This document shows positions 1 to 64,000 of a DNA stretch of 64,000 bases, one piece after another. The DNA comes from a bacterium. GTDB taxonomy: Bacteria; UBA8248; JACPRG01; G963555815. The notes under the pieces were generated by a model. The model was given only the letters and a program-made list of their open reading frames with translations. It was not told the DNA's origin and did no database searches. Both the position numbers and the translations under genes were made by a program. Location of the stretch: assembly GCA_965261595.1 (NCBI GenBank), contig CBDHDG010000005.1:448001-512000 (forward strand), written 5' to 3'. Numbering within the stretch: position 1 is the first letter of the stretch; the number at the start of each line of letters is the position of its first letter.

Positions 1-161
1 CTCAAGATCATGATGGACGCGATTTTCGGGGGTGAGAATTTCAGGAATGAGATCGTTTGGAAACGCTACGGTGCACACAATGATGTAGGTCAGGGTCCCC
101 CGCTCTAGGGTTTTGTTGGACACTCGATTGATCCATGATTCATGGAGAAAGGGGTGTCGCG

Positions 162-548
162 ATGAACGAACAAAAGCAAGAGGGGGCTTTGGCGGAGGGC
201 GCCCGCAGGGCGAACGGAGCCAAGGCCCCAGGGCATCGCAGTGAGCGGGGTCGGTTCTCCTGCCAGCGCAAGCGGGAGGCGGTCCTGCGTCTTTTGCGGG
301 GCGAGAGCCTGGAGACGCTCTGCCGCGAGTTGGGCACGACAGCGGCTCGGCTTTCCGCCTGGCGCGAGGCGTTCCTTCGCGGGGGCGAGGCGGCGCTCAA
401 AGCCCGCCCGGCGGATGAGCGGGCCGAGGAGAACGCCCGGCTCAAGGCCAAGGTGGGCGAACTCACGATGGAGGGCGAGGTCCTGCGGGAGAAGATCGAC
501 CGCCTGGAGGCCGGCCGCCCTTTAGCCGGCAGGAGGTGGAGGCGATGA
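162..548 (+). CDS. IS3 transposase OrfA (HTH)
   Basis: RFSCQRKREAVLRLLRGESLETLCRELG HTH followed by a coiled-coil segment (ENARLKAKVGEL). Start could be 135 or 162. Confidence 0.85.
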   Translation: MNEQKQEGALAEGARRANGAKAPGHRSERGRFSCQRKREAVLRLLRGESLETLCRELGTTAARLSAWREAFLRGGEAALKARPADERAEENARLKAKVGELTMEGEVLREKIDRLEAGRPLAGRRWRR

Positions 549-1453
549 GTCAGGCCCGCTTCACCTCCACGGGCAGAGCCTACGGCCTGAAGCGGGTGTG
601 CGCCCTTTGGGGCTTGGCGCGCTCCACGGTCTACGCGCAACGGCGGCGAGAGGCGGTCCCCGTTCATGAACGCCCCACGCCCAATAAGCGCGGCCCTGTG
701 GGCCCGTGCACCGATGCGGAACTCCTCGGCCACATCCGGCAGGTCCTGGAGGACTCTCCCTTCCATGGCGAGGGCTACCGCAAGGTGTGGGCGAGGCTGC
801 GCTTCGCGGGCATCCGCACCAGCAAGGAGCGGGTGCGTCGCCTGATGCGGGAGGCGGGGCTTCAGGCCCCCCACCGGGTGGGCAAACCCCGAGGTCCCAA
901 GGCCCACAACGGGACCATCCGCACCGAGCGGCCCGACCGAATGTGGGGCACGGACATGACGACGACGGTGACCACCGAGGAGGGGATGGCCTCGGTGTTC
1001 GTGGCGGTGGATCACTGCTCGGTGGACTGCGTGGGGATCCATGCGGCCAAGAGCGGCAACCGCTTCGAGGCCCTGGAGCCGATCCGGCAGGGGGTCGCCG
1101 AGCGCTTCGCCGGCTTGGAGGCGGATGTCGCCGAGGGGCTTAAAGTTCGTCACGACCACGGCCCCGCCTATCTGTCCGATGACTTTCAGCGGGAGATCGC
1201 CTACCTGGGCATGACCAGTTCGCCCAGCTTCGTGCGGGCGCCCGAGGGAAATGGCTACTGTGAGTGGTTTATCCGCATCTTGAAGGAGAATCTCCTGTGG
1301 GTGCGCTCTTTCGCCACCGTAGAGGAACTGCGGTGGGCGCTGCTTGAGTTCAAGAACCTGTACAACCATCATTGGATTCTCGAGGGCTACGGCTACCGAA
1401 CGCCGGCCCAGGCAAGGCAGGAAAAACTCGCTCAAGTTGCGGAGGCCGCATGA
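536..1453 (+). CDS. IS3 transposase OrfB (DDE/rve integrase domain)
   Basis: GEGYRKVWARL, WGTDMT, VRHDHGPAY, PEGNGYCEWF motifs; overlaps the end of orfA. Confidence 0.9.
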   Translation: MEAMSQARFTSTGRAYGLKRVCALWGLARSTVYAQRRREAVPVHERPTPNKRGPVGPCTDAELLGHIRQVLEDSPFHGEGYRKVWARLRFAGIRTSKERVRRLMREAGLQAPHRVGKPRGPKAHNGTIRTERPDRMWGTDMTTTVTTEEGMASVFVAVDHCSVDCVGIHAAKSGNRFEALEPIRQGVAERFAGLEADVAEGLKVRHDHGPAYLSDDFQREIAYLGMTSSPSFVRAPEGNGYCEWFIRILKENLLWVRSFATVEELRWALLEFKNLYNHHWILEGYGYRTPAQARQEKLAQVAEAA

Positions 1454-2587
1454 GGTCGAATACCCTCACCCGAGTGTCCAATAACCCAGGGGCGGTCCAA
1501 GGGATCGCGACACTTTGGGCGAATTCATGATACGTTGTTGCTATATAGCAACGGAGAAAAACCAATATGGAACCAGATTTTCACGCCGCTTGATCCGCAA
1601 TATGTAGAAAAAACATACAGATACATAGAGGAAGATACAGGGAGACGCTTCACCACAACGCCACTAACCGGGCCCGGTGGTGAAGCGAAGGGTAACCCTA
1701 TCTATGAATGGAACGGACACACAAGAGCATGGAGGTACGGACGGGAGACGATGGAAAAGCTCGATAACGAGAAGCGTCTGTATTATTCCAAAACCGGCTA
1801 TCCAAGAAGGAAATTTTACCTTGAGGAGTCCCGTGGCATACCGGTTCAAGATATATGGAGCGACATAAGCTCTCTTTCCGGTGCCCATAAGGAACGTTTA
1901 GGATACCCTACCCAAAAACCCCTGGCACTCCTACAGCGCATCATCAAGGCATCGTCCAATCCGGGAGACCTAGTGCTTGATCCCTTCTGCGGATGCGGCA
2001 CTTCCATTGCGGCCGCTGAAATTATGAATAGAAAGTGGATTGGGATCGATATCACCTATTCCGCCATCGCTGCGATTCAGGAACGATTCAAGCGTCAGAA
2101 ACTCAATATATGGAATGACATTGAAGTCCTAAACATCCCAAAAACGACTGACGAGGTTGTCAAAAGATTACTGAGTGCAAAAGTCTCATCTACTTATGCT
2201 CGAAAAGAGTTTGAGAAATTTTGCGTCACCACGATCAACGGACTCCCGAATGGCAGAATGGGAGCCGATGGAGGGATCGATGGGCGTATTCCCCTTGTAG
2301 CCAAAAACCAGGCCATCGTTTCGGTTAAAAGTGGTCATGTGGGGGTGGAGCATGTTCGAGCGTTGAAGGGTTTGTTGGATGAGAAACAGATAGCGGGAGT
2401 TTTCATATCTCGACATAGCCCAACGAAACCGATGAAAGACTTCGCAGACACATCCGGCCTTTGCCGCATTCAAAGGAATGGTCTGTTTGACGTGTCCCCG
2501 TTTCCAAAAATGCAAATATTGACGCTCGAAGAAATACTACGGGGGAAGCTCCCTGAAGTGCCCTACGCGAACGCCGCCTAGGCGTCG

Positions 2588-2637
2588 CCCTATATATTGT
2601 GGTTAGCCCATGTGAGGGCGTGATCTATATGTTGTGG
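2588..2637. promoter_or_regulatory. Tandem NrdR-box-like motifs
   Basis: CCCTATATATTGTGG (2588-2602) and ATCTATATGTTGTGG (2623-2637) resemble the NrdR consensus acaCwAtATaTwGtg. Confidence 0.35.
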
Positions 2638-2659
2638 TCGTCTGCGTCAAGGGCATAAT

Positions 2660-3004
2660 CACTCCGTTCCGTTCTTCGGCTGTGCGGCGCTTTCATCCAA
2701 GCCGATTCAGGACTTCAAGGCCGTCGCGGGGAAATGGGAGGGAAATCTAACACGTCAGGCTGCCCAGTACGGCACGACGACAGGCGCGGCCACTTGGTTG
2801 ATCAATGAGGACGGTACATTTGAGATGATTACGGGAAAGTGGCGGGCCAAGGGGACAATGAGAATCCAGGACGGAAAGATTGTCTATTCCGATGGCCCGC
2901 TGGCAAGCGGCATCGCATCCTTGCATGTAGGATCGGGCGGAAGGATATCGTACAGCACGGGCGACGCACCCGGCACCTTTGGGGCCTGGTCGCCCGCAAA
3001 GTAG
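2660..3004 (+). pseudogene. 5'-truncated small lipoprotein remnant
   Basis: The open frame reads ...PFFGCAALSSKPIQDFKAVAGKWEG...WSPAK*. It has a lipobox-like FFGC but no start codon or hydrophobic signal upstream. Confidence 0.4.
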
Positions 3005-3014
3005 ACAGAGAATC

Positions 3015-3405
3015 AATGGGGTCAGACACGACTTTCACGCAACCCGTGTGCGGGTCGGGAGGGTAAGGCAGCCGCGCGCCTATCCGGGGCCCGGTTGTCG
3101 TTATGATGCGGGCCGCGATTGAATCGAGTCTGACCCCATTTTCTCAATCCACAGATTTCAGAGGATCTTCGGTTTTTTAAAATCTGTGTAATCTGCGAAT
3201 TCATAAGCCTTTAAAAAGACCCTGGAAATATCCAAAAATTTCGCAGATTACGCAGATAATTCCTGTGTTACAAAACCTTCAAATCTACCCAACCTGTGGA
3301 TTGATTAGTATTTGAAACGACATTGGAACCTTCCACTGAGTTCGCAGATCGCACAAATACTTCTTATTCTTTCAAATCTGTGCCATCTGTGTAATCTGTG
3401 GATTC
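3015..3405. repeat. REP-like palindromic repeat cluster
   Basis: Inverted pair AATGGGGTCAGAC / GTCTGACCCCATT (3015-3027, 3128-3140), plus several ATCTGTGTAATCTG / CAGATTACGCAGAT variants in both orientations (3150-3405). Confidence 0.6.
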
Positions 3406-3418
3406 ATCGGCCTCTAAA

Positions 3419-5296
3419 TCAGTTGCCGGGCTTCTTGGCCTTGACCTTGAGCTTCCGTCCGAATGGATGGACTTCCCCGGGGCCGTGTCCGACGGGGAAC
3501 TTCTTCTTGGCCAGCCTCTTCCGGAGCGCCCGGGTCGCCTTGATGTCCACTTCGTATTCCAGCGCCTCGGGATCCCCCACCTTGATCGCCACGCCGTAGA
3601 TCTTTCGCGCGACCTCCAGGGAGATGAGCTCGTTCATCACGTCGTCCAGGACGAGCTGGGGGTCCCGTTTTCTCGGGTCGCCGAAACCTCCGCCGCCGTT
3701 GCTCCGAAAGTTGATCACGTCGCCGGGGCCGATCGGGACGCTCGCGGCGTGCATCCCCAGGCGGCGCTCCCGTTTGGTTCCCTCGTTGAGGGTCAGGGCG
3801 TTGGGCCCGCCGTTCAGTCCGCCGGACAGGCCGTAAGGGGTGACCTCCTCCCGGTCACCGTGGATGGTGATGACCCCCTCTCCCCACATCCGGTAGTGCC
3901 GCTGGAAGCCGAGACCGCCCCGGAACTTGCCGTGGCCGCAGGAGTCGGGGAGGACTTCGGCCTTGAGATAGGTGTACGGATACCAGCGCTCCAGGACTTC
4001 GACCGGCTGGTTGCAGGCCCCGCCGGCGAACATCATCATCATATAGCTGGGTCCGTCCCGGTCGACGCGCGCGCCCTGGCCCCCCTCCATCCAGTTGTAG
4101 GAGACGAACTGGTTCCCCGACCTCGGGTGCTTGCCGCCGCAGACGCAGTTCTCGAGATTTACCGTTCCGGCGTGAATCTGCGTCGGGTCCACCTGGGCCA
4201 AGGGCTGCGCCCAGCAGGCCATGACCGCGGCGTCCACCTTTTCATACGTCCCCGCGCAATACCCGGCCATGGGCGATGGGGGCAGGATGTGGACGGTGCT
4301 CCCCGGTATGCTCAGCAGCTCGATGGACCGGGTGATGCCGTTGTTGAGCGGGGTGAGGTGGGGGAAGCAATGAAGCGTGCCGTCGAACGCCGCCGAGATC
4401 AGCCCCGGATGCGTCAGGCCCGTGGGTCCCCTGGGCGCCGGATCGCTCTTCCGGAAGTCGAGGGAGGCCTGGTCCCCCCGGATGGTGAGGACACAGTGGA
4501 TCTTGACCCTGGGGTGGTCGGGATGCCCCTCGTCCATGTCGGAGTAGTCCGTGAATTCATACCTCCCGTCGGGCAGGCGGGAGACCTCGTGGCGGAGGAG
4601 CCGCTCGCCGTGGTTCATGGATTCCTCGAATGCCCGCGTGACGGTCTTGGCGCCGTACTTCTCCGCGTACTCCTGGATTCGCATCTCCATGACCTTCACG
4701 GCCTGGTACTGGGCCGCGAGGTCGCCCATGCGGTCGTGCGGGACGCGCACGTTCCAGCGGATCAGGTCGAAGCTCGACTTGACGGGCCGGTCCTGGTCGT
4801 AGAGCTTCATGGTGGGGACCAGGAGCCCCTCGGCGTGCACCTCGCGGGCGTTGGGGTTGAACGTCCCGGGAACAGGTCCGCCTATGTCGGTCCAGTGGCA
4901 GTTGGCGATGGTGAAGGCGATGTGCTCGCCCCGGTGGAAGACCGGCCGCACGAGGCGGACGTCCTGGGTGTGGGTCCCGCCCCGGTAGGGGTTGTTGAAC
5001 ATGTAGACGTCCCCCGGCCGGAAATCCTCTTCCACGTCCTCGATGATGCTCTGAACCGTCCCTTCGAAGGTCCCGAAGTGAGGGGTGTGGTCCCGGGTTC
5101 CGTGGGCGACGAGCCGGCCGTCGGCCGTCAACATGGAGACCGAGAAATCACGGCCCTCGGTGATGGCCGGGGCGTAGGCGATGCGCTCGATCATCGCGCT
5201 GCCCTGGGTGCAGAGGTCGCGAAACGCGCTGCGAAGCACCTCGAAGGTGATGCGGTCCATCTCGGGGAGGGGGGTTTTCTTTTTCGACTTGGCCAT
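3419..5296 (-). CDS. Hydantoinase B / 5-oxoprolinase family subunit
   Basis: PGDVYMFNNPYRGGTHTQD, HWTDIGG, EGLLVP, GKFRGGLG, GGGGFGDP motifs; GGAGGAG RBS before the ATG at 5296. Confidence 0.92.
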   Translation of the reverse strand: MAKSKKKTPLPEMDRITFEVLRSAFRDLCTQGSAMIERIAYAPAITEGRDFSVSMLTADGRLVAHGTRDHTPHFGTFEGTVQSIIEDVEEDFRPGDVYMFNNPYRGGTHTQDVRLVRPVFHRGEHIAFTIANCHWTDIGGPVPGTFNPNAREVHAEGLLVPTMKLYDQDRPVKSSFDLIRWNVRVPHDRMGDLAAQYQAVKVMEMRIQEYAEKYGAKTVTRAFEESMNHGERLLRHEVSRLPDGRYEFTDYSDMDEGHPDHPRVKIHCVLTIRGDQASLDFRKSDPAPRGPTGLTHPGLISAAFDGTLHCFPHLTPLNNGITRSIELLSIPGSTVHILPPSPMAGYCAGTYEKVDAAVMACWAQPLAQVDPTQIHAGTVNLENCVCGGKHPRSGNQFVSYNWMEGGQGARVDRDGPSYMMMMFAGGACNQPVEVLERWYPYTYLKAEVLPDSCGHGKFRGGLGFQRHYRMWGEGVITIHGDREEVTPYGLSGGLNGGPNALTLNEGTKRERRLGMHAASVPIGPGDVINFRSNGGGGFGDPRKRDPQLVLDDVMNELISLEVARKIYGVAIKVGDPEALEYEVDIKATRALRKRLAKKKFPVGHGPGEVHPFGRKLKVKAKKPGN

Positions 5297-5342
5297 GCGG
5301 CGGGGCTCCTCCAGCGTCATGTCACTTGCGTGACGGATCGGT

Positions 5343-7400
5343 TCAGCGTCCGTTGGGCGTGATGATCAGGTTCAGGTAGGTGTCCACCGTAGCGGCGGCG
5401 CCGGGCGGCAGAACCGTCGTCGAGTCGGGCTGCTCGATGATCGCCGGCCCGCGGAGGCGGTTCCCGACGCCCAACCCTTCCCGGTCATAGATCTTCGTCC
5501 GCGTAAATCCGCCGGCTTCCCGGAAATAGACCCGCCGGGACCCCTTCAAGGCGCTTTTCAGGCTGCCTTTCTTCCGGGACTTCCGCAGGCTCCCTTTCGG
5601 GACGACGCCGACGGCCGAGAGACGCGCGTTGCTGATCTCGACCTCGGCGTACTCGTCGGGGATCCGGTAGCCGAACTCTCTCTCATACGCCGTGACGAAT
5701 CCGTTCACGATGTCGTCCAGCGTCCCTTTCGTGACCCGGCCCGACGGCACGGGGATCGTCATGTATTTGGACTGGGGGAAATACTTCACGTCGGCGAGCC
5801 GGTGGAGCTCGACCCGTTCGAGCGGAATGTTTTCGCCCTTGAGGGTCCGCCGCGCCTCCGCCTCCAGGTCGCGGTACACCCGGGCCAGCTCGGTGTGGGA
5901 GAGCTGGTCCGACTTCTTCAGGATGGGCCGGATGAAGTCGTGGCGGACGTCCACGCGAAGCGCGCCGAAGGCCGAGGTGACCCCCGGATAGCGCGGGACG
6001 ATGACCTTGGGGATCTTGAGCTCGGCGGCCAAGGATACGGCGTGCATCGGTCCCGCCCCGCCGAATGCGACGAAGGCGAAGTCCCGGGGGTCGTACCCCC
6101 GGACCACGCTGATCAGCTTGACGGCGTTGATCATGTTGGCGTCGGCGAGCCGCAGGATTCCGTCGGCGGCCTCCTCGGCCGACATGCCCAGCGGACGGGC
6201 GATTTTGTTCTCGACCGCCTGTCGGGCCCGGACCGGATCCAGGGACATGGCGCCGCCCAGGAACTGATTCGGATCGATGACGCCGTGGACGACCTGGGCG
6301 TCCGTGTTGGTGGGTTCATCGCCTCCCCGGCCGTAGCAGGCCGGACCCGGGAAGGCGCCGGCGCTCTTCGGGCCGTTCTTGAGGGATCCGCCTTCGTCGA
6401 TCCAGGCGATGGAGCCGCCGCCCGTTCCGATGGTGGTGATGTCCACGCACGGGAAGCGGATGGGGATCGTGAATTCGACCTTGAAACCCGGTTGGAACAG
6501 CGGCTGTCCCTTCCAGACCAGGGACAGGTCCGCGCTCGTCCCGCCCATGTCGAACGTGATGAGGTTCTCTTGTCCGGCGAGCGAGCCGATGTACGCCCCG
6601 CCGACCACGCCGCCGGCGGGGCCGGACAGGCAGGTCCGGGCGGGGATGGTCCGCGCGAGATGGGTGCTCATGACCCCGCCCCCCGAATGAATGATCAGGA
6701 CGTCGCCGCCGAACCCCCACGCCCGGGTCCTGGATTCCAGCTCGGTCAGATACCCTTCGAGGATGGGCAGGAGGTACGCGTTGACGGTGGTGGTGCTGGT
6801 CCGCTCGAACTCGCGGATCTCTGGGAACACCTCCGAGGAGGTGCAAAGGAAGACCCCGGGAAGGAGCTTGGAGAGAACGGCCTTCGTCCGTTTCTCGTGA
6901 TCCGGATTCATGAAGGCGTTGATGAAGCAGACCGCCACGCTCTCGATCCCGCGCTTTTTGAAGATCCGGGCGATGCGCTTGAGCTCGCTTTCCTTCAGGG
7001 GCGTGAGGACTTCCCCTTCGAAACTGATCCGCTCCGGCACGGTCTGCCGGCTGTACCGGGGGACCAGAGGCGGGGCGGGGTCCCAGGTCAGGTCGAACAC
7101 ATCGGGGCGCTCCCCCCGGGCGCCTTCCAGGACGTCCCGGAAGCCTTCGGTGGTCACCAAGCCCGTCTTGGCGCCTTTGCGCTCGAGAATGGCGTTTGTG
7201 GCGATGGTCGAGCCGTGGCGGAAGGTGGTCATGTCCTTCGGGTCCAGGCCGGTTTTCTTCAGGACCTCCATCACGCCCTCGATGAACGTGGGGGGCGTGG
7301 AGGGCATCTTGTGGTTGGTGACCTGGCCGGTTTCCTCGTTGAGACACACCAAGTCCGTAAACGTTCCGCCGATGTCGATTCCCACGCTGTAACGGGCCAT
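5343..7400 (-). CDS. Hydantoinase A / 5-oxoprolinase family subunit (ATP-binding)
   Basis: GIDIGGTFTD, HGSTIATN, SGPAGG, DMGGTS, GPACYGRGG, FGGAGPMH; AGGAG RBS before the ATG at 7400. Confidence 0.93.
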   Translation of the reverse strand: MARYSVGIDIGGTFTDLVCLNEETGQVTNHKMPSTPPTFIEGVMEVLKKTGLDPKDMTTFRHGSTIATNAILERKGAKTGLVTTEGFRDVLEGARGERPDVFDLTWDPAPPLVPRYSRQTVPERISFEGEVLTPLKESELKRIARIFKKRGIESVAVCFINAFMNPDHEKRTKAVLSKLLPGVFLCTSSEVFPEIREFERTSTTTVNAYLLPILEGYLTELESRTRAWGFGGDVLIIHSGGGVMSTHLARTIPARTCLSGPAGGVVGGAYIGSLAGQENLITFDMGGTSADLSLVWKGQPLFQPGFKVEFTIPIRFPCVDITTIGTGGGSIAWIDEGGSLKNGPKSAGAFPGPACYGRGGDEPTNTDAQVVHGVIDPNQFLGGAMSLDPVRARQAVENKIARPLGMSAEEAADGILRLADANMINAVKLISVVRGYDPRDFAFVAFGGAGPMHAVSLAAELKIPKVIVPRYPGVTSAFGALRVDVRHDFIRPILKKSDQLSHTELARVYRDLEAEARRTLKGENIPLERVELHRLADVKYFPQSKYMTIPVPSGRVTKGTLDDIVNGFVTAYEREFGYRIPDEYAEVEISNARLSAVGVVPKGSLRKSRKKGSLKSALKGSRRVYFREAGGFTRTKIYDREGLGVGNRLRGPAIIEQPDSTTVLPPGAAATVDTYLNLIITPNGR

Positions 7401-7669
7401 TGTTTCTCCTTGAGGGCGTCGGGCCGCCCGGCGGCCCCGCCGGGGCCGCGAGGGCAAGCCATCATCCGGCCTGCCCGGGACGGGCCGGGCCATTCGGGGC
7501 TTATTCTCAATGGACTGGAGTCGAACGAAGCGAAAGGTCCGCCTCTATCGAGGGCGGTATTGTTACATTCCGACGTTCGCGAAGTCAACAAATTCGGATG
7601 ATCCGATGAAGACCGGCTTGCTCTTTCCCGCAGGTGGAAAGTCCTGAGGAGCGGTGGCTCCGTTGACCG

Positions 7670-8422
7670 TCAGTGAACCAGAAATCCCCCGTCCGCGACG
7701 AGGTTGTGACCGGTGACGTAGCTGGAGGCGTCGCTCGCGAGAAAGAGGATGGCTTCGGCGATCTCTTCCGGCCTGCCGAGGCGGCCCATCGGGACGTCGG
7801 CCAGGCGGGTTTCCAGCATGGCGGGGTTCGCGTGGTAGGTGTCCGCCAAGCCCTCCGTGTCGGTGGGGCCCGGGGCGACGGAGTTGACCCGGATGTTCTT
7901 CTCGGCCAGCTCGAACGCCAGCGCCCGGGTCATGTTCACAACCGCCCCTTTGGCGAGGCAATAGGCCGAGAGCTTGGCGGCGCCCACGAAACCGAGCTGG
8001 GAGGAGATGTAGATCACCGCGCCGCCGCCGCGCGCCTCCATGTGGGGGACGACCTTCTGTGTGAGGAAGTAGTAGGACGTGACGTTGACCTCGAGGGCGC
8101 GGCGGAACTCCTCGATCTCCACCTCCAGGAACGGCTTGGTCAGCCGCTGGATGTGGGGGACAACGAGCACGTCAATCCCCCCGAACCGCTCGACCGTCCG
8201 GGACACGAAGGCGTCCATGGCGGCGGGGTCGGACGCGTCGTGGACGGCGACGATCACGTCCGCGCCCAGGCCGCGGCATTCCTCTTCCACGCCCGCCATG
8301 GCTTTCGCGTCGAGGTCGATGAGTGTCAGGTCCGCTCCCGCCCGGGCGAAGCGGACGGCCGCTCCCTTCCCGATGCCCATCGCGGCGCCCGTGATGACGG
8401 CGGTTTTCCCTTTCAGGCTCAT
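7670..8422 (-). CDS. Short-chain dehydrogenase/reductase
   Basis: TGAAMGIG, YCLAK (YxxxK), RVNSVAPG, DGG. Confidence 0.92.
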   Translation of the reverse strand: MSLKGKTAVITGAAMGIGKGAAVRFARAGADLTLIDLDAKAMAGVEEECRGLGADVIVAVHDASDPAAMDAFVSRTVERFGGIDVLVVPHIQRLTKPFLEVEIEEFRRALEVNVTSYYFLTQKVVPHMEARGGGAVIYISSQLGFVGAAKLSAYCLAKGAVVNMTRALAFELAEKNIRVNSVAPGPTDTEGLADTYHANPAMLETRLADVPMGRLGRPEEIAEAILFLASDASSYVTGHNLVADGGFLVH

Positions 8423-8607
8423 CGATCTCTCCTTTTCTCAGTCGGTCGCAGATGATTCCGATGTCCCATTGGGTGTCATCGTCAGCGGGTTGGCAATCTG
8501 AACATCGTGTGCCACTGGCAGCTTGTCTGCCGGCGCCGCCCTTTCTTAAGAAGTCAGGCGCGCGGAGAACAGCCAGTCATCCCTCACGCGCTCGATTGTC
8601 GCCTGTC

Positions 8608-9774
8608 TCATTGGACTTCCTGCCAGATCCTTTCCACGTCCTCCCGGTCCACCGGGCGGGGGTTCGTCCGACGCTGGAAGCTGTCCAGGATGGTCTCCAG
8701 GATATTTTCCGGCAGGACCGCCGAGCGTTCGATCTCCGAGAGCCTGCGCGGCGCCCCGGCTTGATCCGCCAAGCGCGCGATGGCGTCCGCCAGGGCGTCG
8801 GCCGTCATTTTTTGAGGCCGGTCCCCTTCCCGTAAAAGGGCGGGGGCCAGCACCTCCGCCAGAAGCGCGTAATCCTTCTCGGCCGCCGACGCGTTGAACC
8901 GGATCACGTGGGGCATGAACATGGCGCACGACGCGCCATGGGGGATTTGGGTCATGGCCCCGAACGGGTGGGCCAGGGCATGGACGAGACCGAGGCCGGC
9001 GTTCGACATGGACATCCCGGCCATGCAGCTGGCGAAGATCATGGTTTCCGCCGCGCCGGGATCGCTTCGATCCTTCAGGTATCGGTGGAGTCCGTCGGCC
9101 CATCGGCGCGCCGCGCCCAAGGCGAGCGTCTCGGTCATCGGGGTCCGTCCATTGGAAACATAGGACTCGACGATATGGCTCAGGGCGTCCAGGGTGGAGT
9201 GAGCCGCCACCGTCGGGGGCAGGCCGGCCAGAAGCTCCGGGTCGAGGATGGCCAGCCGGGGGCGGATGGCCGGAGAGATCACGACGAACTTGTTTCGACG
9301 CTCCAGGTCGGTGATGACCGCGGCCGCGCCCACCTCGCTCCCCGTTCCGGCGGTGGTCGGAATGGCGACGAGGGAAGGCGGGGGGGCCGGGTAGGCTTCC
9401 CGCGGTCCTTCATAATCCACGGCGGTTCCGCCGTTCGCCGCGACGACGGCGGCGGCCTTCGCCGTGTCGATCGAGCTTCCTCCGCCCAGCCCGATGAAGC
9501 CGTCCGAGCCGGATTCCCGGTAGGCCTCCGCCGCCGCCTGGACGACGCCGACGGGCGGATCGGCCGCCGCGTCCCGGAAGGTGGAGACCTTCAGGCCGGC
9601 TTCTTCCAGGCCGGAGGCGACGCGGCCGAGGATTCCCGACTCGGCGACGCCGGGGTCGGTGACGATCAGGGGCCTTTCGATGCCGATTTTCTTGATCGGG
9701 TCGCCCGCGCGCGTGGATGACCCGGCGCCCGAGAGGATTGCGCCCGGTGTTTGAAACCGCGTCGTGTTCGTCAT
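8608..9774 (-). CDS. Iron-containing alcohol dehydrogenase
   Basis: GGGSSIDTAK, IPTTAGTGSE, DALSH, GLVHALAH, HG. The true start is the ATG at 9774 (MTNTTRF) inside the longer ORF call. Confidence 0.92.
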   Translation of the reverse strand: MTNTTRFQTPGAILSGAGSSTRAGDPIKKIGIERPLIVTDPGVAESGILGRVASGLEEAGLKVSTFRDAAADPPVGVVQAAAEAYRESGSDGFIGLGGGSSIDTAKAAAVVAANGGTAVDYEGPREAYPAPPPSLVAIPTTAGTGSEVGAAAVITDLERRNKFVVISPAIRPRLAILDPELLAGLPPTVAAHSTLDALSHIVESYVSNGRTPMTETLALGAARRWADGLHRYLKDRSDPGAAETMIFASCMAGMSMSNAGLGLVHALAHPFGAMTQIPHGASCAMFMPHVIRFNASAAEKDYALLAEVLAPALLREGDRPQKMTADALADAIARLADQAGAPRRLSEIERSAVLPENILETILDSFQRRTNPRPVDREDVERIWQEVQ

Positions 9775-9824
9775 CGTCCTTTCTCCTGGCAGATCCTTCG
9801 GGTCCGGCGGGTCAGGTCCGTTGG

Positions 9825-11429
9825 TCATCCCTCCGGGGTCGATCCCTCCCTCTCCTCGGGCGGTCCGTATCCCCCTCCGCCGGAGGTCTCCATCAGGATG
9901 ACATCCCCCTCGGTGAGCGGGAGGCTTTCCTTTCCGCGGATCGGCCGCTCGCCGGGGCCGGGGTTCAGGGTGACGCGGAACGTCTGGCCGGGCTCGCCGC
10001 CGAACGCGCCCCAGGGGGGGACCTGCCGCCTTTCGAGCATGGTCGTGACGCGCGCCTCGGAGGCCAGCATCCGGTAGCGCCGCCGGATGCCGAGGCCCCC
10101 CCGTCTTCGCCCGGCCCCCGCGCTTCCGTCCCGCAGCGCATACTCTTCGACCCGCATGGGATACTCGGCCTCGAGGACCTCGATGGGGGTGTTCATCACA
10201 TTGCTCATGTGTACCCGCGTGGCGTTGCTCCCGTCCCGGTGGGCGGCCGCGCCCGCGCCGCCGCCGTGGACTTCGTAGAGGATGAACGTCGTGCCGTCCG
10301 CCTTCTTTCCGCTGAACAGCGTGAGACCCGAGGTCGCCGGCCCGCCCGCGGTGATCCGATCGGGCAGGACCGGGGCCAGCGCCCGGAAGACGGCGTCCAC
10401 GATCACCTGGGACGTCTCGTGGTTTCCCCCGACCAGCGGGGCCTCCCGGCCCGGGTTGACCAAGGTGTTCTCGGGCGCGTGGACGGCGAGGGGCCGGCAA
10501 CACCCGTCGTTCATGGGGATGCCCCGGCCCACGAGGACGCGCATGCTGTAAAAGACGGACGCCGCCGCGATGAAGGGGGTCGTGTTGATGGGAAAGGGGA
10601 CCGGGGGGGACGTGCCGGTGAAGTCGAACGCCGCCCGGTCCCCCTCGATGCGGATGGCCAGGCGGATGGGCAGAGGCGCGCCCCCTTCCTCCATGCTGTC
10701 CATGAACTCCTCCGCCTCGTACAACCCGTCCGGGATGGCGGCGATCTCCCGCCGCATCCGGGTCTCCGATTCCTCCTGCATCCGCTCGAACGCCGCCAGG
10801 GTCGTCGCGCGCCCCCACTGGCCGAAGATGTCGAACAGGCGCGATTCCGCCACGGTCTGGCCAGCGTATTGCCCGAGGATGTCGCCCTCCCGCTCTTCCG
10901 GGTTCCGGACGTTCTCCAGAATGAAATCCAGCGTTTCCCGAACGGGACGGTCCGCCGAAAATATCTTGATCGGGGGGATTCGCAACCCCTCCTGATAGGT
11001 CTCCGTGGCGTCCGGAACGTAGCTGCCGGGCAGCGCCCCGCCGGTGTCCGGCCAGTGGGCGAGACAGACGGCGAAGGCGGACAGCGCTCCGTCGTAAAAC
11101 ACCGGCCGGATCGCTTTGACGTCGGGCAGGTGGTTGCCGCCGATCTCCGGCAGGTTCGTCAGGTACACGTCGCCGGGACGCAGGTCTTCCGGCGGGACGA
11201 CCTTGAGAAACTCCTTCACCGTGAAGGCCATGACCCCCAGGTGGACGGGCGTGTCCTGGCCCTGGGCGATGACCCGCCCCCGGGCGTCGGTCAGGACGCA
11301 CGAGAGGTCCCCCGCCTCCTTCAGCAGGGGCGCCCGCGCCGAGCGCATGACGATGAAGCGCATCTCCTCCGAGGTCGCGAGGACGGCGTTGCGGATCAGC
11401 TCCAGGGTGACGGGATCGATGCGGCTCAT
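9825..11429 (-). CDS. Hydantoinase B / oxoprolinase family subunit
   Basis: IDPVTLELIRN, PGDVYLTN..GGNHLPD, HWPDTGG, QEGLRIPP, GGGGYG; ATGA overlap with the upstream gene. Confidence 0.92.
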   Translation of the reverse strand: MSRIDPVTLELIRNAVLATSEEMRFIVMRSARAPLLKEAGDLSCVLTDARGRVIAQGQDTPVHLGVMAFTVKEFLKVVPPEDLRPGDVYLTNLPEIGGNHLPDVKAIRPVFYDGALSAFAVCLAHWPDTGGALPGSYVPDATETYQEGLRIPPIKIFSADRPVRETLDFILENVRNPEEREGDILGQYAGQTVAESRLFDIFGQWGRATTLAAFERMQEESETRMRREIAAIPDGLYEAEEFMDSMEEGGAPLPIRLAIRIEGDRAAFDFTGTSPPVPFPINTTPFIAAASVFYSMRVLVGRGIPMNDGCCRPLAVHAPENTLVNPGREAPLVGGNHETSQVIVDAVFRALAPVLPDRITAGGPATSGLTLFSGKKADGTTFILYEVHGGGAGAAAHRDGSNATRVHMSNVMNTPIEVLEAEYPMRVEEYALRDGSAGAGRRRGGLGIRRRYRMLASEARVTTMLERRQVPPWGAFGGEPGQTFRVTLNPGPGERPIRGKESLPLTEGDVILMETSGGGGYGPPEEREGSTPEG

Positions 11430-13453
11430 GGCTTCATCCGGAGGATCAGGCGCCCCCGGCCGTCCACCGTGAGCGAGCGGCCGGGCGGCAGGACCGTGAC
11501 GGACCATTCATCCTCGACGACGGCCGGCCCTTCGACCCGGTCGTCCGGGCCCAGGGCGGCGCGGTTCAGGATGGGCGTTTCAATCCGCTCGCCGTCGAAA
11601 TCCACCTCGCGGCGGCCCGCTTCGCGCTCCGCCGCCGCGTCCGGGCGGCGCTCCCCCGCGGTCCGCGTTTCCGTTGTCACGACGGCGGCGACCCGGACGT
11701 TCACGCACTCCACGGCCTCTTCCGTCACGTAGTGGTAGAGCGCCTCGTGCTCCCGATCGAACGCGCCCCGGACCTCGGCGGCCGACCAGCCGTTCACCCC
11801 GGTCAGGGGGATCTCGATCTCGTAGTTTTGCCGTTTGTAGCGGAGGTCCAGGGAGGGCTGGACCTGGATCGAATCCGGCGCGCACCCCTCTTCGATGAGG
11901 AGGTCCCGGGTGGCCCCCAGGAGATCATCCCAGAGGGGTTTCAGCGCCTCCGGCGAGAGGTCCTCCAGGAATACAGGGTGGGTCCTGACGGCCTCGTAGC
12001 GCAGGTCGGACGTGAGGCACCCCAGGGCCGAGAAGACCGAGGAGTCGGCCGGCACGATCACGGTCTCCATGTCGAGCGCCGCCGCCAGGGATGCCGCATG
12101 GACCGGCCCCACGCCTCCGTAGGCCACGAGCGCCCCTTCGCGAACGTCGCGGCCCCGCTTGATCGAGACGAGCCGGAGCGCGCCCAGGACGTTCGCCTCG
12201 GCGATGGCGACGATGCCCCGCGCGCTCTCCTCCAGGGTCATCCCCAGCGCCCCGGCGAGGCGGCCCACCGCTTCTTCCGCCGCCTCGCGGCGCAGGCGAA
12301 TCTTCCCGCCCAGGACGGCGTCGGGATTGAGACGGCCGAGGAGCAGGTTGGCGTCGGTCAGCGTGGGCTCCGTTCCCCCGAGGCCGTAACAGGCCGGTCC
12401 CGGGTTCGCGCCCGCGCTTCGGGGGCCGACGTGGAGGGCCCCCACGTCGTCCGTCCAGGCCAGCGAGCCCCCCCCGGCGCCGATGCTCTCGACCGCGACC
12501 GACCGCAGCCGGAAGGGCTGGCCGGCGACCTGTCTTTGGGCCATGAGCTCGGCGCGGCCGTTTTCGATGAGGCAAACGTCCGTTGTCGTGCCCCCCATGT
12601 CCAGGGCCAAGGCGCGGTCGCACCCCAACTCCCGCGTCAGGGCGCAGACCGCCGTCACGCCTGCCGCCGGGCCGGACATGACGAGGTTCAAGGGCTTTCG
12701 CCGCACGGCGGATTCGGACATCATTCCGCCGTTGGACTGGACGAGGTGGAGATGGGCGTCCCGGCCCGCCAGGTCGGTGTCCAGGTGAGAGAGGAAATCC
12801 GAGACGGTGGGCATCAGGTAGGCGTTCAGAACGGTCGTGAGCGCGCGCTCGTATTCCCGGAACTCGGCGTTGACTTCGGACGAGAGGCTGACGTGGTCGA
12901 ACGCCTCCCGCAGGGCGTCGCCCAAGGTCCTTTCGTGCGCCGGATTCGCGTAGGCGTGGAGCAGGCAGACGGCCACCGACTCGACCTCGGCGTCCTTGAG
13001 CCGCCGGATCAGGTCCGGGATCTCGTCGGTTCGGATGGGCGTCAGGACCCGGCCGGAGACGTCCAGCCGCTCGGCGATCTCGAAGCAGAGGTCCCGGGGG
13101 ACGAAGGGCGGCTGGCGGGAAGGCTTTTGGATCTCGTAGATATCGTCCCGCGACTGCCGGGCGATTTCGAGGAGGTCGCGAAATCCCCGTGTGGCGATCA
13201 GGGCCGTTCGCGCCCCCCGCCGTTCCTCCAGCGCGTTGGTGGCCACGGTGGTGCCGTGGACGATCTCCAGTCCCCGCAGGCCCCCGCCCGCGTCTTGAGC
13301 CACCCGTTCGAGGACGTGGAGGAGCGCCGCCGCCGGGCGGGCCGGATCGCTCGGGACCTTGAAAACCGTGGAGGTCCCGTTCGGGGAAAGGGCGACGACG
13401 TCGGTGAACGTTCCCCCGACGTCCACGCCGATCTTCCAGGAGGGTTGAGTCAT
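11426..13453 (-). CDS. Hydantoinase A / oxoprolinase family subunit
   Basis: GVDVGGTFTD, HGTTVATN, SGPAAG, DMGGTTTD, GPACYGLGG. Confidence 0.93.
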   Translation of the reverse strand: MTQPSWKIGVDVGGTFTDVVALSPNGTSTVFKVPSDPARPAAALLHVLERVAQDAGGGLRGLEIVHGTTVATNALEERRGARTALIATRGFRDLLEIARQSRDDIYEIQKPSRQPPFVPRDLCFEIAERLDVSGRVLTPIRTDEIPDLIRRLKDAEVESVAVCLLHAYANPAHERTLGDALREAFDHVSLSSEVNAEFREYERALTTVLNAYLMPTVSDFLSHLDTDLAGRDAHLHLVQSNGGMMSESAVRRKPLNLVMSGPAAGVTAVCALTRELGCDRALALDMGGTTTDVCLIENGRAELMAQRQVAGQPFRLRSVAVESIGAGGGSLAWTDDVGALHVGPRSAGANPGPACYGLGGTEPTLTDANLLLGRLNPDAVLGGKIRLRREAAEEAVGRLAGALGMTLEESARGIVAIAEANVLGALRLVSIKRGRDVREGALVAYGGVGPVHAASLAAALDMETVIVPADSSVFSALGCLTSDLRYEAVRTHPVFLEDLSPEALKPLWDDLLGATRDLLIEEGCAPDSIQVQPSLDLRYKRQNYEIEIPLTGVNGWSAAEVRGAFDREHEALYHYVTEEAVECVNVRVAAVVTTETRTAGERRPDAAAEREAGRREVDFDGERIETPILNRAALGPDDRVEGPAVVEDEWSVTVLPPGRSLTVDGRGRLILRMKP

Positions 13454-13492
13454 CGGTGACGCTTTCCTGATGAAACGGTTGAGGCGATTGAT

Positions 13493-15841
13493 TCAGGCAC
13501 CCGAGCCGGCCGCCGATCGGGCGGCCAGGGCGGACAGGACCCGCTCGGGCGTGACGGGAAGCTCCCGGACCGGCTCGCCCAGGGCGTCGGCCACGGCCAG
13601 GGCGATCGCCGAGGCGGCGGGGGTGAGGGCGGGCTCGCCGATCCCCTTGGCCCCGAACGGCCCCAGTCCGCTGCCGGATTCCAGGATCTCGGTCTTCACG
13701 TCCGGCGTGTCCAGGGCCGTGGGCAGCAGGTAAGTTTCCAGGTTTTCGGTTTCGGTGACGCCGGCTCGAAGGACAACCTCCTCCATCAGCCCCTGGCCGA
13801 GACCCATGTAGGCCCCGCCTTCCATCTGGCCTTCGACGCTGGTCCGGTTCACGGCTTTGCCCACGTCGAAGCAGGACGAGAGCCGGCGCACGATCACCTC
13901 GCCGGTTTCGGCGTCCACGGCCACTTCCGCGCCGACGGCGCCGAACGTGTAATCGTTGAACGCCCGGCCCCGGCCCGTCGCCGGGTCGATGGGATCGCCG
14001 CCGGGGGCGTCCCATTTGGACAGGTTGCCCAGCGGCTTTCCAGTCGCGGCCATCCGGCGGACGACCTCGGAGAGTCCGAGCCCCCGCTCGGGAAATCCCC
14101 GCACGGCGGCGCGTCCGGCCCCCAGCTCGATCTCCTCGGGCGAGACCTCGAGCATGTCCGCCGCCACCTCCAGCAGGTCCCGGCGGATCTGAAAGCATGA
14201 TTCCAGGATGGCGTTGCCGCTCATCATGAGCTGTCGGGTGGCGGTGGTCGTCCCGGCCAGGGGGGTGAGTTGGCTGTCCGCCCGCTGGACGGTGATTCCG
14301 CCCGGGTCGACGCCGAGGACTTCCGAGGCCAGGGTGGCCATGGAGGAGGCCTGTCCGCCTCCGTGGTCCGGGGTCCCGGTGCGGATCACCAGGCTCCCGT
14401 CCATCTCGAACCCGACCCAGGCCTGGGCGCTGTCGTGCGTCCAGTGCATGCGCCCGTAGGGGGTGATGCCGGCGGCCACCCCCCGGCCGATCAGGGGCCG
14501 GCCCGGCGCCGCTCCGCTCCCGGACGGGCCGTCCTGCGAAAGCGCCTCCCGGCAGCGCCGGGCCGCCTCGGCCAGCTCCACCTCCGAGCGGATGTCTTCC
14601 CCGGTGCCGAGGGCGTCTCCTTTGCGGAGGTAGTTGATCTCCCGGAACCGGCCTGGGTCCATGCCGAGGGCGCGGGCCGCCGCGTCCATCTGCATCTCGT
14701 AGGCGAAATTGGACTGGAGCGAGCCAAAGCACCGCATGGCGCTGGCGAAGGTGTTGTTGGTGTAAACGCCCTTTGCGTCCACATGGACGTTGGGGATCCG
14801 GTACGGGCCGGTCGCGGTGACGGCCGAGTAGTGGACGACCCAGACGGTCAGGTAGGCGTAGGCGCCGCCGTCGGCCAGGAGGTCGGCCTCCAGGGCCGTG
14901 ATCCGTCCGTCCCGCGTCACGCCTGTTTTGTACCGCATGACGTAGGGGTGCCGCTTTCCGTGGGCGAGGATGGATTCCTCCCGTTTGTATTCCAGGCGCA
15001 CGGGCCGCCTCGTCTTCCAGGCCAGCAGTCCCAAGAAGACCTCGACGGTGACGTCCTCTTTGCCCCCGAAGCCGCCGCCCAGATAGGCGCACCGGATGCG
15101 GACCTTGCTGTCCGGAATCCCGAGGGCCTGGGCGACGTCCCGGTAGTGTTCGAGCACCTGGGTGCCCACATTGATGTTGATGACCTGGTCGTCGTCCACC
15201 CAGGCGACGCCGGTCTCCGTCTCCAGGTACGCGTGGTCGATCCACTGGGTTGTGTAGCGGTTTTCGACGATGATGTCGGCCTCGGCGAAACCGGCCTCGA
15301 TGTCGCCCCGGCGAACGGACCAATGGCAGACGAGGTTTCCGCCCTTGTGGACGCGGGGGGCGTCGGGACGGAGGGCTTCGAGGGGGTCGAACACGCCGGG
15401 CAGCGGCTCGTAATCGACCGCGACGCGGGCGAGCGCCTCCTCGGCGGCGTCCTCAGTCTCCGCGGCCACCAGGGCCACGGGCTCGCCCAGGTAACGAACG
15501 CGGTCTCCGGCGAGGATCTGGTGGAAGGCCGTGTGCGCCCCTTCGCCCGCATCGGACATGCGCCCCGGCAGACCGGCGAGGAGCTCGTTGCGCGGCACGT
15601 CTTCAGCCGTCAGGACGCAGGCCACGCCGGGCACGGCCAGCGCCGCCGTTTTGTCGATCCCGCCGATCCGGGCCGAGGGATGTTTCGCGTGGAGCACCCG
15701 GCCGACCAGGGCGTTGCGGGGGATGTCGTCGGATGCGTAGCGGAGGACGCCCCCGGCCTTGTCCACCGCGTCGTGGCGGATCATCCGCCCGCCGACCCCA
15801 TGGGGGCTTCCCCGCGTTTTCATCCGATCCTTGACCGCCAT
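13493..15841 (-). CDS. Xanthine dehydrogenase-family molybdopterin-binding subunit (AMRCFG variant)
   Basis: HAYLE, GGGFGGKE, AMRCFG, EGQMEGG, GAKGIGE. No adjacent FeS or FAD subunit genes. Confidence 0.92.
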   Translation of the reverse strand: MAVKDRMKTRGSPHGVGGRMIRHDAVDKAGGVLRYASDDIPRNALVGRVLHAKHPSARIGGIDKTAALAVPGVACVLTAEDVPRNELLAGLPGRMSDAGEGAHTAFHQILAGDRVRYLGEPVALVAAETEDAAEEALARVAVDYEPLPGVFDPLEALRPDAPRVHKGGNLVCHWSVRRGDIEAGFAEADIIVENRYTTQWIDHAYLETETGVAWVDDDQVININVGTQVLEHYRDVAQALGIPDSKVRIRCAYLGGGFGGKEDVTVEVFLGLLAWKTRRPVRLEYKREESILAHGKRHPYVMRYKTGVTRDGRITALEADLLADGGAYAYLTVWVVHYSAVTATGPYRIPNVHVDAKGVYTNNTFASAMRCFGSLQSNFAYEMQMDAAARALGMDPGRFREINYLRKGDALGTGEDIRSEVELAEAARRCREALSQDGPSGSGAAPGRPLIGRGVAAGITPYGRMHWTHDSAQAWVGFEMDGSLVIRTGTPDHGGGQASSMATLASEVLGVDPGGITVQRADSQLTPLAGTTTATRQLMMSGNAILESCFQIRRDLLEVAADMLEVSPEEIELGAGRAAVRGFPERGLGLSEVVRRMAATGKPLGNLSKWDAPGGDPIDPATGRGRAFNDYTFGAVGAEVAVDAETGEVIVRRLSSCFDVGKAVNRTSVEGQMEGGAYMGLGQGLMEEVVLRAGVTETENLETYLLPTALDTPDVKTEILESGSGLGPFGAKGIGEPALTPAASAIALAVADALGEPVRELPVTPERVLSALAARSAAGSGA

Positions 15842-15871
15842 CGAGTCCGAACCCCCGGGCAAAAGCCCCTG

Positions 15872-16702
15872 CTAAACGTCCCAGCCGCTGTCGATGATCA
15901 GGGCTTGGCCCGTCATGTTGCGGGATTTTTCCGAGCAGAGGTACAGGACCGCGGCGGCGATCTCTTCTTCGTCCGGAAAACGGCCCAGGGCCATCTCGCT
16001 GGTGTACTTCTTGTAGACCTCGTCCCTCGTCTGATTCCAGGCCTGGGCCTTTTCCTGGATGATTTTTTCCATCCGGTCTCCGTAGATGGGACCGGGGCAG
16101 ATGCAATTGACGTTGATGTTATGAGGGCCCAGCTCGAGCGCCAAGGTCCGCGTGAAGCCGCGCACGGCCCACTTGGAGGAGGAATAGGACGCGCGGTTGA
16201 TGTAACCCCGGAGCCCGGAGGTCCCGGAGATGTTCACGATCTTCCCCCACTTCTTCTCCAGGAGGGTCGGGATGACGTGCTTGCAGCAAAGGAACGTCCC
16301 CTTCAGGTTGACGCCGAGAACGTAGTCCCAATCCTCGACGGAAATCTTGTGGACCGGGGTCTCCACCGGGCCGATGACGCCCGAGGTGTTGACGAGGATG
16401 TCGATGCCGCCGAACGCTTTCAGGGTCTCATCGAGCATGGCCTTCACCTGGTCCTCTTCCCGGACATCCAGGGAGAGGGTGACCGCCTCGACGCCGGGGA
16501 CTTCCTTGCGGATCTCCTCGACCTGGGCGTCCAGCGCGGCCACGTCCCGCGCGCACAGGGCAAGACGCGCGCCTTCCCGGGCCAGGTCCAGGGAGATCCG
16601 TCCGCCCATCCCTTTGGCGCCGCCGGTGATGATGGCGACCCTGTCCGCAAATTCACCTTTGCCGTTTTTCGGTTTCGCGTTCAATGTTCTTTCCGCCTCC
16701 AT
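15872..16702 (-). CDS. Short-chain dehydrogenase/reductase
   Basis: TGGAKGMG, YSSSK, NVNCICPG. Confidence 0.92.
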   Translation of the reverse strand: MEAERTLNAKPKNGKGEFADRVAIITGGAKGMGGRISLDLAREGARLALCARDVAALDAQVEEIRKEVPGVEAVTLSLDVREEDQVKAMLDETLKAFGGIDILVNTSGVIGPVETPVHKISVEDWDYVLGVNLKGTFLCCKHVIPTLLEKKWGKIVNISGTSGLRGYINRASYSSSKWAVRGFTRTLALELGPHNINVNCICPGPIYGDRMEKIIQEKAQAWNQTRDEVYKKYTSEMALGRFPDEEEIAAAVLYLCSEKSRNMTGQALIIDSGWDV

Positions 16703-17122
16703 GGGGACCCCGCGCGGGCCGGCCCCTTGTTAAGGGTTTTGCCCAGGGCTGTCAACTTCCGGCGGGCCGTGCGGCCGCCCGGGAATGCGGACCGATCCAC
16801 CGAAAATTCAGCGTTGCCGGTTGTTCTTTCGTCTGTTCCGCTTCTGAATATTAACCAAGGGTTGTCCGGAAGGGAAGTTTCCGGACGGCCCGCCTGAATG
16901 GAAAACCGTCCGCCCACCCGGCCGGGTTCCCGCACATGATGAATTCCGGTATTATGACATGAAGAAAGTTAAAAGGTCTTGAACGGACGGAATAGGGACG
17001 CCCGATCCCGGGGAGGAACTTCCCCGGGGCGGGAGGAAAGCCGTCCGAAGCGCGGGTGAATCGCCTTTTCAATTCACGGCGAATTTCGCCGACGGTAACA
17101 CTTCATCGGTTGGGGGGAGAAC

Positions 17123-18541
17123 ATGGTGCAGGTAGATACGGTGATTCAAGGAGGTCAGGTGGTTCGGCGGGATGGGACCCGGGTTGAGGACATCGCCGTC
17201 CAGGACGGCAAGATTGTCGCCGTGGGCGACCCGGGGACGATGCCCGAGGCGAAGGAGGTCATCGACGCGGCCGGTCTCCACGTCATCCCCGGCGTGATCG
17301 ATCCTCACGTCCACCTTCAGCTCTTCAAGAACCCGTTCGAGATCAACGTCCTGACCGAGTCTCGCTCCTTCGCGGCCGGCGGCGTCACGACGGCCATCCC
17401 GATGCTTCTCAACCGGGAGGACGCGACCAAATCCTACCGGGAGTACACCCCCTGGGCCATCGACGTGGTCGAGAAGAACTCGATGATCGACATGGCCTTC
17501 AGCGCCGTTCTGGGGACGGAAGAGCAGATCGAGGACATCCCCTTCCTGGTTCGGGAGTACGGGATGTGCTCCTTCAAGTTCTACATGGCCTACACCGAGG
17601 ACGAGGCCAAGGTGTTCGGCATCATCGCCGTGGACGACGGGCTGCTTTACGAAGGGTTCAAGAAGGTGCGGGACATGATCGCCGAGGGCTATCCCTGCCT
17701 CGCCATGGTCCACGCGGAGAACATGGAGATCATCCACCGGGAAAAGAAGCGGCTCATCGACGAGGGACGGAACGACCTCAAGGCCTGGACGGACGCGCGC
17801 CCGGAGTTTTGCGAGGAGGAATGCCTGCGGCGGGCCTTTTTCTTTATCGAGGAGCTCGGCTCCCGGCTGTACGTCGTTCATCTGACCGTCGCGAAGGGGG
17901 TGGACCTGGTGCGCGAGATGCACCGCCGGGGCGTGGACATCATCGCCGAGACGTGTCCCCATTACCTCACGTACACCAAGCACGACCACGACAAGATCGG
18001 CTTCCTCGGCAAGGTCAACCCGCCGCTCCGCGACACGGTGGACCAGGAAAAGCTTTGGGAGGCCCTTCAGGACGGGACGCTCAACAACATCGGCGCGGAC
18101 CACTCCACCGTCGTCCCCCGGAAAGACAAGGTGGGCGACGGGATCTGGAACGCCATTCCCGGATTCCCGATGACCGGCTGCTCGCTCCCGGTGATGCTCC
18201 ATGTGGCGGTGCACACGGGCCGTCTGACGTTCGAGCGCCTCGTTGAGCTGACCTCGTACAACGTCGCCAAGGCCTACGGGCTGCTCCCGCAAAAAGGGGA
18301 CATCGCCCCCGGATTCGACGCGGACATTGTCCTTGTGGACCTGGAGAAGGTGCGGCACGTGACGCCGGAGATCTGGCACTCCGACGCCGATTGGAGCCTC
18401 TACGATGGTTGGGATCTCAAGGGATGGCCGGTCCGGACGATCGTCCGGGGCGTCACCGTGGCCCTGAACGGCGAGATCACCGGCACGCAGGAACACGGCC
18501 GATACATCCCCCGGAATATTCCGAAGAAGCCGGTGGCCTGA
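17123..18541 (+). CDS. Cyclic amidohydrolase (dihydropyrimidinase/allantoinase/dihydroorotase family)
   Basis: IDPHVH, SFKFYM (carboxylated Lys), HAEN, YVVH, ETCPHYL, KVNPPLR, GADH. Confidence 0.92.
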   Translation: MVQVDTVIQGGQVVRRDGTRVEDIAVQDGKIVAVGDPGTMPEAKEVIDAAGLHVIPGVIDPHVHLQLFKNPFEINVLTESRSFAAGGVTTAIPMLLNREDATKSYREYTPWAIDVVEKNSMIDMAFSAVLGTEEQIEDIPFLVREYGMCSFKFYMAYTEDEAKVFGIIAVDDGLLYEGFKKVRDMIAEGYPCLAMVHAENMEIIHREKKRLIDEGRNDLKAWTDARPEFCEEECLRRAFFFIEELGSRLYVVHLTVAKGVDLVREMHRRGVDIIAETCPHYLTYTKHDHDKIGFLGKVNPPLRDTVDQEKLWEALQDGTLNNIGADHSTVVPRKDKVGDGIWNAIPGFPMTGCSLPVMLHVAVHTGRLTFERLVELTSYNVAKAYGLLPQKGDIAPGFDADIVLVDLEKVRHVTPEIWHSDADWSLYDGWDLKGWPVRTIVRGVTVALNGEITGTQEHGRYIPRNIPKKPVA

Positions 18542-18588
18542 GGAGGGATTTTGTCCGGGCGGGGGTGCGCCCGAGTCACGAGACCGGG

Positions 18589-19230
18589 TCACCCCCTTCC
18601 GACGATCTTCTCGAACGAGCCGCGCCAGCCGGGCGACAGGGCGGGGATGCGGAGGGCCTTCGCGGCCCCTTCGATGTTCTTCCCGTCGAAGTAGAGCAGG
18701 TGATGGACCGCCTGGACCGTCATGCGCTCGGGGCCGGTTTCGGTCCGCACGATTTCATCGCCCGCGCCGACCTCGCCTTCCTCCAAGACGCGAAGATAGA
18801 ATCCGACCCGCTCGCTTACCAGAAACTGTTTGTGGAATTCCGGCAACCCCATCCGCATACCGAGCTTGAAGCAGGGGACGCGGGGCTGAGTCACTTCGAC
18901 CCGTGCGCCGCCCACTTGGAAGACGTCTCCGATATGGACCGCGTCTTCCGGCATTCCCTCGACGGTGAAGTTTTCACCGAATTGGCCGAATGAAAAATCG
19001 TCGCGGCCGAGCTCGTCCTCCCAGTGGTCGTAATGTTCAATCGTGTAAACGTAGACCGCTTTGTGGATTCCGCCGTGCCCGCTCCGGTCGGCCTGGTCGT
19101 CGCCGTCCAGGTTCAGCGCCCGGAGCATCACGCGGCCCCGGACAGGCTCCTTGAAGATCCACGTGGTTATGATCTTGTCGTTATGCGGGACTTCCAACGC
19201 TGGTGACACATTCACCGAAAGGAGCCTCAT
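18589..19230 (-). CDS. MOSC domain protein with 3-alpha domain (YiiM-like)
   Basis: GDDQADRSGHGG, FGENFT, QPRVPCFKL, GFYLRVL. Confidence 0.9.
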   Translation of the reverse strand: MRLLSVNVSPALEVPHNDKIITTWIFKEPVRGRVMLRALNLDGDDQADRSGHGGIHKAVYVYTIEHYDHWEDELGRDDFSFGQFGENFTVEGMPEDAVHIGDVFQVGGARVEVTQPRVPCFKLGMRMGLPEFHKQFLVSERVGFYLRVLEEGEVGAGDEIVRTETGPERMTVQAVHHLLYFDGKNIEGAAKALRIPALSPGWRGSFEKIVGRG

Positions 19231-19400
19231 TGTTTACCGCCCTCCTTCCCCCCCTCCGCGTTTTCTAATGCTCCCACAGTCATAGACCGAAGAAGAAGAC
19301 AGAGAAAAGGAAGTTTATCGATCTTCAAAACCCGCCGGTTTCTTTATAAGCGAAGAGCCGGCTGGAAAGCCAATCAGTTTTCTTCATGGAGGACATTCCG

Positions 19401-20061
19401 GTGAACGGTCGAAAAAGATGTGTTGTCCTGGCGGCGGCCCTCCTGTGTTGGGTTCTGGCCGCGGGATTCTTCACGCCGGGGGGGGCGCCGCCCTCGCCGC
19501 GGCGAATCCCAAGCAAGAGCTGAAGGCGTCCATCGATCGGGTGTTGGACGTATTGAGGGATCCGTCCCTGAAGGGCGATGAGCACCGCAAGGCCCGCAGG
19601 CGCAAGTTGTCCGAGATCATTCAGGCGCGTTTCGATTTCGCGGAAATGGGCAAGCGGTCCCTCGCGCGTCAATGGCGGAAAATGAGTCCCGCGGAAAAAA
19701 AGGAATTCATCGGGATTTTCGGCAACCTCCTGCAAGACTCTTATCTGACCAAGATCGAGGCGTTCGCGGACGAGAAGATTGTTTATCCGGCGGAGCGCAT
19801 GGAAGAGCGATACGCCGAGGTCAAGACCAGGATTGTTCAGAAGAGCGGGCGGGCATCGGCATTGATTACAAACTTCACCGGACTCCGGAAGGTTGGCGCG
19901 TCTACGACTTCGTCATCGAAGGCGTGAGCCTGGTGTCGAATTACCGCAAGCAATTCAAGCGACTGATTCGGAAGACCTCTTACAAGGAGCTGATTGCGCG
20001 TATGAAGGTCAAGTATGAAGAGGTCCGGGGCGGTTCCTACGAGAAGGAAAAAACGCTCTAG
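19401..20061 (+). CDS. mlaC: MlaC/Ttg2D phospholipid-binding periplasmic protein (two apparent homopolymer frameshifts)
   Basis: Signal peptide from GTG 19401, then FDFAEMGKRSLARQW in a second frame and IDYKL...WRVYDFVIEGVSLVSNYRKQF in a third. Shifts fall at G runs near 19490 and 19851. Confidence 0.8.
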
Positions 20062-20084
20062 GCTGGATTTCTCACCAACGCATC

Positions 20085-20123
20085 GGGGCGGGTGCGGGAG
20101 TCAACCGACTCTCGCCCCGCCCC
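20085..20123. repeat. REP-like hairpin, copy 1
   Basis: CGGGAGTCAACCGACTCTCGCCCCG (20095-20119) is identical to 60591-60615 and forms a stem-loop. Confidence 0.7.
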
Positions 20124-20579
20124 TGCATTTCGGGGCTTCTACCATCAAATTCGGTGTAGGGGCCGGGGCTCCGCACCCGCCCCCCTCAAGGACAGGGTGT
20201 TCCACTCCCCTCGGTTTTCATCTCTTGGCCAATCGGTTGATCTTCAAAGAATTTCTCGAAGGAAAACCGCTGAACCGTCCTTACTTGTGAGATATCCAGG
20301 CTAGGGTCGTGTCCCAGAAACATATTCAAAAAAGTTGTCCGCGCCCCCGTCTCATTGCAGGGTTGCGCCTTCAGAAGGACCTTCGGCGCGGAACCGGCTG
20401 AAGGACCCGGACCCCCTTGTCCCTCCGTCATCTCCCTTCCCTCTTCACGGTCTTCGATGGAACGCTGTGGGAAATTTCCGGCGTTCATTTCGCGCGCCGG
20501 CATGCATGGGGATGATTCCTTCAAACGAATTGCTGTATCGTCGAGAGATGAACCCGCCGAAGGATAAACACCAGAAACC

Positions 20580-21716
20580 ATGATCACCGTCCACATGGAT
20601 GTCGTCGGAAGCCTCCTCAGACCCCCGGAGCTGCTGGGGGCGCGGGAAGACGCGGCCGGGGGGAGGCTCTCGCGGGCCGGGCTCAAGGCAGCCGAGGACC
20701 GGGCGGTGGATGCGGCCGTTGTCCTTCAGGAGAAAGCCGGGCTGGCCGTCGTCACCGACGGGGAAATGCGGCGGCTCTCCTTCCAGTCTCAGATGACCGA
20801 GGCGGTGGAGGGGTTCGGGGAGTGCGGCATCGACGCCTTTCTCTGGGGGGACTGGCGCGGCGATGAAAGGGTCGGGGACAAGGAGATCCGGCGGCCGGCG
20901 TCGCTGGGCGTCGTGGGCAGGCTTCAGCGCAAGCGCCACCTCTCGGCCGAGGAGTTCACGGTCCTTCGCGCGATCACGAGGGGAAAGCCCCTCATTCCCA
21001 AAGTCACCCTTCCCAGCCCGAGTCTCTGGATGAACTTTTGGCCGACGGATCGCCGGGTGGACGCCTATCCGACCCTCGACTCCTTCCTGGCCGACGTCGT
21101 GGATATCCTGCGCGGCGAGGTCGCCGAGCTCGTCCGGTTGGGCGCGACGTACATCCAGATCGACGCGCCCCAATACACGGCCGCGCTGGACCCGAAAGGC
21201 CGGGCCTTTTACGAGTCCCGGGGTTGGAGTGGGGGGGAGAGGGGGGAGGAATGGCTGTCGCGGGGGATCGAGATGGACAACGCCGTCATGGACGGCTTCC
21301 CGGACGTCACCTTCGGCTTTCACCTCTGACGGGGGAACCAGGCCAGCCGGTGGCTGGCCGAGGGCGGCTACGGCCGCATCGCCCGGACCGTTTTCCGGGG
21401 CGTCCGCGCCCAGCGCCTCCTACTCGAATACGACGACGAGCGCTCCGGCGGTTTCGAGCCGCTCAAAGACGCGCCCGAGGACAAGACCGTCGTCCTGGGT
21501 CTTGTCACGACCAAATCGTCCCGCCCGGAGACGGTGGAAGGGCTCTCCGCCCGCGTCCGGGAGGCCGCCCGCTACGTTCCGCTCGAACGGCTGGCCCTGA
21601 GCCCCCAGTGCGGGTTCTCCACGTCCGTTGTCGGAAACCGGATCTCCGCGGAAGAGCAGAAGCGGAAGCTGGAGGTGGTCGCCGAAACGGCCGGGGTGGT
21701 TTGGGGGGCCGGATGA
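20580..21716 (+). CDS. Cobalamin-independent methionine synthase catalytic-domain-like (Meth_synt_2) protein; predicted selenoprotein (TGA 21327-21329 = Sec250)
   Basis: VVGSLLRP, TDGEMRR, YIQIDAP, HL(TGA)RGN, LLEYD, LGLVTTK, LSPQCGF are all in one frame (378 codons); SECIS-like hairpin downstream of the TGA. Confidence 0.9.
21341..21359 (+). promoter_or_regulatory. Putative bacterial SECIS element
   Basis: Perfect 8-bp stem GGCCAGCC-GGT-GGCTGGCC starting after an 11-nt spacer from the in-frame UGA; GU in the apical loop. Confidence 0.8.
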
Positions 21717-21785
21717 ACACCCTCAAATGTTTCAAGGCCGGCCGCGTCCCGCACCCGGGAGACGGCCTGTTCGGTCCGGCCGGGT

Positions 21786-21980
21786 CTACGACTCTCCCCG
21801 GGAAGAGAGAAGGGCGGAGACGCCGAGGGTGATCGCCCCGAGAAACACGGTGTTTGCGAAGTCCAGGTAGGTCGCGGAAGCGACGGACATGAGGAACCCC
21901 GCGCCAAGCCTGGCGATAATTCACAGGATCACGGAAACGGCCCCAATCACGAAACCCGCACAGACCAGATTTTTCATCAT
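21786..21980 (-). CDS. Small two-helix membrane protein with an in-frame TGA at codon 20 (not in the ORF track)
   Basis: AGGAG RBS, then MMKNLVCAGFVIGAVSVIL*IIARLGAGFLMSVASATYLDFANTVFLGAITLGVSALLSSRGES*. Confidence 0.55.
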
Positions 21981-22055
21981 CCCTCTCCTGTTTTGTCCAG
22001 CCCCTGGCCAAGGTCACATCTTTGAAGCGGCTTCTTCGAGCCCGCTCATTCTCGT

Positions 22056-22586
22056 CTATTGCCACCCCGGGTGCCACCCGAATTCCGTACGAATGCCCCT
22101 GATGTACGCGATCTGTCCCGTGTGCTGGGCGATCTCCGACGTCAGCAGGGTGAGCTGTCCGCCCATTGTTTTGAAACCGGCGACCTCGCGCTTCATCTCT
22201 CGGGCGAAATCCGCGTCCGAGCAGGTTTTGAAGAATCGCACCGTTTCCTCCCGAACGGCCGCTTTGTACCCCATGACGGTTTCCAGGTCCGGGATCGTGA
22301 ACGTCCCGGCTTCCTCGGGAGTAAAGCCGTATCCGGTGTATTCGGGGTCGGCCGGCTTGCCGAACCTTTCGTGCCAGCCGCCGGAAATCCAGGCCTGCTC
22401 CCGTTCGTCGAACTTGGAGATGACATAGTCCTCCTCGCGCGACATGTGCCAGAGCATGAACCTGATGGGGTTCACCTTGGGATCGGGCCGGTAGGCCAGG
22501 TCCTCCTCGGTGAGGCCGTTTACGGCGGTTTCCAGGGTGTGTTGGAGCCGGTCGAGGATCTCGATCAAAAATTCAGGGGCTTGCAT
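22056..22586 (-). CDS. DinB/YfiT-family protein
   Basis: LTEEDLAYRP...NPIRFMLWHM...EIAQHTGQIAYIRG pattern. Confidence 0.8.
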   Translation of the reverse strand: MQAPEFLIEILDRLQHTLETAVNGLTEEDLAYRPDPKVNPIRFMLWHMSREEDYVISKFDEREQAWISGGWHERFGKPADPEYTGYGFTPEEAGTFTIPDLETVMGYKAAVREETVRFFKTCSDADFAREMKREVAGFKTMGGQLTLLTSEIAQHTGQIAYIRGIRTEFGWHPGWQ

Positions 22587-22749
22587 GTGTGTTGGACCTC
22601 CGAGGAAGGTTTCATCCGGGGCTGTCCTGGGCCGGTGACGCCGCGCCCGATTCGTGGGTCTCGGTTTCCCGGGTCGAGGGACGCCTCCTCCTCCCCCCCC
22701 CTTCTTCGCCCGCTTGGGGAGCTTTGAAATGGAAGCGTTCCGGCGTTGG

Positions 22750-24549
22750 CTAAGACGCGGCCGAGCGCCTCAAATCCTTGAGGACGAGCTGAAGGCTTTC
22801 CTGTCCGTTCCACCGGTTGACCTCCGGCTCGAACGCGGCGTCTACGAGCTCGCCGGGCCGGTTCAGGAAATCCAGTCTGTCGTCGCTCCCCATGCCGAAA
22901 CCGATGGCCTCCGCCGATTGGCCGGAGGCGGGGTCGTGAAGCTCGATCTTCAGGTGCCGCCCCTCCCGGCCCACCGCCCGGATTCCGCCGACGACCCGCA
23001 ACCCTTCCGCGGCGTAAACCGGACGGGCGTTCCCCGGACCGAAGGGCGCCATTCGCTCGAGGGCCCGCATGGTTTCGAGCGTCAGGTCCGATAGCTCGAC
23101 CCGGCCGTCCAGCTCCAGGGCCGGGACCCCGTCCTCCGGGGCCGTTCGCTCCCGAACGATCTGAGAGAACCGCTCGGCGAACGCCCCCAGGCGCTCGGTC
23201 CGAAGGGTCAGGCCGGCCGCGTGTTGGTGGCCGCCGAAGGTTTCCAGCAGATCGGCGCAATCGGCCAGGGCCTGTTGGAGGTGCAGCGCTCCGGCGGTGC
23301 GGCCCGAGCCCTTTCCGAACGCGCCGTCCAAGGCGATGAGGATGACGGGACAATGAAACTCCTCCGCCACCTTGGAGGCCACGATGCCCAGGACCCCCGG
23401 GTGCCAGCCCGTCCCCCACAGGACGATGGGCCCGTCCCCGTGCGAGCGGCCGGCCGGAACCCGGCGCCGGGCATTCTGATAGACCTCCTCCTGGATGTTC
23501 TGCCGTTCCGCGTTGATCCGGTCCAGCTTCGAGGCCGATTCGGTCGCCCGCGCGAGGTCGGTTTCCAGGAGAAGCTCCAGGGCGAGGTCCGCCTTTCCGA
23601 GCCGCCCGGCGGCGTTGATGCGCGGGGCGATCTGGAAAGCCACCTGGGCGTACCGGAGCGTTGCGTCCGGGCCGTCCGGTTCGGGCGCGGTCCCCGCCAT
23701 GCGGATTAGAGACCGCAGCCCCGGCCGCGTCGATCCGGCAAGCTCGCGGAGACCGTGGCGCAGGAGCACGCGGTTCTCGCCGCGCGTGTCCGCGACGTCG
23801 GCCACCGTCGCCAGGGCGACCAGGTCGAGGGTCCGGCGGAGGTTGGGCAGGGGCTCGGGGCGCCCCGCGTCCCGAAGCGCGCGGCGGAGCGCCGAGACGA
23901 ACTTGAACGCGATCCCCGTTCCGCAGAGCGACTTGTCTGGATACGCGCAGCCGGGCCGGTGCGGATTGACGACGGCGCAGGCGCGGGGCAGAGGGTCCGG
24001 CGGCTGGTGATGGTCGGTGATGATCACATCGAGGCCGACGCCCCGCGCGGCCTCCACCTCGTCGGGATTCGAGATCCCCGAGTCCACGGTGATGAGGAGG
24101 CCTTTTCCCTTCGCGCCGAGGCCGAGGATCGCCTCCGTATTCAGGCCGTATCCCTCCTTCAGCCGGTCCGGGATGTAGGACTCGACCTCCCGCCCCAGCT
24201 TCCGGAAGAAGTGGACCAGCAGGGCCGTTCCGCACAGACCGTCCACATCGTAATCCCCGTAGACGATGATGCGCTCGTTATCCGCCAAGGCCCGGCTTGC
24301 GCGGTCCACCGCCCGGTCCATGTCCATCAGAAGGAAGGGGTCATGGAGGGCCTCGATCGGCGCGTCCAGGAAACTTTGGGCGGTTTCGACCCGGGAGTAG
24401 CCGCGGCGCCACAGGATCTCCGCGACCAGGGGCGGGAGGTCCAGCGCCCGGGCGAGACGCGTTGCATCCTCCGGCGTCGGGGGGAGGGGCGGCGGCCGCC
24501 ATTCACGCTCTGCGCCTCCGGGTTCTTCGGCCCGAGCACCGGCGGTCAT
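22750..24549 (-). CDS. recJ: Single-stranded-DNA-specific exonuclease RecJ
   Basis: YGDYDVDG, EGYGLN, ITVDSG, ITDHH, APRINAAGR, GKGSGR, FGGHQHAAG. Confidence 0.95.
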   Translation of the reverse strand: MTAGARAEEPGGAEREWRPPPLPPTPEDATRLARALDLPPLVAEILWRRGYSRVETAQSFLDAPIEALHDPFLLMDMDRAVDRASRALADNERIIVYGDYDVDGLCGTALLVHFFRKLGREVESYIPDRLKEGYGLNTEAILGLGAKGKGLLITVDSGISNPDEVEAARGVGLDVIITDHHQPPDPLPRACAVVNPHRPGCAYPDKSLCGTGIAFKFVSALRRALRDAGRPEPLPNLRRTLDLVALATVADVADTRGENRVLLRHGLRELAGSTRPGLRSLIRMAGTAPEPDGPDATLRYAQVAFQIAPRINAAGRLGKADLALELLLETDLARATESASKLDRINAERQNIQEEVYQNARRRVPAGRSHGDGPIVLWGTGWHPGVLGIVASKVAEEFHCPVILIALDGAFGKGSGRTAGALHLQQALADCADLLETFGGHQHAAGLTLRTERLGAFAERFSQIVRERTAPEDGVPALELDGRVELSDLTLETMRALERMAPFGPGNARPVYAAEGLRVVGGIRAVGREGRHLKIELHDPASGQSAEAIGFGMGSDDRLDFLNRPGELVDAAFEPEVNRWNGQESLQLVLKDLRRSAAS

Positions 24550-26132
24550 GGGGTTCTTCTGCGGGAGGGTCTCTTCCGGGGGACGGCGCGCCGGTCCGGG
24601 CGGACGAGGTCGAGGGTGATCCGGTCCTGAAGCCGTCTCATCCGCCAGTGCGAGCAGCGGCTTCTGTTCATCAGGATGGAGAAGGCGATGATGTCTCCGG
24701 CCAGACTGAAGGCGTACCCGGAGAGGGTGTCCACGCCGTTGAGTGTGCCCGTCTTGGCGCGGATCCTTCGCTCGGCCGGGGTGTCGTCCAGCCGATTCTT
24801 CACCGACCCGTCAACGCCCATGACCGCCAGGGAGGCCACGAACTCGGGACGGAAGCGGATGTCGTCGTACATGTCCGTCAACACGCGGACGAGCTGGGCC
24901 GGGCTGATCCGGTTTTCCCGCGACAGCCCCGCGCCGTCGTCCACGACGAACGACCCGGCGCCGTAGCCCAGCCGTTTCATGTACCGGTTGACGACGGCGA
25001 TCCCTTTCCGGCGCGTCCCCGGCACGCCCATGATTTCAGCGCCCAGGGTTTTGAGAACCTGTTCGGCGATGAAGTTGTTGCTCCACTTGTTGAGATCCCA
25101 AAGGATCATGGCCAGGGGCTTGGACATGTGGCTCGCCAGCTGGTGGGCCGCCGGAGGCGTTTTCCCCCGACGGACTTCTCCGCTGACCTTGATCCCCTCC
25201 CACTCCATGAATTCCCGGAAGGTGTGCCCCAGGTACAGGGTGGGTGTGGTGATGTTAATCCAGAAGCGGTGCGGGCGGCTTCCGACGGGGATGCGGCCTT
25301 CGAGGATGAGCAAGTCGCCGTCCGCGTGGGCGGCGCGCCGCAGCCGGATACTTGCCTTGCGGCGGCGGTGGACGGTGTTGGCGTTGTTGATGAGCTGGAC
25401 ATAGGACGAGGCGGGCTCGACCACCGCGCGCGGCGGTTTGCCGACGACCGCGTTGGGCTCCACGTAAACGCCGAGGGTGTTGAAATTCAACGACGCGGCG
25501 CCATGCGGGGCCTGGAAAGGACGGAGTCCCCGGCCGCCGTTCGTCCCCGGGACAAATCGCTCGTTGTCGAAGTACTTGTCGTCCACCACAATGTCTCCGC
25601 GGACCTCCCGCAGCCCTCGCCGCTTTAAGGTCCGCACCAACATCCAGAGCTCCTCGTTGACCAGGCTCGGGTCTCCGAATCCCTTGAGGTAGAGGCTCCC
25701 CGACAGTCTTCCGGCGGAAAACCGGCCGGTGGTGTACACGTTTGTCTTGAACTTGTAATCCGGCTTGAGGTAGTGAAATGCCGTCGCGGTTGTCAAAACC
25801 TTGACGTTGGAGGCCGGGATGAATTGTTCGTCTCCCCGGAGGTCGAAGAGCACCTCCCGGGACTTCAAGGAAAAAGCCCGGATTCCGACCCGGCTCTTTT
25901 GGATGCAGGCATCCCGAAGGTGCCGCGCCATCTTCCGTTTCACGTACGGGATTCCCCGGGGCGCGGGCGGGGTCCGGCGTACGGATTTCGACGCAGTCCG
26001 GATTTGGGCGAAGGCAGGGCCGGCCGCCTGCTTTGAAAGCACGGGAAGGAGAATGGCCGCCGCGACGCCGAGGGCGATGATCGCGCGCCCGCGCCTGTTC
26101 GCGTGTCCGGGGTCAGCAGGCTCCATCAGCAA
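24546..26132 (-). CDS. dacB: D-alanyl-D-alanine carboxypeptidase/endopeptidase (PBP4, peptidase S13)
   Basis: PASNVK (SxxK), SNN, DGAGLSR, AKTGTL; N-terminal hydrophobic signal. Confidence 0.92.
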   Translation of the reverse strand: MLMEPADPGHANRRGRAIIALGVAAAILLPVLSKQAAGPAFAQIRTASKSVRRTPPAPRGIPYVKRKMARHLRDACIQKSRVGIRAFSLKSREVLFDLRGDEQFIPASNVKVLTTATAFHYLKPDYKFKTNVYTTGRFSAGRLSGSLYLKGFGDPSLVNEELWMLVRTLKRRGLREVRGDIVVDDKYFDNERFVPGTNGGRGLRPFQAPHGAASLNFNTLGVYVEPNAVVGKPPRAVVEPASSYVQLINNANTVHRRRKASIRLRRAAHADGDLLILEGRIPVGSRPHRFWINITTPTLYLGHTFREFMEWEGIKVSGEVRRGKTPPAAHQLASHMSKPLAMILWDLNKWSNNFIAEQVLKTLGAEIMGVPGTRRKGIAVVNRYMKRLGYGAGSFVVDDGAGLSRENRISPAQLVRVLTDMYDDIRFRPEFVASLAVMGVDGSVKNRLDDTPAERRIRAKTGTLNGVDTLSGYAFSLAGDIIAFSILMNRSRCSHWRMRRLQDRITLDLVRPDRRAVPRKRPSRRRTP

Positions 26133-26721
26133 AGCGCTCCCGGCGCCGGTTGTCTTGAAGCAGGGTGGTGATCACGAGTCCCATCACCCCCGCCACGAGA
26201 TTGAACCCCACGTCTCTGATATCGCCGAAACGGTTCGGCAGAAGATATTGAATGGCCTCGTCGAGGAGTCCCACGGCGGCGGCCAGACCGACCGTTGCCG
26301 TCCGCAAAGGCCAGAACCCCAAGCCTTGCCACGTTGTTCCGATGCAATGATACGCCAGGAAGCTGAGGAAGCCATATTGGAAAAAATGGACCTTTTCGAC
26401 CGGATTTTCGAGAAGCCAGAGGAAAAACACGAAAATCAAGGCGCTGACGCCGAGCACCAGCCCTCGGAGGGGAGACCAACCTTTTCGCAGGGTCAGGACC
26501 CTCATGACTTTGAGCAAAACCCATGCCCCGCCCAACCCCAGAACCGTTGAGAGGGCCGTCGTGGCCGGCGGGCCGATTCCATCTCGGATGGGGACCCAGA
26601 TCATGGGAATCAGCGGGAGTGTGACCAGGATCACGACCACGTAAAGGATGAGCGTGGACCATCGGGACCGAAGCGGCTTTTTCAGAGCGCGGGATATCAG
26701 GCAGGTTTCTCCATCCTCCAA
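26113..26721 (-). CDS. VanZ-family membrane protein
   Basis: EKVHFFQYGFL and DEAIQYLLPNRFGDIRDVGFN motifs, multiple TM segments; start uncertain. Confidence 0.75.
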   Translation of the reverse strand: MEDGETCLISRALKKPLRSRWSTLILYVVVILVTLPLIPMIWVPIRDGIGPPATTALSTVLGLGGAWVLLKVMRVLTLRKGWSPLRGLVLGVSALIFVFFLWLLENPVEKVHFFQYGFLSFLAYHCIGTTWQGLGFWPLRTATVGLAAAVGLLDEAIQYLLPNRFGDIRDVGFNLVAGVMGLVITTLLQDNRRRERFADGAC

Positions 26722-27240
26722 ATATCGGCCTCCCGGGGGAGACGGCGGACCGGATCCGACTCCCACCAAAGTTATGATAGGAGCGGAGCGGGAAAAGTTC
26801 AAGGAAAGGTTTGCGTGTGTCCTTCCCCCGCCGGGCCGCTGTAAAAGGCCTTCGGCGCCCGATTTCGACGCCGCTTCCGTGAATCCGGGGATGTTGAGCC
26901 CGCATTTCACATAAACAGGAGATGCCGGCCTGGTTTCATTCTGATTACCCGTTTTTGATCAGCCGGTTGCCGGAAGCGAACAGAACGGCAAGGCCGGAAC
27001 ACCGTGTCATCCACGCAAGCGCCACATTCAATCGCGCTACTTTGCCAAGGCTTAAAAAATTCTTGAAATACCCTGATTGAGGCACGGATCCTGAAGGGGG
27101 TAGTAGGCCGTGGGGGGAATTCGCCCGAAATCGGGGGCGCTGGACTGTCCGGCGGGTATATCCAAGGCCCTCCCGGGCATCGAGAGAAGGGCCGGACTCA
27201 AGGAGAGGGGAGGGATCCGCCGGGTCCCTCCAGGTTTGAT

Positions 27241-28317
27241 ATGGATGAATCCGCCGCTTACATCGTTGAAGACCTCCGGAAATATTTCGACCAGGAAAAA
27301 GTCTGGTCGGATTTTGTGGGGTTGGAATACGAAAGCGCCGTCGAGGACATCCTGCGTCAGCTGCTGGAAGAAGAGCGGCTCGATTTTCGCAATCCGGCGC
27401 ACCAAAACCGAAAATTGCTCTACCGCTACGCCCTGCCGTACATCTGTTTCAGCATGCAACAGGCGAGGGAATACTTCGCCTCGGCCCGCGGCGCCACCCT
27501 GCTGACCAAACCGCTCCTCCTCTATTACGGAATGATGTCTTTCGTCCGGGCGCTGATCACCCTGGTCTCGCCGGACTTTTTCACCGACCAGGAGGATCTC
27601 TATCACGGCGTCAAGATGCTGGACCGCGGCCCCTCGAGCTATCGACTCGCCGACCGGCGGCTGCGCGTGGCGCGCAACGGTCTTTTCCCCCAGATGCACA
27701 CCATCATCAGCGGCGAAAAAACCATGGAGACGCCCCTGACCTTGCTCGATATCTTCACTCGGCTCCCCGACCTGTATTACAACTGTTTGTACATCTACGA
27801 CCTCTCGGATGAGGACATGAATTGCATCCGGCTGGTTCAGGCGGGCGTTCGGAAAGAGGACAAGGAAGGGACGATGTGGGTCCAAATCGAAGCGGAGGCC
27901 GGCAGGACGCTGAAACCGGAGCGGTTGCCCGGGCTTTTGTCGGAAGCGTTCCAGGAAGTGAACGGCGATCGCCCCGTCCACGTCTGGGTCAGTCGGACCC
28001 GGAGCGGTGCGCTCGTCGAGGTGGGAAAAATCCTTACCCAGCTCCGGGAATTGAGCCTGGATGAAGAGAAATTCCTGATCTGCCCGCTGCCCTCATCCAA
28101 AGGGAAGCAGGTTCAATTCTCCGAAGTCGAGCTCCACTATCTGCTGATGTTCTATCTGAGCAACATCGCCCGCTATCAGCCCCATCTCTGGGGAGAGATC
28201 TTGATCGGCCGAAAAACGGCGGAGACCCTGCTGGTGCGGAATTTTATCGAGAGCTCGGAAAAGAAGTTCCCCTGTCTCATCCACACACAAATCTTCCGGA
28301 ACATTCTCCTCGGCTGA
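27241..28317 (+). CDS. YaaC-like protein
   Basis: KPLLLYYG, YHG, YLLMFYLSNIARYQPHLW resemble the YaaC family pattern. Confidence 0.6.
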   Translation: MDESAAYIVEDLRKYFDQEKVWSDFVGLEYESAVEDILRQLLEEERLDFRNPAHQNRKLLYRYALPYICFSMQQAREYFASARGATLLTKPLLLYYGMMSFVRALITLVSPDFFTDQEDLYHGVKMLDRGPSSYRLADRRLRVARNGLFPQMHTIISGEKTMETPLTLLDIFTRLPDLYYNCLYIYDLSDEDMNCIRLVQAGVRKEDKEGTMWVQIEAEAGRTLKPERLPGLLSEAFQEVNGDRPVHVWVSRTRSGALVEVGKILTQLRELSLDEEKFLICPLPSSKGKQVQFSEVELHYLLMFYLSNIARYQPHLWGEILIGRKTAETLLVRNFIESSEKKFPCLIHTQIFRNILLG

Positions 28318-28507
28318 ATCGGTTTGGACCCGACCGGACCGGGTCGATCCTCCCGGCGCGGACGCGGGTTGAGCGGCGGCCGGGTTGTGCAGCGCCCGGG
28401 ATCCGTGGCAGATTGAGGGGGACGAACCTGCTTCCCGGTGGAGTCCGGCCGGCGCCCGCGCGCGGATGCGGCTTCTTTGAATCCATGATTCACCCGAAGG
28501 AGGGACC

Positions 28508-29209
28508 ATGTCGACCGAGCTCCAGGAGCTGAAAGAAAAGATGGTTCTCGCCCACAAGATCATGGCCGCGGCGGGGGTCCTGCATATGAACCTGGGTCAC
28601 GCAAGCGTCAGGCTGCCCGAAGGGGACCGGATATTGATCCTGGGCCATCTGCATCACGTCGGAAAGGTGTTCGAGACGGTGACCGTGGATGACCTGAGCG
28701 TCATCGATCTGGATGGCAATCATGTGGACGGGGATCTCGAACCGCCGGGCGAGCGTTTCATTCATTCCGGCGTCTACAAGACCCGGCCCGATGTCGGCTC
28801 GGTCGTTCACGCCCATCCCTTCTGCGGCGTCGCCTGCACGATTGCCGGGCAGGACATCCTCCCCGTGGGCCATTGGGGGACGGTGTTCGCGCCCAAGGTT
28901 CCCGTGTATCCGAGCTCCGAGCAGATCGAATCCCAGCAGATGGGCGAGGACATCGCCGAGGTCATGGGGGACGCGCCTGCGGTGATGCTCTCCCAACACG
29001 GGGCCGTGACGGCGGGCAAATTCCTCGAGCAGGCGGTGGCCCTGATGATCAGCCTGGAACACACCGCGAGGCTGATCGCCGAGGCGAGCCGGATGGGGAC
29101 GCCCAAGCCCCTTCCCCAGGCGCAGATCGACAGTGACAAGGCGGTTCGGCTGAATCGGCCTTCCTTTTGGGAGAACCCCTGGGCCTACTGGTCTTCCAAG
29201 GTGTCGTGA
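28508..29209 (+). CDS. Class II aldolase/adducin family protein
   Basis: GHASVR, PPGERFIH, RPDVGSVVHAH, HG; AGGAGG RBS. Confidence 0.9.
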   Translation: MSTELQELKEKMVLAHKIMAAAGVLHMNLGHASVRLPEGDRILILGHLHHVGKVFETVTVDDLSVIDLDGNHVDGDLEPPGERFIHSGVYKTRPDVGSVVHAHPFCGVACTIAGQDILPVGHWGTVFAPKVPVYPSSEQIESQQMGEDIAEVMGDAPAVMLSQHGAVTAGKFLEQAVALMISLEHTARLIAEASRMGTPKPLPQAQIDSDKAVRLNRPSFWENPWAYWSSKVS

Positions 29210-29341
29210 CCGGCCGCGTTCTCCGGCCGGGGATTCACCGGCGCGGGGTCAAGGGGGGATTTCGGGGAATGCCGGTTTCCGCCCTTGTTCGTCCGGCGGG
29301 GTCCGGAGGCTTCGGGGAGGGGGGACGCCGGGAGGGGGCCT

Positions 29342-29713
29342 TCAACCCAGGATGTCGGTCATCTTGACCATGACGCTGCTTTCCAGGTAGTCCAAGTCGA
29401 TGGGATTGGTGATGTAGTCGTGGGCGCCGTCGGCGATGGCCTGCCTGGCGATGTCTTCATCCTGGACAGCCGTAATCATGATGATGCCCATGCGGGGATT
29501 CAACGTCTTCGCGTGTTCGAGGACCTCGATGCCGTCCATCTCGGGCATTCGGATGTCCAGAAGCATCAGGTGGGGTTCTTCGCTCTTGATCTTCTCCAGC
29601 GCCTCTTCCCCGTTGAGGGCGGTGATGATCTGATATCCCAGCGGTTCCAGGAAAGCCCCCAGGAATTTGCAGGTTTCGATTTCATCGTCGACGATCAAGA
29701 TTTTCGGTGTCAT
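29342..29713 (-). CDS. Single-domain response regulator
   Basis: ILIVDDE, LLDIRMPEMDG, IMITA; the conserved Lys is replaced (DYITNP). Confidence 0.9.
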   Translation of the reverse strand: MTPKILIVDDEIETCKFLGAFLEPLGYQIITALNGEEALEKIKSEEPHLMLLDIRMPEMDGIEVLEHAKTLNPRMGIIMITAVQDEDIARQAIADGAHDYITNPIDLDYLESSVMVKMTDILG

Positions 29714-29844
29714 TGAGTTGTTTCCATTCCGATCAACCGCTTAAGCCGTGGCCGAATCCAGCCCCTCCGAGGGCCGCCCAACGCTCGATTCCGACGGTCC
29801 GTCAGTCCACCGCCTGACTGAATTCTCTCCGGGTTGGTTCTGCG

Positions 29845-32800
29845 CTACGCCCCGGGAAGCGCGGCGATTCGGGGAACCTCCAGATGGAACGTTGCGCCCA
29901 CGCCCACCTCGCTTTGGACGTCAATCCGGCCCCCGTGATTTTCGATGATGCCGTGGACAATGGAAAGCCCCAGCCCCGTCCCCTCCGCCACATCCTTGGT
30001 CGTGAAAAAGGGGTCGAAAATATGGGGGAGCGCCTCAGGCGGAATCCCCACACCCTCGTCTTTGACGCTGCACCGCACCCATGGCTCTCCCCCCCGGTTC
30101 ACGGATTCGGCCGAAAGGGTGACGGCGCCCTTCTGGTCCATGGCGTCCAGGGCGTTGTTGATCAGGTTGATAAAAACCTGGGAAATCTGATCACGATCCG
30201 CCTCCACCGTGATCGGAGTCTCCGGGAGCTTGAGCTGGTACGTTGGGCCGGCCATCCGGAATTGGGGTTCCAGCATGGCCAGGGTGTCCCGGATGAGCTC
30301 CAGGATGTCGAACCGCGTGACGGAGGAGTCTTCCTCTCTCGAGAAGCGGCGCAGGCCGCCGCAGATCTTGGCGATCCGCTTGACGCTCTGATAGATGGTT
30401 TCGCAGGATTTGCGGACTGCCGAGGGGTCTTGCGGGGTCCGTATCAGTCCCTGCGCGTGCATGCCGATAATGTTGGCCGGATTCAGGATCTCGTGCGCCG
30501 CGCCCGCGGTCAGGCGTCCCAAGGAGGCGAGCTTCTCGTTGCGCAGCAACATTTCCTGCGCCCGGATTCGCTCGGTGATGTCGCGGGCCAGCGCCAGGAT
30601 CCGCCGGTGTCCGCCCGACTGGATGAGCCCGAGTCGGATCTCGACCGGGAAGGTCTCCCCGTTCTTGCGCCGGTGCATCCCTTCGATCGTCAGGGTTTTT
30701 CCGTCCTCGACAGTTTTCCACATCCGCTCCAGCATTTCGTCGTTGAAATTCACATCGATCTCGCCAACGGACAGCTTCAACAGCTCTTCCCGCGAGTAGC
30801 CCAAGGTGTCGCACGCCTGCTGATTGACATCGACAAACCGGCCGTCGAGGCCATGGACGAACACAGCGTCCGCCGCTTGCTCGACCAGGCTTCGAAAGCG
30901 CTCCTCGCTTTCCCGAAGGGCCTGCTCAGTGCGCTTTTGGGCCCCGATGTCCCGGTGGATTGCGATGAATCCTTCAAATTCCCCGTCCTGGTCCCGGAGC
31001 GTCGATAGGCTGATCGAGACCTCCAGCGGGGCGCCGTCTTTGCGGTGCATTACGGTTTCGATGGGAGAGACCTCCTCCTCCGCAATCAGCCGGTTGCGGT
31101 ACGTCATCATTCGGTCTCTGGGCCCCGGATCCCTGGCCAACAGGTTCAGAAAATTTTTTCCGACGGCTTCGCGCGCGGTGTGCCCATACAGGGCCTCCGC
31201 GCCCGGATTCCAAGAGGTGACGACCCCTTCGGCATTGACCGTGAGAATCCCATCCGTCGCGCTGCGGACCAGGTTGTCCAGCCGTTCGCCCGTTTCCCGG
31301 ACCTGGGCGTACAGTTCCGCGTTCTTCATGGCGATCGCCAGGTGGTCGGCCACGGAAACCAGCAGGTCGATGTGTTCCGGCGTGAAGGCGTCCACCTGTT
31401 CGGAGACGACGCTCAACGCCCCGATGCAGGACCCTTCGCTTAAAACGGGGACCGTCACGACGGACAGCAGTCCCTGCGAAGCGAGTGAGAGAAGCCGGGC
31501 GTAAGGACCGTCTCGGGTGTCCGGCGTATAGAGAGGCGCGTGGGTCTCGAAAAGTCTTTCATACTGGCTGCCGGTCAGATCCCTTCGTGATTCGACCCAC
31601 CCTTCCCGCGGCTCGTTGATGTCCACCGTCCAATAATCCGTGATGGATTTCCGCTTTTCGTCGATGGCGTACAGGGCGCTGCCCACGCAGGGCGCCAGCC
31701 GTCTGACTTGCTCCACAGCGATTTTAAACAGCGCTTCCAGCTCCAGGGTGGAGTTGACCCCCTTGGCGATCTCCTCCAGGATCTCCAGATTCGTGGCCCG
31801 CCGCTGGACTTCCGCGAAGAGCCGGGAGTTATCGATGGCGATGGCGGCTTGGTCCGCGAAGGCCTGACTGGTGGCGACCAGGTCCGGCCTCAATTCCTGT
31901 AGGGTGTCGAAGCAGAAGGTCATGGCCCCGATGATCTTTCCCCGAACCCGGAGGGGAAGGATGAGGGCCGAGCGGAGACCCTCCCGCTCCACCCACTCGC
32001 GGACGGCTTGTTGCCTCGGGTCGTTCACGGCGTCGTGAATCAGGATCGGCTCGCCCGCTTGGAGGACCTCCCTGCGGGACAGCCTTTCTTTCAGGTTTTC
32101 GAGTTCATCCAGAAATTCCCGCGAAAGACCCCGCGCCGCAAGGTATCGTCCCTCCTTGTTTCCCTCTCCGGACAGGTAGACCGAGCCCCGGTCCGCGCCC
32201 ATCGCCTCGAACGCTTCCTCGACGATCCTTTCGAGAATCCCCTCCAATTCCAGAACCGAGGTGATTCTCGCGGAGGTGTCCACGAGCGCCTCCAGTCTCT
32301 CTTTCGCCATGAGGACGTCCCGGTGTGAGGCCTGGACCCGCCCCAGCAGGTGGTTGATCCCTTCCCCCAGCCGGGACAACTCGTCCCCTCCCCGAACCGA
32401 TACGCGCCCGGACAAGTCTCCGCCGATGTGGAGATCGGCCAAGCCCTTCGTCAGTCCGGCGACCGGCCGCAGGACGGACCTTTCGAGAACGACGATCGTC
32501 AAGCCCCCGAACAGGACGCCCACCCCGACAAGGGCCCACAGAAAGTACGAGGATCTGCGGCGGCCTTGGTCGTAAATGTGCCTGGACAGATTCGCCCGCA
32601 GGACCAGCGCGGGCTTGCCGTAGATGTCTTGGAGAAGCGCGAATCCCGAGACCAGTCGGCTGTCCAGGGGTTGAACCCCAATGCGTTTCCCATCGGCCAG
32701 TGAGGGAAGCGCCGCCTTGAAGGCCGCGGGCAGGTTCGGATCATCGAAGCGGTGTGCTGTGAAAGCGACATGGGTCCGCCGGGCGATCTTCCGGACCTCC

Positions 32801-33376
32801 GCCCGGTCCAGGATTCGGCCCATCACCACGGTCCCCCGGATGGGTCCATCGCCCTTCCCCGCCAGAATGGGACGGGAGGCCACGAGCAGGACCTGTCCCT
32901 CGGAAAGGGAAAGAACCCCCTGGAGACTGCTTTTGGAGGCCGTATGACGCCAGAGGCGCTTTTTTGAGAGATGCTCTTCCAGGATGCTCTTAGGGGACGG
33001 GCAGCTTGCTCCCCTTTTTCAGATCGAAGCCTTTGCCCCAGACCAGCCGGCCGGATTTGTCGATCACGAGCAGAAGGTTGAGTTTGAGCTCGCTGAACGC
33101 GGCGTCCGACAGGCGTTCCCGGATGAAATCCGCATTGCCGTCGCGGACGAACGCGTATGTATCGTCGCGGGAACCCATCCGGGACGCCGCCGAGTCCAGG
33201 GCGTGGAGGTCATCCGAGATGGCGCTGAGGACCTGTCCGGCGCTCCGCCGCGCGTCCCGCGCCTCCAGGTCCTCGTAGCTGCTGAGCAGGACGAAGCGGA
33301 ATACGCCGTACAGGACGCCGATGAGGACGACGAGCACGGCCCCGATGATGAGGAGCGTTTTCTGACGAAGCGTCAT
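29845..33376 (-). CDS. CHASE4-HAMP-GAF-GAF-PAS-PAS sensor histidine kinase (one apparent frameshift near 32995)
   Basis: ORFs 33376-32990 and 32883-29845 join on removing one base from a C4 run. AHEILNP H-box, NLINNALDA, IFDPFFTTK, GTGLGLS. Confidence 0.85.
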
Positions 33377-33847
33377 GTTTTACACCGCGGAGGAGGATTC
33401 ATGAGGATTCCCGCTTCCGGCGCCCGAGGCCCGAGACCCGAGGAAAAGGGCTCTGCCTCTCCGAATCGGAATGGAAACCGGCGGGATGACCGGAGGGCAT
33501 CGAGCAAACCGATCAACTTCTCCTGATTTTATATGCGAACCCTATATGGCATGCTACTTCTTCCTGATGGGGATCGGCCCTCCGCAAAGAGCTCGTAATC
33601 GCCGCTTCGCCAAACCCGCGCGTCAGGACCGGGCCTTTCCATGGAGGGGAAGCCACGCATCGGCCGCGGTTTCGATGGGCCGATTCTAACGCGACAGAAA
33701 GCGGCGGATCGATTATATTACGTGAAAATTCATGCTCTCCCTTCACGCCTGTAGCCTGCTCAATGGCGGCCGGGGGGGAGGGGGGATAGGTTTTCTCCGT
33801 CCGGATCGAATTTCACGTGTCTTGGACGTTGGAGAGGAGTGAAGAGG

Positions 33848-34561
33848 ATGGCTCGAGAAGGGTTGGGGAACCTGTCGGAAACCCATGCGTGCTCGCTGGC
33901 CCAGGAACGGGCGGCGGCCTTCCTGCGGCAGGTTTACTGGTGGATGACGGTCGGCCTCGCCGTAACGGGATGCGCGGCCTGGGCCGTGGTGGCTTCGCCC
34001 GGGTTGCAGCGTTTCATCTTTGGCAGCCAGATCGTGTATTTCGGGCTGATCATCGTGACGCTGGGCCTGGTCTTCACCTTGAGCGCCCGTGTGGAGAAGA
34101 TGAGCGTCCAGGGGGCGACGGCGACGTTCCTGATTTACTCGCTGCTCAACGGGCTGATGCTTTCGTCCATCTTCCTGGTCTATACGGCCGGCTCCATCAC
34201 GGGGGTCTTCTTCATCACGGCGGGGACGTTCGCGGTGACCAGCCTTTGGGCGTATACGACGAAGCGGAGTCTGGCCTCCTGGGGAAGTTTCTTCTTCATG
34301 GGCCTCATCGGCATCATCATCGCCTCCGTCGTCAACATGTTCCTGCAAAGCTCGGCGCTGCATTGGGCTATCAGCTACATCGGCGTGCTGGTGTTCGTCG
34401 GTCTGACGGCCTACGACACGCAAAAGCTAACGCTCCTCGGCGCCCAGGGATTCGGCAATGAGGCCACTGCGGCGAAGGCCTCGATCCTCGGAGCGCTGAG
34501 GCTCTACCTGGACTTCATCAACCTGTTCCTCATGCTCCTGCGGATTTTCGGGCGGCGATAA
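33848..34561 (+). CDS. Bax inhibitor-1/YccA family membrane protein
   Basis: FLRQVYWWMTVGL, GLTAYDTQK, GALRLYLDFINLF. Confidence 0.92.
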   Translation: MAREGLGNLSETHACSLAQERAAAFLRQVYWWMTVGLAVTGCAAWAVVASPGLQRFIFGSQIVYFGLIIVTLGLVFTLSARVEKMSVQGATATFLIYSLLNGLMLSSIFLVYTAGSITGVFFITAGTFAVTSLWAYTTKRSLASWGSFFFMGLIGIIIASVVNMFLQSSALHWAISYIGVLVFVGLTAYDTQKLTLLGAQGFGNEATAAKASILGALRLYLDFINLFLMLLRIFGRR

Positions 34562-34652
34562 GAACGGAGGGGTTTCCGCGGGGAGCCTCCCCCGTGTCGG
34601 GACGGGCTCGGCATTCCGTCCGCGCGGGTTTGTTGAATTGTTTCGTTTGGCG

Positions 34653-34687
34653 AAATCGGGCGGCCTTTTGGGCCGCCCGATTTTTTT
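34653..34687 (+). terminator. Rho-independent terminator
   Basis: AAATCGGGCGGCC / GGCCGCCCGATTT stem followed by a T run. Confidence 0.75.
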
Positions 34688-34787
34688 GCGTGCGCCGGGA
34701 ACCCCGGCGTCCGGCGGCCGAGCGCCCGGAACCCAACCGGACTCCGCGCGATTGTGAGGTATAATCGGCGCGTCCTGAAACCGAAAC

Positions 34788-37079
34788 ATGGGAGCGCGAC
34801 GCTTGGCCACGACTGAAAAATGGCGGCACGTGGGAAAACGGGTTCCCCGGCTGGACGCCCGGGAGAAGGCGATGGGCGGCCTCCTGTATCCGTCCGACCT
34901 CGTTCGGGACGGGGTGCTCTGGGTGCGCGTCCTGCGCGCCGGGCGGGCGCATGCCCGGATCCTGAGCATCGATGCCGACGGGGCCGGCCGTGTGCCGGGG
35001 GTCGCGGCGGTCCTCACGGCGCGTGACGTCCCGGGCCTGAACCTGTGCGGCGCCGTGGCGGCGGACCGGCCGGTTCTATGCGGAGATGTGGTGCGCTATG
35101 AAGGGGACGCCGTCGCCCTGGTCGCCGCCGAGACGCCCGAGGCGGCCGCGCTCGCCCTGGACCGGATCACCGTGGAATACGAAGACCTGCCCCCGCTGCC
35201 GGACATCGAGGCGGCTTTGTCTCCCGGCGCCGCCCCCATTCACGGGGACGGAAACGTTTTCAAGGAGATTCACGTGTCCTGAGGAGACGTCGAGGCGGGA
35301 TTCGGCCGGGCGGACTGGGTGGTCGAGGAAGGTTTCCGCACGCAAAGCCAGACCCACGTCTACCTGGAGACCGAGGCGGCCTTGTCCTTCCGGGATGAAA
35401 CGGGCCGGCTGACGGTCGTCGCGACGGGCCAGTTCCCCCAGTTCGACCGGACGCAGGTCGCCCGGGCCCTGGGACTCGATGAAGACGCCGTCCGGGTCCT
35501 CAATCCCTCCAACGGAGGGGCCTTCGGCGGCAAAGAGGAAATCACCGTTCAGGTCTATCCCGCCCTCGTGACCCTCTTGACGGGCCGGCCCGCCAAGATC
35601 GTCCTGGGCCGGGAAGAGTCCATCGTGGCGGGGACCAAGCGGCACCCGATGCGTTTCCGGTACAAGGCGGGCGTCCGCTCGGACGGCTCGCTGACGGCCT
35701 TGTCGGTGAGAATCGAAAACGACACCGGCCCTTACCTCTCCTATGGGCACATCATCACGAACGTCGCCCTGACGCATGCGTGCGGGGCTTATTCGATCCC
35801 CGACGCGCGCCTCGACGCCGCGACCGTTTTCACCCACGGGTCATTCGGCGGGGCGTTCCGCGGCTTCGGCTCCTCGCAGCCGGCGTTCGCCGTCGAGGTC
35901 TTCATGGACATCCTGGCCGAGCGCGCGGGGATGGACCCCATCGCGTTTCGGCTGAAAAACCGCGTCGCCCAAGGGCGGCCGATGGTGGGGAACAAGGTGT
36001 TGGAGATCTCCGCCCCCGTCGCCGAGCTGCTCGAGACGGCCCGCGCCCATCCGCTCTACGCCGAGCGCGAACGGATCCGGGCCGAGCAGCCGGATCTGCC
36101 TCCCGAGCGGCGAAGGGACTGCCGGACGGGCATCGGCGTCGCCCTGTCGATGAAGAACTGGTGCATGGGGTCGAACGTGAAGGACGAGACCCATGTGGAG
36201 GTCCGTCTGGAGGCGTCGGGGCGGGTTGTCGTCGAGTCCGGGATCACCGAGATCGGCACGGGCAACCTCACGGCGATCGCCCAGGTCGCGGCGGAAATCC
36301 TCAATTGCGAGGTGGAGCGGATCCGGGTCGTGGAGGGGGACAGCGACTCGCCCGACGGCGGGCCCACCAACGCCTCGCGCACGGTGTACATGGGCGCCGG
36401 CGCCGTCCACCAGGGGGCGACCGCCCTCAAGGAGGAGATCCTCAAGCGGGCGTCCGAGATGGCGGATGTTCCCCGGGAACAGCTCTTTCTGGAAGACGGG
36501 CGCGTGCGCGGCCGTCCGCCGGCCGACGTGGAGGTTTCTTTCGCCGACCTGGCGCGGGACGGCGCGGTCAAGGCCCGCGGGTTTTTCGAGGCCGCCCAAT
36601 TTCACGGCGATGACGACTGGCTTCCGCCCTATCTCTTCGCCTTCGCCGTTCATCTCGTTCAGGCGGCGGTGGATGTGAGGACGGGGGAGCTTGACGTTCA
36701 GAAGGTCTTTTGCGTCCTGGATCCCGGCCGGGTCATCAACCCCATCGGCGTGGAGGGGCAGTCCGAGGGAGGGGTGGCCATGGGCTTGGGCTGCGCCTTC
36801 ATGGAAGAGCTCGTCCTTCGGGACGGAATTCACGAGAACGTCTTTTTGGGCGATTACCTGATCCCGACTTCCCTGGACGTTCCCGATATCCGGACCGCGT
36901 GGGTCGAGCATCCCGAGGAGACTTCTCCGTACGGGGCCAAGGGGATCGCCGAGTTGCCGATGAACCCTTTCGCGCCGGCCCTTTCCAACGCCCTGTATCA
37001 TGCCTTGCGCGTCCGGTTTCTATCCACGCCCATCACCCCGGCTGCCGTCGTTTCGGCCCTGAGGGGTCGCCGACCCTGA
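34788..37079 (+). CDS. Xanthine dehydrogenase-family Mo-binding subunit interrupted by an in-frame TGA (35280-35282)
   Basis: ORFs 34788-35282 and 35319-37079 share one frame: EIHVS*GDVEAGF. Motifs GGAFGGKE, AFRGFG, EGQSEGG, GAKGIAE. Confidence 0.85.
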
Positions 37080-37179
37080 GGATCCGCCGACCCTGGGGGT
37101 CCGCCGGCCGGTCGTGCGGTGAAGGCGAGGAGTTCGCGGCCCGTCCATGACGCGCCCGTCTCATGAAGAGGATGACGAC

Positions 37180-38442
37180 GTGACGAATTCCCGGTTGCTC
37201 AAGAACGCCCGCGCGCCCGGCTGGGACGCCCCGCGCGACCTCCTCATTCGGGGCGGGAAAATCTCGGCCGTCGGTGAAAACCTGGACGCCGGGGGGGGGG
37301 AGGGGGGGGGCTCCGTCATCGACCTCGGCGGCCGGGCGGTCATCCCGGGTCTGGTCGAGGCCCACACGCATCTGGACAAGGCCCTCACCCTCGATATCTG
37401 CAAGAACGAAGAGGGAACGCTGATCGGCGCCATCCGCGCGATGGCGAAGCTGAAGCGGGCGTCCAGCGCGGAGGACGTCTACCGGAGGGCCGAGGCCTGC
37501 CTGTTGAAGTTCATCGCTCACGGGGCGACGGCCGTCCGGACGCATATCGACGTGGACCCCTCCATCGAGCTCCGGGGGATGGAGGCCGGGGTTCGGCTGC
37601 GGGAGGAATACCGGGACAAGGTGACGCTCCAGCTGGTGGCCTTCGCCAGCGGGGCCTCGGGCTCCCTGGACGCGCCGGAGCACCGGGACCGCCTCGCGGA
37701 GGCCGTCCGCATGGGGGCGGATGTCGTCGGCGGGGCGCCCACCCTGGCCGACGACCCGAAGGCGCACGTGGACGCCGTGTTCGACTTGGCCCTGAAGACC
37801 GGCCTGTCCCTCGATCTGCACGTGGATGAATCGGACGATCCCGGCGCCCGGGCCCTGGAAATCGTGGCGGAAAAGACAATGGCGGAGGGTTACGAAGGGC
37901 GGGTGGTCGCCGGGCACTGCTGCTCCCTGGCGGCGATGGATGACGCGGCGGCCGGCCGGATCATCGAAAAGACCGCCCGGGCGGGGATCGCCATCATCAC
38001 GATGCCGTTTTGCAACCTGTATCTTCAGGGAAGGCGCGACGCCCAGCCCGTCCGGCGGGGCATCACGCGCGTGAAAGAGATGGAAGAGGCCGGGGTCAAC
38101 ATCTATTGCGCGTCCGACAACGTTCAGGACCCCTTCGGCCCCTTCGGCCGGGCGGACACGCTGGAGGCGGCCTGGCTGACCGGGCTGGCGGCCCAGTGGG
38201 ATCCGGGCAATCTCCCCGCGCTTCTCGATATGGTCACAGCCCGTCCGGCGCGGCCCCTGGGGTTGGGCGAGCCTTACGGCGTCCGGGAAGGGTCGCGGGC
38301 GGACCTGGTGGTGATGGATTCCGACGCGGCCGATCATGTCGTCATCGAGCGGCCCGCGCGCGCCCTCGTCATCCGGTCCGGCCGGATCGTCTCCACCGGA
38401 CCCGGCGCGCGGGACCTGGGAATCCATGAGTCGGAGTGTTGA
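37180..38442 (+). CDS. Cytosine/creatinine deaminase-like amidohydrolase
   Basis: EAHTHLDKA, VRTHIDVD, DLHVDE, GHCCSL, ASDNVQDPF. Confidence 0.88.
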   Translation: MTNSRLLKNARAPGWDAPRDLLIRGGKISAVGENLDAGGGEGGGSVIDLGGRAVIPGLVEAHTHLDKALTLDICKNEEGTLIGAIRAMAKLKRASSAEDVYRRAEACLLKFIAHGATAVRTHIDVDPSIELRGMEAGVRLREEYRDKVTLQLVAFASGASGSLDAPEHRDRLAEAVRMGADVVGGAPTLADDPKAHVDAVFDLALKTGLSLDLHVDESDDPGARALEIVAEKTMAEGYEGRVVAGHCCSLAAMDDAAAGRIIEKTARAGIAIITMPFCNLYLQGRRDAQPVRRGITRVKEMEEAGVNIYCASDNVQDPFGPFGRADTLEAAWLTGLAAQWDPGNLPALLDMVTARPARPLGLGEPYGVREGSRADLVVMDSDAADHVVIERPARALVIRSGRIVSTGPGARDLGIHESEC

Positions 38443-38486
38443 GGCGGCGCGGCGATCGTGAGAACAGGCGAACGCCCATCCCGAAC

Positions 38487-38664
38487 TGTCATTCCCGCGC
38501 AGGCGGGAATCCAGCGTTCTGAGTTGTGGGTCCATCCTCCTGCCCACGTGATCATTGAGTGGAGAAGTATACGAGAGGGAGAAGGGCTTTCGGCGCAGCC
38601 GGGGGTCGGGTTGATTGGGACCGATCTGAAGCACTTCTGGATTCCCGCCTGCGCGGGAATGACA
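38487..38664. repeat. MITE/REP-like element with 28-bp perfect inverted repeats
   Basis: TGTCATTCCCGCGCAGGCGGGAATCCAG (38487-38514) and its exact reverse complement (38637-38664); each contains ATTCCC-N8-GGGAAT. Confidence 0.85.
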
Positions 38665-38798
38665 AGCGGGGGGCGTTGCAGAATGACGGCGGACTGTCAA
38701 GGTTCAGGGGATCGCCCGTCAGCGCATGAATCACGACTGACCCTCTGGGGCTTCGTTTCTTCAAGTGCCGAAAACTGGGGATCACTGGGGAACGGACA

Positions 38799-39251
38799 TT
38801 GGGCTGCCGATTTACGCTGAACGGAAAGGCGGTAGAGACCGACGCGCCGGGCGACCGGACGCTTCTCGACCACCTACGCGAAGACCTGGACCTGACGGGC
38901 GCCAAGGAAGGCTGCGGGGAGGGGGAGTGCGGGGCCTGCACGGTCCTGGTCGACGGGGACGCCGTCGTCGCCTGTCTCGTCCCGGTGGGTCAGTTGGAAG
39001 GCCGCGAGGTCGTGACCATCGAGGGGCTGGCCGCCGCCGGCCGGCTGGACACCTTGCAGGAGTCCTTTGTCCGGGAGGGGGCCGTCCAGTGCGGCGCGTG
39101 CATTCCGGGGATGATCCTATCGGCCAAGGCCCTGTTGGCGGAGAATTCCAGTCCAGACCGGGTCGAGATCCGCCGGGCCATCGCGGGCAACCTCTGCCGC
39201 TGCACGGGATACGTCAAGATTGTGGACGCCATCGAGCGGGCCTTGTCATGA
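38799..39251 (+). CDS. (2Fe-2S)-binding subunit, CoxS/XdhC-like
   Basis: GCGEGECGACTV, QCGAC, NLCRCTGY. Confidence 0.93.
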   Translation: MGCRFTLNGKAVETDAPGDRTLLDHLREDLDLTGAKEGCGEGECGACTVLVDGDAVVACLVPVGQLEGREVVTIEGLAAAGRLDTLQESFVREGAVQCGACIPGMILSAKALLAENSSPDRVEIRRAIAGNLCRCTGYVKIVDAIERALS

Positions 39252-40111
39252 GCGGATTCATCTCGCCCCGCACCCTTCAGGAGGCTTTCGACGCCCTCGC
39301 GGATGACGGGGAAAACCTCCGGCTCCTTTCCGGCGCGACGGATGTCGTCGTCTGGGTCCGCGACGGCCGGCTGAGCGTCCGCCGCTACCTGAACCTTTCC
39401 GGTCTCGAAAGAGAGCTTCGCTACATCCGCGAGGAGAACGGCTTCATCGAGATGGGCGCCTTGACGACCGTGAGCGACCTCCTGCGCTCGGACCTGATCC
39501 GACGGCACGCCCGGGCGCTGCACGACGCCGCGGTCCTGTTCGGGTCCGTCCAGATTCGGAACCGGGCGACGGTGGCGGGAAACCTGGGGACGGCCTCCCC
39601 CGCGGGGGACGCGCTGCCGCCCCTGTTGGCCCTGGACGCGCAGGTGGTCCTGGAGAGCAGCAGCGGAGTTCGAGACGTGTCTTTCGACAAGTACATGTTT
39701 GGTCCCGGAGAGACGGCCCGGAGCTCCGATGAGCTGATCACGGCCGTCCGGTTCCCGGTCATGCGGAGCGGGGAGACAAGCTTCTACCGCCGCCTCGATC
39801 TCAGAGACGCCCTCGCCATCTCCGTTGCGGGCGTGGCCGTCCGGGTGAGGCGGGAGGGATCTTCCCCGGCCGCCGTCTCCTCCGCCCGGGTGGCGCTGGG
39901 GGCGGTCGCCCCTACGGTCCGCCGCGCGCCGGAGGCCGAGGAGGCCCTGACGGCCGGGCCCGTCCGCCTGGACGACCTGATGGACATCGGCGAGCTGGCC
40001 GCCCGCTCGGCCCGCCCCATCGACGACGTTCGGGCGTCCGCCGGGTACCGGAAGGCCCTCATCCCCGGGCTGTTCTATCAGGGCATGTACGATGTCCTCA
40101 CGGAGGGTTGA
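39248..40111 (+). CDS. FAD-binding subunit, CoxM/XdhB-like
   Basis: SGATD, QIRNRATVAGN, PIDDVRASAGYR; ATGA overlap with the FeS gene. Confidence 0.92.
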   Translation: MSGFISPRTLQEAFDALADDGENLRLLSGATDVVVWVRDGRLSVRRYLNLSGLERELRYIREENGFIEMGALTTVSDLLRSDLIRRHARALHDAAVLFGSVQIRNRATVAGNLGTASPAGDALPPLLALDAQVVLESSSGVRDVSFDKYMFGPGETARSSDELITAVRFPVMRSGETSFYRRLDLRDALAISVAGVAVRVRREGSSPAAVSSARVALGAVAPTVRRAPEAEEALTAGPVRLDDLMDIGELAARSARPIDDVRASAGYRKALIPGLFYQGMYDVLTEG

Positions 40112-40114
40112 GCC

Positions 40115-42436
40115 ATGACGCAGGATCGCGGCGAAAAGGGTCCCGTCGGACAATCCATCCGGCGCGTCGACGGGGCCGGCAAGACGACGGGCGAGACGCG
40201 CTTCTTCTCGGATCTCTATCCCCCGGACGTGCTCTGGGTGCGGACCCTGCGATTCGAGCCGGGTCCGTCGGGAAGCGTCCACGCGCGCATCCGCGCCCTC
40301 GACTCGTCCAAAGCGGAAAGCGCCCCGGGCGTCGTCCGGGTGATCACGGCGAAGGACGTTCCCGGGGAGAATTCCTTCGGCGTGCACGTCCAGGATCAGC
40401 CGGTTTTGTGCGACAGCCGGGTCCGTTTTCACGGGGACGCGCTCGCCCTGGTCGTCGCGGAGACCCGAGAGGCGGCCTCGGCGGCCTTGGATCTCATCGA
40501 CGTGGATTACGAGCCTCTGCCCATCCTCCTGGACCCGGACGCGGCCATGGCCGGGTACGCCTTCCCCATCGGCGAGGGCGGCAACGTCGTGAAGGCGGTC
40601 CACGTGGAGCGGGGGGACCTGGAGGCCGGATTCGCCGAGGCGGATGTCATTATCGAGAACACCTTCGAGACCCCCCGGCAGGCGGCGGCCTTCATTGAGA
40701 CCGAATCGGGCGTGGCCCGCATGGAGGGGGGGGGAGAGGGGGACATCCTGGTTGTGCAATCCGGCGCCCAGAACCCCTTCGACGACCGCCGCGAGATCGC
40801 CCGGTCGCTGGGGATCCCGGTGGAGCGAATCCGCATGCAGGCGTCGCCCATCGGCGGCGGGTTCGGCGCGAAAGACGGAATCTCCATGCAGATCCACTTG
40901 GCGCTGGCGGCCTGGCTGACCGGCCGGCCCGTGCGGCTCTTTTGGGAGCGCGAGGAGTCCAACCTGGCCGGCTGGAAGCGCCACCCGTTCCGGATTTCCC
41001 TCAAGACCGGGGTGAAGCGGGACGGGACGCTGACGGCCCACCGGGCCCGGGTGGTCGCCGACACCGGCGCCTATGTCGGCTGCGGCCCCGCGGTCCTCTG
41101 CGTGGCGGTCGAGGCGGTGGGCGGCCCGTACCGGATTCCCCACGTCGGGATCGACGGCTATTGCGTCCTCACCAACAACACGCCGGCCGGTGCGATCCGG
41201 GGGTTCGGGGCGGTGCAGGCCTGCCTCGCCATGGAGTGCCAGATGGACGCCCTGGCGGTGGCCCTGTCGATGGACCCGCTGGCGCTTCGCAAGCGCAACG
41301 CCGTCCGGGCGGGCGAAACCGCTCCCCTGGGCAACGTCCTGCAATGTTCCGTCCACTACGAGGAGACCCTTGCCGCCATCGAGTCGTCCGGGGCCTGGCG
41401 GACCCAGGAGAACTGGAAGCGGGAAGCCCCGCGCCCCTGGATCAAGCGGGGCGTCGGGATTGCGTCCGGGGTGAAGGGCGTAGGCATGGGGCAGTTCCCG
41501 GACGAGGGGTCCGTGCGGATGGAGATCACCGCCGAAGGAAAATTCGTTCTGGGCGTGGGGTTGAGCGAGATGGGGGAGGGGATCACGACGGCCTTTGTCC
41601 AGATGGCGGCCGAGACGCTCCACTGTTCCCCCGGGGACGTCGAGCTTCTTCCGGTGGACACCGATCAGGTTCCGGAGTGCGGGGGCGCGGACGCCTCCCG
41701 CTCCACGATGACCGGAGGGAACGCCATCCTGTGGGCCGCTCCGCTGATGGAGGCCCTTTTGAAGAAAGAGGCGGCGGGAAAACTCGAAGTGGACGAAGAG
41801 GATCTCGAGCTGCATGGCGGCGCCGTCCGGTCCCGCTCGGCGCCGGATCGCTCGGTGGGCTACGCCGAAATCGGCCGGTCGATTCGGGGCCGGGGCGAAT
41901 CCGGCCGGGTGGAGGCGCGCTACGAATGGCCTCGGGATCAGGACCCGATCCCGGGCGCCGAAGAGCTCCCCCATCTCTTTTACGCCTTCGCGACCCACCT
42001 GGCCCGGGTCGAGGTGGACACCCTCACCGGCCGCGTTCGCCTTCTGGGCCTGGTGACCGCCCAGGACGTGGGCCGGGTGATCAATCCCCAGGGGCTCGAA
42101 GGCCAGAGCGAGGGGGGGTCGCTCTACAGCGCCGGAATCAGCCTGTGGGAAGACACCCTCCTCTCGGACGCCGGGGTCATGCTGACGCCCAATTTTACGA
42201 CCTACCTGATCGGGACAGCGGCCGACGCGCCCGAGATCGAGACCCTCGACATCGACGGCTTCGAGCCCCTCGGCCCGTTCGGCGCCAAGGGGGCCGGGGA
42301 GATCGTGACCCTTCCGGCCGCCGCTGCTGTCGTCAACGCCATCCGCGACGCCGCGGGCGTCCGTGTCCGCCGCACGCCGGCAACGCCCGAGCGGGTCTTC
42401 CGCGCGCTTCAGGAAAAGGCCGCCGGGGTCTCATGA
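40115..42436 (+). CDS. Xanthine dehydrogenase-family Mo-binding subunit
   Basis: GGGFGAKD, AIRGFG, EGQSEGG, GAKGAGE. Confidence 0.92.
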   Translation: MTQDRGEKGPVGQSIRRVDGAGKTTGETRFFSDLYPPDVLWVRTLRFEPGPSGSVHARIRALDSSKAESAPGVVRVITAKDVPGENSFGVHVQDQPVLCDSRVRFHGDALALVVAETREAASAALDLIDVDYEPLPILLDPDAAMAGYAFPIGEGGNVVKAVHVERGDLEAGFAEADVIIENTFETPRQAAAFIETESGVARMEGGGEGDILVVQSGAQNPFDDRREIARSLGIPVERIRMQASPIGGGFGAKDGISMQIHLALAAWLTGRPVRLFWEREESNLAGWKRHPFRISLKTGVKRDGTLTAHRARVVADTGAYVGCGPAVLCVAVEAVGGPYRIPHVGIDGYCVLTNNTPAGAIRGFGAVQACLAMECQMDALAVALSMDPLALRKRNAVRAGETAPLGNVLQCSVHYEETLAAIESSGAWRTQENWKREAPRPWIKRGVGIASGVKGVGMGQFPDEGSVRMEITAEGKFVLGVGLSEMGEGITTAFVQMAAETLHCSPGDVELLPVDTDQVPECGGADASRSTMTGGNAILWAAPLMEALLKKEAAGKLEVDEEDLELHGGAVRSRSAPDRSVGYAEIGRSIRGRGESGRVEARYEWPRDQDPIPGAEELPHLFYAFATHLARVEVDTLTGRVRLLGLVTAQDVGRVINPQGLEGQSEGGSLYSAGISLWEDTLLSDAGVMLTPNFTTYLIGTAADAPEIETLDIDGFEPLGPFGAKGAGEIVTLPAAAAVVNAIRDAAGVRVRRTPATPERVFRALQEKAAGVS

Positions 42437-42489
42437 CGGGCGCGCAGGGAGCATCCTCGGCTGGACCTTGAACCGCGATTGAAAAACGC

Positions 42490-42780
42490 TCAGTCTTTGG
42501 GTTCGTACACTTCAAAAAATCGAACTTCCGGCGGCCCCTTCAAGATATCGCCGGCCTTTTCGCGCAACGCGGGTCCCAGGGCCGCGTCAACGGCCTCCGC
42601 GTCCTCTTTTGTTTCCCAAAGGCTCACCGTTCCATACTGATTGGTATCGTTTTTCCCGAGAAAAGTCACGGACTGAAACCCCTTGAGCGCCCGGTAATGG
42701 GCGGCCATCTCATCCGCAATTTTCTCCATCGTGGACCTCATCCCCGGACCCACAGTCAGAACGGCCAGGCGTGCATGCAT
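42490..42780 (-). CDS. Antibiotic biosynthesis monooxygenase (ABM)-like protein
   Basis: MHARL...KGFQSV...VSLWETKEDAEA...FEVYE; GGAGG RBS. Confidence 0.7.
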   Translation of the reverse strand: MHARLAVLTVGPGMRSTMEKIADEMAAHYRALKGFQSVTFLGKNDTNQYGTVSLWETKEDAEAVDAALGPALREKAGDILKGPPEVRFFEVYEPKD

Positions 42781-43167
42781 AGGCGTTTCCTCCATCAAAA
42801 GATTGCCAAAGAGGCTTGGGTCATTTCCCGCATTCTAACATTCTCCCACGCCCTCAAACTGGCGTCTCCCCCGTAGCAACGTCGCACGAAAGAGCGCCCC
42901 GGACGCACCCCCTTCCAGCGCCCCCCGAGAAGGATCGCCCGACCGGCGGGGTGACAGGCAGTCCCCTGCCCGATGGGAAGAAACTGATTGATCGGTCGCG
43001 GCTCTCCAGCGATCTCTCCCGCATACAGTGTTATCACACAAGGAATTCCGGGCGGCCCATTCGCCGATTACCAAGTTAACAAATTCAACCTCAGAATCCT
43101 GACCCTCCTTCCCCTTAATAAGAGTCAATGACTGTAAATTCAAATGGTTATCATGCTATCCCCCGTT

Positions 43168-43184
43168 TTGGCATCCTGGTTGCT
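43168..43184 (+). promoter_or_regulatory. Putative sigma-54 (-24/-12) promoter
   Basis: TTGGCATCCTGGTTGCT: GG-N10-GC spacing, TGGCAy-N5-TTGC; preceded by an AT-rich tract. Confidence 0.65.
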
Positions 43185-43291
43185 TTTATAGGAGATGCGA
43201 CGGCCGCAAGAATCCCGCGAGAACATCGGCCGATGAAACGACAGCCCCAAGAAGGCCACAAAGTTGTATCCAAATGAGGGAGGGAGAAAAA

Positions 43292-43864
43292 ATGAAACGG
43301 TTCGCGTCCATCCTGTCGGTCCTGGTCGTATTCACCGCCCTTGCCGGTTGCGCGAAAAACCCCTACGGCCCCAAAGGGGATTTCCAGGCCATCCGGCCCT
43401 TTGACCCGCCCCCCAAGGGCGTTACGGCCTATGTGGGGATAGGCGCCGCGAAGGACGACAACCTCCACATCGGAATCCGGAAAGCCGAGACCGCCGCCAT
43501 GGGGGATTTGGCCCGGAACATTTTCCGAGTCGTCGCCTCCGAGAGCAGCGTCTACGTGAAAGACCTGGAAAAACAGAAGATCCTGTTGGATGACGTCACC
43601 ACGGTCGTCACGGTCCTGCCGCTGCCGGGAACGATTTTCAAGGGATGCGTCCGCAACCCGGACAACAATGAGGTCTGGTGCCGGGTGTACATGGCCAAAT
43701 CCGAGGTGGACGAGGAGATTTTCAGCCACCTTGCGGCCATGAGCAAGAACCTGCTCAAAGACTCCGAAGAGAAGCTTCGCCAATACATCCGAAAGAGCGG
43801 CTCCCGCGCCGAGCGGGACGTTCGCATCCTCCGGGAGTTCCGGGGCCGCCCCCTGAAATCCTGA
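43292..43864 (+). CDS. Lipoprotein, LPP20-like
   Basis: Signal peptide with lipobox LAGC; YVGIG...AETAAMGDLARNI pattern. Confidence 0.65.
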   Translation: MKRFASILSVLVVFTALAGCAKNPYGPKGDFQAIRPFDPPPKGVTAYVGIGAAKDDNLHIGIRKAETAAMGDLARNIFRVVASESSVYVKDLEKQKILLDDVTTVVTVLPLPGTIFKGCVRNPDNNEVWCRVYMAKSEVDEEIFSHLAAMSKNLLKDSEEKLRQYIRKSGSRAERDVRILREFRGRPLKS

Positions 43865-43927
43865 TCGCGGGGACCCCTGATCGCAGGGGTTCTCGAGAAA
43901 AACCCGGATTGCGGGTATCGCGTCCCC

Positions 43928-45078
43928 ATGGACTCGCCGCCCTCGGAGGCCCGGAATATGCGACGGAAACGCCCCCCTCGAAACCCGTGGATCGGACGAC
44001 GGCGAATAGGAAGCGCGGGACGCGTCCTGGCGCTGTCCATCAGCCTATCGATGGCCGCCGGATGCGCGGGCCGCCCGGTCCCCACGCTGCCGTCCATCGA
44101 GCGGCGCGGCGTCCTGGACGGCGTCGGGTACGCCCGAATCAAGGACGGTGACGTCGGCCGGGCCCGCAAACAGGCGGTTCGGGCCGCCCTGCGGGACATG
44201 GCCCTCTCCGCACGCGCCGTTGTGCGCATCCGATCGGCTTACCGGATTCGGGCCGAAGACGGCCGGCCCATTTCCGAATCGCTCAAGGACCTCGTCGAAG
44301 TCAGGGCCTTCCAGGTCCTGGCGTCCCGTCACGCGCGCGAGGACGTCGACCTCAAGGCCGGGATGTACCGGGTCTATCTCTGGCTGACCGAGGAAGATCT
44401 CCGCGATAGCATCGAGGAGACCCGGATCGCCCGCCGGGAGCGCTACGCCCGCGCCCGCCGCCTGTACGAGGCCGCCCCAGCCGAGACCGGCGGGAATCCG
44501 TATGAAATTCGGAAAAAGCTCACCGAGATTCGCGACCTGATCGAGGAGGCCGATTTGCGGAGCGACCCGGACGGCGCCGCCTTTCACGCGCGCGTCGAAT
44601 CCCGCCTCAACCGGATTGAATCGCGAATCCGGCAAGGGGAGCGCCTCATCGTCCGGGCCGGGAAGGCGCTGCGGGAAGGCCGCTTGAAGACCGCCGCGGG
44701 CCGGCTGGAATCGGCGCGGAAGAAGGTCCCCGGGGCCGCGCGCCTCCGGGCGCTGAAGGAGGATCTTGAACAGAGGCGCCGGCGGGTCTCGGACCTCAAA
44801 CGCGAGGCGGCCGCCCTTCAGGCGAGGAGAAGCACTCGGAGGCCCTGGAGGTCTTCCGGGAGGCCGGAAAGATCGACCGGGAGGATGAGGAAATCCAGGA
44901 CGGTGTGAGCAAGCTCCGAGCGGTCATCGCCTGGAAGGAAAAGGAGCGGAACGCGAAGATTGTCTCGGGCGTCAAGAACTTCTTCCTGATCCTCGGCGCG
45001 GCCGCCCTGATCGGCGTCGTGGCGGCCTCCGGCGCGAGCGTCAGCCCTTACGCCCATACGGGCGCGTGGAGGCGGTAG
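43928..45078 (+). CDS. Lipoprotein with LPP20-like N-terminus, helical region and C-terminal TM segment (apparent frameshift near 44825)
   Basis: AAGC lipobox and GVGYA...ARKQAVRAALRDMA. The shifted frame continues EEKHSEALEVF...NFFLILGAAALIGVVAA...RR*. Confidence 0.55.
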
Positions 45079-45265
45079 ACCGATTCAAGTTTCGATTCAC
45101 TCCCGCTCCGCCCCTTCAGGGCATTCGCCGTCCCCCCCTCCCCCCGATATCATCCCGTTGCGGATTCAGGTTGTGTCGCCTATGATTGAAATAGTCGAAT
45201 AACGCGCGGGTGAATCCGTCCATTGAACCCAAAGCGGAACCGCTTGATTCAGAGGGCCTGACGCA

Positions 45266-45703
45266 ATGTCCAACCCCGTCCTGGTCGGTGTGAACGACCT
45301 CTTCTTCTCCGCCAAAATCACCGGCCCCGCGAATGTGCTGGGGGTTCCGATGAAGTGCTTCCCCAGCTGCGACCGTCTCCTGGCCGCGGCCCGGGAAGCG
45401 GGCTCGACCCCCCCCCTCGTCATCCTGGACCTGGAATCCGTCGGGGGGGACCCCGTTTCCCTCATCCGGGCCGTCAAATCGGACGAGGGTCTGAAAGACG
45501 CGCGGGTCGTCGCCTTCGGCCGGCACACCAACGCGGAAACACTTCAGGCGGCGGACGACGCGGGCGCCGATCAGGTGATGCCCCGGTCGGACTTCGTCCA
45601 GGTTCTCCCCGACCTGCTCCGCGCGTGCGCCGACGGGGCGCGGACCGCCCTAAGGGCCCAAACCGCCCCAAGGGCGCAAACCGGGACGGAATCTTCCCCA
45701 TGA
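45266..45703 (+). CDS. Receiver-domain-like protein
   Basis: VNDLFFSAKI, LVILDL, VVAFGRH, AGADQVMPRS. Confidence 0.65.
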   Translation: MSNPVLVGVNDLFFSAKITGPANVLGVPMKCFPSCDRLLAAAREAGSTPPLVILDLESVGGDPVSLIRAVKSDEGLKDARVVAFGRHTNAETLQAADDAGADQVMPRSDFVQVLPDLLRACADGARTALRAQTAPRAQTGTESSP

Positions 45704-46272
45704 CCCCCCGGAAGCCGGTCCTGCGCGCGACGCTTCTCCAACTGTCCGCGCTCCTGTGGGCGGTCGCGGCCCTTACGGGCCTCCATGGGTCTTCCGCCCT
45801 CGCCGCCGAGGTGGGGGACCCCCGCCCCGGACTTCCGCCTGAAGAGCACGACGGGCAGGCCCATCGCCCTCAGCGACTACCGGGGGAAGAAGAACGTCGT
45901 CGTCCAGTTCTACGTCCTCGACTTCACCCCCGGCTGATTGGCCGAGTTCACGGCGAGTCAGTTGGACTACGCCAGGTTTCGGGCGCTCGACGCGGAGATC
46001 CTCGGGGTCAGCGTCAACGCTCCCCATTCGCAGGCCATCTTCGCCCAGATGCTGAAGCTGAAGTTTCCCCTCCTCAGCGATTTCAGGATGGAGGCCATGC
46101 GGAAATGCGGGGTCAAGAACCCCCGGCGCGAGATGGCGCTTCTCTCCTGGTTCATCGTCGACAAGAAAGGGATCATCCGCCTCAAGCACGTCGCCCGAAA
46201 GCAGGGCGACATCCTCCCCACAAAGACGCTGCTCCGAGAGCTGCGGGGGATCCGGGGGGGGGGGGGGGATGA
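45700..46272 (+). CDS. Exported peroxiredoxin (AhpC/TSA family); predicted selenoprotein (TGA 45935-45937); homopolymer frameshifts near 45820 and 46260
   Basis: Signal peptide...AEVGDP / [41 protein letters not shown]...AEILGVSVN...FPLLSDF...[10 protein letters not shown]. Confidence 0.85.
45952..45973 (+). promoter_or_regulatory. Putative bacterial SECIS element
   Basis: GGCGAGTC-AGTTG-GACT(A)CGCC hairpin starting after a 14-nt spacer from the UGA; G at loop position 2. Confidence 0.7.
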
Positions 46273-46502
46273 AGGCGCTCTCGGCCCGTCTCTCGGCCCT
46301 CGCGGCGATCCTTCTCGCGGACGCCGGCGATCTCGTGGCGCACCACGAGCTGGCGGACCCCTCCGTCATCTTCGACAAAATGGACCGGCCCCTCGTGACG
46401 GCCACGTCCGCTCAGGCCCTGTGGGCCGCGCTGGGCATTCTCGTGATTCCCATCGTCATCATCGCGCTGGTTTTCTGGTCGCAGCGCTCAAAGGAGTTTT
46501 GA
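46269..46502 (+). CDS. Small membrane protein
   Basis: 77 aa with N-terminal and C-terminal hydrophobic segments, tightly packed between neighbours. Confidence 0.55.
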   Translation: MKALSARLSALAAILLADAGDLVAHHELADPSVIFDKMDRPLVTATSAQALWAALGILVIPIVIIALVFWSQRSKEF

Positions 46503-46510
46503 AAAACCGA

Positions 46511-47860
46511 ATGAAAGCCGACCTTCGAATCGACGGCGGAACCCTCGTCCTTCCCGAAATGGGTTTGGTCCGGGCCGGTCTGGCGATCCGGGACGGGAAG
46601 ATCGCCGCCATCGGCGACGAGAGCGCCCTCCCCTCGGCCCGAAAGAGAATCGACGCCTCCGGCCTCCACGTCCTGCCGGGACTGGTCGATCCCCACGGCC
46701 ACATGGGACTGAACGACGACTTCGCCGGGGAGTGCGAAACCGAGACCCGCGCCGCGTTGAAGGGCGGCGTCACAACCATCGGGTTGTTCATCCGAACACC
46801 GGGGGACTATCTGGCCGATATCCCGGACCTCGCCGCCCTGGTCGGCCGGACGGCGTTCATCGATGTCTTCTTCACCCTGAACATCTCCGACGCGGAACGA
46901 GTCGGGAACATCCCTCGGTATGCGAAACAATTGGGCATTCATTCGTACAAGTTTTACATGTGGTCCGTGCCGGGCGGGAAGCCGATGGACGACGCCCTGC
47001 TCTTCCGGGGGTTCCGTCAGGTCGCGAAGCTCGGCCGGGCGGGCCTGGCCTGCGTGCATGCCGAAACGAAATCGCTGATCGATGAGGCCACCGAGCGCGT
47101 AGCGGGCCTTCCTTCCGGGAAAGGGTCTCATCTCAAGCGTTACACCGCCAGCCATCCCCCCCTGGCGGAGTCCCTGGCCATCGAGACCGCGGCGCATCTG
47201 GCGGCCGCCGCGGGCGTGCGGCTCTACATCGTTCATCTCTCCTCCCGGGACGGTCTGGAGACGGCCTCGCGCCTCAAGTCTTTCATGCCGGACCTCATCC
47301 TTGAGACCACGCCCCATCACCTGAACCTGACCGAAGAGCACGACGCGGGCATGTGCGCCAAGATCGCCCCGCCCGTCCGGGATAAATCCCACCCGGAGGC
47401 CCTGTGGAAAGGATTGATCGAGGGGAGGATCGACACGATCGGCACGGACAACCTGCCCCGGCGGCGGGCGCAGAAGGTCGATCACTGGCGCGACGCCATC
47501 ACCGGGTTCCCGGGCTACGGCACGCTCCTGCCCCTGATGCTTCACGAGGGCCACCACAAGCGGAACCTCCCCCTGGAAGAGGTCGTCGCCAAGGTCACGG
47601 CCAATCCCGCGAGGGCGTACGGGTATTTCCCCCGAAAGGGGACGCTCCGCCTGGGGAGCGACGCCGACATCGTTCTTGTCGACTTGAAGAAAACGCGCAC
47701 CGTCCGGTGGAAAGACCTGGGCCACTGGTCCGATTTTTCGGTCTACGAGGGCATGCGCCTCAAGGGCTGGCCGGTCATGACGATCAAGGCCGGGAAGGTG
47801 GCCTGCGCGGAGGGCCGAGTTTTGGCGAAGAGGGGATCGGGGGGGTATCTTCGTCACTGA
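46511..47860 (+). CDS. Cyclic amidohydrolase (dihydroorotase/allantoinase/hydantoinase family)
   Basis: VDPHGH, SYKFYM, HAE, YIVH, ETTPHHL, KIAPPVR, GTD; the true start is the ATG at 46511 (MKADLRIDGG). Confidence 0.9.
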   Translation: MKADLRIDGGTLVLPEMGLVRAGLAIRDGKIAAIGDESALPSARKRIDASGLHVLPGLVDPHGHMGLNDDFAGECETETRAALKGGVTTIGLFIRTPGDYLADIPDLAALVGRTAFIDVFFTLNISDAERVGNIPRYAKQLGIHSYKFYMWSVPGGKPMDDALLFRGFRQVAKLGRAGLACVHAETKSLIDEATERVAGLPSGKGSHLKRYTASHPPLAESLAIETAAHLAAAAGVRLYIVHLSSRDGLETASRLKSFMPDLILETTPHHLNLTEEHDAGMCAKIAPPVRDKSHPEALWKGLIEGRIDTIGTDNLPRRRAQKVDHWRDAITGFPGYGTLLPLMLHEGHHKRNLPLEEVVAKVTANPARAYGYFPRKGTLRLGSDADIVLVDLKKTRTVRWKDLGHWSDFSVYEGMRLKGWPVMTIKAGKVACAEGRVLAKRGSGGYLRH

Positions 47861-47891
47861 CAGGCTGCCGAAAAACTTCTTCGAGCTTGAA

Positions 47892-47990
47892 CAGATTCCT
47901 CACGCGGGTTGGTTGACCCTCGTTCGGAATGACAACTTTGAGAGGTGAGTGCACCCACGACATGTCAGTCCGAGCGGTGCGCAGGAATCC
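47892..47990. repeat. Degenerate REP-like palindromic element
   Basis: AGATTCCTCAC...GTTCGGAATGACA and a degenerate inverted partner TGTCAGTCCGAGCG...AGGAATC, between convergent genes. Confidence 0.5.
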
Positions 47991-48123
47991 GTCCCTGGGA
48001 TTTGACAGCCAAATAATCCGGTGGCGGGGGATTCAGGTTCAACGGGGTTCATCCCAAACCGCACCCAAATAGGATGAAATTTCGATAGCGTTTTCTTCCC
48101 CCTTCCCCTCCCCTGAAATAAAT

Positions 48124-49230
48124 TCAAGCGAGCGCCCCCTCCAGGAGCGTCAGGAACTTCTCGTTCTGCCCGGCCGGTCCCACCGTGACGCGGATGTGCT
48201 CCGGAAGTCCGAAGGACGCGCACGGCCGGACAATGATCCCGCCAGCCATCAGGTCGCGGACGATTCGGGAGGCCCCCGGCCCCAGCCGCAGGAAAACGAA
48301 GTTGGCCTCGGTCGGGACGTACTCGATCCCGAGCTTTTCGAGTCCGGCGTAAATCCGGCGCTTTCCCTCATGGACCATCTTCAGCGATCGCTGGTGGAAC
48401 GCATCGTCTCCGAGGGCGGCACGGGCCGCCGCCAGCGCGGGGCCGGAAACGTTGAACGGATCCTTCGTTTTGTGAAGCGCGCGGATCAACGCCGGGCGTC
48501 CGATGCCGAACCCGACGCGAAGGCCCGCCAGTCCGTAGACCTTCGAGAACGTCCGAACACCCGCAATCCAGGCCCCCTTCCGCTCGATGTAGGTCTCGCT
48601 CCGGGGGAAACGATGATCTTCGGAAAAATCCGCGTACGCCTCGTCCAGCACCACAACGGCCGTTTCGGGGAGGTCGCCCAGGAAGGCCTCGAACTCGGTT
48701 TGTGAGAACAGCGTCCCCGTCGGGTTGTTGGGGTTGCAGAGAAAAACAAGCTTCGTCCGGTCCGTTACGCGTGAGCGGACGTCCCCCAAGTCGATGGCAT
48801 GGTCCCGCAGGGGGCTGTACACCGGGACCCCGCCCATGACCCGCGTTACGGTCGTGTAGGGATGAAATGAGGGCGACGGAATGACGCACTCCTCCCCCTC
48901 GTTGACGAAAGCGCGCGCCAGGTTGTGCAGGACGTCGTCGGCCCCGTTCCCGACAAAGAAGTTCTCCGGCCTCAGCCCGAACCGCTCCGCCAGGGCGGCC
49001 TTGAGGTCCCCCACGTTTCCGTCCGGATAGAGGTGAGATCCGTCCAGGGCATTGCGGGCGGCCTCGACGGCGAGGGGAGAAGGGCCCAGGGGGTTCTCGT
49101 TGCTTGCCATCTTCTCGACCGCGTCCAGGCCGAACTCGGCCTGGACCTCCGCAACGGACCGGCCGGGGACGTAATCCTCCAGGTCTTCGATTCCGCGGCG
49201 CATCAAACGGCTCACCGAGTCATCCATCAT
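48124..49230 (-). CDS. hisC: Histidinol-phosphate aminotransferase
   Basis: KMASNENPLGPSP, GNGADD, CNPNNPTG, DEAY, RTFSKVYGLAGLRVG. Confidence 0.93.
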   Translation of the reverse strand: MMDDSVSRLMRRGIEDLEDYVPGRSVAEVQAEFGLDAVEKMASNENPLGPSPLAVEAARNALDGSHLYPDGNVGDLKAALAERFGLRPENFFVGNGADDVLHNLARAFVNEGEECVIPSPSFHPYTTVTRVMGGVPVYSPLRDHAIDLGDVRSRVTDRTKLVFLCNPNNPTGTLFSQTEFEAFLGDLPETAVVVLDEAYADFSEDHRFPRSETYIERKGAWIAGVRTFSKVYGLAGLRVGFGIGRPALIRALHKTKDPFNVSGPALAAARAALGDDAFHQRSLKMVHEGKRRIYAGLEKLGIEYVPTEANFVFLRLGPGASRIVRDLMAGGIIVRPCASFGLPEHIRVTVGPAGQNEKFLTLLEGALA

Positions 49231-49551
49231 CCCTGATTCCAAAGGCAAAGGCCCGGGCGGCACGGGTCCGGGCGGGGGCGCGGGAGAAGGGGGGGGGGCC
49301 GTGATTCCTCCGGAGCGTCCGCCCCGATCTGAACGGGGAGAAACCGGGGAACCCGCACGCCGGACCCACCCAAGCATATCGAATCGGCATTATATCCGGG
49401 GAAGCGTCCTTGAACAGCGGCCCGGAAGGATGCCCCCCGGCCGGTTCGGTCCACCCGCCGGGGGCGCCCCTCCATGTTCGGTTAGAATGGACCAGAACCC
49501 ATTTTCCGTGATATCCACCATCCGCCGCCGCGCGACTTGAGGGAGAGACCG

Positions 49552-50073
49552 ATGGCTCAACCGAGATTCCGGGACACACTGAGAAAGGCGAGCAAAAAAG
49601 TCTGGGAGGCTATCTTCCGCCACCCCTTCCCCCGCGAAGTCGGGGAAGGGACCCTGGAGAAAGAGAAGTTCCGGCACTTCATCGTCCAGGACTACCTCTA
49701 TCTTCAGGATTTCGCCCGGGCGCTGCTTATGGCGGGAAGCAGGGCCCACACCCAGGACACCCTGCAAATGTTCGCCCGGCACGAGGCGGGATGCGTCGAA
49801 GTGGAGCGGGCGCTGCACCGCGGCCTGGCCAGGCGCATCGGCCTCAGCCGCAAGCGCCTGCAATCGGCGAAAAGGGGGCCGGTGACCGAAGCCTATACCC
49901 GCCACCTCTTGTCCGTCACCCGGAGCGGAACCCTGGCCGAATCCGTTGCGGCCGTCCTGCCCTGCTACTGGATTTACTGGGAGGTGGGAAAACGCCTGAA
50001 CCGCCAACCCCCCACGGAGCCGATTTATCGGGAATGTAACGCTCCCGACAAAGGAATAGGCGAAAACGGCTAA
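49552..50073 (+). pseudogene. tenA: Thiaminase II (TenA), C-terminally truncated near 50036
   Basis: HPF, FIVQDYLYL, YTRHLL, VLPCYWIY. Similarity ends at PIYRE, where W is expected, followed by unrelated AT-rich sequence. Confidence 0.8.
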
Positions 50074-50170
50074 AAATGGAATAAAAACGGCCTCCGTTTT
50101 CCATGCTCTCCGGTTCTTTCCGTTATTGTTCGATCACATTAACGATCACATGGACGGCCGGCGGGGCGAC

Positions 50171-50746
50171 TCAGCGCCGCCCCCGACCCCGCCCAATCGG
50201 GACGACGTTCCGTTCCGCCGGCAGGCCCTCGACATATCGCTCGACCCGGATCTGCGCCTCCAGCTTGTCGGCATCGGACGTGATGTTATACCGATCCATC
50301 ATCGCCCGCGTTTTCCAGCCCATGATCGCCATCACGACGCCCTCCGGCACCCCGGCTCGGACCATATTCCGCGCCGCCGTTTTGCGGAGGTCATACGGGA
50401 TCTTCCCGACGACTCCCGCCTCCCGGCAGGCGCTCCGCCAGGTTCCACGGAAATCCCTGATCGGCTTCCCCCGCCGGTGAAACACGAACGGGCACCCCAC
50501 CACGCGCCGCTCCAGGCGCCGCTCCATGATTTCCGAATAAACCCCCGTCAGAGGGAAGGCCACGCCGACGCCGACCTTGTCGTCGGCCGGATGCAGCCGC
50601 AGCGTCCACGATTCCGAATCGAACGCCGCCCACAGGTAGGATTTGATCGCCTTCGGTCGCTGGCCGGTCCAGAAAAACCACTCGAGCAGGTCCGCCGCGT
50701 CCGGGTCCCCCCGGCCCCACCGTCCCGCGCGGCGCCTCACGTAGTC
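50171..50746 (-). pseudogene. Tyrosine recombinase/integrase, C-terminal fragment
   Basis: TGQR, YDLRKTAARN, MGW, DRY catalytic pattern; the N-terminus is cut off at the IS boundary. Confidence 0.85.
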
Positions 50747-50831
50747 TGACCTGCCCCCCTGAAACCGGTCCGGTTTGAGAGTTAGGATTTTCGCACGGCT
50801 TTCGGGACTGGATTGGCCTAGAAAGGGGGCA

Positions 50832-51113
50832 ATGATGAGTCGGAAGCGATTCACCGCGGAGCAGATCATCCACAAGCTTCGTCAGGCCGAGGTGGAGTTG
50901 GCCAATGGGCAGAGGATGGCTCAGGTCTGCAAGACGCTGGGGATCTCCGAGCAGACCTATTACCGGTGGCGGCGGGAGTACGGAGGCCTGCGCCTGGACC
51001 AGGCGAAACGACTGAAGACACTGGAGCAGGAAAACGCCCGGCTAAAGAAGCTGGTGGCCGAGCAGGCCCTGGATAACGCCATCTTGAAGGAGGCCTCCCA
51101 GGGAAACTTCTGA
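50832..51113 (+). CDS. IS3 transposase OrfA
   Basis: RKRFTAEQII...GISEQTYYRWRREYGG...LEQENARLKKLVAE. Confidence 0.9.
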   Translation: MMSRKRFTAEQIIHKLRQAEVELANGQRMAQVCKTLGISEQTYYRWRREYGGLRLDQAKRLKTLEQENARLKKLVAEQALDNAILKEASQGNF

Positions 51114-51136
51114 GCCCGCCTGCGCGGCGGCGGGCG

Positions 51137-52006
51137 ATGGAGCATGTGCGGGAGAAGCTGAGCGTGTCCGAACGTCGCGCCTGCCGGGTGCTGGGTCAGG
51201 CCCGCTCGACTCAGCGGCGCTCTGCCCAGGTCCCTGACGATGAGGCCCGTTTGGTGGCGCGGGTGACAGAGCTGGCGAGCGAGTACGGACGGTACGGCTA
51301 CCGGAGGATAACGGCTCTGTTGGAAAGAGAAGGCTGGCGAGTGAATCACAAGGGGGTGGAGCGGATCTGGCGCCAGGAAGGCCTGAAGGCGCCGAAGAGA
51401 CAGCCCAAGCGAGGGCGTTTATGGCTGAACGACGGCTCTTGTGTTCGCAAGCGTCCGTCTTATCGGAATCATGTGTGGTCCTACGACTTCCTGGCCGCGA
51501 GGACGCACGATGGGCGGCCTTTACGGATGCTGGCTGTGATGGATGAGTTGACCCGGGAGTGCTTGGCCCTTGATGTAGAGAGAAGACTCAACTCCGAGGA
51601 CGTCCTGGACCGCCTCACCGAGTTGTTCGTCCGGCGTGGCCTGCCGGCTTATATCCGCTCGGACAACGGGGCGGAGTTCACGGCGAATGCGGTGAGAGGG
51701 TGGCTCACCCGTCTTGGGGTGAGAACGCTTTACATCGAGCGGGGCAGTCCCTGGGAGAACGGCTATGTGGAGTCCTTCATCGGCAAGCTGCGCGATGAGC
51801 TGCTCAACGGGGAGATCTTCTACACCCTGACAGAGGCCAAGGTGTTGGTGGAGAGATGGCGACAACTCTACAACCGGGTAAGGCCCCATAGTGCCTTGGG
51901 CTACCGGCCCCCGGCGCCGGAGGCCATCGAACCAATGCCTCCGGGCATCCCTACACTTTCGGACATCGGGGAGCAGAGACTAACTCAAAAAGTGGTACAA
52001 CTTTAG
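51137..52006 (+). CDS. IS3 transposase OrfB (joined to OrfA by a -1 frameshift)
   Basis: YGYRRI, WSYDF, IRSDNGAEF, PWENGYVESF, RPHSALGY. Confidence 0.92.
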   Translation: MEHVREKLSVSERRACRVLGQARSTQRRSAQVPDDEARLVARVTELASEYGRYGYRRITALLEREGWRVNHKGVERIWRQEGLKAPKRQPKRGRLWLNDGSCVRKRPSYRNHVWSYDFLAARTHDGRPLRMLAVMDELTRECLALDVERRLNSEDVLDRLTELFVRRGLPAYIRSDNGAEFTANAVRGWLTRLGVRTLYIERGSPWENGYVESFIGKLRDELLNGEIFYTLTEAKVLVERWRQLYNRVRPHSALGYRPPAPEAIEPMPPGIPTLSDIGEQRLTQKVVQL

Positions 52007-52017
52007 GGGGCGGGTCA

Positions 52018-53229
52018 CGCCATCAGGTTCACGAAAGAGGGTGAAATCTCCGTTCGGGCGGGCATCGAGAATCAATCGGAGAAGGAAATCACGGTGCGTC
52101 TTGAAGTGTCCGATACGGGAATCGGCATCTCTCCCGAGGCCCAAGCCCTCCTCTTCCAGTCCTTCACGCAGGCCGAAAAATCCACCACCCGCAAGTTCGG
52201 CGGGACGGGACTGGGACTGGCGATATGCAAAACACTCGCGGAAATGATGGGCGGCGAGATCGGTGTCGAAATCCGGCCCGGCCAAGGCTCCACGTTCTGG
52301 TCACGACCCGGCTCGGATTAACCGACGCCAACGCGGAGACCTCGCCCTCCGGCCCGGAAACGCCGCTGCGCCCCCGCGAGGGCAAACCGTCCGCCGCCGG
52401 AAACGGGACCTCAAAATTCGCGTCGCGGACGAACCACGGCCGGATCCTGGTGGCCGAAGACAACACCGTCAACCAGAAGCTCATCCAACGCATGCTCGAA
52501 AAACTCGGGTATCGCGCCGACATGGCGGCCAACGGTCTCGAAACCGTCGACATGTGGGCCTGGGTGCCCTACGACCTGATCCTGATGGATTGCTCGATGC
52601 CGGAAATGGACGGGTTTCAGGCGACCGCGGAGATCCGCGGCCGGGAGCGGAAGACCGAAAGCGGCCGCCACATCCCGATCATCGCCCTCACGGCCAACGC
52701 CATGACGGGCTTCCGGGAGAAATGCATCGAGGCGGGCATGGACGATTACGTCTCCAAGCCGTTCAAGCGGGCGGACTTGGAAGCGGTCCTCGAATCCTGG
52801 ACCCATCCCGATCCCCCCCCCAAGCCGCTCGAATCGCCGACGCCGCGGCAAGTTCCCGAGGGTCGTCCGCCGGAGCTCTCGGTGGACACGGAAATGGTGG
52901 AAGCCTTACACGAAACCATGGGGGATGAGCTGAGCAAGTTATTCGATTTGTTCTTCAGTCAGACGCCCGAGCGCGTGGAGGCCATGCGGCAGGCCGCGGC
53001 CCAGAAAGACGCCGACGCCTTGACCCGGGTTTCGCACAGCCTGAAAGGAAGCGCCGGCCTCATGGGGGCGCAACGGCTGGCCGGCTTGGGCGCGAAGCTC
53101 CAGGCCCTGGGAGAAACCGGAAACGTCGAGGGGGCCGGAGACCTGATCGAAATGGCGGAGACTGAATTCGCGGCCGTCAAGGCCATCCTCGAGAATGAAA
53201 TGAGGCAGATCTCGGCTGCCCGGACCTGA
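52018..53229 (+). pseudogene. 3' remnant of a hybrid histidine kinase (HATPase-REC-HPt)
   Basis: Starts mid-N-box right after the IS (AIRFTKEG...DTGIGI...[10 protein letters not shown]), shifts frame near 52300, then ILVAEDN...ILMDCSMP...SHSLKGSA. Confidence 0.8.
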
Positions 53230-53320
53230 GCCCCCGCCCACGTCGCGAACCGCCGGAAGGACGCCTTCTCCCGCCGGCCCGGCCTTCGCCACCTTGAAAA
53301 CGTGCGGGTGATCGCGGCGC

Positions 53321-55645
53321 TCACACCCCCCCCCCGTCCCGGGCCTCCAACGCCGCCAGGATCTTCTCCGGCGTGATGGGCAAGTCGCGCATGCGGACCC
53401 CGATGGCGTCATAAATCGCGTTGGCGATGGCCGGCGCGGGGGGATTCGTGGGGACCTCCGCCACGGCCTTGGCCCCGAAGGGGCCGTGTGCGTTGGGACG
53501 CTCCACCATCAAGACGTCGATTTCCGGCATGTCGTTCGCCGTCAGAAGCTTGTAATCGAGCAGGGTGTCGTTCAGGGGGGCCCCGCCCGCGTCGTACCGG
53601 ATCCCCTCCGTGAGGCCGTAGCCGAGCCCCATGTGCAGGGCCCCCTCCACTTGCCCTTCCGCCAGGAGGGGATGGATGCACACCCCGCAATCCACGGCGG
53701 CGACCAGCCGGAGAACCTTCACCACGCCCGTCTCCGTGTCCACCTCCACTTCGGCGAACTGGGCCGAGACCGGAGGCGAGCTCATCGGGGCGACGTAGGA
53801 CGCCGTGGCCGCGATCTGGCGCATTTGCCCGTACAGGGCGTGAAGCGCCACCTCCCGCATGGAGACGCCCCGGCCCGCGCTCGTCCGGACCTCGCCGTTC
53901 CCTATCGCCAGGTCATCCGGGCGGGCCTCCAGGAGATCGGCCGCCGCTTCCAGCACCTGCGCCCGCACGTCTTCGGCCGCCTTGAGGGCCGCCGCGCCGG
54001 AAACCACGGTCGTGCTGGACGCATAGGCCCCCACGTCGAAAGGCGTCCGGTCGGTGTCGCCGGAGTAGACGACGACCTGATCCATCTCGACGCCCAGGGT
54101 CTCGGCGACCATCTGGGCCACAACGGTGTCTCCGCCGCCGCCCAGGTCCGCTTCCCCCGCGAGAACGTTGTACGAGCCATCGTCGTTGATCTTGATCGAC
54201 ACCGAGCCCCAGTCGATCCCCGGGATGCCGTTGCCCTGAAGGGCGCACGCCATGCCGGCGCCACGGCGGACTTTCCCGCCCCGCCCGGCACCGGTTCGGC
54301 CCCCGTTTCCGGACCCCTTCCAGCCGAACGCCTCCGAGCCTCGGCGCATGGCCTCTTCCAGACCGTCGTCCAGGATGCGCCTCGCGGCGGCCTTGCCTTC
54401 GGAAAGGACCCGCGAGATGGGGTCGTCCTGGTCTTTCTTGATGCAGGTCTTCATCCGGTATTCCAGCGGGTCCATCCCCAGGCGCTCGGCCATCTCGTCC
54501 ATCTGAAGCTCGACGGCGAAGATCCCCTGCGGGGTTCCGTACCCCCGCATGGCCCCGGCGGCCGGCAGGTTGGTGTAGGCGACCTCGCAGTGGAACCGGA
54601 TGTTCTCCGCCGGGTAGAGCGGCAGCGGGTGCGCGCCGGTGTTGGCCTGAACGGTCATGGCGTGCCCCCCGTAGGCCCCCGTGTCGGCCACCACCCGCAG
54701 CTCGTTCGCCACCAGCCGCCCGTCCTTCATCGCGCCCGTTTTCATCCACAAGACCTGGGCGTGGCGGGACCGGCCCTGGGTGAACTCCTCCCGGCGGCGG
54801 AGCTCGACCATCACGGGCCGCTCCGCCGCGAGGGTCAGCGCACCGGTGATGTCTTCGATGACCATCTCCTGCTTGCCCCCGAAGCCCCCGCCGATCCGGG
54901 GCTTGATGACCCGGATGCGCCCCTCGGGAACCTGAAGGGCGGCGGCCATCTGCCGCCGTGTGTGGAAGGGGACCTGCGTGCTGGTGCGCATCACCAGCCT
55001 CCGATCCTCGTCCAGGCTGCCGACGGCGACGTGCGTCTCCAGGCTGCAATGTTGGATCCGCGGCACCCGATACTCGTTCTCCACGATGATGTCCGCCTGC
55101 CGGAACCCCGCCTCCACGTCCCCGACCGCCACGTCGATGAGGGCCGCAAGGTTCCGTGACGCGTCCTCGGCGCGGGTGATCTCCGGCTCGTCGTGGACGA
55201 CGGGCGCCCCGGGTTCGAGGGCCTCCAACGGGTCGAACACCGCCGGCAGCACTTTGTACTTCACCTGGATGAGCTTCAGGGCCCGTTCGGCGATCTCCGG
55301 CGTCTCGGCGGCCGCCGCGGCCACCCGGTCCCCGACGTGCCGGACCTTGCGGTCCAGGATGAAATGGTCCCAGGGCGAGGGTTCCGGGTAGTTCTGTCCG
55401 GCCGTCGAAATGGCGACCCGGGGGACGTCACGGTGCGTCAGAACGGCGTGGACGCCCGGCAGGGCCTCGGCTTGCGAGGTGTCGATCTCCTCGATCTCGG
55501 CGTGAGCGTGCGGACTCCCGAGGATCCGGCCATACAGCATCCCCGGCAAATCGACATCCCCCGCAAAGCAGGGCGCGCCCGTGACGAGCTTGACCCCGTC
55601 CAGCTTCCGGACGTTCTTTCCGACGACGCGACGGCTGCCGCTCAT
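53321..55645 (-). CDS. Xanthine dehydrogenase-family Mo-binding subunit (XdhD-like)
   Basis: GQNYPEPSP, TSTQVP, GGGFGGKQ, AMRGYG, EGQVEG, GAKAVAE. Confidence 0.92.
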   Translation of the reverse strand: MSGSRRVVGKNVRKLDGVKLVTGAPCFAGDVDLPGMLYGRILGSPHAHAEIEEIDTSQAEALPGVHAVLTHRDVPRVAISTAGQNYPEPSPWDHFILDRKVRHVGDRVAAAAAETPEIAERALKLIQVKYKVLPAVFDPLEALEPGAPVVHDEPEITRAEDASRNLAALIDVAVGDVEAGFRQADIIVENEYRVPRIQHCSLETHVAVGSLDEDRRLVMRTSTQVPFHTRRQMAAALQVPEGRIRVIKPRIGGGFGGKQEMVIEDITGALTLAAERPVMVELRRREEFTQGRSRHAQVLWMKTGAMKDGRLVANELRVVADTGAYGGHAMTVQANTGAHPLPLYPAENIRFHCEVAYTNLPAAGAMRGYGTPQGIFAVELQMDEMAERLGMDPLEYRMKTCIKKDQDDPISRVLSEGKAAARRILDDGLEEAMRRGSEAFGWKGSGNGGRTGAGRGGKVRRGAGMACALQGNGIPGIDWGSVSIKINDDGSYNVLAGEADLGGGGDTVVAQMVAETLGVEMDQVVVYSGDTDRTPFDVGAYASSTTVVSGAAALKAAEDVRAQVLEAAADLLEARPDDLAIGNGEVRTSAGRGVSMREVALHALYGQMRQIAATASYVAPMSSPPVSAQFAEVEVDTETGVVKVLRLVAAVDCGVCIHPLLAEGQVEGALHMGLGYGLTEGIRYDAGGAPLNDTLLDYKLLTANDMPEIDVLMVERPNAHGPFGAKAVAEVPTNPPAPAIANAIYDAIGVRMRDLPITPEKILAALEARDGGGV

Positions 55646-56166
55646 GAGCTTGCTCCCCCTCCCCCTTGGGTTACGGCGGCCGATCCGGCGCCGTCCCGCA
55701 TTCTCCGGGCGGCGGTCAGGACGGCCTCGACGGGCTTCCGGTATCCCGTGCAGCGGCACAGCACCCCCGCCAGGGCCTTGCGGACGTCCGCCTCGGTGGG
55801 TCCGGGGTTCTCCGCCAGGAGCTCCTGGGCCACGAGGATCATGCCCGGAATACAGAAACCGCACTGGACCGCGCCGCAATCGAGAAACGCCTGCTGGATG
55901 GGGTGGAGCCCCTCAGGGGGGGCCAACCCCTCGGGTGCCAGCCCCTCGATGGTCAGGATCTTCCGGCCCGCCGCGGACCCCGTGAAGGTGACGCAAGGAT
56001 TGACGGCCCGGCCGTCCAGGAGAACGGCGCAGACCCCGCAGTCCCCCGTCTCGCAGCCCCGCTTGACCCCATAGAAGCCGTTGCGGCGGAGCGTATCGAT
56101 CAGAAGCTCGCCGGGGGCCGTTTCCCATGTCCGCTCGCGGCCGTTCACCTGAAGGATGATCTCCAT
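55642..56166 (-). CDS. (2Fe-2S)-binding subunit
   Basis: GCETGDCGVC, QCGFC, LCRCTGY. Confidence 0.93.
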   Translation of the reverse strand: MEIILQVNGRERTWETAPGELLIDTLRRNGFYGVKRGCETGDCGVCAVLLDGRAVNPCVTFTGSAAGRKILTIEGLAPEGLAPPEGLHPIQQAFLDCGAVQCGFCIPGMILVAQELLAENPGPTEADVRKALAGVLCRCTGYRKPVEAVLTAARRMRDGAGSAAVTQGGGGASS

Positions 56167-56170
56167 CGCC

Positions 56171-57052
56171 CTAGTCCTCCCCCGGCGCAATGCCGGCCTC
56201 CGGCCCAAGGCCGGCGTTTCTCAGGCAGGTCTCCAGCCCCCGCCGGGCGAGCACGCCGCCGACCTTTTTGCGGTAGGCGGCGCCGGCCCGGTGGTCGTCT
56301 ATGGGGCGGATCCTCGCGCGGACCGTGTCCGCCGCCTTTGCGAGCAGGTCCGCGGCCGGGGCCTTCCCCTCCAGGAGGGCCTCGGCCTCGGGAACCCGCA
56401 TGGGCGTCTCTCCCACCGCCCCGAGGGCGATCCGCACGTCGCGGCATCGGCCGTCTTCGACCCGGAGGGACACCCCCGCGTTGACGATGGCCAGGTCCTC
56501 GGCTGTCCGTCCCACTTTGAGGAAGCTCCCCCGCCGGCCCTCGGGATGGGGAAGGGTGACGCGCGTCAACAGGCCGCCCTCCAGGACGGTCTGTCCCGGT
56601 CCGGTGAAGAACTCGGAGAGCGGAACCGCCCGCTCCCCCCCCCCCGCCGCTCCCCGGATATGAACCACGGCGTCCAGGGCCAGGAGGGCGGGCGGCAGGT
56701 CCGCCGCCGGGGCGCCGGAGGCGAGATTGCCCCCCAGGGTGGCCGCGTTTCGGATCTGCCGGGAGATGAAAGATTCAGCCGCATCGGAGAGCATTCCATC
56801 GGCCGTGCCGCGAACCGCCTCCGATGAGATCAAGTCGTGCATCGTCACCGTCGCGCCCAGGGAGAGCGCGCCGTTCTCCGCGCGGATGTCGTTCCATCCA
56901 AGGCGGGTGACATCGACCAGGATTTCGACATCCTCCCCCAGGCGGACCGCGACGTCGGTCCCTCCCGCAACGGCGGCCGCTCCCGGCCGTTGAAGCAGGG
57001 TGAGGGCGTCATCGGCCGTCTTCGGCGAATGAAACTCACGAATATTTTCCAC
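56171..57052 (-). CDS. FAD-binding subunit of a Mo-hydroxylase
   Basis: AGGTD, QIRNAATLGGN, PIDDHRAGAAYR; GAGGAGG RBS before GTG 57052. Confidence 0.92.
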   Translation of the reverse strand: MENIREFHSPKTADDALTLLQRPGAAAVAGGTDVAVRLGEDVEILVDVTRLGWNDIRAENGALSLGATVTMHDLISSEAVRGTADGMLSDAAESFISRQIRNAATLGGNLASGAPAADLPPALLALDAVVHIRGAAGGGERAVPLSEFFTGPGQTVLEGGLLTRVTLPHPEGRRGSFLKVGRTAEDLAIVNAGVSLRVEDGRCRDVRIALGAVGETPMRVPEAEALLEGKAPAADLLAKAADTVRARIRPIDDHRAGAAYRKKVGGVLARRGLETCLRNAGLGPEAGIAPGED

Positions 57053-57373
57053 GGCGGCCTCCTCGATGAACGGACATCGCGCCCGGAGTCCCGTCGCGCA
57101 ATCGTCCGAACCGTTTTCGGTCGTCAAAACCCACGGACATGAGACCCGCGGGCGAGGAGAGAATTCCGGGCCTCGCTCTAATCAGGGCGTCGCGGGAAGG
57201 ATCCCGTTGATCTTTACATGCGCCGGACTTCGCTTCAACCCCTGTTCCGCGCTTGGAATCACCCTTTGACCCGGACGGCCATCGTTTGCTACTCTGCACT
57301 GCGTAGAAGAGGGTGCATACCGTCTCCTCTTCCGATGGAAGGCCACCTAACCCCGCTTCAGGTTGCACGCCAG

Positions 57374-58774
57374 ATGGACCACACCCGCTCTAAATCCATT
57401 CGGCCGGCACACCGCTTCCGAGGGGGAATTCTCCTCTCGGCCGCGCTGGCCCTCTGCTGTTCGGCCGTTCTCGGCTGGACGGTCCCGGATGCACAGGCCC
57501 AGGCGCCTTCCAATCTTGATCTCCGGATGACCCTGGTGAAAGACAAAGCCGCCGCCGGCAAGGTGTCCAATCTCCTGTCCCAGGGCGAGTCCTTCGCCGG
57601 CCTCGCGCGGCGGTTCTCCACAGATCCGACAAATAAGCGCGGCGGGTTTTTGGGCCGGGTGGCCCTCAAGGACCTGAACGATCAGGTCCAGGCGATGGTG
57701 GGAAGCCTCAAGGTGGGCGGGTTCACCGGCCCGGTCCGCGTCGAGAAAGGCCTGGCGTTTTTCCAGCGCACCACCACGGCCCATTACACCTTCGCTCTCG
57801 AAATGATGAAGGCGGAAAAATATAAACAGGCGTTGGTTCCCCTGGAAAAGGATCTGGCCCTGAACCCGGACCGGATCCACAGCCGCGCGCTCAAGGCGTA
57901 CGCCTTCCAGCGGCTCAATCGCACAAAGGAAGCCAAGGACGCCTACCGGGAGATCATCCGGCGGGACCCCAAAAACGTCCTGGCCAACAACAACCTCGGC
58001 ACCCTGCTCGACCAGGAGGGCAACTACACCGAAGCGGCCCAGCGATTCGAGCGGGCCATTTCGATCGAGCCGAAACAGGACGTGACGCTGCACAACCTGG
58101 CCTGGATCTACTCCTCCCGGCTGGGCAGGCCCTCCAAGGCCCTGGGTTTTATCCGCAAGGCCATCGAGCTGAAGCCCGATGACGCCAACTATTACACCAT
58201 GCTCGGCTCCATCTACCGGCAGCTCGGCAAGACCTTCGAGGCGCGCAAGGCCGTCGCCCAGGCCGTCCGGCTGGAGCCCGCGAACGCGGAGCACCGGAAA
58301 CTTCTGGCGCTGCTCGGGGGGCCGGTGAAAGAGCCGGCGCCCGCGAAGAAGGTCGCGGTGAAACCGGCCGGCCGCGAGAGGTCCGGGACCCCGCGAAGGG
58401 CCGACAAACCCCCGGCGTCCGTCCGCGACCGGCTGGAGACCGCGAAGAGGAAACCGCCGTCAAAGACGGCAACGCCCCGAAAACGAACGGCGTCCGTCCG
58501 CCGGCCCGCTTCCCCTTCTCCGTCCATCAAGGTCGTCACCCGCCTCGGGGGCGGCAAGACCGTCCGTTTGGTCGGCCGGCTCTTGCGGCGGAACGGGTTC
58601 CCCGTGGCCCTGCGCTTGAAGGAAGCCAAGCCGATGAAGGGGATCAAGATTTACTACAAAGTGAAATCCGTCGGCGCCGCGCGGAGAATCCGCGACCTGA
58701 TCAGCCCCAGGCCCCAGCTCAGGCGTATGAGCTGGAACTCCCAGTTCGACATCATCGTATTCGTCGGAAGATAG
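57374..58774 (+). CDS. Exported protein with parvulin/PpiC-like domain, TPR repeats and a small C-terminal (LytR_C-like) domain
   Basis: Signal peptide; GESFAGLARRFSTD..RGGFLG; TPR motifs (ANNNLG, LHNLA); basic Pro-rich linker; DIIVFVG end. Confidence 0.75.
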   Translation: MDHTRSKSIRPAHRFRGGILLSAALALCCSAVLGWTVPDAQAQAPSNLDLRMTLVKDKAAAGKVSNLLSQGESFAGLARRFSTDPTNKRGGFLGRVALKDLNDQVQAMVGSLKVGGFTGPVRVEKGLAFFQRTTTAHYTFALEMMKAEKYKQALVPLEKDLALNPDRIHSRALKAYAFQRLNRTKEAKDAYREIIRRDPKNVLANNNLGTLLDQEGNYTEAAQRFERAISIEPKQDVTLHNLAWIYSSRLGRPSKALGFIRKAIELKPDDANYYTMLGSIYRQLGKTFEARKAVAQAVRLEPANAEHRKLLALLGGPVKEPAPAKKVAVKPAGRERSGTPRRADKPPASVRDRLETAKRKPPSKTATPRKRTASVRRPASPSPSIKVVTRLGGGKTVRLVGRLLRRNGFPVALRLKEAKPMKGIKIYYKVKSVGAARRIRDLISPRPQLRRMSWNSQFDIIVFVGR

Positions 58775-58810
58775 CGGGCGGCCCTCCCATGGCCATCCGA
58801 AGCGGTCCGG

Positions 58811-58839
58811 TTGACAGTCCCGCGGATGGGCCGTAAAGT
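58811..58839 (+). promoter_or_regulatory. Sigma-70 promoter for trpL-trpE
   Basis: TTGACA-N17-TAAAGT. Confidence 0.7.
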
Positions 58840-58874
58840 TCCACGGTATCAGGCTTCGAAAGGAATTTTTTCAG

Positions 58875-58937
58875 GTGAAACCAAAAACGGATCGACAAAA
58901 CCAGTGGTGGCGGAGGGGAGGACAACCGCGCCCGTAG
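58875..58937 (+). CDS. trpL: Tryptophan attenuator leader peptide (MKPKTDRQNQWWRRGGQPRP)
   Basis: GTG start after AGGA, tandem TGG TGG at 58905-58910, directly upstream of a terminator and trpE. Confidence 0.85.
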   Translation: MKPKTDRQNQWWRRGGQPRP

Positions 58938-58961
58938 CCTGAAGGACCGATTTAAAATCGC

Positions 58962-58997
58962 AAAGGCCGCGGGCAATCAAGCTTGCGGCCTTTTTTT
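58962..58997 (+). terminator. Attenuator terminator
   Basis: AAAGGCCGCGGGC-AATCAA-GCTTGCGGCC followed by T7. The 5' arm can instead pair with GCCCGTAGCCT (58930-58940). Confidence 0.85.
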
Positions 58998-59028
58998 CGC
59001 GTCATGACCCGAAACCGCGGACCGAGCC

Positions 59029-60546
59029 ATGTACACCCCCAGTCTGGAAGACTTCCGCCTCAAAGCCCGCCAAGGGAACCTGATCCCGGTCTACCGGGAG
59101 ATTCTCGCCGATCTCGAGACCCCGGTCTCCGCATTCCTGAAGATTGCGGAAAGCGAGAACGCCTTCCTCCTGGAAAGCGTGGAAGGGGGCGAAAAATGGG
59201 CCCGGTACTGCTTTCTGGGCGCGGACGCCTCGGTCGTCCTCCGGATCAAGGGACGGACCGTCACTGTCGAGCGGGGGGGGGGAGGGGGGGGCGGTGAATC
59301 GGAGACCTGGGAGGCCGAAGGCGACCCCCTGGACGCCCTCAAGTCCCTGATGGCGGCGTACCGCCCGGTCGCCGTGGAGGGCCTGCCCCGCTTTTACGGC
59401 GGCGCGGTCGGGTATCTGTCTTATGACATGGTCCGCTTCTTCGAGCGGCTGCCGGAGAGCGCGGACGACGACCTCGGCCTGCCGGACGCCCAGTTCATGA
59501 TCACCGACACCCTGCTTGTGTTCGACAACGTGACGCAAAAGATCAAGGTGGTCGCCAACGTCCACCTGGAGGAGAACGGCGAGTCGGAAATCAAGACCGC
59601 TTACGAGGAGGCCGTCGCCCGGATCGAGGAGGTCATCGCCCGGCTGAACCGTCCCCTGTCCAGACGGGCGGGCGGAATCCCGCAGGCCCCCTCGGCCGCG
59701 GAAGGTCCGGACTGGTCTTCAAGCTTCCGGGACCGGGCCGCCTTCGAAGCGGCGGTGAGGAAGGCGCGCGAGAACGTCCACGCGGGAGAGGTCATCCAGG
59801 TGGTCCTGGCGCAGCGGTTGAGCGCGGCCGTAGCGGCCGACCCGTTCGACGTGTACCGGGCCCTGCGCACGGTGAACCCCTCGCCGTACATGTTTTTCCT
59901 CCAGTTCGGCGGCCTCAAGCTCGTGGGGTCCTCCCCGGAGGTCCTCGTCCGTCTCGAAGGCGACCGGGTCGAGGTCCGCCCCATCGCCGGAACTCGTCCC
60001 CGGGGGGCCGGCGAAGAGGAGGACCGCGCGCTGGAGCGGGACCTGCTGTCCGACGAGAAAGAGCGCGCCGAGCACATCATGCTCGTGGACCTGGGACGCA
60101 ACGACGCGGGACGGGTCTCGCGAAGAGGCACCGTCGAGGTGAACGAGTTGATGGTGATCGAGCGCTATTCCCACGTCATGCACATCGTCAGTAACGTCCG
60201 GGGGAAGCTCGCCGAGGGCCGGGACGCCTACGACGTTCTCCGCGCCTGTTTTCCGGCCGGGACGGTCTCCGGCGCGCCGAAAGTCCGCGCCATGGAGTTG
60301 ATCGAGGAATTGGAGCCTGTCCGCCGGGGGCCTTACGCCGGCGCGGTGGGCTACTTTTCGTTCTCGGGGAACATGGACACGTGCATCGCCATCCGGACGC
60401 TGGTCATGAAGGACGGCCGCGCCTACCTGGGCATCGGGGCGGGCATCGTGGCGGACTCGGTCCCGGAGCGGGAATTCGAAGAGACGATGAACAAAGGCCG
60501 GGCGCTTATCCGGGCGGTCGAGCTGGCCGTTCATGGGTTGCGGTAG
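59029..60546 (+). CDS. trpE: Anthranilate synthase component I
   Basis: LETPVS, FLLESVEGG, NPSPYM, GSSPE, PIAGT, KERAEHIMLVDLGRND, PAGTVSGAPK. Confidence 0.95.
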   Translation: MYTPSLEDFRLKARQGNLIPVYREILADLETPVSAFLKIAESENAFLLESVEGGEKWARYCFLGADASVVLRIKGRTVTVERGGGGGGGESETWEAEGDPLDALKSLMAAYRPVAVEGLPRFYGGAVGYLSYDMVRFFERLPESADDDLGLPDAQFMITDTLLVFDNVTQKIKVVANVHLEENGESEIKTAYEEAVARIEEVIARLNRPLSRRAGGIPQAPSAAEGPDWSSSFRDRAAFEAAVRKARENVHAGEVIQVVLAQRLSAAVAADPFDVYRALRTVNPSPYMFFLQFGGLKLVGSSPEVLVRLEGDRVEVRPIAGTRPRGAGEEEDRALERDLLSDEKERAEHIMLVDLGRNDAGRVSRRGTVEVNELMVIERYSHVMHIVSNVRGKLAEGRDAYDVLRACFPAGTVSGAPKVRAMELIEELEPVRRGPYAGAVGYFSFSGNMDTCIAIRTLVMKDGRAYLGIGAGIVADSVPEREFEETMNKGRALIRAVELAVHGLR

Positions 60547-60581
60547 CCCGCGATTTTCACCGGCATTTGGAAGCTTTTTCC

Positions 60582-60620
60582 GGGCGAGTACGGGAGTCAA
60601 CCGACTCTCGCCCCGTCCCT
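60582..60620. repeat. REP-like hairpin, copy 2
   Basis: 25-bp core identical to 20095-20119. Confidence 0.7.
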
Positions 60621-60681
60621 ATATACAAGCGCACTTCAGGAGTTTTCCATGTAGGGGCGGAATCGTTGTGAGATATGCGGG

Positions 60682-61644
60682 TTAAGCGGATGCTTCTTCT
60701 GAGGCGGGGAGGAAGATGTCGAAGGAGGTCCCGACCCGAACGGTGGATTTGACGCTGACGGCGCCGTTGTTTCTGGTCACGATCGAATGGGCGAGGATTA
60801 AATCCAGCCTCCCTCCTTCTTCCTTTGTTTTGGAAGAGAGTTTGAAAAGATTATTCAGTTGGTCTTTGGAGAATCCATCTCCGTGATCCGAGATGGTCAA
60901 CTTTACATAATGTCCCGCGGCCAATGCCATGCCGTCCTCCGGCCGAAGCCGTTTGTTCTCGGCGCGGACATGGATGGCGCCTCCACCGGGCATGGCATCC
61001 CGGGCGTTGACCATAAAGTTGTGAATGACCTGCCGCACCCTTTCTTCATTGATGTCAACGGGTGAAAGGTCTGAAGGGATGGATACGTCGCACCGAATGT
61101 TGGAGCCCACCACCGTAAATTCGGCCATGTCCCGGATTAATTGGGCGATGGACGTCGCCGCCTTGGCGGGCGGCTCGTCTTTGGCGAACGTGAACAATTG
61201 TCGGGTCAATGTCTTGGCAGAAATGAGCGCGGATTCCGCCGCGGTTAATTGTTCGTAGATTTCTTCTTCGCGGTCTACGGCCATCTTGGCCAACCCGAGG
61301 TTTCCCACCGACCGCGATAAGAGATTGTTGAAGTCGTGCCCTATCCCCGCCGCGAGCAGGCTCACCGACTCCAGCTTGCTCCCCGTCGAGGTTTTGTAGA
61401 AGTGATGGGTTTTGAGCAGGGTCTCGTTTTGCTGCGACAGCCAGCCCTTCGCCGCGCCGATATAAACACCGAAGGCCGCGAAAATGGAAGCGCCGGCGAT
61501 GGCCATGCCGACGTAGAAAGAGGAGTAGGCTTGGATTTCGTAAAAAAACCAATCGATGGGTGTTTGCCCGGCGCGATAAAAAACGAACAAGCGGAACAGG
61601 AAGGTTCCTATCGGAACGGTTAATCCCAGGATCATCCCAACCAT
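60682..61644 (-). CDS. Membrane-anchored histidine kinase with degenerate F/G2 boxes
   Basis: Two TM segments, GIGHDFNNLL H-box, NARDAM N-box, DHGDG G1; LFKLSSKTK and GGRLDL replace the F and G2 boxes. Confidence 0.75.
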   Translation of the reverse strand: MVGMILGLTVPIGTFLFRLFVFYRAGQTPIDWFFYEIQAYSSFYVGMAIAGASIFAAFGVYIGAAKGWLSQQNETLLKTHHFYKTSTGSKLESVSLLAAGIGHDFNNLLSRSVGNLGLAKMAVDREEEIYEQLTAAESALISAKTLTRQLFTFAKDEPPAKAATSIAQLIRDMAEFTVVGSNIRCDVSIPSDLSPVDINEERVRQVIHNFMVNARDAMPGGGAIHVRAENKRLRPEDGMALAAGHYVKLTISDHGDGFSKDQLNNLFKLSSKTKEEGGRLDLILAHSIVTRNNGAVSVKSTVRVGTSFDIFLPASEEASA

Positions 61645-61979
61645 CGCAAAAAGAATGCGGCGGGCGGTCAGCGCGGCGGGCGGTCAGCATGGGAAAATGA
61701 ATTCGCGCCGATATCTTCCCCGCCGCCCCCCGATCGGGCGCTTTATCCGGGAAGGTAACTACCCCCTTACAGCACGTATGGTGATCTCGGAGTGTAGGTG
61801 CTATATTGGGGCGTATGAAATGGGCCGCCACAAAGAAGCCGCCGTTACCCGAGAAGCAGAAATACCCATCCTACCAGAATGGACGGTTACGTGACGAGCG
61901 AATTGAGAAGATGCAGGCTGAGGGTGGCGTTTCTGGGAATGTTTTTATGGGATTGATCAGGAGGACAATTAAGGCACAC

Positions 61980-62453
61980 CTAATCCGTAGTGGTGATTCT
62001 TGAAGGGCGGCGTCTCACAAATGAGATTTTCTTTTCCAGCCTTGCCGGACCTGGATTGCCTAGTCTAAGCAGATATGCACCTCCCCTTGCAGCCTTAGAA
62101 AGTTCCAAAACTCTTTCGATGGTCTGAATGATTGCACACGCTTTAACAAACCGATTCTTGTTATGTAACTTACCGCTCATAATGACATGGGTGATCTCGT
62201 AGCGCTCACAAACGCGGGGAAGGCTTTCCCCCTTGCCTTTTTCATTTTCGCCTTTGTCTCCGGATATAACTATCCATGATCCATCCACTATTAGTTGAAC
62301 CCAATCCTCATCCCGCATCCCTTCCATTTTGAAATCTATTATGTGCCGGATCTCGACCTTTGTTTCTTTATTCCATCCAAATAGCATTTTCAAGAGTTTA
62401 CACACAGCTATTGGAACACATTCATCTAAAAGAATCTTTATGTCTTCGCTCAC
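61980..62453 (-). CDS. PIN-domain toxin, VapC45-like
   Basis: ILLDECVP, GMRDEDWV, WIVISGD; overlaps the upstream DUF433 gene. Confidence 0.75.
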   Translation of the reverse strand: MSEDIKILLDECVPIAVCKLLKMLFGWNKETKVEIRHIIDFKMEGMRDEDWVQLIVDGSWIVISGDKGENEKGKGESLPRVCERYEITHVIMSGKLHNKNRFVKACAIIQTIERVLELSKAARGGAYLLRLGNPGPARLEKKISFVRRRPSRITTTD

Positions 62454-62815
62454 GCAGCAACCTTATCCTCATGTCTCGGAAGTAAAGAAACGATATACTT
62501 GCAAGCAATATCTACATCTTCAACTTCGACATCGTAGGCGTCTGCGGCAGCCTCTTTACTTCCCTCAGATTTGCTAGCATCATAAAGGGTTTGAGCCGTA
62601 AAGCCACACGGTTCTACGCATGGCTCCCCAAAATGCCATTTTGGGTTTAGAACTATTCGCTTCAGTGTTCCATTAAATTGCTTTTCCAGCGGGACATAAT
62701 AATCGGCAATTCCCTTGATATTGAAATGAAGATCAATTACATATGGCTCAACGATTTTGGTTATCGCTACTTGGCCTATGCCACCCCCTGAGGCCTGTAC
62801 ATAATCATTATCCAT
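62450..62815 (-). CDS. DUF433 antitoxin, VapB45-like (probably N-terminally truncated)
   Basis: IVLNPKWHFGEPCV...AAADAYDVEVEDVDIACKY. Confidence 0.7.
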   Translation of the reverse strand: MDNDYVQASGGGIGQVAITKIVEPYVIDLHFNIKGIADYYVPLEKQFNGTLKRIVLNPKWHFGEPCVEPCGFTAQTLYDASKSEGSKEAAADAYDVEVEDVDIACKYIVSLLPRHEDKVAA

Positions 62816-62850
62816 ATAAATATACGCAATGATAACTTAGGGGCTTGACA

Positions 62851-62932
62851 ACTTCAAAATCATCGCCCAGATCAGGTTTACTTCAAGATCGTCGCCCAGA
62901 TCAGGTTTACTTCAAGATCGTCGCCCAGATCA
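62851..62932. repeat. 29-bp direct tandem repeat (about 2.8 copies)
   Basis: ACTTCAAGATCGTCGCCCAGATCAGGTTT at 62851 (2 mismatches), 62880, and 62909 (partial). Confidence 0.9.
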
Positions 62933-63139
62933 AACTTGACTCTCCCCTTTAGATCCTGAATTATGTCCTCGGGCATACAGTTCGTGAGCGGCCATCATCC
63001 GGGTCGCCCGCCGAATACAATACCGATCCGCCAGGGTCGGAAACAGGCGGGAGCCCGCCTTCTTTGCGGACTGTATGCCCACCGGCCCGGCTGCGTCTGG
63101 GCTCGGTTCTCATACACCGGAAAGAGGGAGGCATTCACA

Positions 63140-63757
63140 ATGAGAACGATCACGATAGGGCTGACCCTGCTTTTGGGGACGAGTTTAACTGTTTCTCCGG
63201 TATTTGCATCGAACGAATATCGAGATGAATTTCGGGAACATCTTACAAACGTTTGTTTTGGGGTCGCTATCGAAACAATCAAAACAGGAAATATGACTAA
63301 AGAAGATTCTATCAGCTTCCTCGGATCAATAATGCTTTTCGCAGACCCAAAATTCTACAAACAATTGTATCCTCACCTAAAGAAAAGGGCGATGGAAGGG
63401 AGATTAAAACTGTACGAAAGATTTTCCTCTCCTTGCAAGGAAAAGGCTGAACGGTATAAGCTCGGAGAAAAAACGTTCTACTATAAAGAGATATCTAAAT
63501 ATGTAACGAAATCCTGCCTAAACAGAGTTACCACCCTCTTGACTCAGGATGGACTGACCGGGGGGCGGGCTCGAATCGCGGCAAAGAAAGCGATGATAGA
63601 GATTTTTTCCACTACCAACAAGTTTATTTACGCCGCAGTTGTCGGGAAAACTAAGAAAGAGAGAATGCGATTTTACTCCGCAGCGAAAATAGTGTGCACG
63701 GGGGAAGTAAATCGGGGATATGAAAAAGCGAAAAAGATCCTTGAAATTACACCGTAA
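63140..63757 (+). CDS. Secreted hypothetical protein with an apparent internal duplication
   Basis: GGGAGG RBS; signal peptide MRTITIGLTLLLGTSLTVSPVFA; two similar helical halves, each with two Cys. Confidence 0.6.
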   Translation: MRTITIGLTLLLGTSLTVSPVFASNEYRDEFREHLTNVCFGVAIETIKTGNMTKEDSISFLGSIMLFADPKFYKQLYPHLKKRAMEGRLKLYERFSSPCKEKAERYKLGEKTFYYKEISKYVTKSCLNRVTTLLTQDGLTGGRARIAAKKAMIEIFSTTNKFIYAAVVGKTKKERMRFYSAAKIVCTGEVNRGYEKAKKILEITP

Positions 63758-64000
63758 CACCTGTAAATTCTCTCCCAGAAACCAACAACCCCTCCAAAGA
63801 GGCCGGGGAGGGGTCGCGGCATCGCACCTGAAACGGCCTCAAACGAAGAGGTGATAGATGATTTTCTCTTAAAAGTAGAAAGCCCCAAGAGCTGCAGGCT
63901 CGAAGGGCAATCTGGGGGTAGATATAGTCTCAGCACCAATTGAGATGAATTTACTCCCTTCACAAAAAAATGTCAAGACCGAATTTTCTGCGGGTGCGTC

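Follow-up and report, generated by a model that had tools for sequence, protein, structure and literature searches.

The window, by which we mean the whole 64,000-nucleotide stretch of DNA analysed, carries a gene at 20580..21716 on the forward strand that is interrupted by a TGA. Under translation table 11, this interval (+) has one internal stop (FHL*RGN) and a terminal stop. From the ATG at 20580 the frame gives 249 amino acids (aa) under table 11, and 378 aa when TGA is read as selenocysteine (Sec, U). The initial annotation had proposed that the frame continues past the TGA without a further stop to 21716, encoding 378 aa, and translation confirms this. A domain search finds one PF01717 domain in the 378-aa protein, which translation, domain and fold identify as a single-barrel Meth_synt_2 protein of the YxjH/1YPX-like type with one UGA read through. 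Homologues align with it across residues 1-376. The in-frame TGA lies at 21327..21329 (+) and, from alignment and homologues, is the codon of a predicted selenocysteine, U250, equivalent to Cys643 of Escherichia coli MetE. In the window gene, no in-frame ATG, GTG or TTG occurs from the TGA to Glu283. It is almost certain that the apparently truncated gene yields a full-length, methionine-synthase-like enzyme in which Sec replaces a zinc-binding Cys.

The gene stands alone, without an operon partner: its upstream neighbour, an MlaC-like gene, is about 500 bp away, and downstream lies a DinB/MST gene in convergent orientation. The MlaC-like gene (19418-20061, +) consists of two overlapping frames (19418-19927 and 19672-20061), which suggests a frameshift. 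We found no riboswitch or other credible Rfam match between 19000 and 23000, and no sigma-70-like promoter, terminator directly 3' or informative repeats at the window gene.

Assembled sequence from elsewhere indicates that the TGA is not an assembly artefact. This check used contigs from 4 of 24 listed runs, that is, assembled contigs rather than raw reads. Contigs from three other studies cover the TGA; they differ from the window at 3 to 5 letters elsewhere and leave the codon unchanged. A contig from an RNA library (X15) also spans the TGA unchanged, which is not proof of transcription. A low-depth, divergent contig in X5 has TGT at this codon and comes from a relative.

Close homologues share the TGA, as the initial annotation had implied they should. 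Among the matches listed, 83 of the 163 close homologous loci have TGA at the U250 column and the other 80 have TGC or TGT; TGA is present in 41 of the 83 genome loci and 42 of the 80 metagenome loci. Close loci are those with at least 55% identity, drawn from two scans (the best 80 of 195 and the best 80 of 227 matches) in which many loci are close kin; the genome set drops one duplicate and includes the window gene. One Cys row is L110, without which the Cys counts drop by one and the claims are unaffected. Neither TAA nor TAG was ever seen at this column in the 163 close loci, and TGA was absent from all 28 more distant rows, some of which are overlapping stretches. Among the matches listed, the TGA loci span at least six named phyla. 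Their hosts include Poribacteria, Chloroflexota (Dehalococcoidia, Anaerolineales and Caldilineaceae), Acidobacteriota, Latescibacterota, Binatia and other 'Deltaproteobacteria', Desulfobacterales and two genomes from the host's own class.

The reading frame is conserved on both sides of the TGA. Across 82 genes, identity to the window protein is 67% 5' of the TGA and 65% 3' of it, and 56% of the same-residue codons 3' of the TGA differ synonymously. A second internal stop is absent from 82 of the 83 TGA genes; the sole such case is a Poribacteria copy (L063) with an extra in-frame TGA at residue 130.

Sec and Cys forms interleave in phylogenies. We counted at least 16 changes on a quick tree of 92 rows and at least 19 changes of Sec/Cys label on a FastTree of 168 rows, 11 of them forced by supported branches. 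The tree sister of the window gene is itself a Cys form, with 75% identity, from a genome of the same family and with the same DinB/RecJ context. L122 and L108 form a near-identical natural Sec/Cys pair (branch lengths 0.014 and 0.009), and the cultured bacterium Rubrobacter radiotolerans has a Cys member (WP_041339243.1) that is 59% identical. The share of TGT among Cys genes at column 250 (16/80) is no higher than at Cys344 (30/160). All 120 database proteins listed have Cys at this position, which is not unexpected given that those proteins derive from stop-aware gene calls.

The host encodes the machinery for Sec insertion. In its genome (96.7% complete, 5.6% contamination), all four genes anticipated by the initial annotation were found: selA adjoins selB, selC (tRNA-Sec) scores 72 bits, and selD has an in-frame TGA of its own. 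Matches to selA turned up in 36 of the 40 other TGA hosts, yet 34 of the 42 Cys hosts have one as well, so the presence of selA is uninformative for discriminating Sec from Cys forms. Of the four TGA hosts without a selA match, two have a tRNA-Sec. TGA host G041 has only a partial, below-cut-off selB match, and no selA, selB or tRNA-Sec was found in TGA host G074, a metagenome-assembled genome (MAG) whose completeness is not given.

A predicted SECIS hairpin follows the TGA at 21341..21359 (+), as folding and comparison show. It has the form GGCCAGCC-GGT-GGCTGGCC, with an 8-bp stem, a GGU loop at 21349-21351 and a conserved core at 21344-21356; it starts 11 nt 3' of the TGA, and its loop starts 19 nt 3' of the TGA. 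The bacterial SECIS model, as set out in the available part of PMC13188914, has a loop of 3 to 9 nt, a stem of 4 to 16 bp, G in the first two loop positions, a spacing of 16 to 37 nt and a minimum free energy (MFE) of at most -7.5. The window hairpin agrees with the model as given there (loop 3, stem 8, GGU, spacing 19, -20.1 kcal/mol). Such a fit is weak evidence alone, because a loose bSECIS-like model, used without an energy cut-off, matches 543 of 3000 random TGA triplets of the host genome (48 of 3000 at a stem of at least 8 bp). The folding z score depends on the window chosen, at -3.74 for 60 nt, -1.21 for 41 nt, and -1.42 and -1.85 for about 100 nt. Two other candidate lines of evidence were set aside. 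Hairpin energy does not serve as proof of a SECIS: over the first 45 nt, TGA genes fold more weakly (mean MFE -13.7) than Cys genes do (-17.3). A strict pattern found once in 167283 TGA triplets is unusable, since it was defined from the window hairpin itself.

Comparison among homologues shows which part of the hairpin carries signal. The perfect stem and 11-nt spacer described in the initial annotation are present but were over-weighted there: the stem is mostly imposed by codons, and only a loop base splits Sec from Cys genes. The perfect 8-bp stem is peculiar to the window gene, and the shared core is 5 bp. This core is intact in 75/83 TGA genes and 53/80 Cys genes, and Cys genes carry it too because the invariant S-R-W-L codons write the stem. 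Both outer pairs are intact in 76/83 TGA genes versus 41/80 Cys genes. The loop-forming Arg codon, by comparison, has G or T as its third base in all 83 TGA genes and in 26 of 80 Cys genes, in tests that ignore kinship. The genome set gave 41/41 TGA versus 19/42 Cys genes, and a held-out metagenome set, analysed later, gave 42/42 versus 7/38. As background, the CGN codons of these genes end in G or T in 44% (genome) and 41% (metagenome) of cases. G or T at this base yields a G[G/U]U loop, which is the published consensus. With kinship removed, 11 independent pairs were left, of which about 5 lay in the expected direction, 0 in the opposite direction and 6 were tied (median p 0.06). The synonymous loop base is thus a consistent signal discriminating Sec from Cys genes, but not an independently significant one. 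Covariation is thin: across 30 of the 41 genome TGA loci, pairing is kept in 88% of cells, with both sides changed in 4 of 240.

The zinc-ligand positions of methionine synthase are retained in the window protein. In an alignment to E. coli MetE, all seven functional residues are kept (U for Cys643), with residue numbering and roles taken from the available part of PMC7857596. The initial annotation had mapped the zinc ligands to H248, U250, E283 and C344, and these align with MetE H641, C643, E665 and C726. By this alignment, His248 (21321..21323, +; invariant), Glu283 (21426..21428, +; invariant) and Cys344 (21609..21611, +) are predicted zinc ligands. The Cys344 codon is TGC or TGT in 160 of 163 loci, is uncovered in 3 and is never TGA. 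The predicted homocysteine binders are Ser11 (20610..20612, +; MetE Ser433) for the carboxylate, and Glu62 (20763..20765, +; MetE Glu484) and Asp195 (21162..21164, +; MetE Asp599) for the amino group; each is present in 80/80 metagenome loci. An AF2 model with Cys placed at residue 250 reached a pLDDT of 86.6 and a pTM of 0.90, and Foldseek ranked 1YPX first, then MesD (3RPD), then MetE. Alignment and fold thus agree in placing Sec where the initial annotation had put it, at a zinc-ligand position, with metal binding itself a prediction.

The nearest known proteins are those of the PRK06520/PRK06233 group, including 1YPX from Listeria monocytogenes, which is both the best sequence match (E 2e-47) and the best fold match (TM 0.73/0.86). 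YxjH/1YPX-like proteins have the motifs HxCRGN, LEYD and LSPQCGF in common with the window protein. Unlike that family, about half of the loci of the window subfamily have Sec at the H-x-C cysteine. The NCBIfam scores fall below both cut-offs (PRK06520, 218.9 < 313; PRK06233, 196.8 < 576), and the window protein therefore represents a separate subfamily. In our literature search, neither a measured activity for 1YPX-type proteins nor biochemistry of the window subfamily was found. Other short methionine-synthase models, which we take to stand for the named Mes families, score far under their cut-offs (PRK04326, 86 < 406 bits; PRK09121, 43 < 392; PRK00957, 32 < 258). By these model scores, the window protein falls outside the named Mes families.

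Characterised methionine synthases offer the closest functional comparison. According to the parts of PMC7857596 and PMC7005905 available (with structure 3RPD), the core methionine synthases MesA-MesD likewise have a single barrel and no folate domain. On the same partial sources, their zinc ligands H/C/E(D)/C and homocysteine-binding S/E/D are the same as in the window protein, with U replacing the first C; the variant ligands given there are His, Tyr, Asp, Asn or Gly, and none is Sec. MesD (3RPD) is about 20% identical to the window protein. The C-terminal catalytic barrel of E. coli MetE also aligns. Compared with MetE, a tandem-barrel, folate-dependent enzyme, the window protein is half the length, has no folate barrel, is 23% identical and has Sec in place of Cys643. 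Bacterial selenoproteins with a SECIS inside the reading frame (PMC13188914) also show a UGA at a conserved Cys column, a SECIS just 3' of it, Cys homologues and SelABCD in the host. Several families listed there are predicted metal binders, so that Sec binding a metal is not itself new. In formate dehydrogenase (Mo/W) and [NiFeSe] hydrogenases, Sec is a ligand of a redox-active metal, whereas in the window protein the metal is predicted to be a redox-inert, thiol-activating zinc.

Taken as a whole, we conclude with considerable confidence that the gene encodes a YxjH/1YPX-like selenoprotein whose Sec occupies a zinc-ligand position. Directed by the hairpin within the reading frame, SelB and Sec-tRNA(Sec) would decode the UGA at 21327, and we regard Sec decoding at this codon as close to certain. 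In the H-x-C motif, Sec250 would stand in for Cys and hold the catalytic Zn together with His248, Glu283 and Cys344, a site that alignment and the structural model make likely. The Zn would bind and deprotonate a thiol amino acid, most likely homocysteine, held by Ser11, Glu62 and Asp195 as in MetE; the activated homocysteine would then attack a methyl donor to give methionine. By analogy with MetE and the core methionine synthases, methyl transfer from a donor to homocysteine is, on balance, the reaction that we predict. The donor would not be methyl-THF, because the folate barrel is absent. Our leading guess, a tentative one, is a methyl-corrinoid protein loaded from methylated amines.

The host has a MetH-length frame and five PF01717 matches, including four Cys paralogues, with no two-barrel MetE among them. 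A MetH/BHMT-type domain is present in 76 of 80 host genomes, which makes the enzyme probably auxiliary. We compared neighbourhoods at 162 loci with a rough ORF picker (more than 3 kb on both sides in 64), and no neighbour gene was general across them. An MttB methyltransferase occurs near 9/162 loci, two of which also have a RACo-type corrinoid activator; among the neighbour ORFs scanned, there was no corrinoid-binding protein. TauE genes near 19/162 loci, all TGA, look like the synteny of one lineage and were not used. The available parts of PMC7005905 and PMC7857596 describe characterised single-barrel synthases as using methylcobalamin in vitro and probably corrinoid proteins in vivo. In Lactobacillus, as described in the accessible part of PMC6004538, yxjH is under methionine T-box control and rises without methionine, although it belongs to a more distant branch. 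Together, the MttB and sen contexts (sen genes are considered below) and these precedents lead us to favour homocysteine methylation with a non-folate donor. The protein is most likely a putative folate-independent homocysteine methyltransferase, auxiliary to MetH, with a His/Sec/Glu/Cys zinc site. It may serve homocysteine recycling or methyl-group salvage and, in some lineages, hercynine/selenoneine synthesis.

Cys-type paralogues also recur in tandem. In G000, two of them (L024 and L025; G000:C4:812379-814611), with about 52% identity and the motif NNQSKFY, lie downstream of a gene set that resembles xanthine-dehydrogenase-like molybdoenzymes in sequence. The relatives G001 and G006 have two or three tandem copies.

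The role of Sec itself can be addressed only speculatively. Frequent Cys/Sec swapping implies that Sec is optional, and Sec therefore probably tunes the zinc site or guards it against irreversible oxidation. It is improbable, in our view, that Sec250 is instead the nucleophile, with a zinc-bound selenolate taking the methyl group from an unactivated donor (a trimethylammonium, or the S/Se-methyl of hercynine, ergothioneine or selenoneine derivatives) and passing it, via a Se-methyl intermediate, to homocysteine. If true, this would amount to a cobalamin- and folate-free, selenium-based methyl transfer, tied to the turnover of selenometabolites in uncultured bacteria that are widespread.

A different account retains the selenoprotein and dedicates it to selenoneine/ergothioneine metabolism. 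The enzyme would move a methyl group from hercynine, S-methyl-ergothioneine or Se-methyl-selenoneine to homocysteine, or would methylate a selenol (selenohomocysteine). This draws on the presence of selD, senA, senB or egtD beside or around the homologue in 12 loci. In six Poribacteria, selD-senB adjoins the homologue; L071 has selD, L102 a selD fusion with senB and senA, and L089 senA and senB beside the homologue. In L073, egtD and senA flank the gene, and L151 and L152 have egtD upstream (L152 by clustering only). Furthermore, a decayed C-terminal remnant of the family (L231:3294-3620, in G006; 59% identity, internal stop) lies at the end of a cluster of senB, a SenA-like gene and an ABC transporter, and the window's host has both senA and senB. 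Across genomes, senB was found in 24/39 TGA hosts, 13/41 Cys hosts and 14/41 class relatives, and in 11/37 class relatives without the window subfamily. Because two of the 12 linked loci carry Cys, Sec supply cannot by itself account for every linkage. Against this account, the linked loci are only 12 of 162, and senB was not found in 15/39 TGA hosts or in 43/80 hosts overall. In the window's host, senA is 47 kb from the window gene and senB is on another contig; the window itself has no sen cluster. EgtD uses S-adenosylmethionine (SAM) (10.1101/2022.04.13.486033), and ordinary homocysteine recycling could therefore also explain the linkage. On this evidence we consider a dedicated selenoneine role unlikely.

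The host's senA is flanked by IS sequence and lies apart from senB, unlike in G006. A 60-nt IS transposase probe from window position 294 matches the host genome exactly at 170 places.

Alternatively, the selenoprotein could act on a different thiol or alkyl group, by alkylation like that of epoxyalkane:coenzyme M transferase or by C-S cleavage, and make no methionine. Epoxyalkane:coenzyme M transferase is the precedent for such alkylation. The identity to MetE is only 23%, the Anaerolineae-type loci have catabolic-looking neighbours (enolase-type, OCD, AFOR, MAL-like), and the co-occurrence of five PF01717 paralogues with a MetH-length frame in one genome suggests diverged functions. Yet none of the three residues predicted to contact the amino-acid end of homocysteine varies, and the T-box control of the more distant Lactobacillus yxjH also points to methionine. 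We hold this alternative to be doubtful.

The two remaining accounts deny Sec decoding altogether. That the TGA is a true stop, in a split gene, a misassembled one or a pseudogene with a nonsense mutation, could draw on the IS-rich genome, on the hairpins that are common 3' of TGA triplets, on the Cys-only database proteins and on TGA being the commonest stop of the host (1212 of 2051 long coding-like ORFs), where RF2 is present. This reading is very improbable and already largely refuted: TGA recurs in 83 loci across phyla at a column where TAA and TAG never occur, the Cys344 codon is never TGA, the downstream half is conserved like the upstream half, no restart codon precedes Glu283, and other contigs keep the TGA. 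Reassignment of UGA genome-wide (to Trp or Gly), or its decoding as Cys by a non-Sec route, is barely credible: some bacteria do have rare Cys tRNAs that read UGA, and G074 is a TGA host in which no Sec genes were found, but in the window's host TGA terminates most long ORFs, including the window gene, RF2 is present, and the only UCA anticodon among 52 tRNAs is that of tRNA-Sec.

The selenoprotein family, with its MetE-like fold, is apparently unlisted in the catalogues checked. The initial annotation did not recognise a classical selenoprotein family here, and its absence from PMC13188914, deep-Sep and NCBIfam 20.0 bears this out. Table 1 of the 2026 review PMC13188914 (119 families) has no PF01717/MetE-type entry and no H-x-U zinc motif, and its full text does not contain 'methionine synthase' or 'homocysteine'. 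The deep-Sep text and four supplements (PMC12013277) have no MetE-type entry; only MsrA, CobW and BtuF match the terms. The main text of BSepDB (PMC13326102), in its available part, does not mention the family, and the accessible portions of SelCysML (PMC13745706), GapMind 2026 (PMC13759103), PMC8318568 and PMC12366255 have nothing on the family as a selenoprotein. No selenoprotein model was matched in an NCBIfam 20.0 profile search with the window protein. A literature search whose scope ended short of subscription journals and bioRxiv supplements returned no report of a MetE-type selenoprotein.

A widespread family hidden as truncated genes would thus join a list of selenoproteins dominated by thiol oxidoreductases, and would put Sec among the ligands of a zinc predicted to be catalytic and redox-inert. 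Near-identical Sec/Cys pairs such as L122/L108 make the benefit of Sec over Cys testable in a non-redox enzyme. Furthermore, the cultured R. radiotolerans, through its Cys member, provides a handle on the uncharacterised YxjH/1YPX branch.

Selenium-related genes near the homologues had features of their own. The selD that follows the homologue in Poribacteria (L059, L062 and L072, near 5700) is a TGA-containing form (TCG*AAK); between the two genes lies a conserved small ORF, about 77-88 aa long and with no Pfam match. Just downstream of a Cys-form homologue, a two-piece GrdB/PrdB-like gene (L186:6202-6981) is probably a selenoprotein split at its UGA. The SenB of two Latescibacterota (L089:7817; L229:5034, in G084) has an in-frame TGA at the same column, which is Ala in Poribacteria SenB; open frame extends in both directions from it, and downstream lies a hairpin whose loop contains AGG. 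This TGA may encode Sec at a site that is not Cys, or be a nonsense change common to both genomes.

Follow-up and report, generated by a model that had tools for sequence, protein, structure and literature searches.

A gene on the forward strand of the window (the whole 64-kb stretch of DNA that was analyzed) very probably encodes an unrecognized kind of selenoprotein. A preliminary description of this DNA had called the gene a hidden selenoprotein, and this claim is supported by the recurrence of the same in-frame TGA in homologues, by a conserved hairpin with compensatory changes at synonymous sites, by the alternation of Sec and Cys among relatives, and by the use of TGA as the usual terminator otherwise. 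We consider it highly likely that the gene specifies a genuine selenoprotein, a small zinc enzyme with one domain and a MetE-like (beta-alpha)8 barrel.

An in-frame TGA and its downstream hairpin

The coding sequence of the MetE-like selenoprotein extends over 20580..21716 (+ strand) and specifies 378 amino acids, including U250, before a TGA terminator at 21714-21716. Under translation table 11, the open reading frame ends early (20580..21329, 249 amino acids). The sole interruption of the frame 20580-21716 is the TGA at 21327-21329, which lies within the codons CAC CTC TGA CGG GGG AAC. The 378-residue read-through product that had been proposed is borne out, as the next stop is reached only at 21714-21716 when this TGA is read as U. 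The two halves of the gene have an equal codon bias, with GC3 values of 0.86 before the TGA and 0.86 after it. Public records split the protein into separate truncated pieces, a 240-aa N-terminal one and a 116-aa C-terminal one.

The read-through protein exceeds the gathering score of Pfam PF01717 (Meth_synt_2; 49.7 bits vs. a cut-off of 21) and aligns with NCBIfam PRK06520 from end to end (protein residues 5-375 on profile positions 9-368 of 368). Its match to PDB 1YPX has an E value of 2e-47 by sequence and 2e-61 by profile, and hundreds of Cys homologues were found that are 67-76% identical. The product belongs to the "cobalamin-independent methionine synthase II" family (YxjG/1YPX type), as a MetE-like enzyme with a single domain. 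The scores for PRK06520 and PRK06233 fall under the curated cut-offs (218.9 vs. 313 and 196.8 vs. 576, respectively), which counts against our reading, and the protein is therefore not filed as an equivalog of a named methionine synthase. For the window's gene, the methionine synthase (homocysteine S-methyltransferase) label should probably be taken as a family name only. A search of NCBIfam with the read-through protein matched no selenoprotein-specific model. No second (Cys) copy was found within the window or within the 107 homologous loci described below.

The TGA at 21327..21329 (+ strand) is the proposed Sec codon for U250. It stands where the zinc motif HXCXnC has its first Cys, and all 16 of the aligned Cys homologues have Cys in this column. 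Homologues were sought with a degenerate DNA pattern in which TGA was required at the U250 column, and at least 107 loci were present among the matches listed. These homologues represent at least 107 species-level genomes from at least 13 phyla, and the concern that no homologue has TGA at this position can be set aside. All 107 retrieved loci are true homologues that continue for ∼126 further codons after the TGA, up to the normal C-terminus. An extra premature stop occurs in two of the 107 (L038, TAG at a Trp column; L045, TGA at an Arg column), which counts against our reading. Bacterial selenoproteins are recognized by an in-frame TGA that aligns with the Cys of homologues in a frame open to the conserved C-terminus, and by a TGA that other species share in this column, where Sec and Cys alternate, and these characteristics are found here. 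Sec and Cys forms are interspersed on a tree of 179 rows, which requires 11 Sec/Cys changes and contains Sec-only clades. On this tree, the window's gene has a Cys form as its closest relative (P0003, 77% identity), which we also count against our reading.

The proposed SECIS hairpin, GGCCAGCC-GGT-GGCTGGCC, occupies 21341..21359 (+ strand) and begins 11 nt after the TGA. It consists of a perfect 8-bp stem (21341-21348 paired with 21352-21359) and a GGU loop (21349-21351), in agreement with the perfect hairpin after an 11-nt spacer that had been noticed earlier. When the 60 nt from the TGA are folded, the predicted energy is -39.3 kcal/mol (z = -3.74), and none of 200 dinucleotide shuffles is as stable; for a 61-nt stretch the z value is -3.60, and one of 200 shuffles is as stable. 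A bacterial SECIS, by the bSECISearch model and work on E. coli fdhF, is said to be a stem-loop located just downstream of the UGA with a G in the apical loop. The spacing and GU loop of the hairpin presumably resemble those of the E. coli fdhF SECIS. The hairpin is a stem-loop just after the UGA, has a G in its loop and is conserved in structure, where the comparison with close Cys forms has n = 1.

This hairpin is under selection as an RNA across at least 107 homologues. Conservation and covariation had been suggested as a check on the proposed SECIS, and the homologues exhibit both, with the same register and with covariation at synonymous sites. The register is common to 108 sequences, in which 88.6% of cells are paired, and none of 500 shuffles matches the covariation observed. 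For example, the two bases of pair 18-30 are the third positions of codon 255 and of the Leu259 codon, and among 100 distinct rows this pair is CG in 86, GC in 6, AU, GU and UG in 2 each, and other in 2. All 59 complete genes use AGC for Ser256, whereas other AGY-Ser columns are 30-40% AGT, and Arg257 is encoded by CGG or CGT only. Two loops occur, GGU (90 sequences) and GUU (18 sequences). A stem of at least 5 contiguous bp is formed in 97% of the sequences, compared with 17% on average, and never more than 31%, in 2000 rounds of synonymous resampling. The window's hairpin belongs to the strongest class, with 8 contiguous bp as in 19 of the 108 sequences, and is helped by the Ala codons at positions 255 and 260.

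A search of Rfam with the whole window at gathering scores gave no matches, which counts against our reading, and positions 21280-21420 at E values up to 10 gave three chance-level matches and no SECIS family. Cys-form DNA for comparison of the hairpin came from 40 plasmid records, all <60% identical, of which three were read and only a Rubrobacter gene was close. This Cys-form plasmid gene (59% identity, n = 1 for close Cys-form DNA) also keeps the 5-bp core, AGC CGG TGG CTT, which counts against our reading.

A putative zinc site and selenoneine gene clusters

The HXCXnC zinc motif has been described for MetE and core-MetE in the available part of PMC7005905, and the preliminary description had placed Sec at a zinc-ligand position of the window's protein. 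It is homology that supports this placement: H248-L-U250...C344 would fit the motif, with U replacing the first Cys, and the AlphaFold model has a MetE barrel. H248 (codon CAC, 21321..21323, + strand) corresponds to the His of the motif. C344 (codon TGC, 21609..21611, + strand), within SPQCGF, corresponds to the second Cys and lines up with the CG of Candida MetE in HMMER alignments. E283 (codon GAA, 21426..21428, + strand), the last residue of strand 279-283 in the predicted model, may be the fourth zinc ligand. H248, E283 and C344 are each invariant in the alignment with the Cys homologues. The AlphaFold model (pLDDT 82.4, pTM 0.87) predicts a MetE-like (beta-alpha)8 barrel, for which Foldseek yields TMq values of 0.70-0.74 to MetE structures containing Zn2+ and homocysteine; the best fold match is 1ypx (E = 2.7e-18, TMq 0.73).

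A plausible mechanism can be outlined from these features. The hairpin would serve as a bacterial SECIS that recruits SelB and Sec-tRNA, and Sec would thereby be inserted at U250. The U250 selenolate, together with H248, C344 and probably E283, would bind a catalytic Zn2+, which could activate a substrate thiol or selenol for the transfer of a methyl (alkyl) group, as in MetE. Sec might tune or protect the zinc site; in MetE and YxjG, the cysteines of the zinc site are known to undergo oxidative S-thiolation, and YxjG is S-bacillithiolated together with MetE according to an excerpt of PMC4360819.

The relatives of the window's gene, which belong to many bacterial phyla, often reside in clusters of genes for the biosynthesis of selenoneine, a selenium antioxidant. 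Of 80 flanked loci, 25 have the Sec-MetE-like gene (denoted X) adjacent to SenA, SenB and/or SelD/SenC, mostly in the same orientation, and EgtD and a betaine-type ABC transporter are often neighbors too in these loci. Two clades of relatives have X either between egtD and senA or next to a Sec-type selD and senB. The adjacent SenA, SenB, SelD and EgtD score above NCBIfam cut-offs. The order egtD-X-senA is found in nine loci (L006, L007, L012, L015, L049, L064, L068, L071 and L079), and L059 carries a complete egtD...X-senA-selD-senB cluster. In 13 Poribacteria loci the Sec-MetE-like gene is followed by a Sec-type selD and senB, and this neighboring selD has TGA at its catalytic position in 13 of 13. 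The window's gene itself is not in such a cluster, as no match to SenA, SenB, SelD, EgtD or the transporter was found in the window at E < 1e-8 to 1e-10, which counts against our reading. Likewise, the Sec clades Dehalococcoidia and Binatia/delta have no sen neighbors, and Pfam analysis of 76 neighbors from 38 loci revealed no single context common to all clades.

In the sen cluster as described there are three genes, and a subset also has egtD and a selenate transporter co-localized (available part of bioRxiv 10.1101/2022.04.13.486033). No MetE-like gene appears in that portion of the preprint's text, and its Supplementary Fig. 1 (example sen clusters) could show one. Nor does one appear in the accessible part of the PMC13674229 table of genes co-encoded with these synthases.

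Our preferred guess for the sen-linked relatives is that methyl transfer is tied to selenoneine or hercynine metabolism, and the reactions could be, at a guess, Se-methylation of selenoneine or homocysteine remethylation that feeds EgtD. As a more far-reaching proposal, which we advance tentatively, these genes may form an overlooked, widespread family with Sec as a ligand of catalytic zinc and, in many selenoneine clusters (egtD-X-senA and X-selD(Sec)-senB), constitute a fourth conserved gene. The enzyme would then carry out an undescribed selenoneine or methyl-selenium step, such as Se-methylselenoneine formation or selenium recovery by demethylation. The linkage to sen genes points to a missing enzyme in selenoneine biology, and a gene located between egtD and senA, or beside a Sec-type selD, ties the pathways for protein selenium to those for small-molecule selenium.

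The same neighborhoods are compatible with a different role for Sec in a genuine selenoprotein, in which the enzyme acts on selenium compounds and Sec joins with them in short-lived Se-Se or Se-C intermediates rather than serving as a mere spectator zinc ligand of a homocysteine methyltransferase. Possible reactions include selenoneine Se-methylation, demethylation of methylated selenium compounds for selenium recovery, and provision of a selenium donor for SenA or SelD. We regard this role as somewhat unlikely. It gains from the nine egtD-X-senA loci, the full cluster of L059 and the 13 Poribacteria loci with Sec-type selD and senB, as well as from MtaA-like members of the UroD/MetE superfamily that are linked to methyl-selenium metabolism (in the accessible part of PMC10418091). 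However, gene neighborhood by itself gives no chemistry, close Cys forms exist, and the window's gene and several Sec clades (Dehalococcoidia and Binatia/delta) are without sen neighbors.

Decoding of UGA in the window

A second in-frame TGA (45935..45937, + strand) occurs in a peroxiredoxin-like gene (DFTPGU), where the match to Pfam AhpC-TSA starts at profile position 49, just past the TGA. Prx TxxU is a listed selenoprotein family (PMC13188914 Table 1), and the DFTPGU gene may be read as an indirect sign that the window's organism decodes Sec. Within the 64-kb window there is no selA, selB, selD or tRNA-Sec gene, which counts against our reading. ARAGORN detected no tRNA in the window, and its scan of 60 homologous loci gave only one tRNA-Arg and one tRNA-Ala, with tRNA-Sec absent. 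The TGA at 35280 in the frame of a Mo-hydroxylase was considered as a new selenoprotein and rejected, as the column is R/R/V in three paralogues and no downstream structure is present (z = +0.40). Nonsense mutations or errors therefore do occur in the window, which counts against our reading. A split CHASE4 kinase and IS elements are other features of this DNA.

It is conceivable, and in our estimation very improbable, that the window copy is a pseudogene or a sequencing error, whereby one TGY-to-TGA change in a Cys-type gene has left a dead 249-aa fragment. Such an origin would fit the Cys form as nearest relative, the further premature stops in two of the 107 homologues, and the probable nonsense TGA in the Mo-hydroxylase, together with the split kinase and the IS elements. 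However, the stop falls on the one position that is TGA in at least 107 other species, and the 128 codons after it retain full coding bias and all invariant residues. The hairpin in the strongest class of the set and the Sec-type Prx gene in the same window likewise argue for a functional selenoprotein gene. We find it harder still to credit that UGA is read through without selenium (by near-cognate Trp, Cys or Arg, or under a reassigned code) or that the halves are made separately as a split enzyme, as public gene calls of separate 116-aa and 240-aa proteins would have it, since TGA terminates 24 of 36 Pfam-supported ORFs in the window and the MetE-like gene itself, the first in-frame start past the TGA opens a 60-aa ORF only (21534-21716) without E283 and the invariant RGNQxSRWL, a conserved hairpin with synonymous covariation is a prediction of SECIS-dependent recoding, and a Sec-type selD is adjacent in 13 loci.

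Comparison with known systems

A Sec MetE-like family is missing from Table 1 of PMC13188914, a 2026 inventory of 119 prokaryotic selenoprotein families. Literature searches found no paper describing a Sec-containing MetE-like protein, term searches of the available parts of PMC2398784, PMC1976440, PMC12013277, PMC13326102 and PMC13745706 revealed no such family, and neither did the supplements of PMC12013277 and PMC13326102. The earlier guess that this is no classical selenoprotein family agrees with every selenoprotein list searched. These genes are annotated as two truncated "methionine synthase" fragments, and both selenoproteomes and methionine pathways are therefore misread in Poribacteria, Binatia, Methylomirabilota, Dehalococcoidia and other groups.

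The proteins most similar in architecture are YxjG/YxjH of B. subtilis, Listeria 1YPX, and PRK06520/PRK06233, which have the same length and a single domain and align from end to end. The motifs FHxCRGN, LEYDxERSG and SPQCGF are common to the YxjG/1YPX family and the window's protein. Unlike members of this family, the window's gene has TGA for the first Cys of HXCXnC, followed by a SECIS-like hairpin. MetE and the core-MetE of Dehalococcoides mccartyi have in common with the window's protein the barrel fold and the HXCXnC motif, and the spacing within the motif is similar, with 94 residues for U250-C344 compared with 95 for Cys217-Cys312 in core-MetE (PMC7005905, available part). The similarity to MetE is weak, with E values of 1e-5 to 1e-10 over parts only. 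In contrast to MetE, which is a tandem repeat, the window's protein has no N-terminal folate-binding domain and would carry Sec at the ligand position.

The senA-senB-senC cluster of Kayrouz and Seyedsayamdost resembles the loci of 25 of 80 relatives, whereas the window's own gene lies outside such a cluster. Arsenite methyltransferase and MduS-type selenoproteins are also Sec-bearing methyltransferases (PMC13188914 Table 1), but these are SAM-dependent Rossmann folds with no zinc site, whereas the window's protein has a predicted MetE/UroD barrel.

No natural Zn-Sec catalytic site was found in the texts searched. To our knowledge, Sec is a redox residue or a ligand of a redox metal in almost all known selenoproteins. 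The formate dehydrogenase FdhA (Mo/W) and the [NiFeSe] hydrogenases (Ni) employ Sec in place of a metal-ligating Cys and use UGA with a downstream SECIS (PMC13188914, available part). Those enzymes are oxidoreductases with redox-active metals, whereas the window's protein would carry a putative Lewis-acid Zn2+ for group transfer. If this is true, Sec on the Lewis-acid zinc of a methyl-transfer enzyme is a different use of selenium, and the family offers a natural system for asking how a selenolate affects zinc-thiolate chemistry.

A probable read-through gene for a MetE-like protein

The target gene (20580..21716, + strand) reads CAC CTC TGA CGG GGG AAC, with the TGA at 21327-21329. Under translation table 11, ORF 20580..21329 stops after 249 codons. 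When this TGA is read as selenocysteine (Sec, U), the frame remains open up to a second TGA at 21714-21716, giving 378 residues with U250. GC3 equals 0.86 on either side of the TGA (window GC 64.2%), and therefore both halves are read as coding in one frame. The read-through protein and a hairpin 11 nt after the TGA had been put forward in the preliminary description, and both are borne out as written. In public gene calls, the two halves of Sec forms (homologs with TGA at the U250 column, as opposed to Cys forms) appear as separate truncated proteins; examples include NC10 proteins of 116 aa listed as ‘vitamin-B12 independent methionine synthase’, and N-terminal fragments of 240 aa.

The read-through protein matches Pfam Meth_synt_2 with 49.7 bits (cut-off 21). 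Residues 5-375 align with positions 9-368 of NCBIfam PRK06520 (model length 368), and the scores lie under the curated cut-offs (218.9 versus 313 for PRK06520; 196.8 versus 576 for PRK06233). A large protein collection gave 8000 scored candidates, every one with E <= 0.001; the 120 top-scoring entries are full-length (369-396 aa, 67-76% identity) and are named ‘cobalamin-independent methionine synthase II family protein’ in the source. The nearest solved structure by sequence is 1YPX (E = 2e-47; 2e-61 with a profile), a Listeria ‘putative vitamin-B12 independent methionine synthase family protein’. Foldseek with an AlphaFold2 model made from a 17-sequence alignment (pLDDT 82.4, pTM 0.87) also recovers 1ypx (E = 2.7e-18), together with MetE structures containing Zn2+ and homocysteine (TMq 0.70-0.74).

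The U250 column is Cys in all 16 aligned Cys homologs (motif FHLCRGNQxSRWL), and H248, E283, and C344 are likewise invariant. In the model, H248 and U250 are at the end of strand 244-249, E283 is at the end of strand 279-283, and C344 directly follows strand 338-343; U250 and C344 are 94 residues apart in the protein. According to excerpts of PMC7005905, MetE and core-MetE bind zinc through the motif HXCXnC; the ligands in Dehalococcoides core-MetE are His215, Cys217, and Cys312, and tandem MetE coordinates its metal with a Glu, a His, and two Cys. Because of this homology in motif, alignment, and fold, U250 is a putative zinc ligand.

Recurrence of the TGA codon and the hairpin that follows it

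One genome per species was scanned with the degenerate pattern H-x-TGA-R-G-N-x-x-[S/T-like]-x-W-x-x-x-G-x-Y, which carries ∼44 bits by our own arithmetic, so that chance should produce about one match at most. This search for TGA in homologs, which the preliminary description had called for, yielded at least 107 loci (L-numbers below) with TGA at the same column, from at least 13 phyla. All 107 listed loci are true homologs, and the frame is open for ∼126 codons past the TGA to the usual C-terminus wherever the locus sequence is long enough. Those listed come from Poribacteria (19), Chloroflexota (17), Binatota (16), Acidobacteriota (14), Myxococcota-labeled ‘Deltaproteobacteria’ (8), Methylomirabilota (7), and at least seven more phyla. 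An extra premature stop is found in two of the 107, both from chromosome-level MAGs: TAG at a Trp column (codon 216) in L038 and TGA at an Arg column (codon 130) in L045. Decay of the gene copies or errors in assembly may account for these stops. The Udaeobacter MAG SMAG_U10962 carries a Sec form on each of two contigs (L014 and L080) with identical local protein around the TGA, reflecting either two copies or redundant contigs.

A FastTree phylogeny was built from 59 Sec forms (58 complete genes and the window gene) and 120 Cys forms, the latter being the top of one search and therefore biased toward the query. The Sec/Cys label requires 11 changes on this tree, with at least two forced by well-supported branches, compared with ∼50 changes for shuffled labels. 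Sec-only clades are formed by Binatia/delta (20 rows), Poribacteria (12), and Dehalococcoidia (7), and in a Methylomirabilota-centered clade, 11 of 12 rows are Sec forms and the remaining one is a Cys form. Closest to the window gene on the tree is the Cys form of a Nitrospinota MAG, with 77% identity.

The hairpin in the window, GGCCAGCC-GGT-GGCTGGCC, occupies 21341-21359 after the 11-nt spacer. The 60 nt from the TGA fold with -39.3 kcal/mol (z = -3.74), and none of 200 shuffles folds as well; for a 61-nt fold, z = -3.60 with 1 of 200 shuffles. In a gap-free alignment of 48 nt from the TGA (108 sequences), an 8-bp helix joins columns 15-22 with 26-33. Conservation of the structure, proposed earlier as a test, is evident: 88.6% of cells in the helix are paired, a share that drops to 19-71% if the 3′ arm is shifted 1-3 columns, and 0 of 500 shuffles match the observed covariation score or number of double changes. 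The informative pair joins the third bases of codon 255 and Leu259, both synonymous positions, and its types are CG 86, GC 6, AU 2, GU 2, UG 2, and other 2. The loop is GGU in 90 sequences and GUU in 18.

Codon choice shows the same constraint. Ser256 is AGC in 59 of 59 complete genes, whereas four other AGY-serine columns have 30-40% AGT. Arg257 is encoded by CGG (48) or CGT (11) and nothing else, yet CGC is the commonest Arg codon in these genes, and its codon entropy is the lowest among 13 invariant Arg columns. At least five contiguous pairs form in 105 of the 108 sequences (97%), compared with 17% (maximum 31%) in 2000 trials in which codons 254-261 were redrawn from the genes' own codon usage with the amino acids kept. 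These pairing, covariation, codon, and resampling figures show selection on the hairpin RNA beyond the protein, among 108 sequences that are mutually related and with a Cys-form comparison of n = 1: the one close Cys-form DNA obtained, a Rubrobacter plasmid gene (59% identity), has the 5-bp core as well. No Rfam model matches the hairpin. The minimal E. coli fdhF SECIS has 11-nt spacing, a G/U apical loop, and a bulged U; the window hairpin is alike in spacing and loop but lacks the bulged U.

Gene neighborhoods of the Sec forms

For 38 loci, 76 neighbors were compared with Pfam, and selected ones with NCBIfam. The unexpected part of the analysis was linkage of relatives to sen (selenoneine biosynthesis) genes. 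Methylomirabilis locus L006 carries, in this order on one strand, egtD (381 bits, cut-off 291), the Sec gene, senA for selenoneine synthase (515, cut-off 420), a ProV-like ATPase, and a substrate-binding/permease fusion of betaine transporter type. In Poribacteria locus L059 the order is egtD, transporter pair, Sec gene, senA (526 bits), selD, and senB (387, cut-off 300). The neighbor proteins were then used in tblastn against the 107 listed loci, with flanks in 80 and at least 9 kb in 51. SenA was found in 13 loci, SelD in 13, SenB in 15, EgtD in 11, the ATPase in 12, and the permease fusion in 8; SenA, SenB, or SelD is present in 25 of the 80 loci with flanks. In nine loci (L006, L007, L012, L015, L049, L064, L068, L071, L079), egtD is directly upstream and senA directly downstream.

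All 13 neighboring selD genes have an in-frame TGA in ...KTCG-TGA-AAKVSP, the catalytic position of Sec-type SelD. These senC-like genes stand beside senB in Poribacteria (L008, L013, L023, L036, L042, L045, L046, L047, L052, L059, L073, L077, L078), and thus the selenophosphate synthetase of these selenoneine clusters is a Sec-type SelD.

A second conserved context, distinct from the sen context, occurs in the Binatia/‘Deltaproteobacteria’ clade, where 11-12 loci (L009, L021, L022, L025, L030, L031, L057, L061, L065, L067, L080) encode a 150-aa PEMT/ICMT-like membrane methyltransferase downstream of the Sec gene and in the same orientation, at a distance of ∼1.5-2.4 kb. A ThrC-like PLP enzyme lies near the Sec gene in L022, L056, L062, and L080, sometimes after the PEMT/ICMT-like gene. 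Pfam neighbors and tblastn revealed no sen, egtD, transporter, or PEMT/ICMT-like context for the Dehalococcoidia clade or the window gene.

Several other features of these loci were observed. In 11 Poribacteria loci, the gene immediately 5′ of the Sec gene encodes an Amidohydro_2 (PF04909) protein, and a gene of this kind also neighbors the Sec gene in two other clades (examples are L008:6832-7890, L034:7615-8685, and L035:8296-9300). In Poribacteria it is preceded by the gene for a 257-aa protein that weakly matches FeS_assembly_P. EgtD and SenA of L064, labeled ‘uncultured Gammaproteobacteria’, are 98-99% identical to those of L006, with which it groups on the tree; this label is probably a binning or labeling error. 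Beside sen genes, L048:547-2616 encodes a 689-aa protein whose residues 231-687 match PRK06370, an FAD-containing oxidoreductase model (777 bits, cut-off 629). This oxidoreductase family is also among the genes co-encoded with EgtB/SenA-type synthases in Table 1 of PMC13674229, as excerpted.

Sec decoding, proposed function, and known selenoproteins

No tRNA genes were found in the 64-kb window, and no SelA, SelB, or SelD domains among the 45 window ORFs scanned. TGA terminates 24 of 36 Pfam-supported window ORFs, target gene included, and therefore the codon is not reassigned. A peroxiredoxin-like gene (45785-47860, +) has a TGA at 45935-45937 in DFTPGU, which places Sec at the peroxidatic Cys position; its Pfam match begins directly after the TGA. 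It is of the Prx TxxU type, an experimentally verified selenoprotein family (PMC13188914). The hairpin 3′ of this TGA alone is not significant (z = -1.2). The same frame continues into an amidohydrolase domain (Amidohydro_1 at residues 458-621 of the post-TGA ORF), and such a fusion would be unusual.

The large subunit of a Mo-hydroxylase (xanthine dehydrogenase family; 34788-37079, +) also contains an in-frame TGA (35280-35282). This was rejected as Sec, as the column is R/R/V in three window paralogs and no structure follows; it is probably a nonsense change (CGA-to-TGA) or an error. Since such defects are present in the window, there remains a small probability that the target gene is a pseudogene. 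Its TGA at the ligand column lies in an intact frame with MetE fold and motif, is followed by a hairpin under selection, and has selenium-gene linkage in relatives. The target is a real feature and very probably a genuine selenoprotein.

Elsewhere in the window, a CHASE4/HAMP/GAF/PAS histidine kinase (29845-33376, -) is apparently split, with CHASE4 profile positions 1-64 in ORF 32990-33376 and 98-139 at the start of ORF 29845-32883; a frameshift or disruption may be responsible. Regions 3419-16702 and 34788-57127 hold many paralogous catabolic genes, including four Mo-hydroxylase large subunits, two hydantoinase/oxoprolinase A+B pairs, and several amidohydrolases, and rve-type IS transposases lie at 536-1453 and 51137-52006.

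Sec would be inserted at UGA in a SelB-dependent manner, giving a predicted Zn(His)(Sec)(Cys)(Glu) site whose zinc could activate a thiol or selenol for methyl transfer. For MetE, zinc activation of the substrate thiol is established (PMC7005905, in excerpt). According to portions of PMC4360819, NaOCl stress in B. subtilis causes S-bacillithiolation of MetE at Cys730, a zinc-binding residue of the active site; YxjG is modified as well, and methionine auxotrophy results. A selenolate could let such oxidative damage reverse, or might tune zinc for selenium-containing substrates. For the sen-linked clades, we loosely favor methyl transfer tied to selenoneine or hercynine; candidate reactions are Se-methylation of selenoneine and homocysteine remethylation sustaining the three SAM-dependent methylations of EgtD. 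The window gene product is described only as a putative ‘MetE-like thiol/selenol alkyltransferase’.

The earlier impression that this is not a classical selenoprotein family agrees with the literature covered. Table 1 of PMC13188914 (May 2026), self-described as the most comprehensive inventory with 119 families and subfamilies, has no MetE-like entry. The terms ‘methionine synthase’, ‘MetE’, ‘homocysteine’, and ‘PF01717’ are absent from its text, from the main texts of PMC12013277, PMC13326102, PMC13745706, PMC2398784, and PMC1976440, and from the supplements of PMC12013277 and PMC13326102. Among the NCBIfam models there is no selenoprotein model covering the protein, and full-text searches returned no report of a Sec-containing MetE-like protein. 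No MetE-like gene appears in the excerpted PMC13674229 table of co-encoded genes or in the main text of the sen-cluster preprint (bioRxiv 10.1101/2022.04.13.486033). Within this literature, Sec at the predicted catalytic zinc-ligand position of a methyltransferase is so far undescribed, as is the link of Sec-MetE-like genes to selenoneine clusters. The mechanism proposed here, replacement of Cys by Sec with a bacterial SECIS, is itself known, and so is the enzyme fold.
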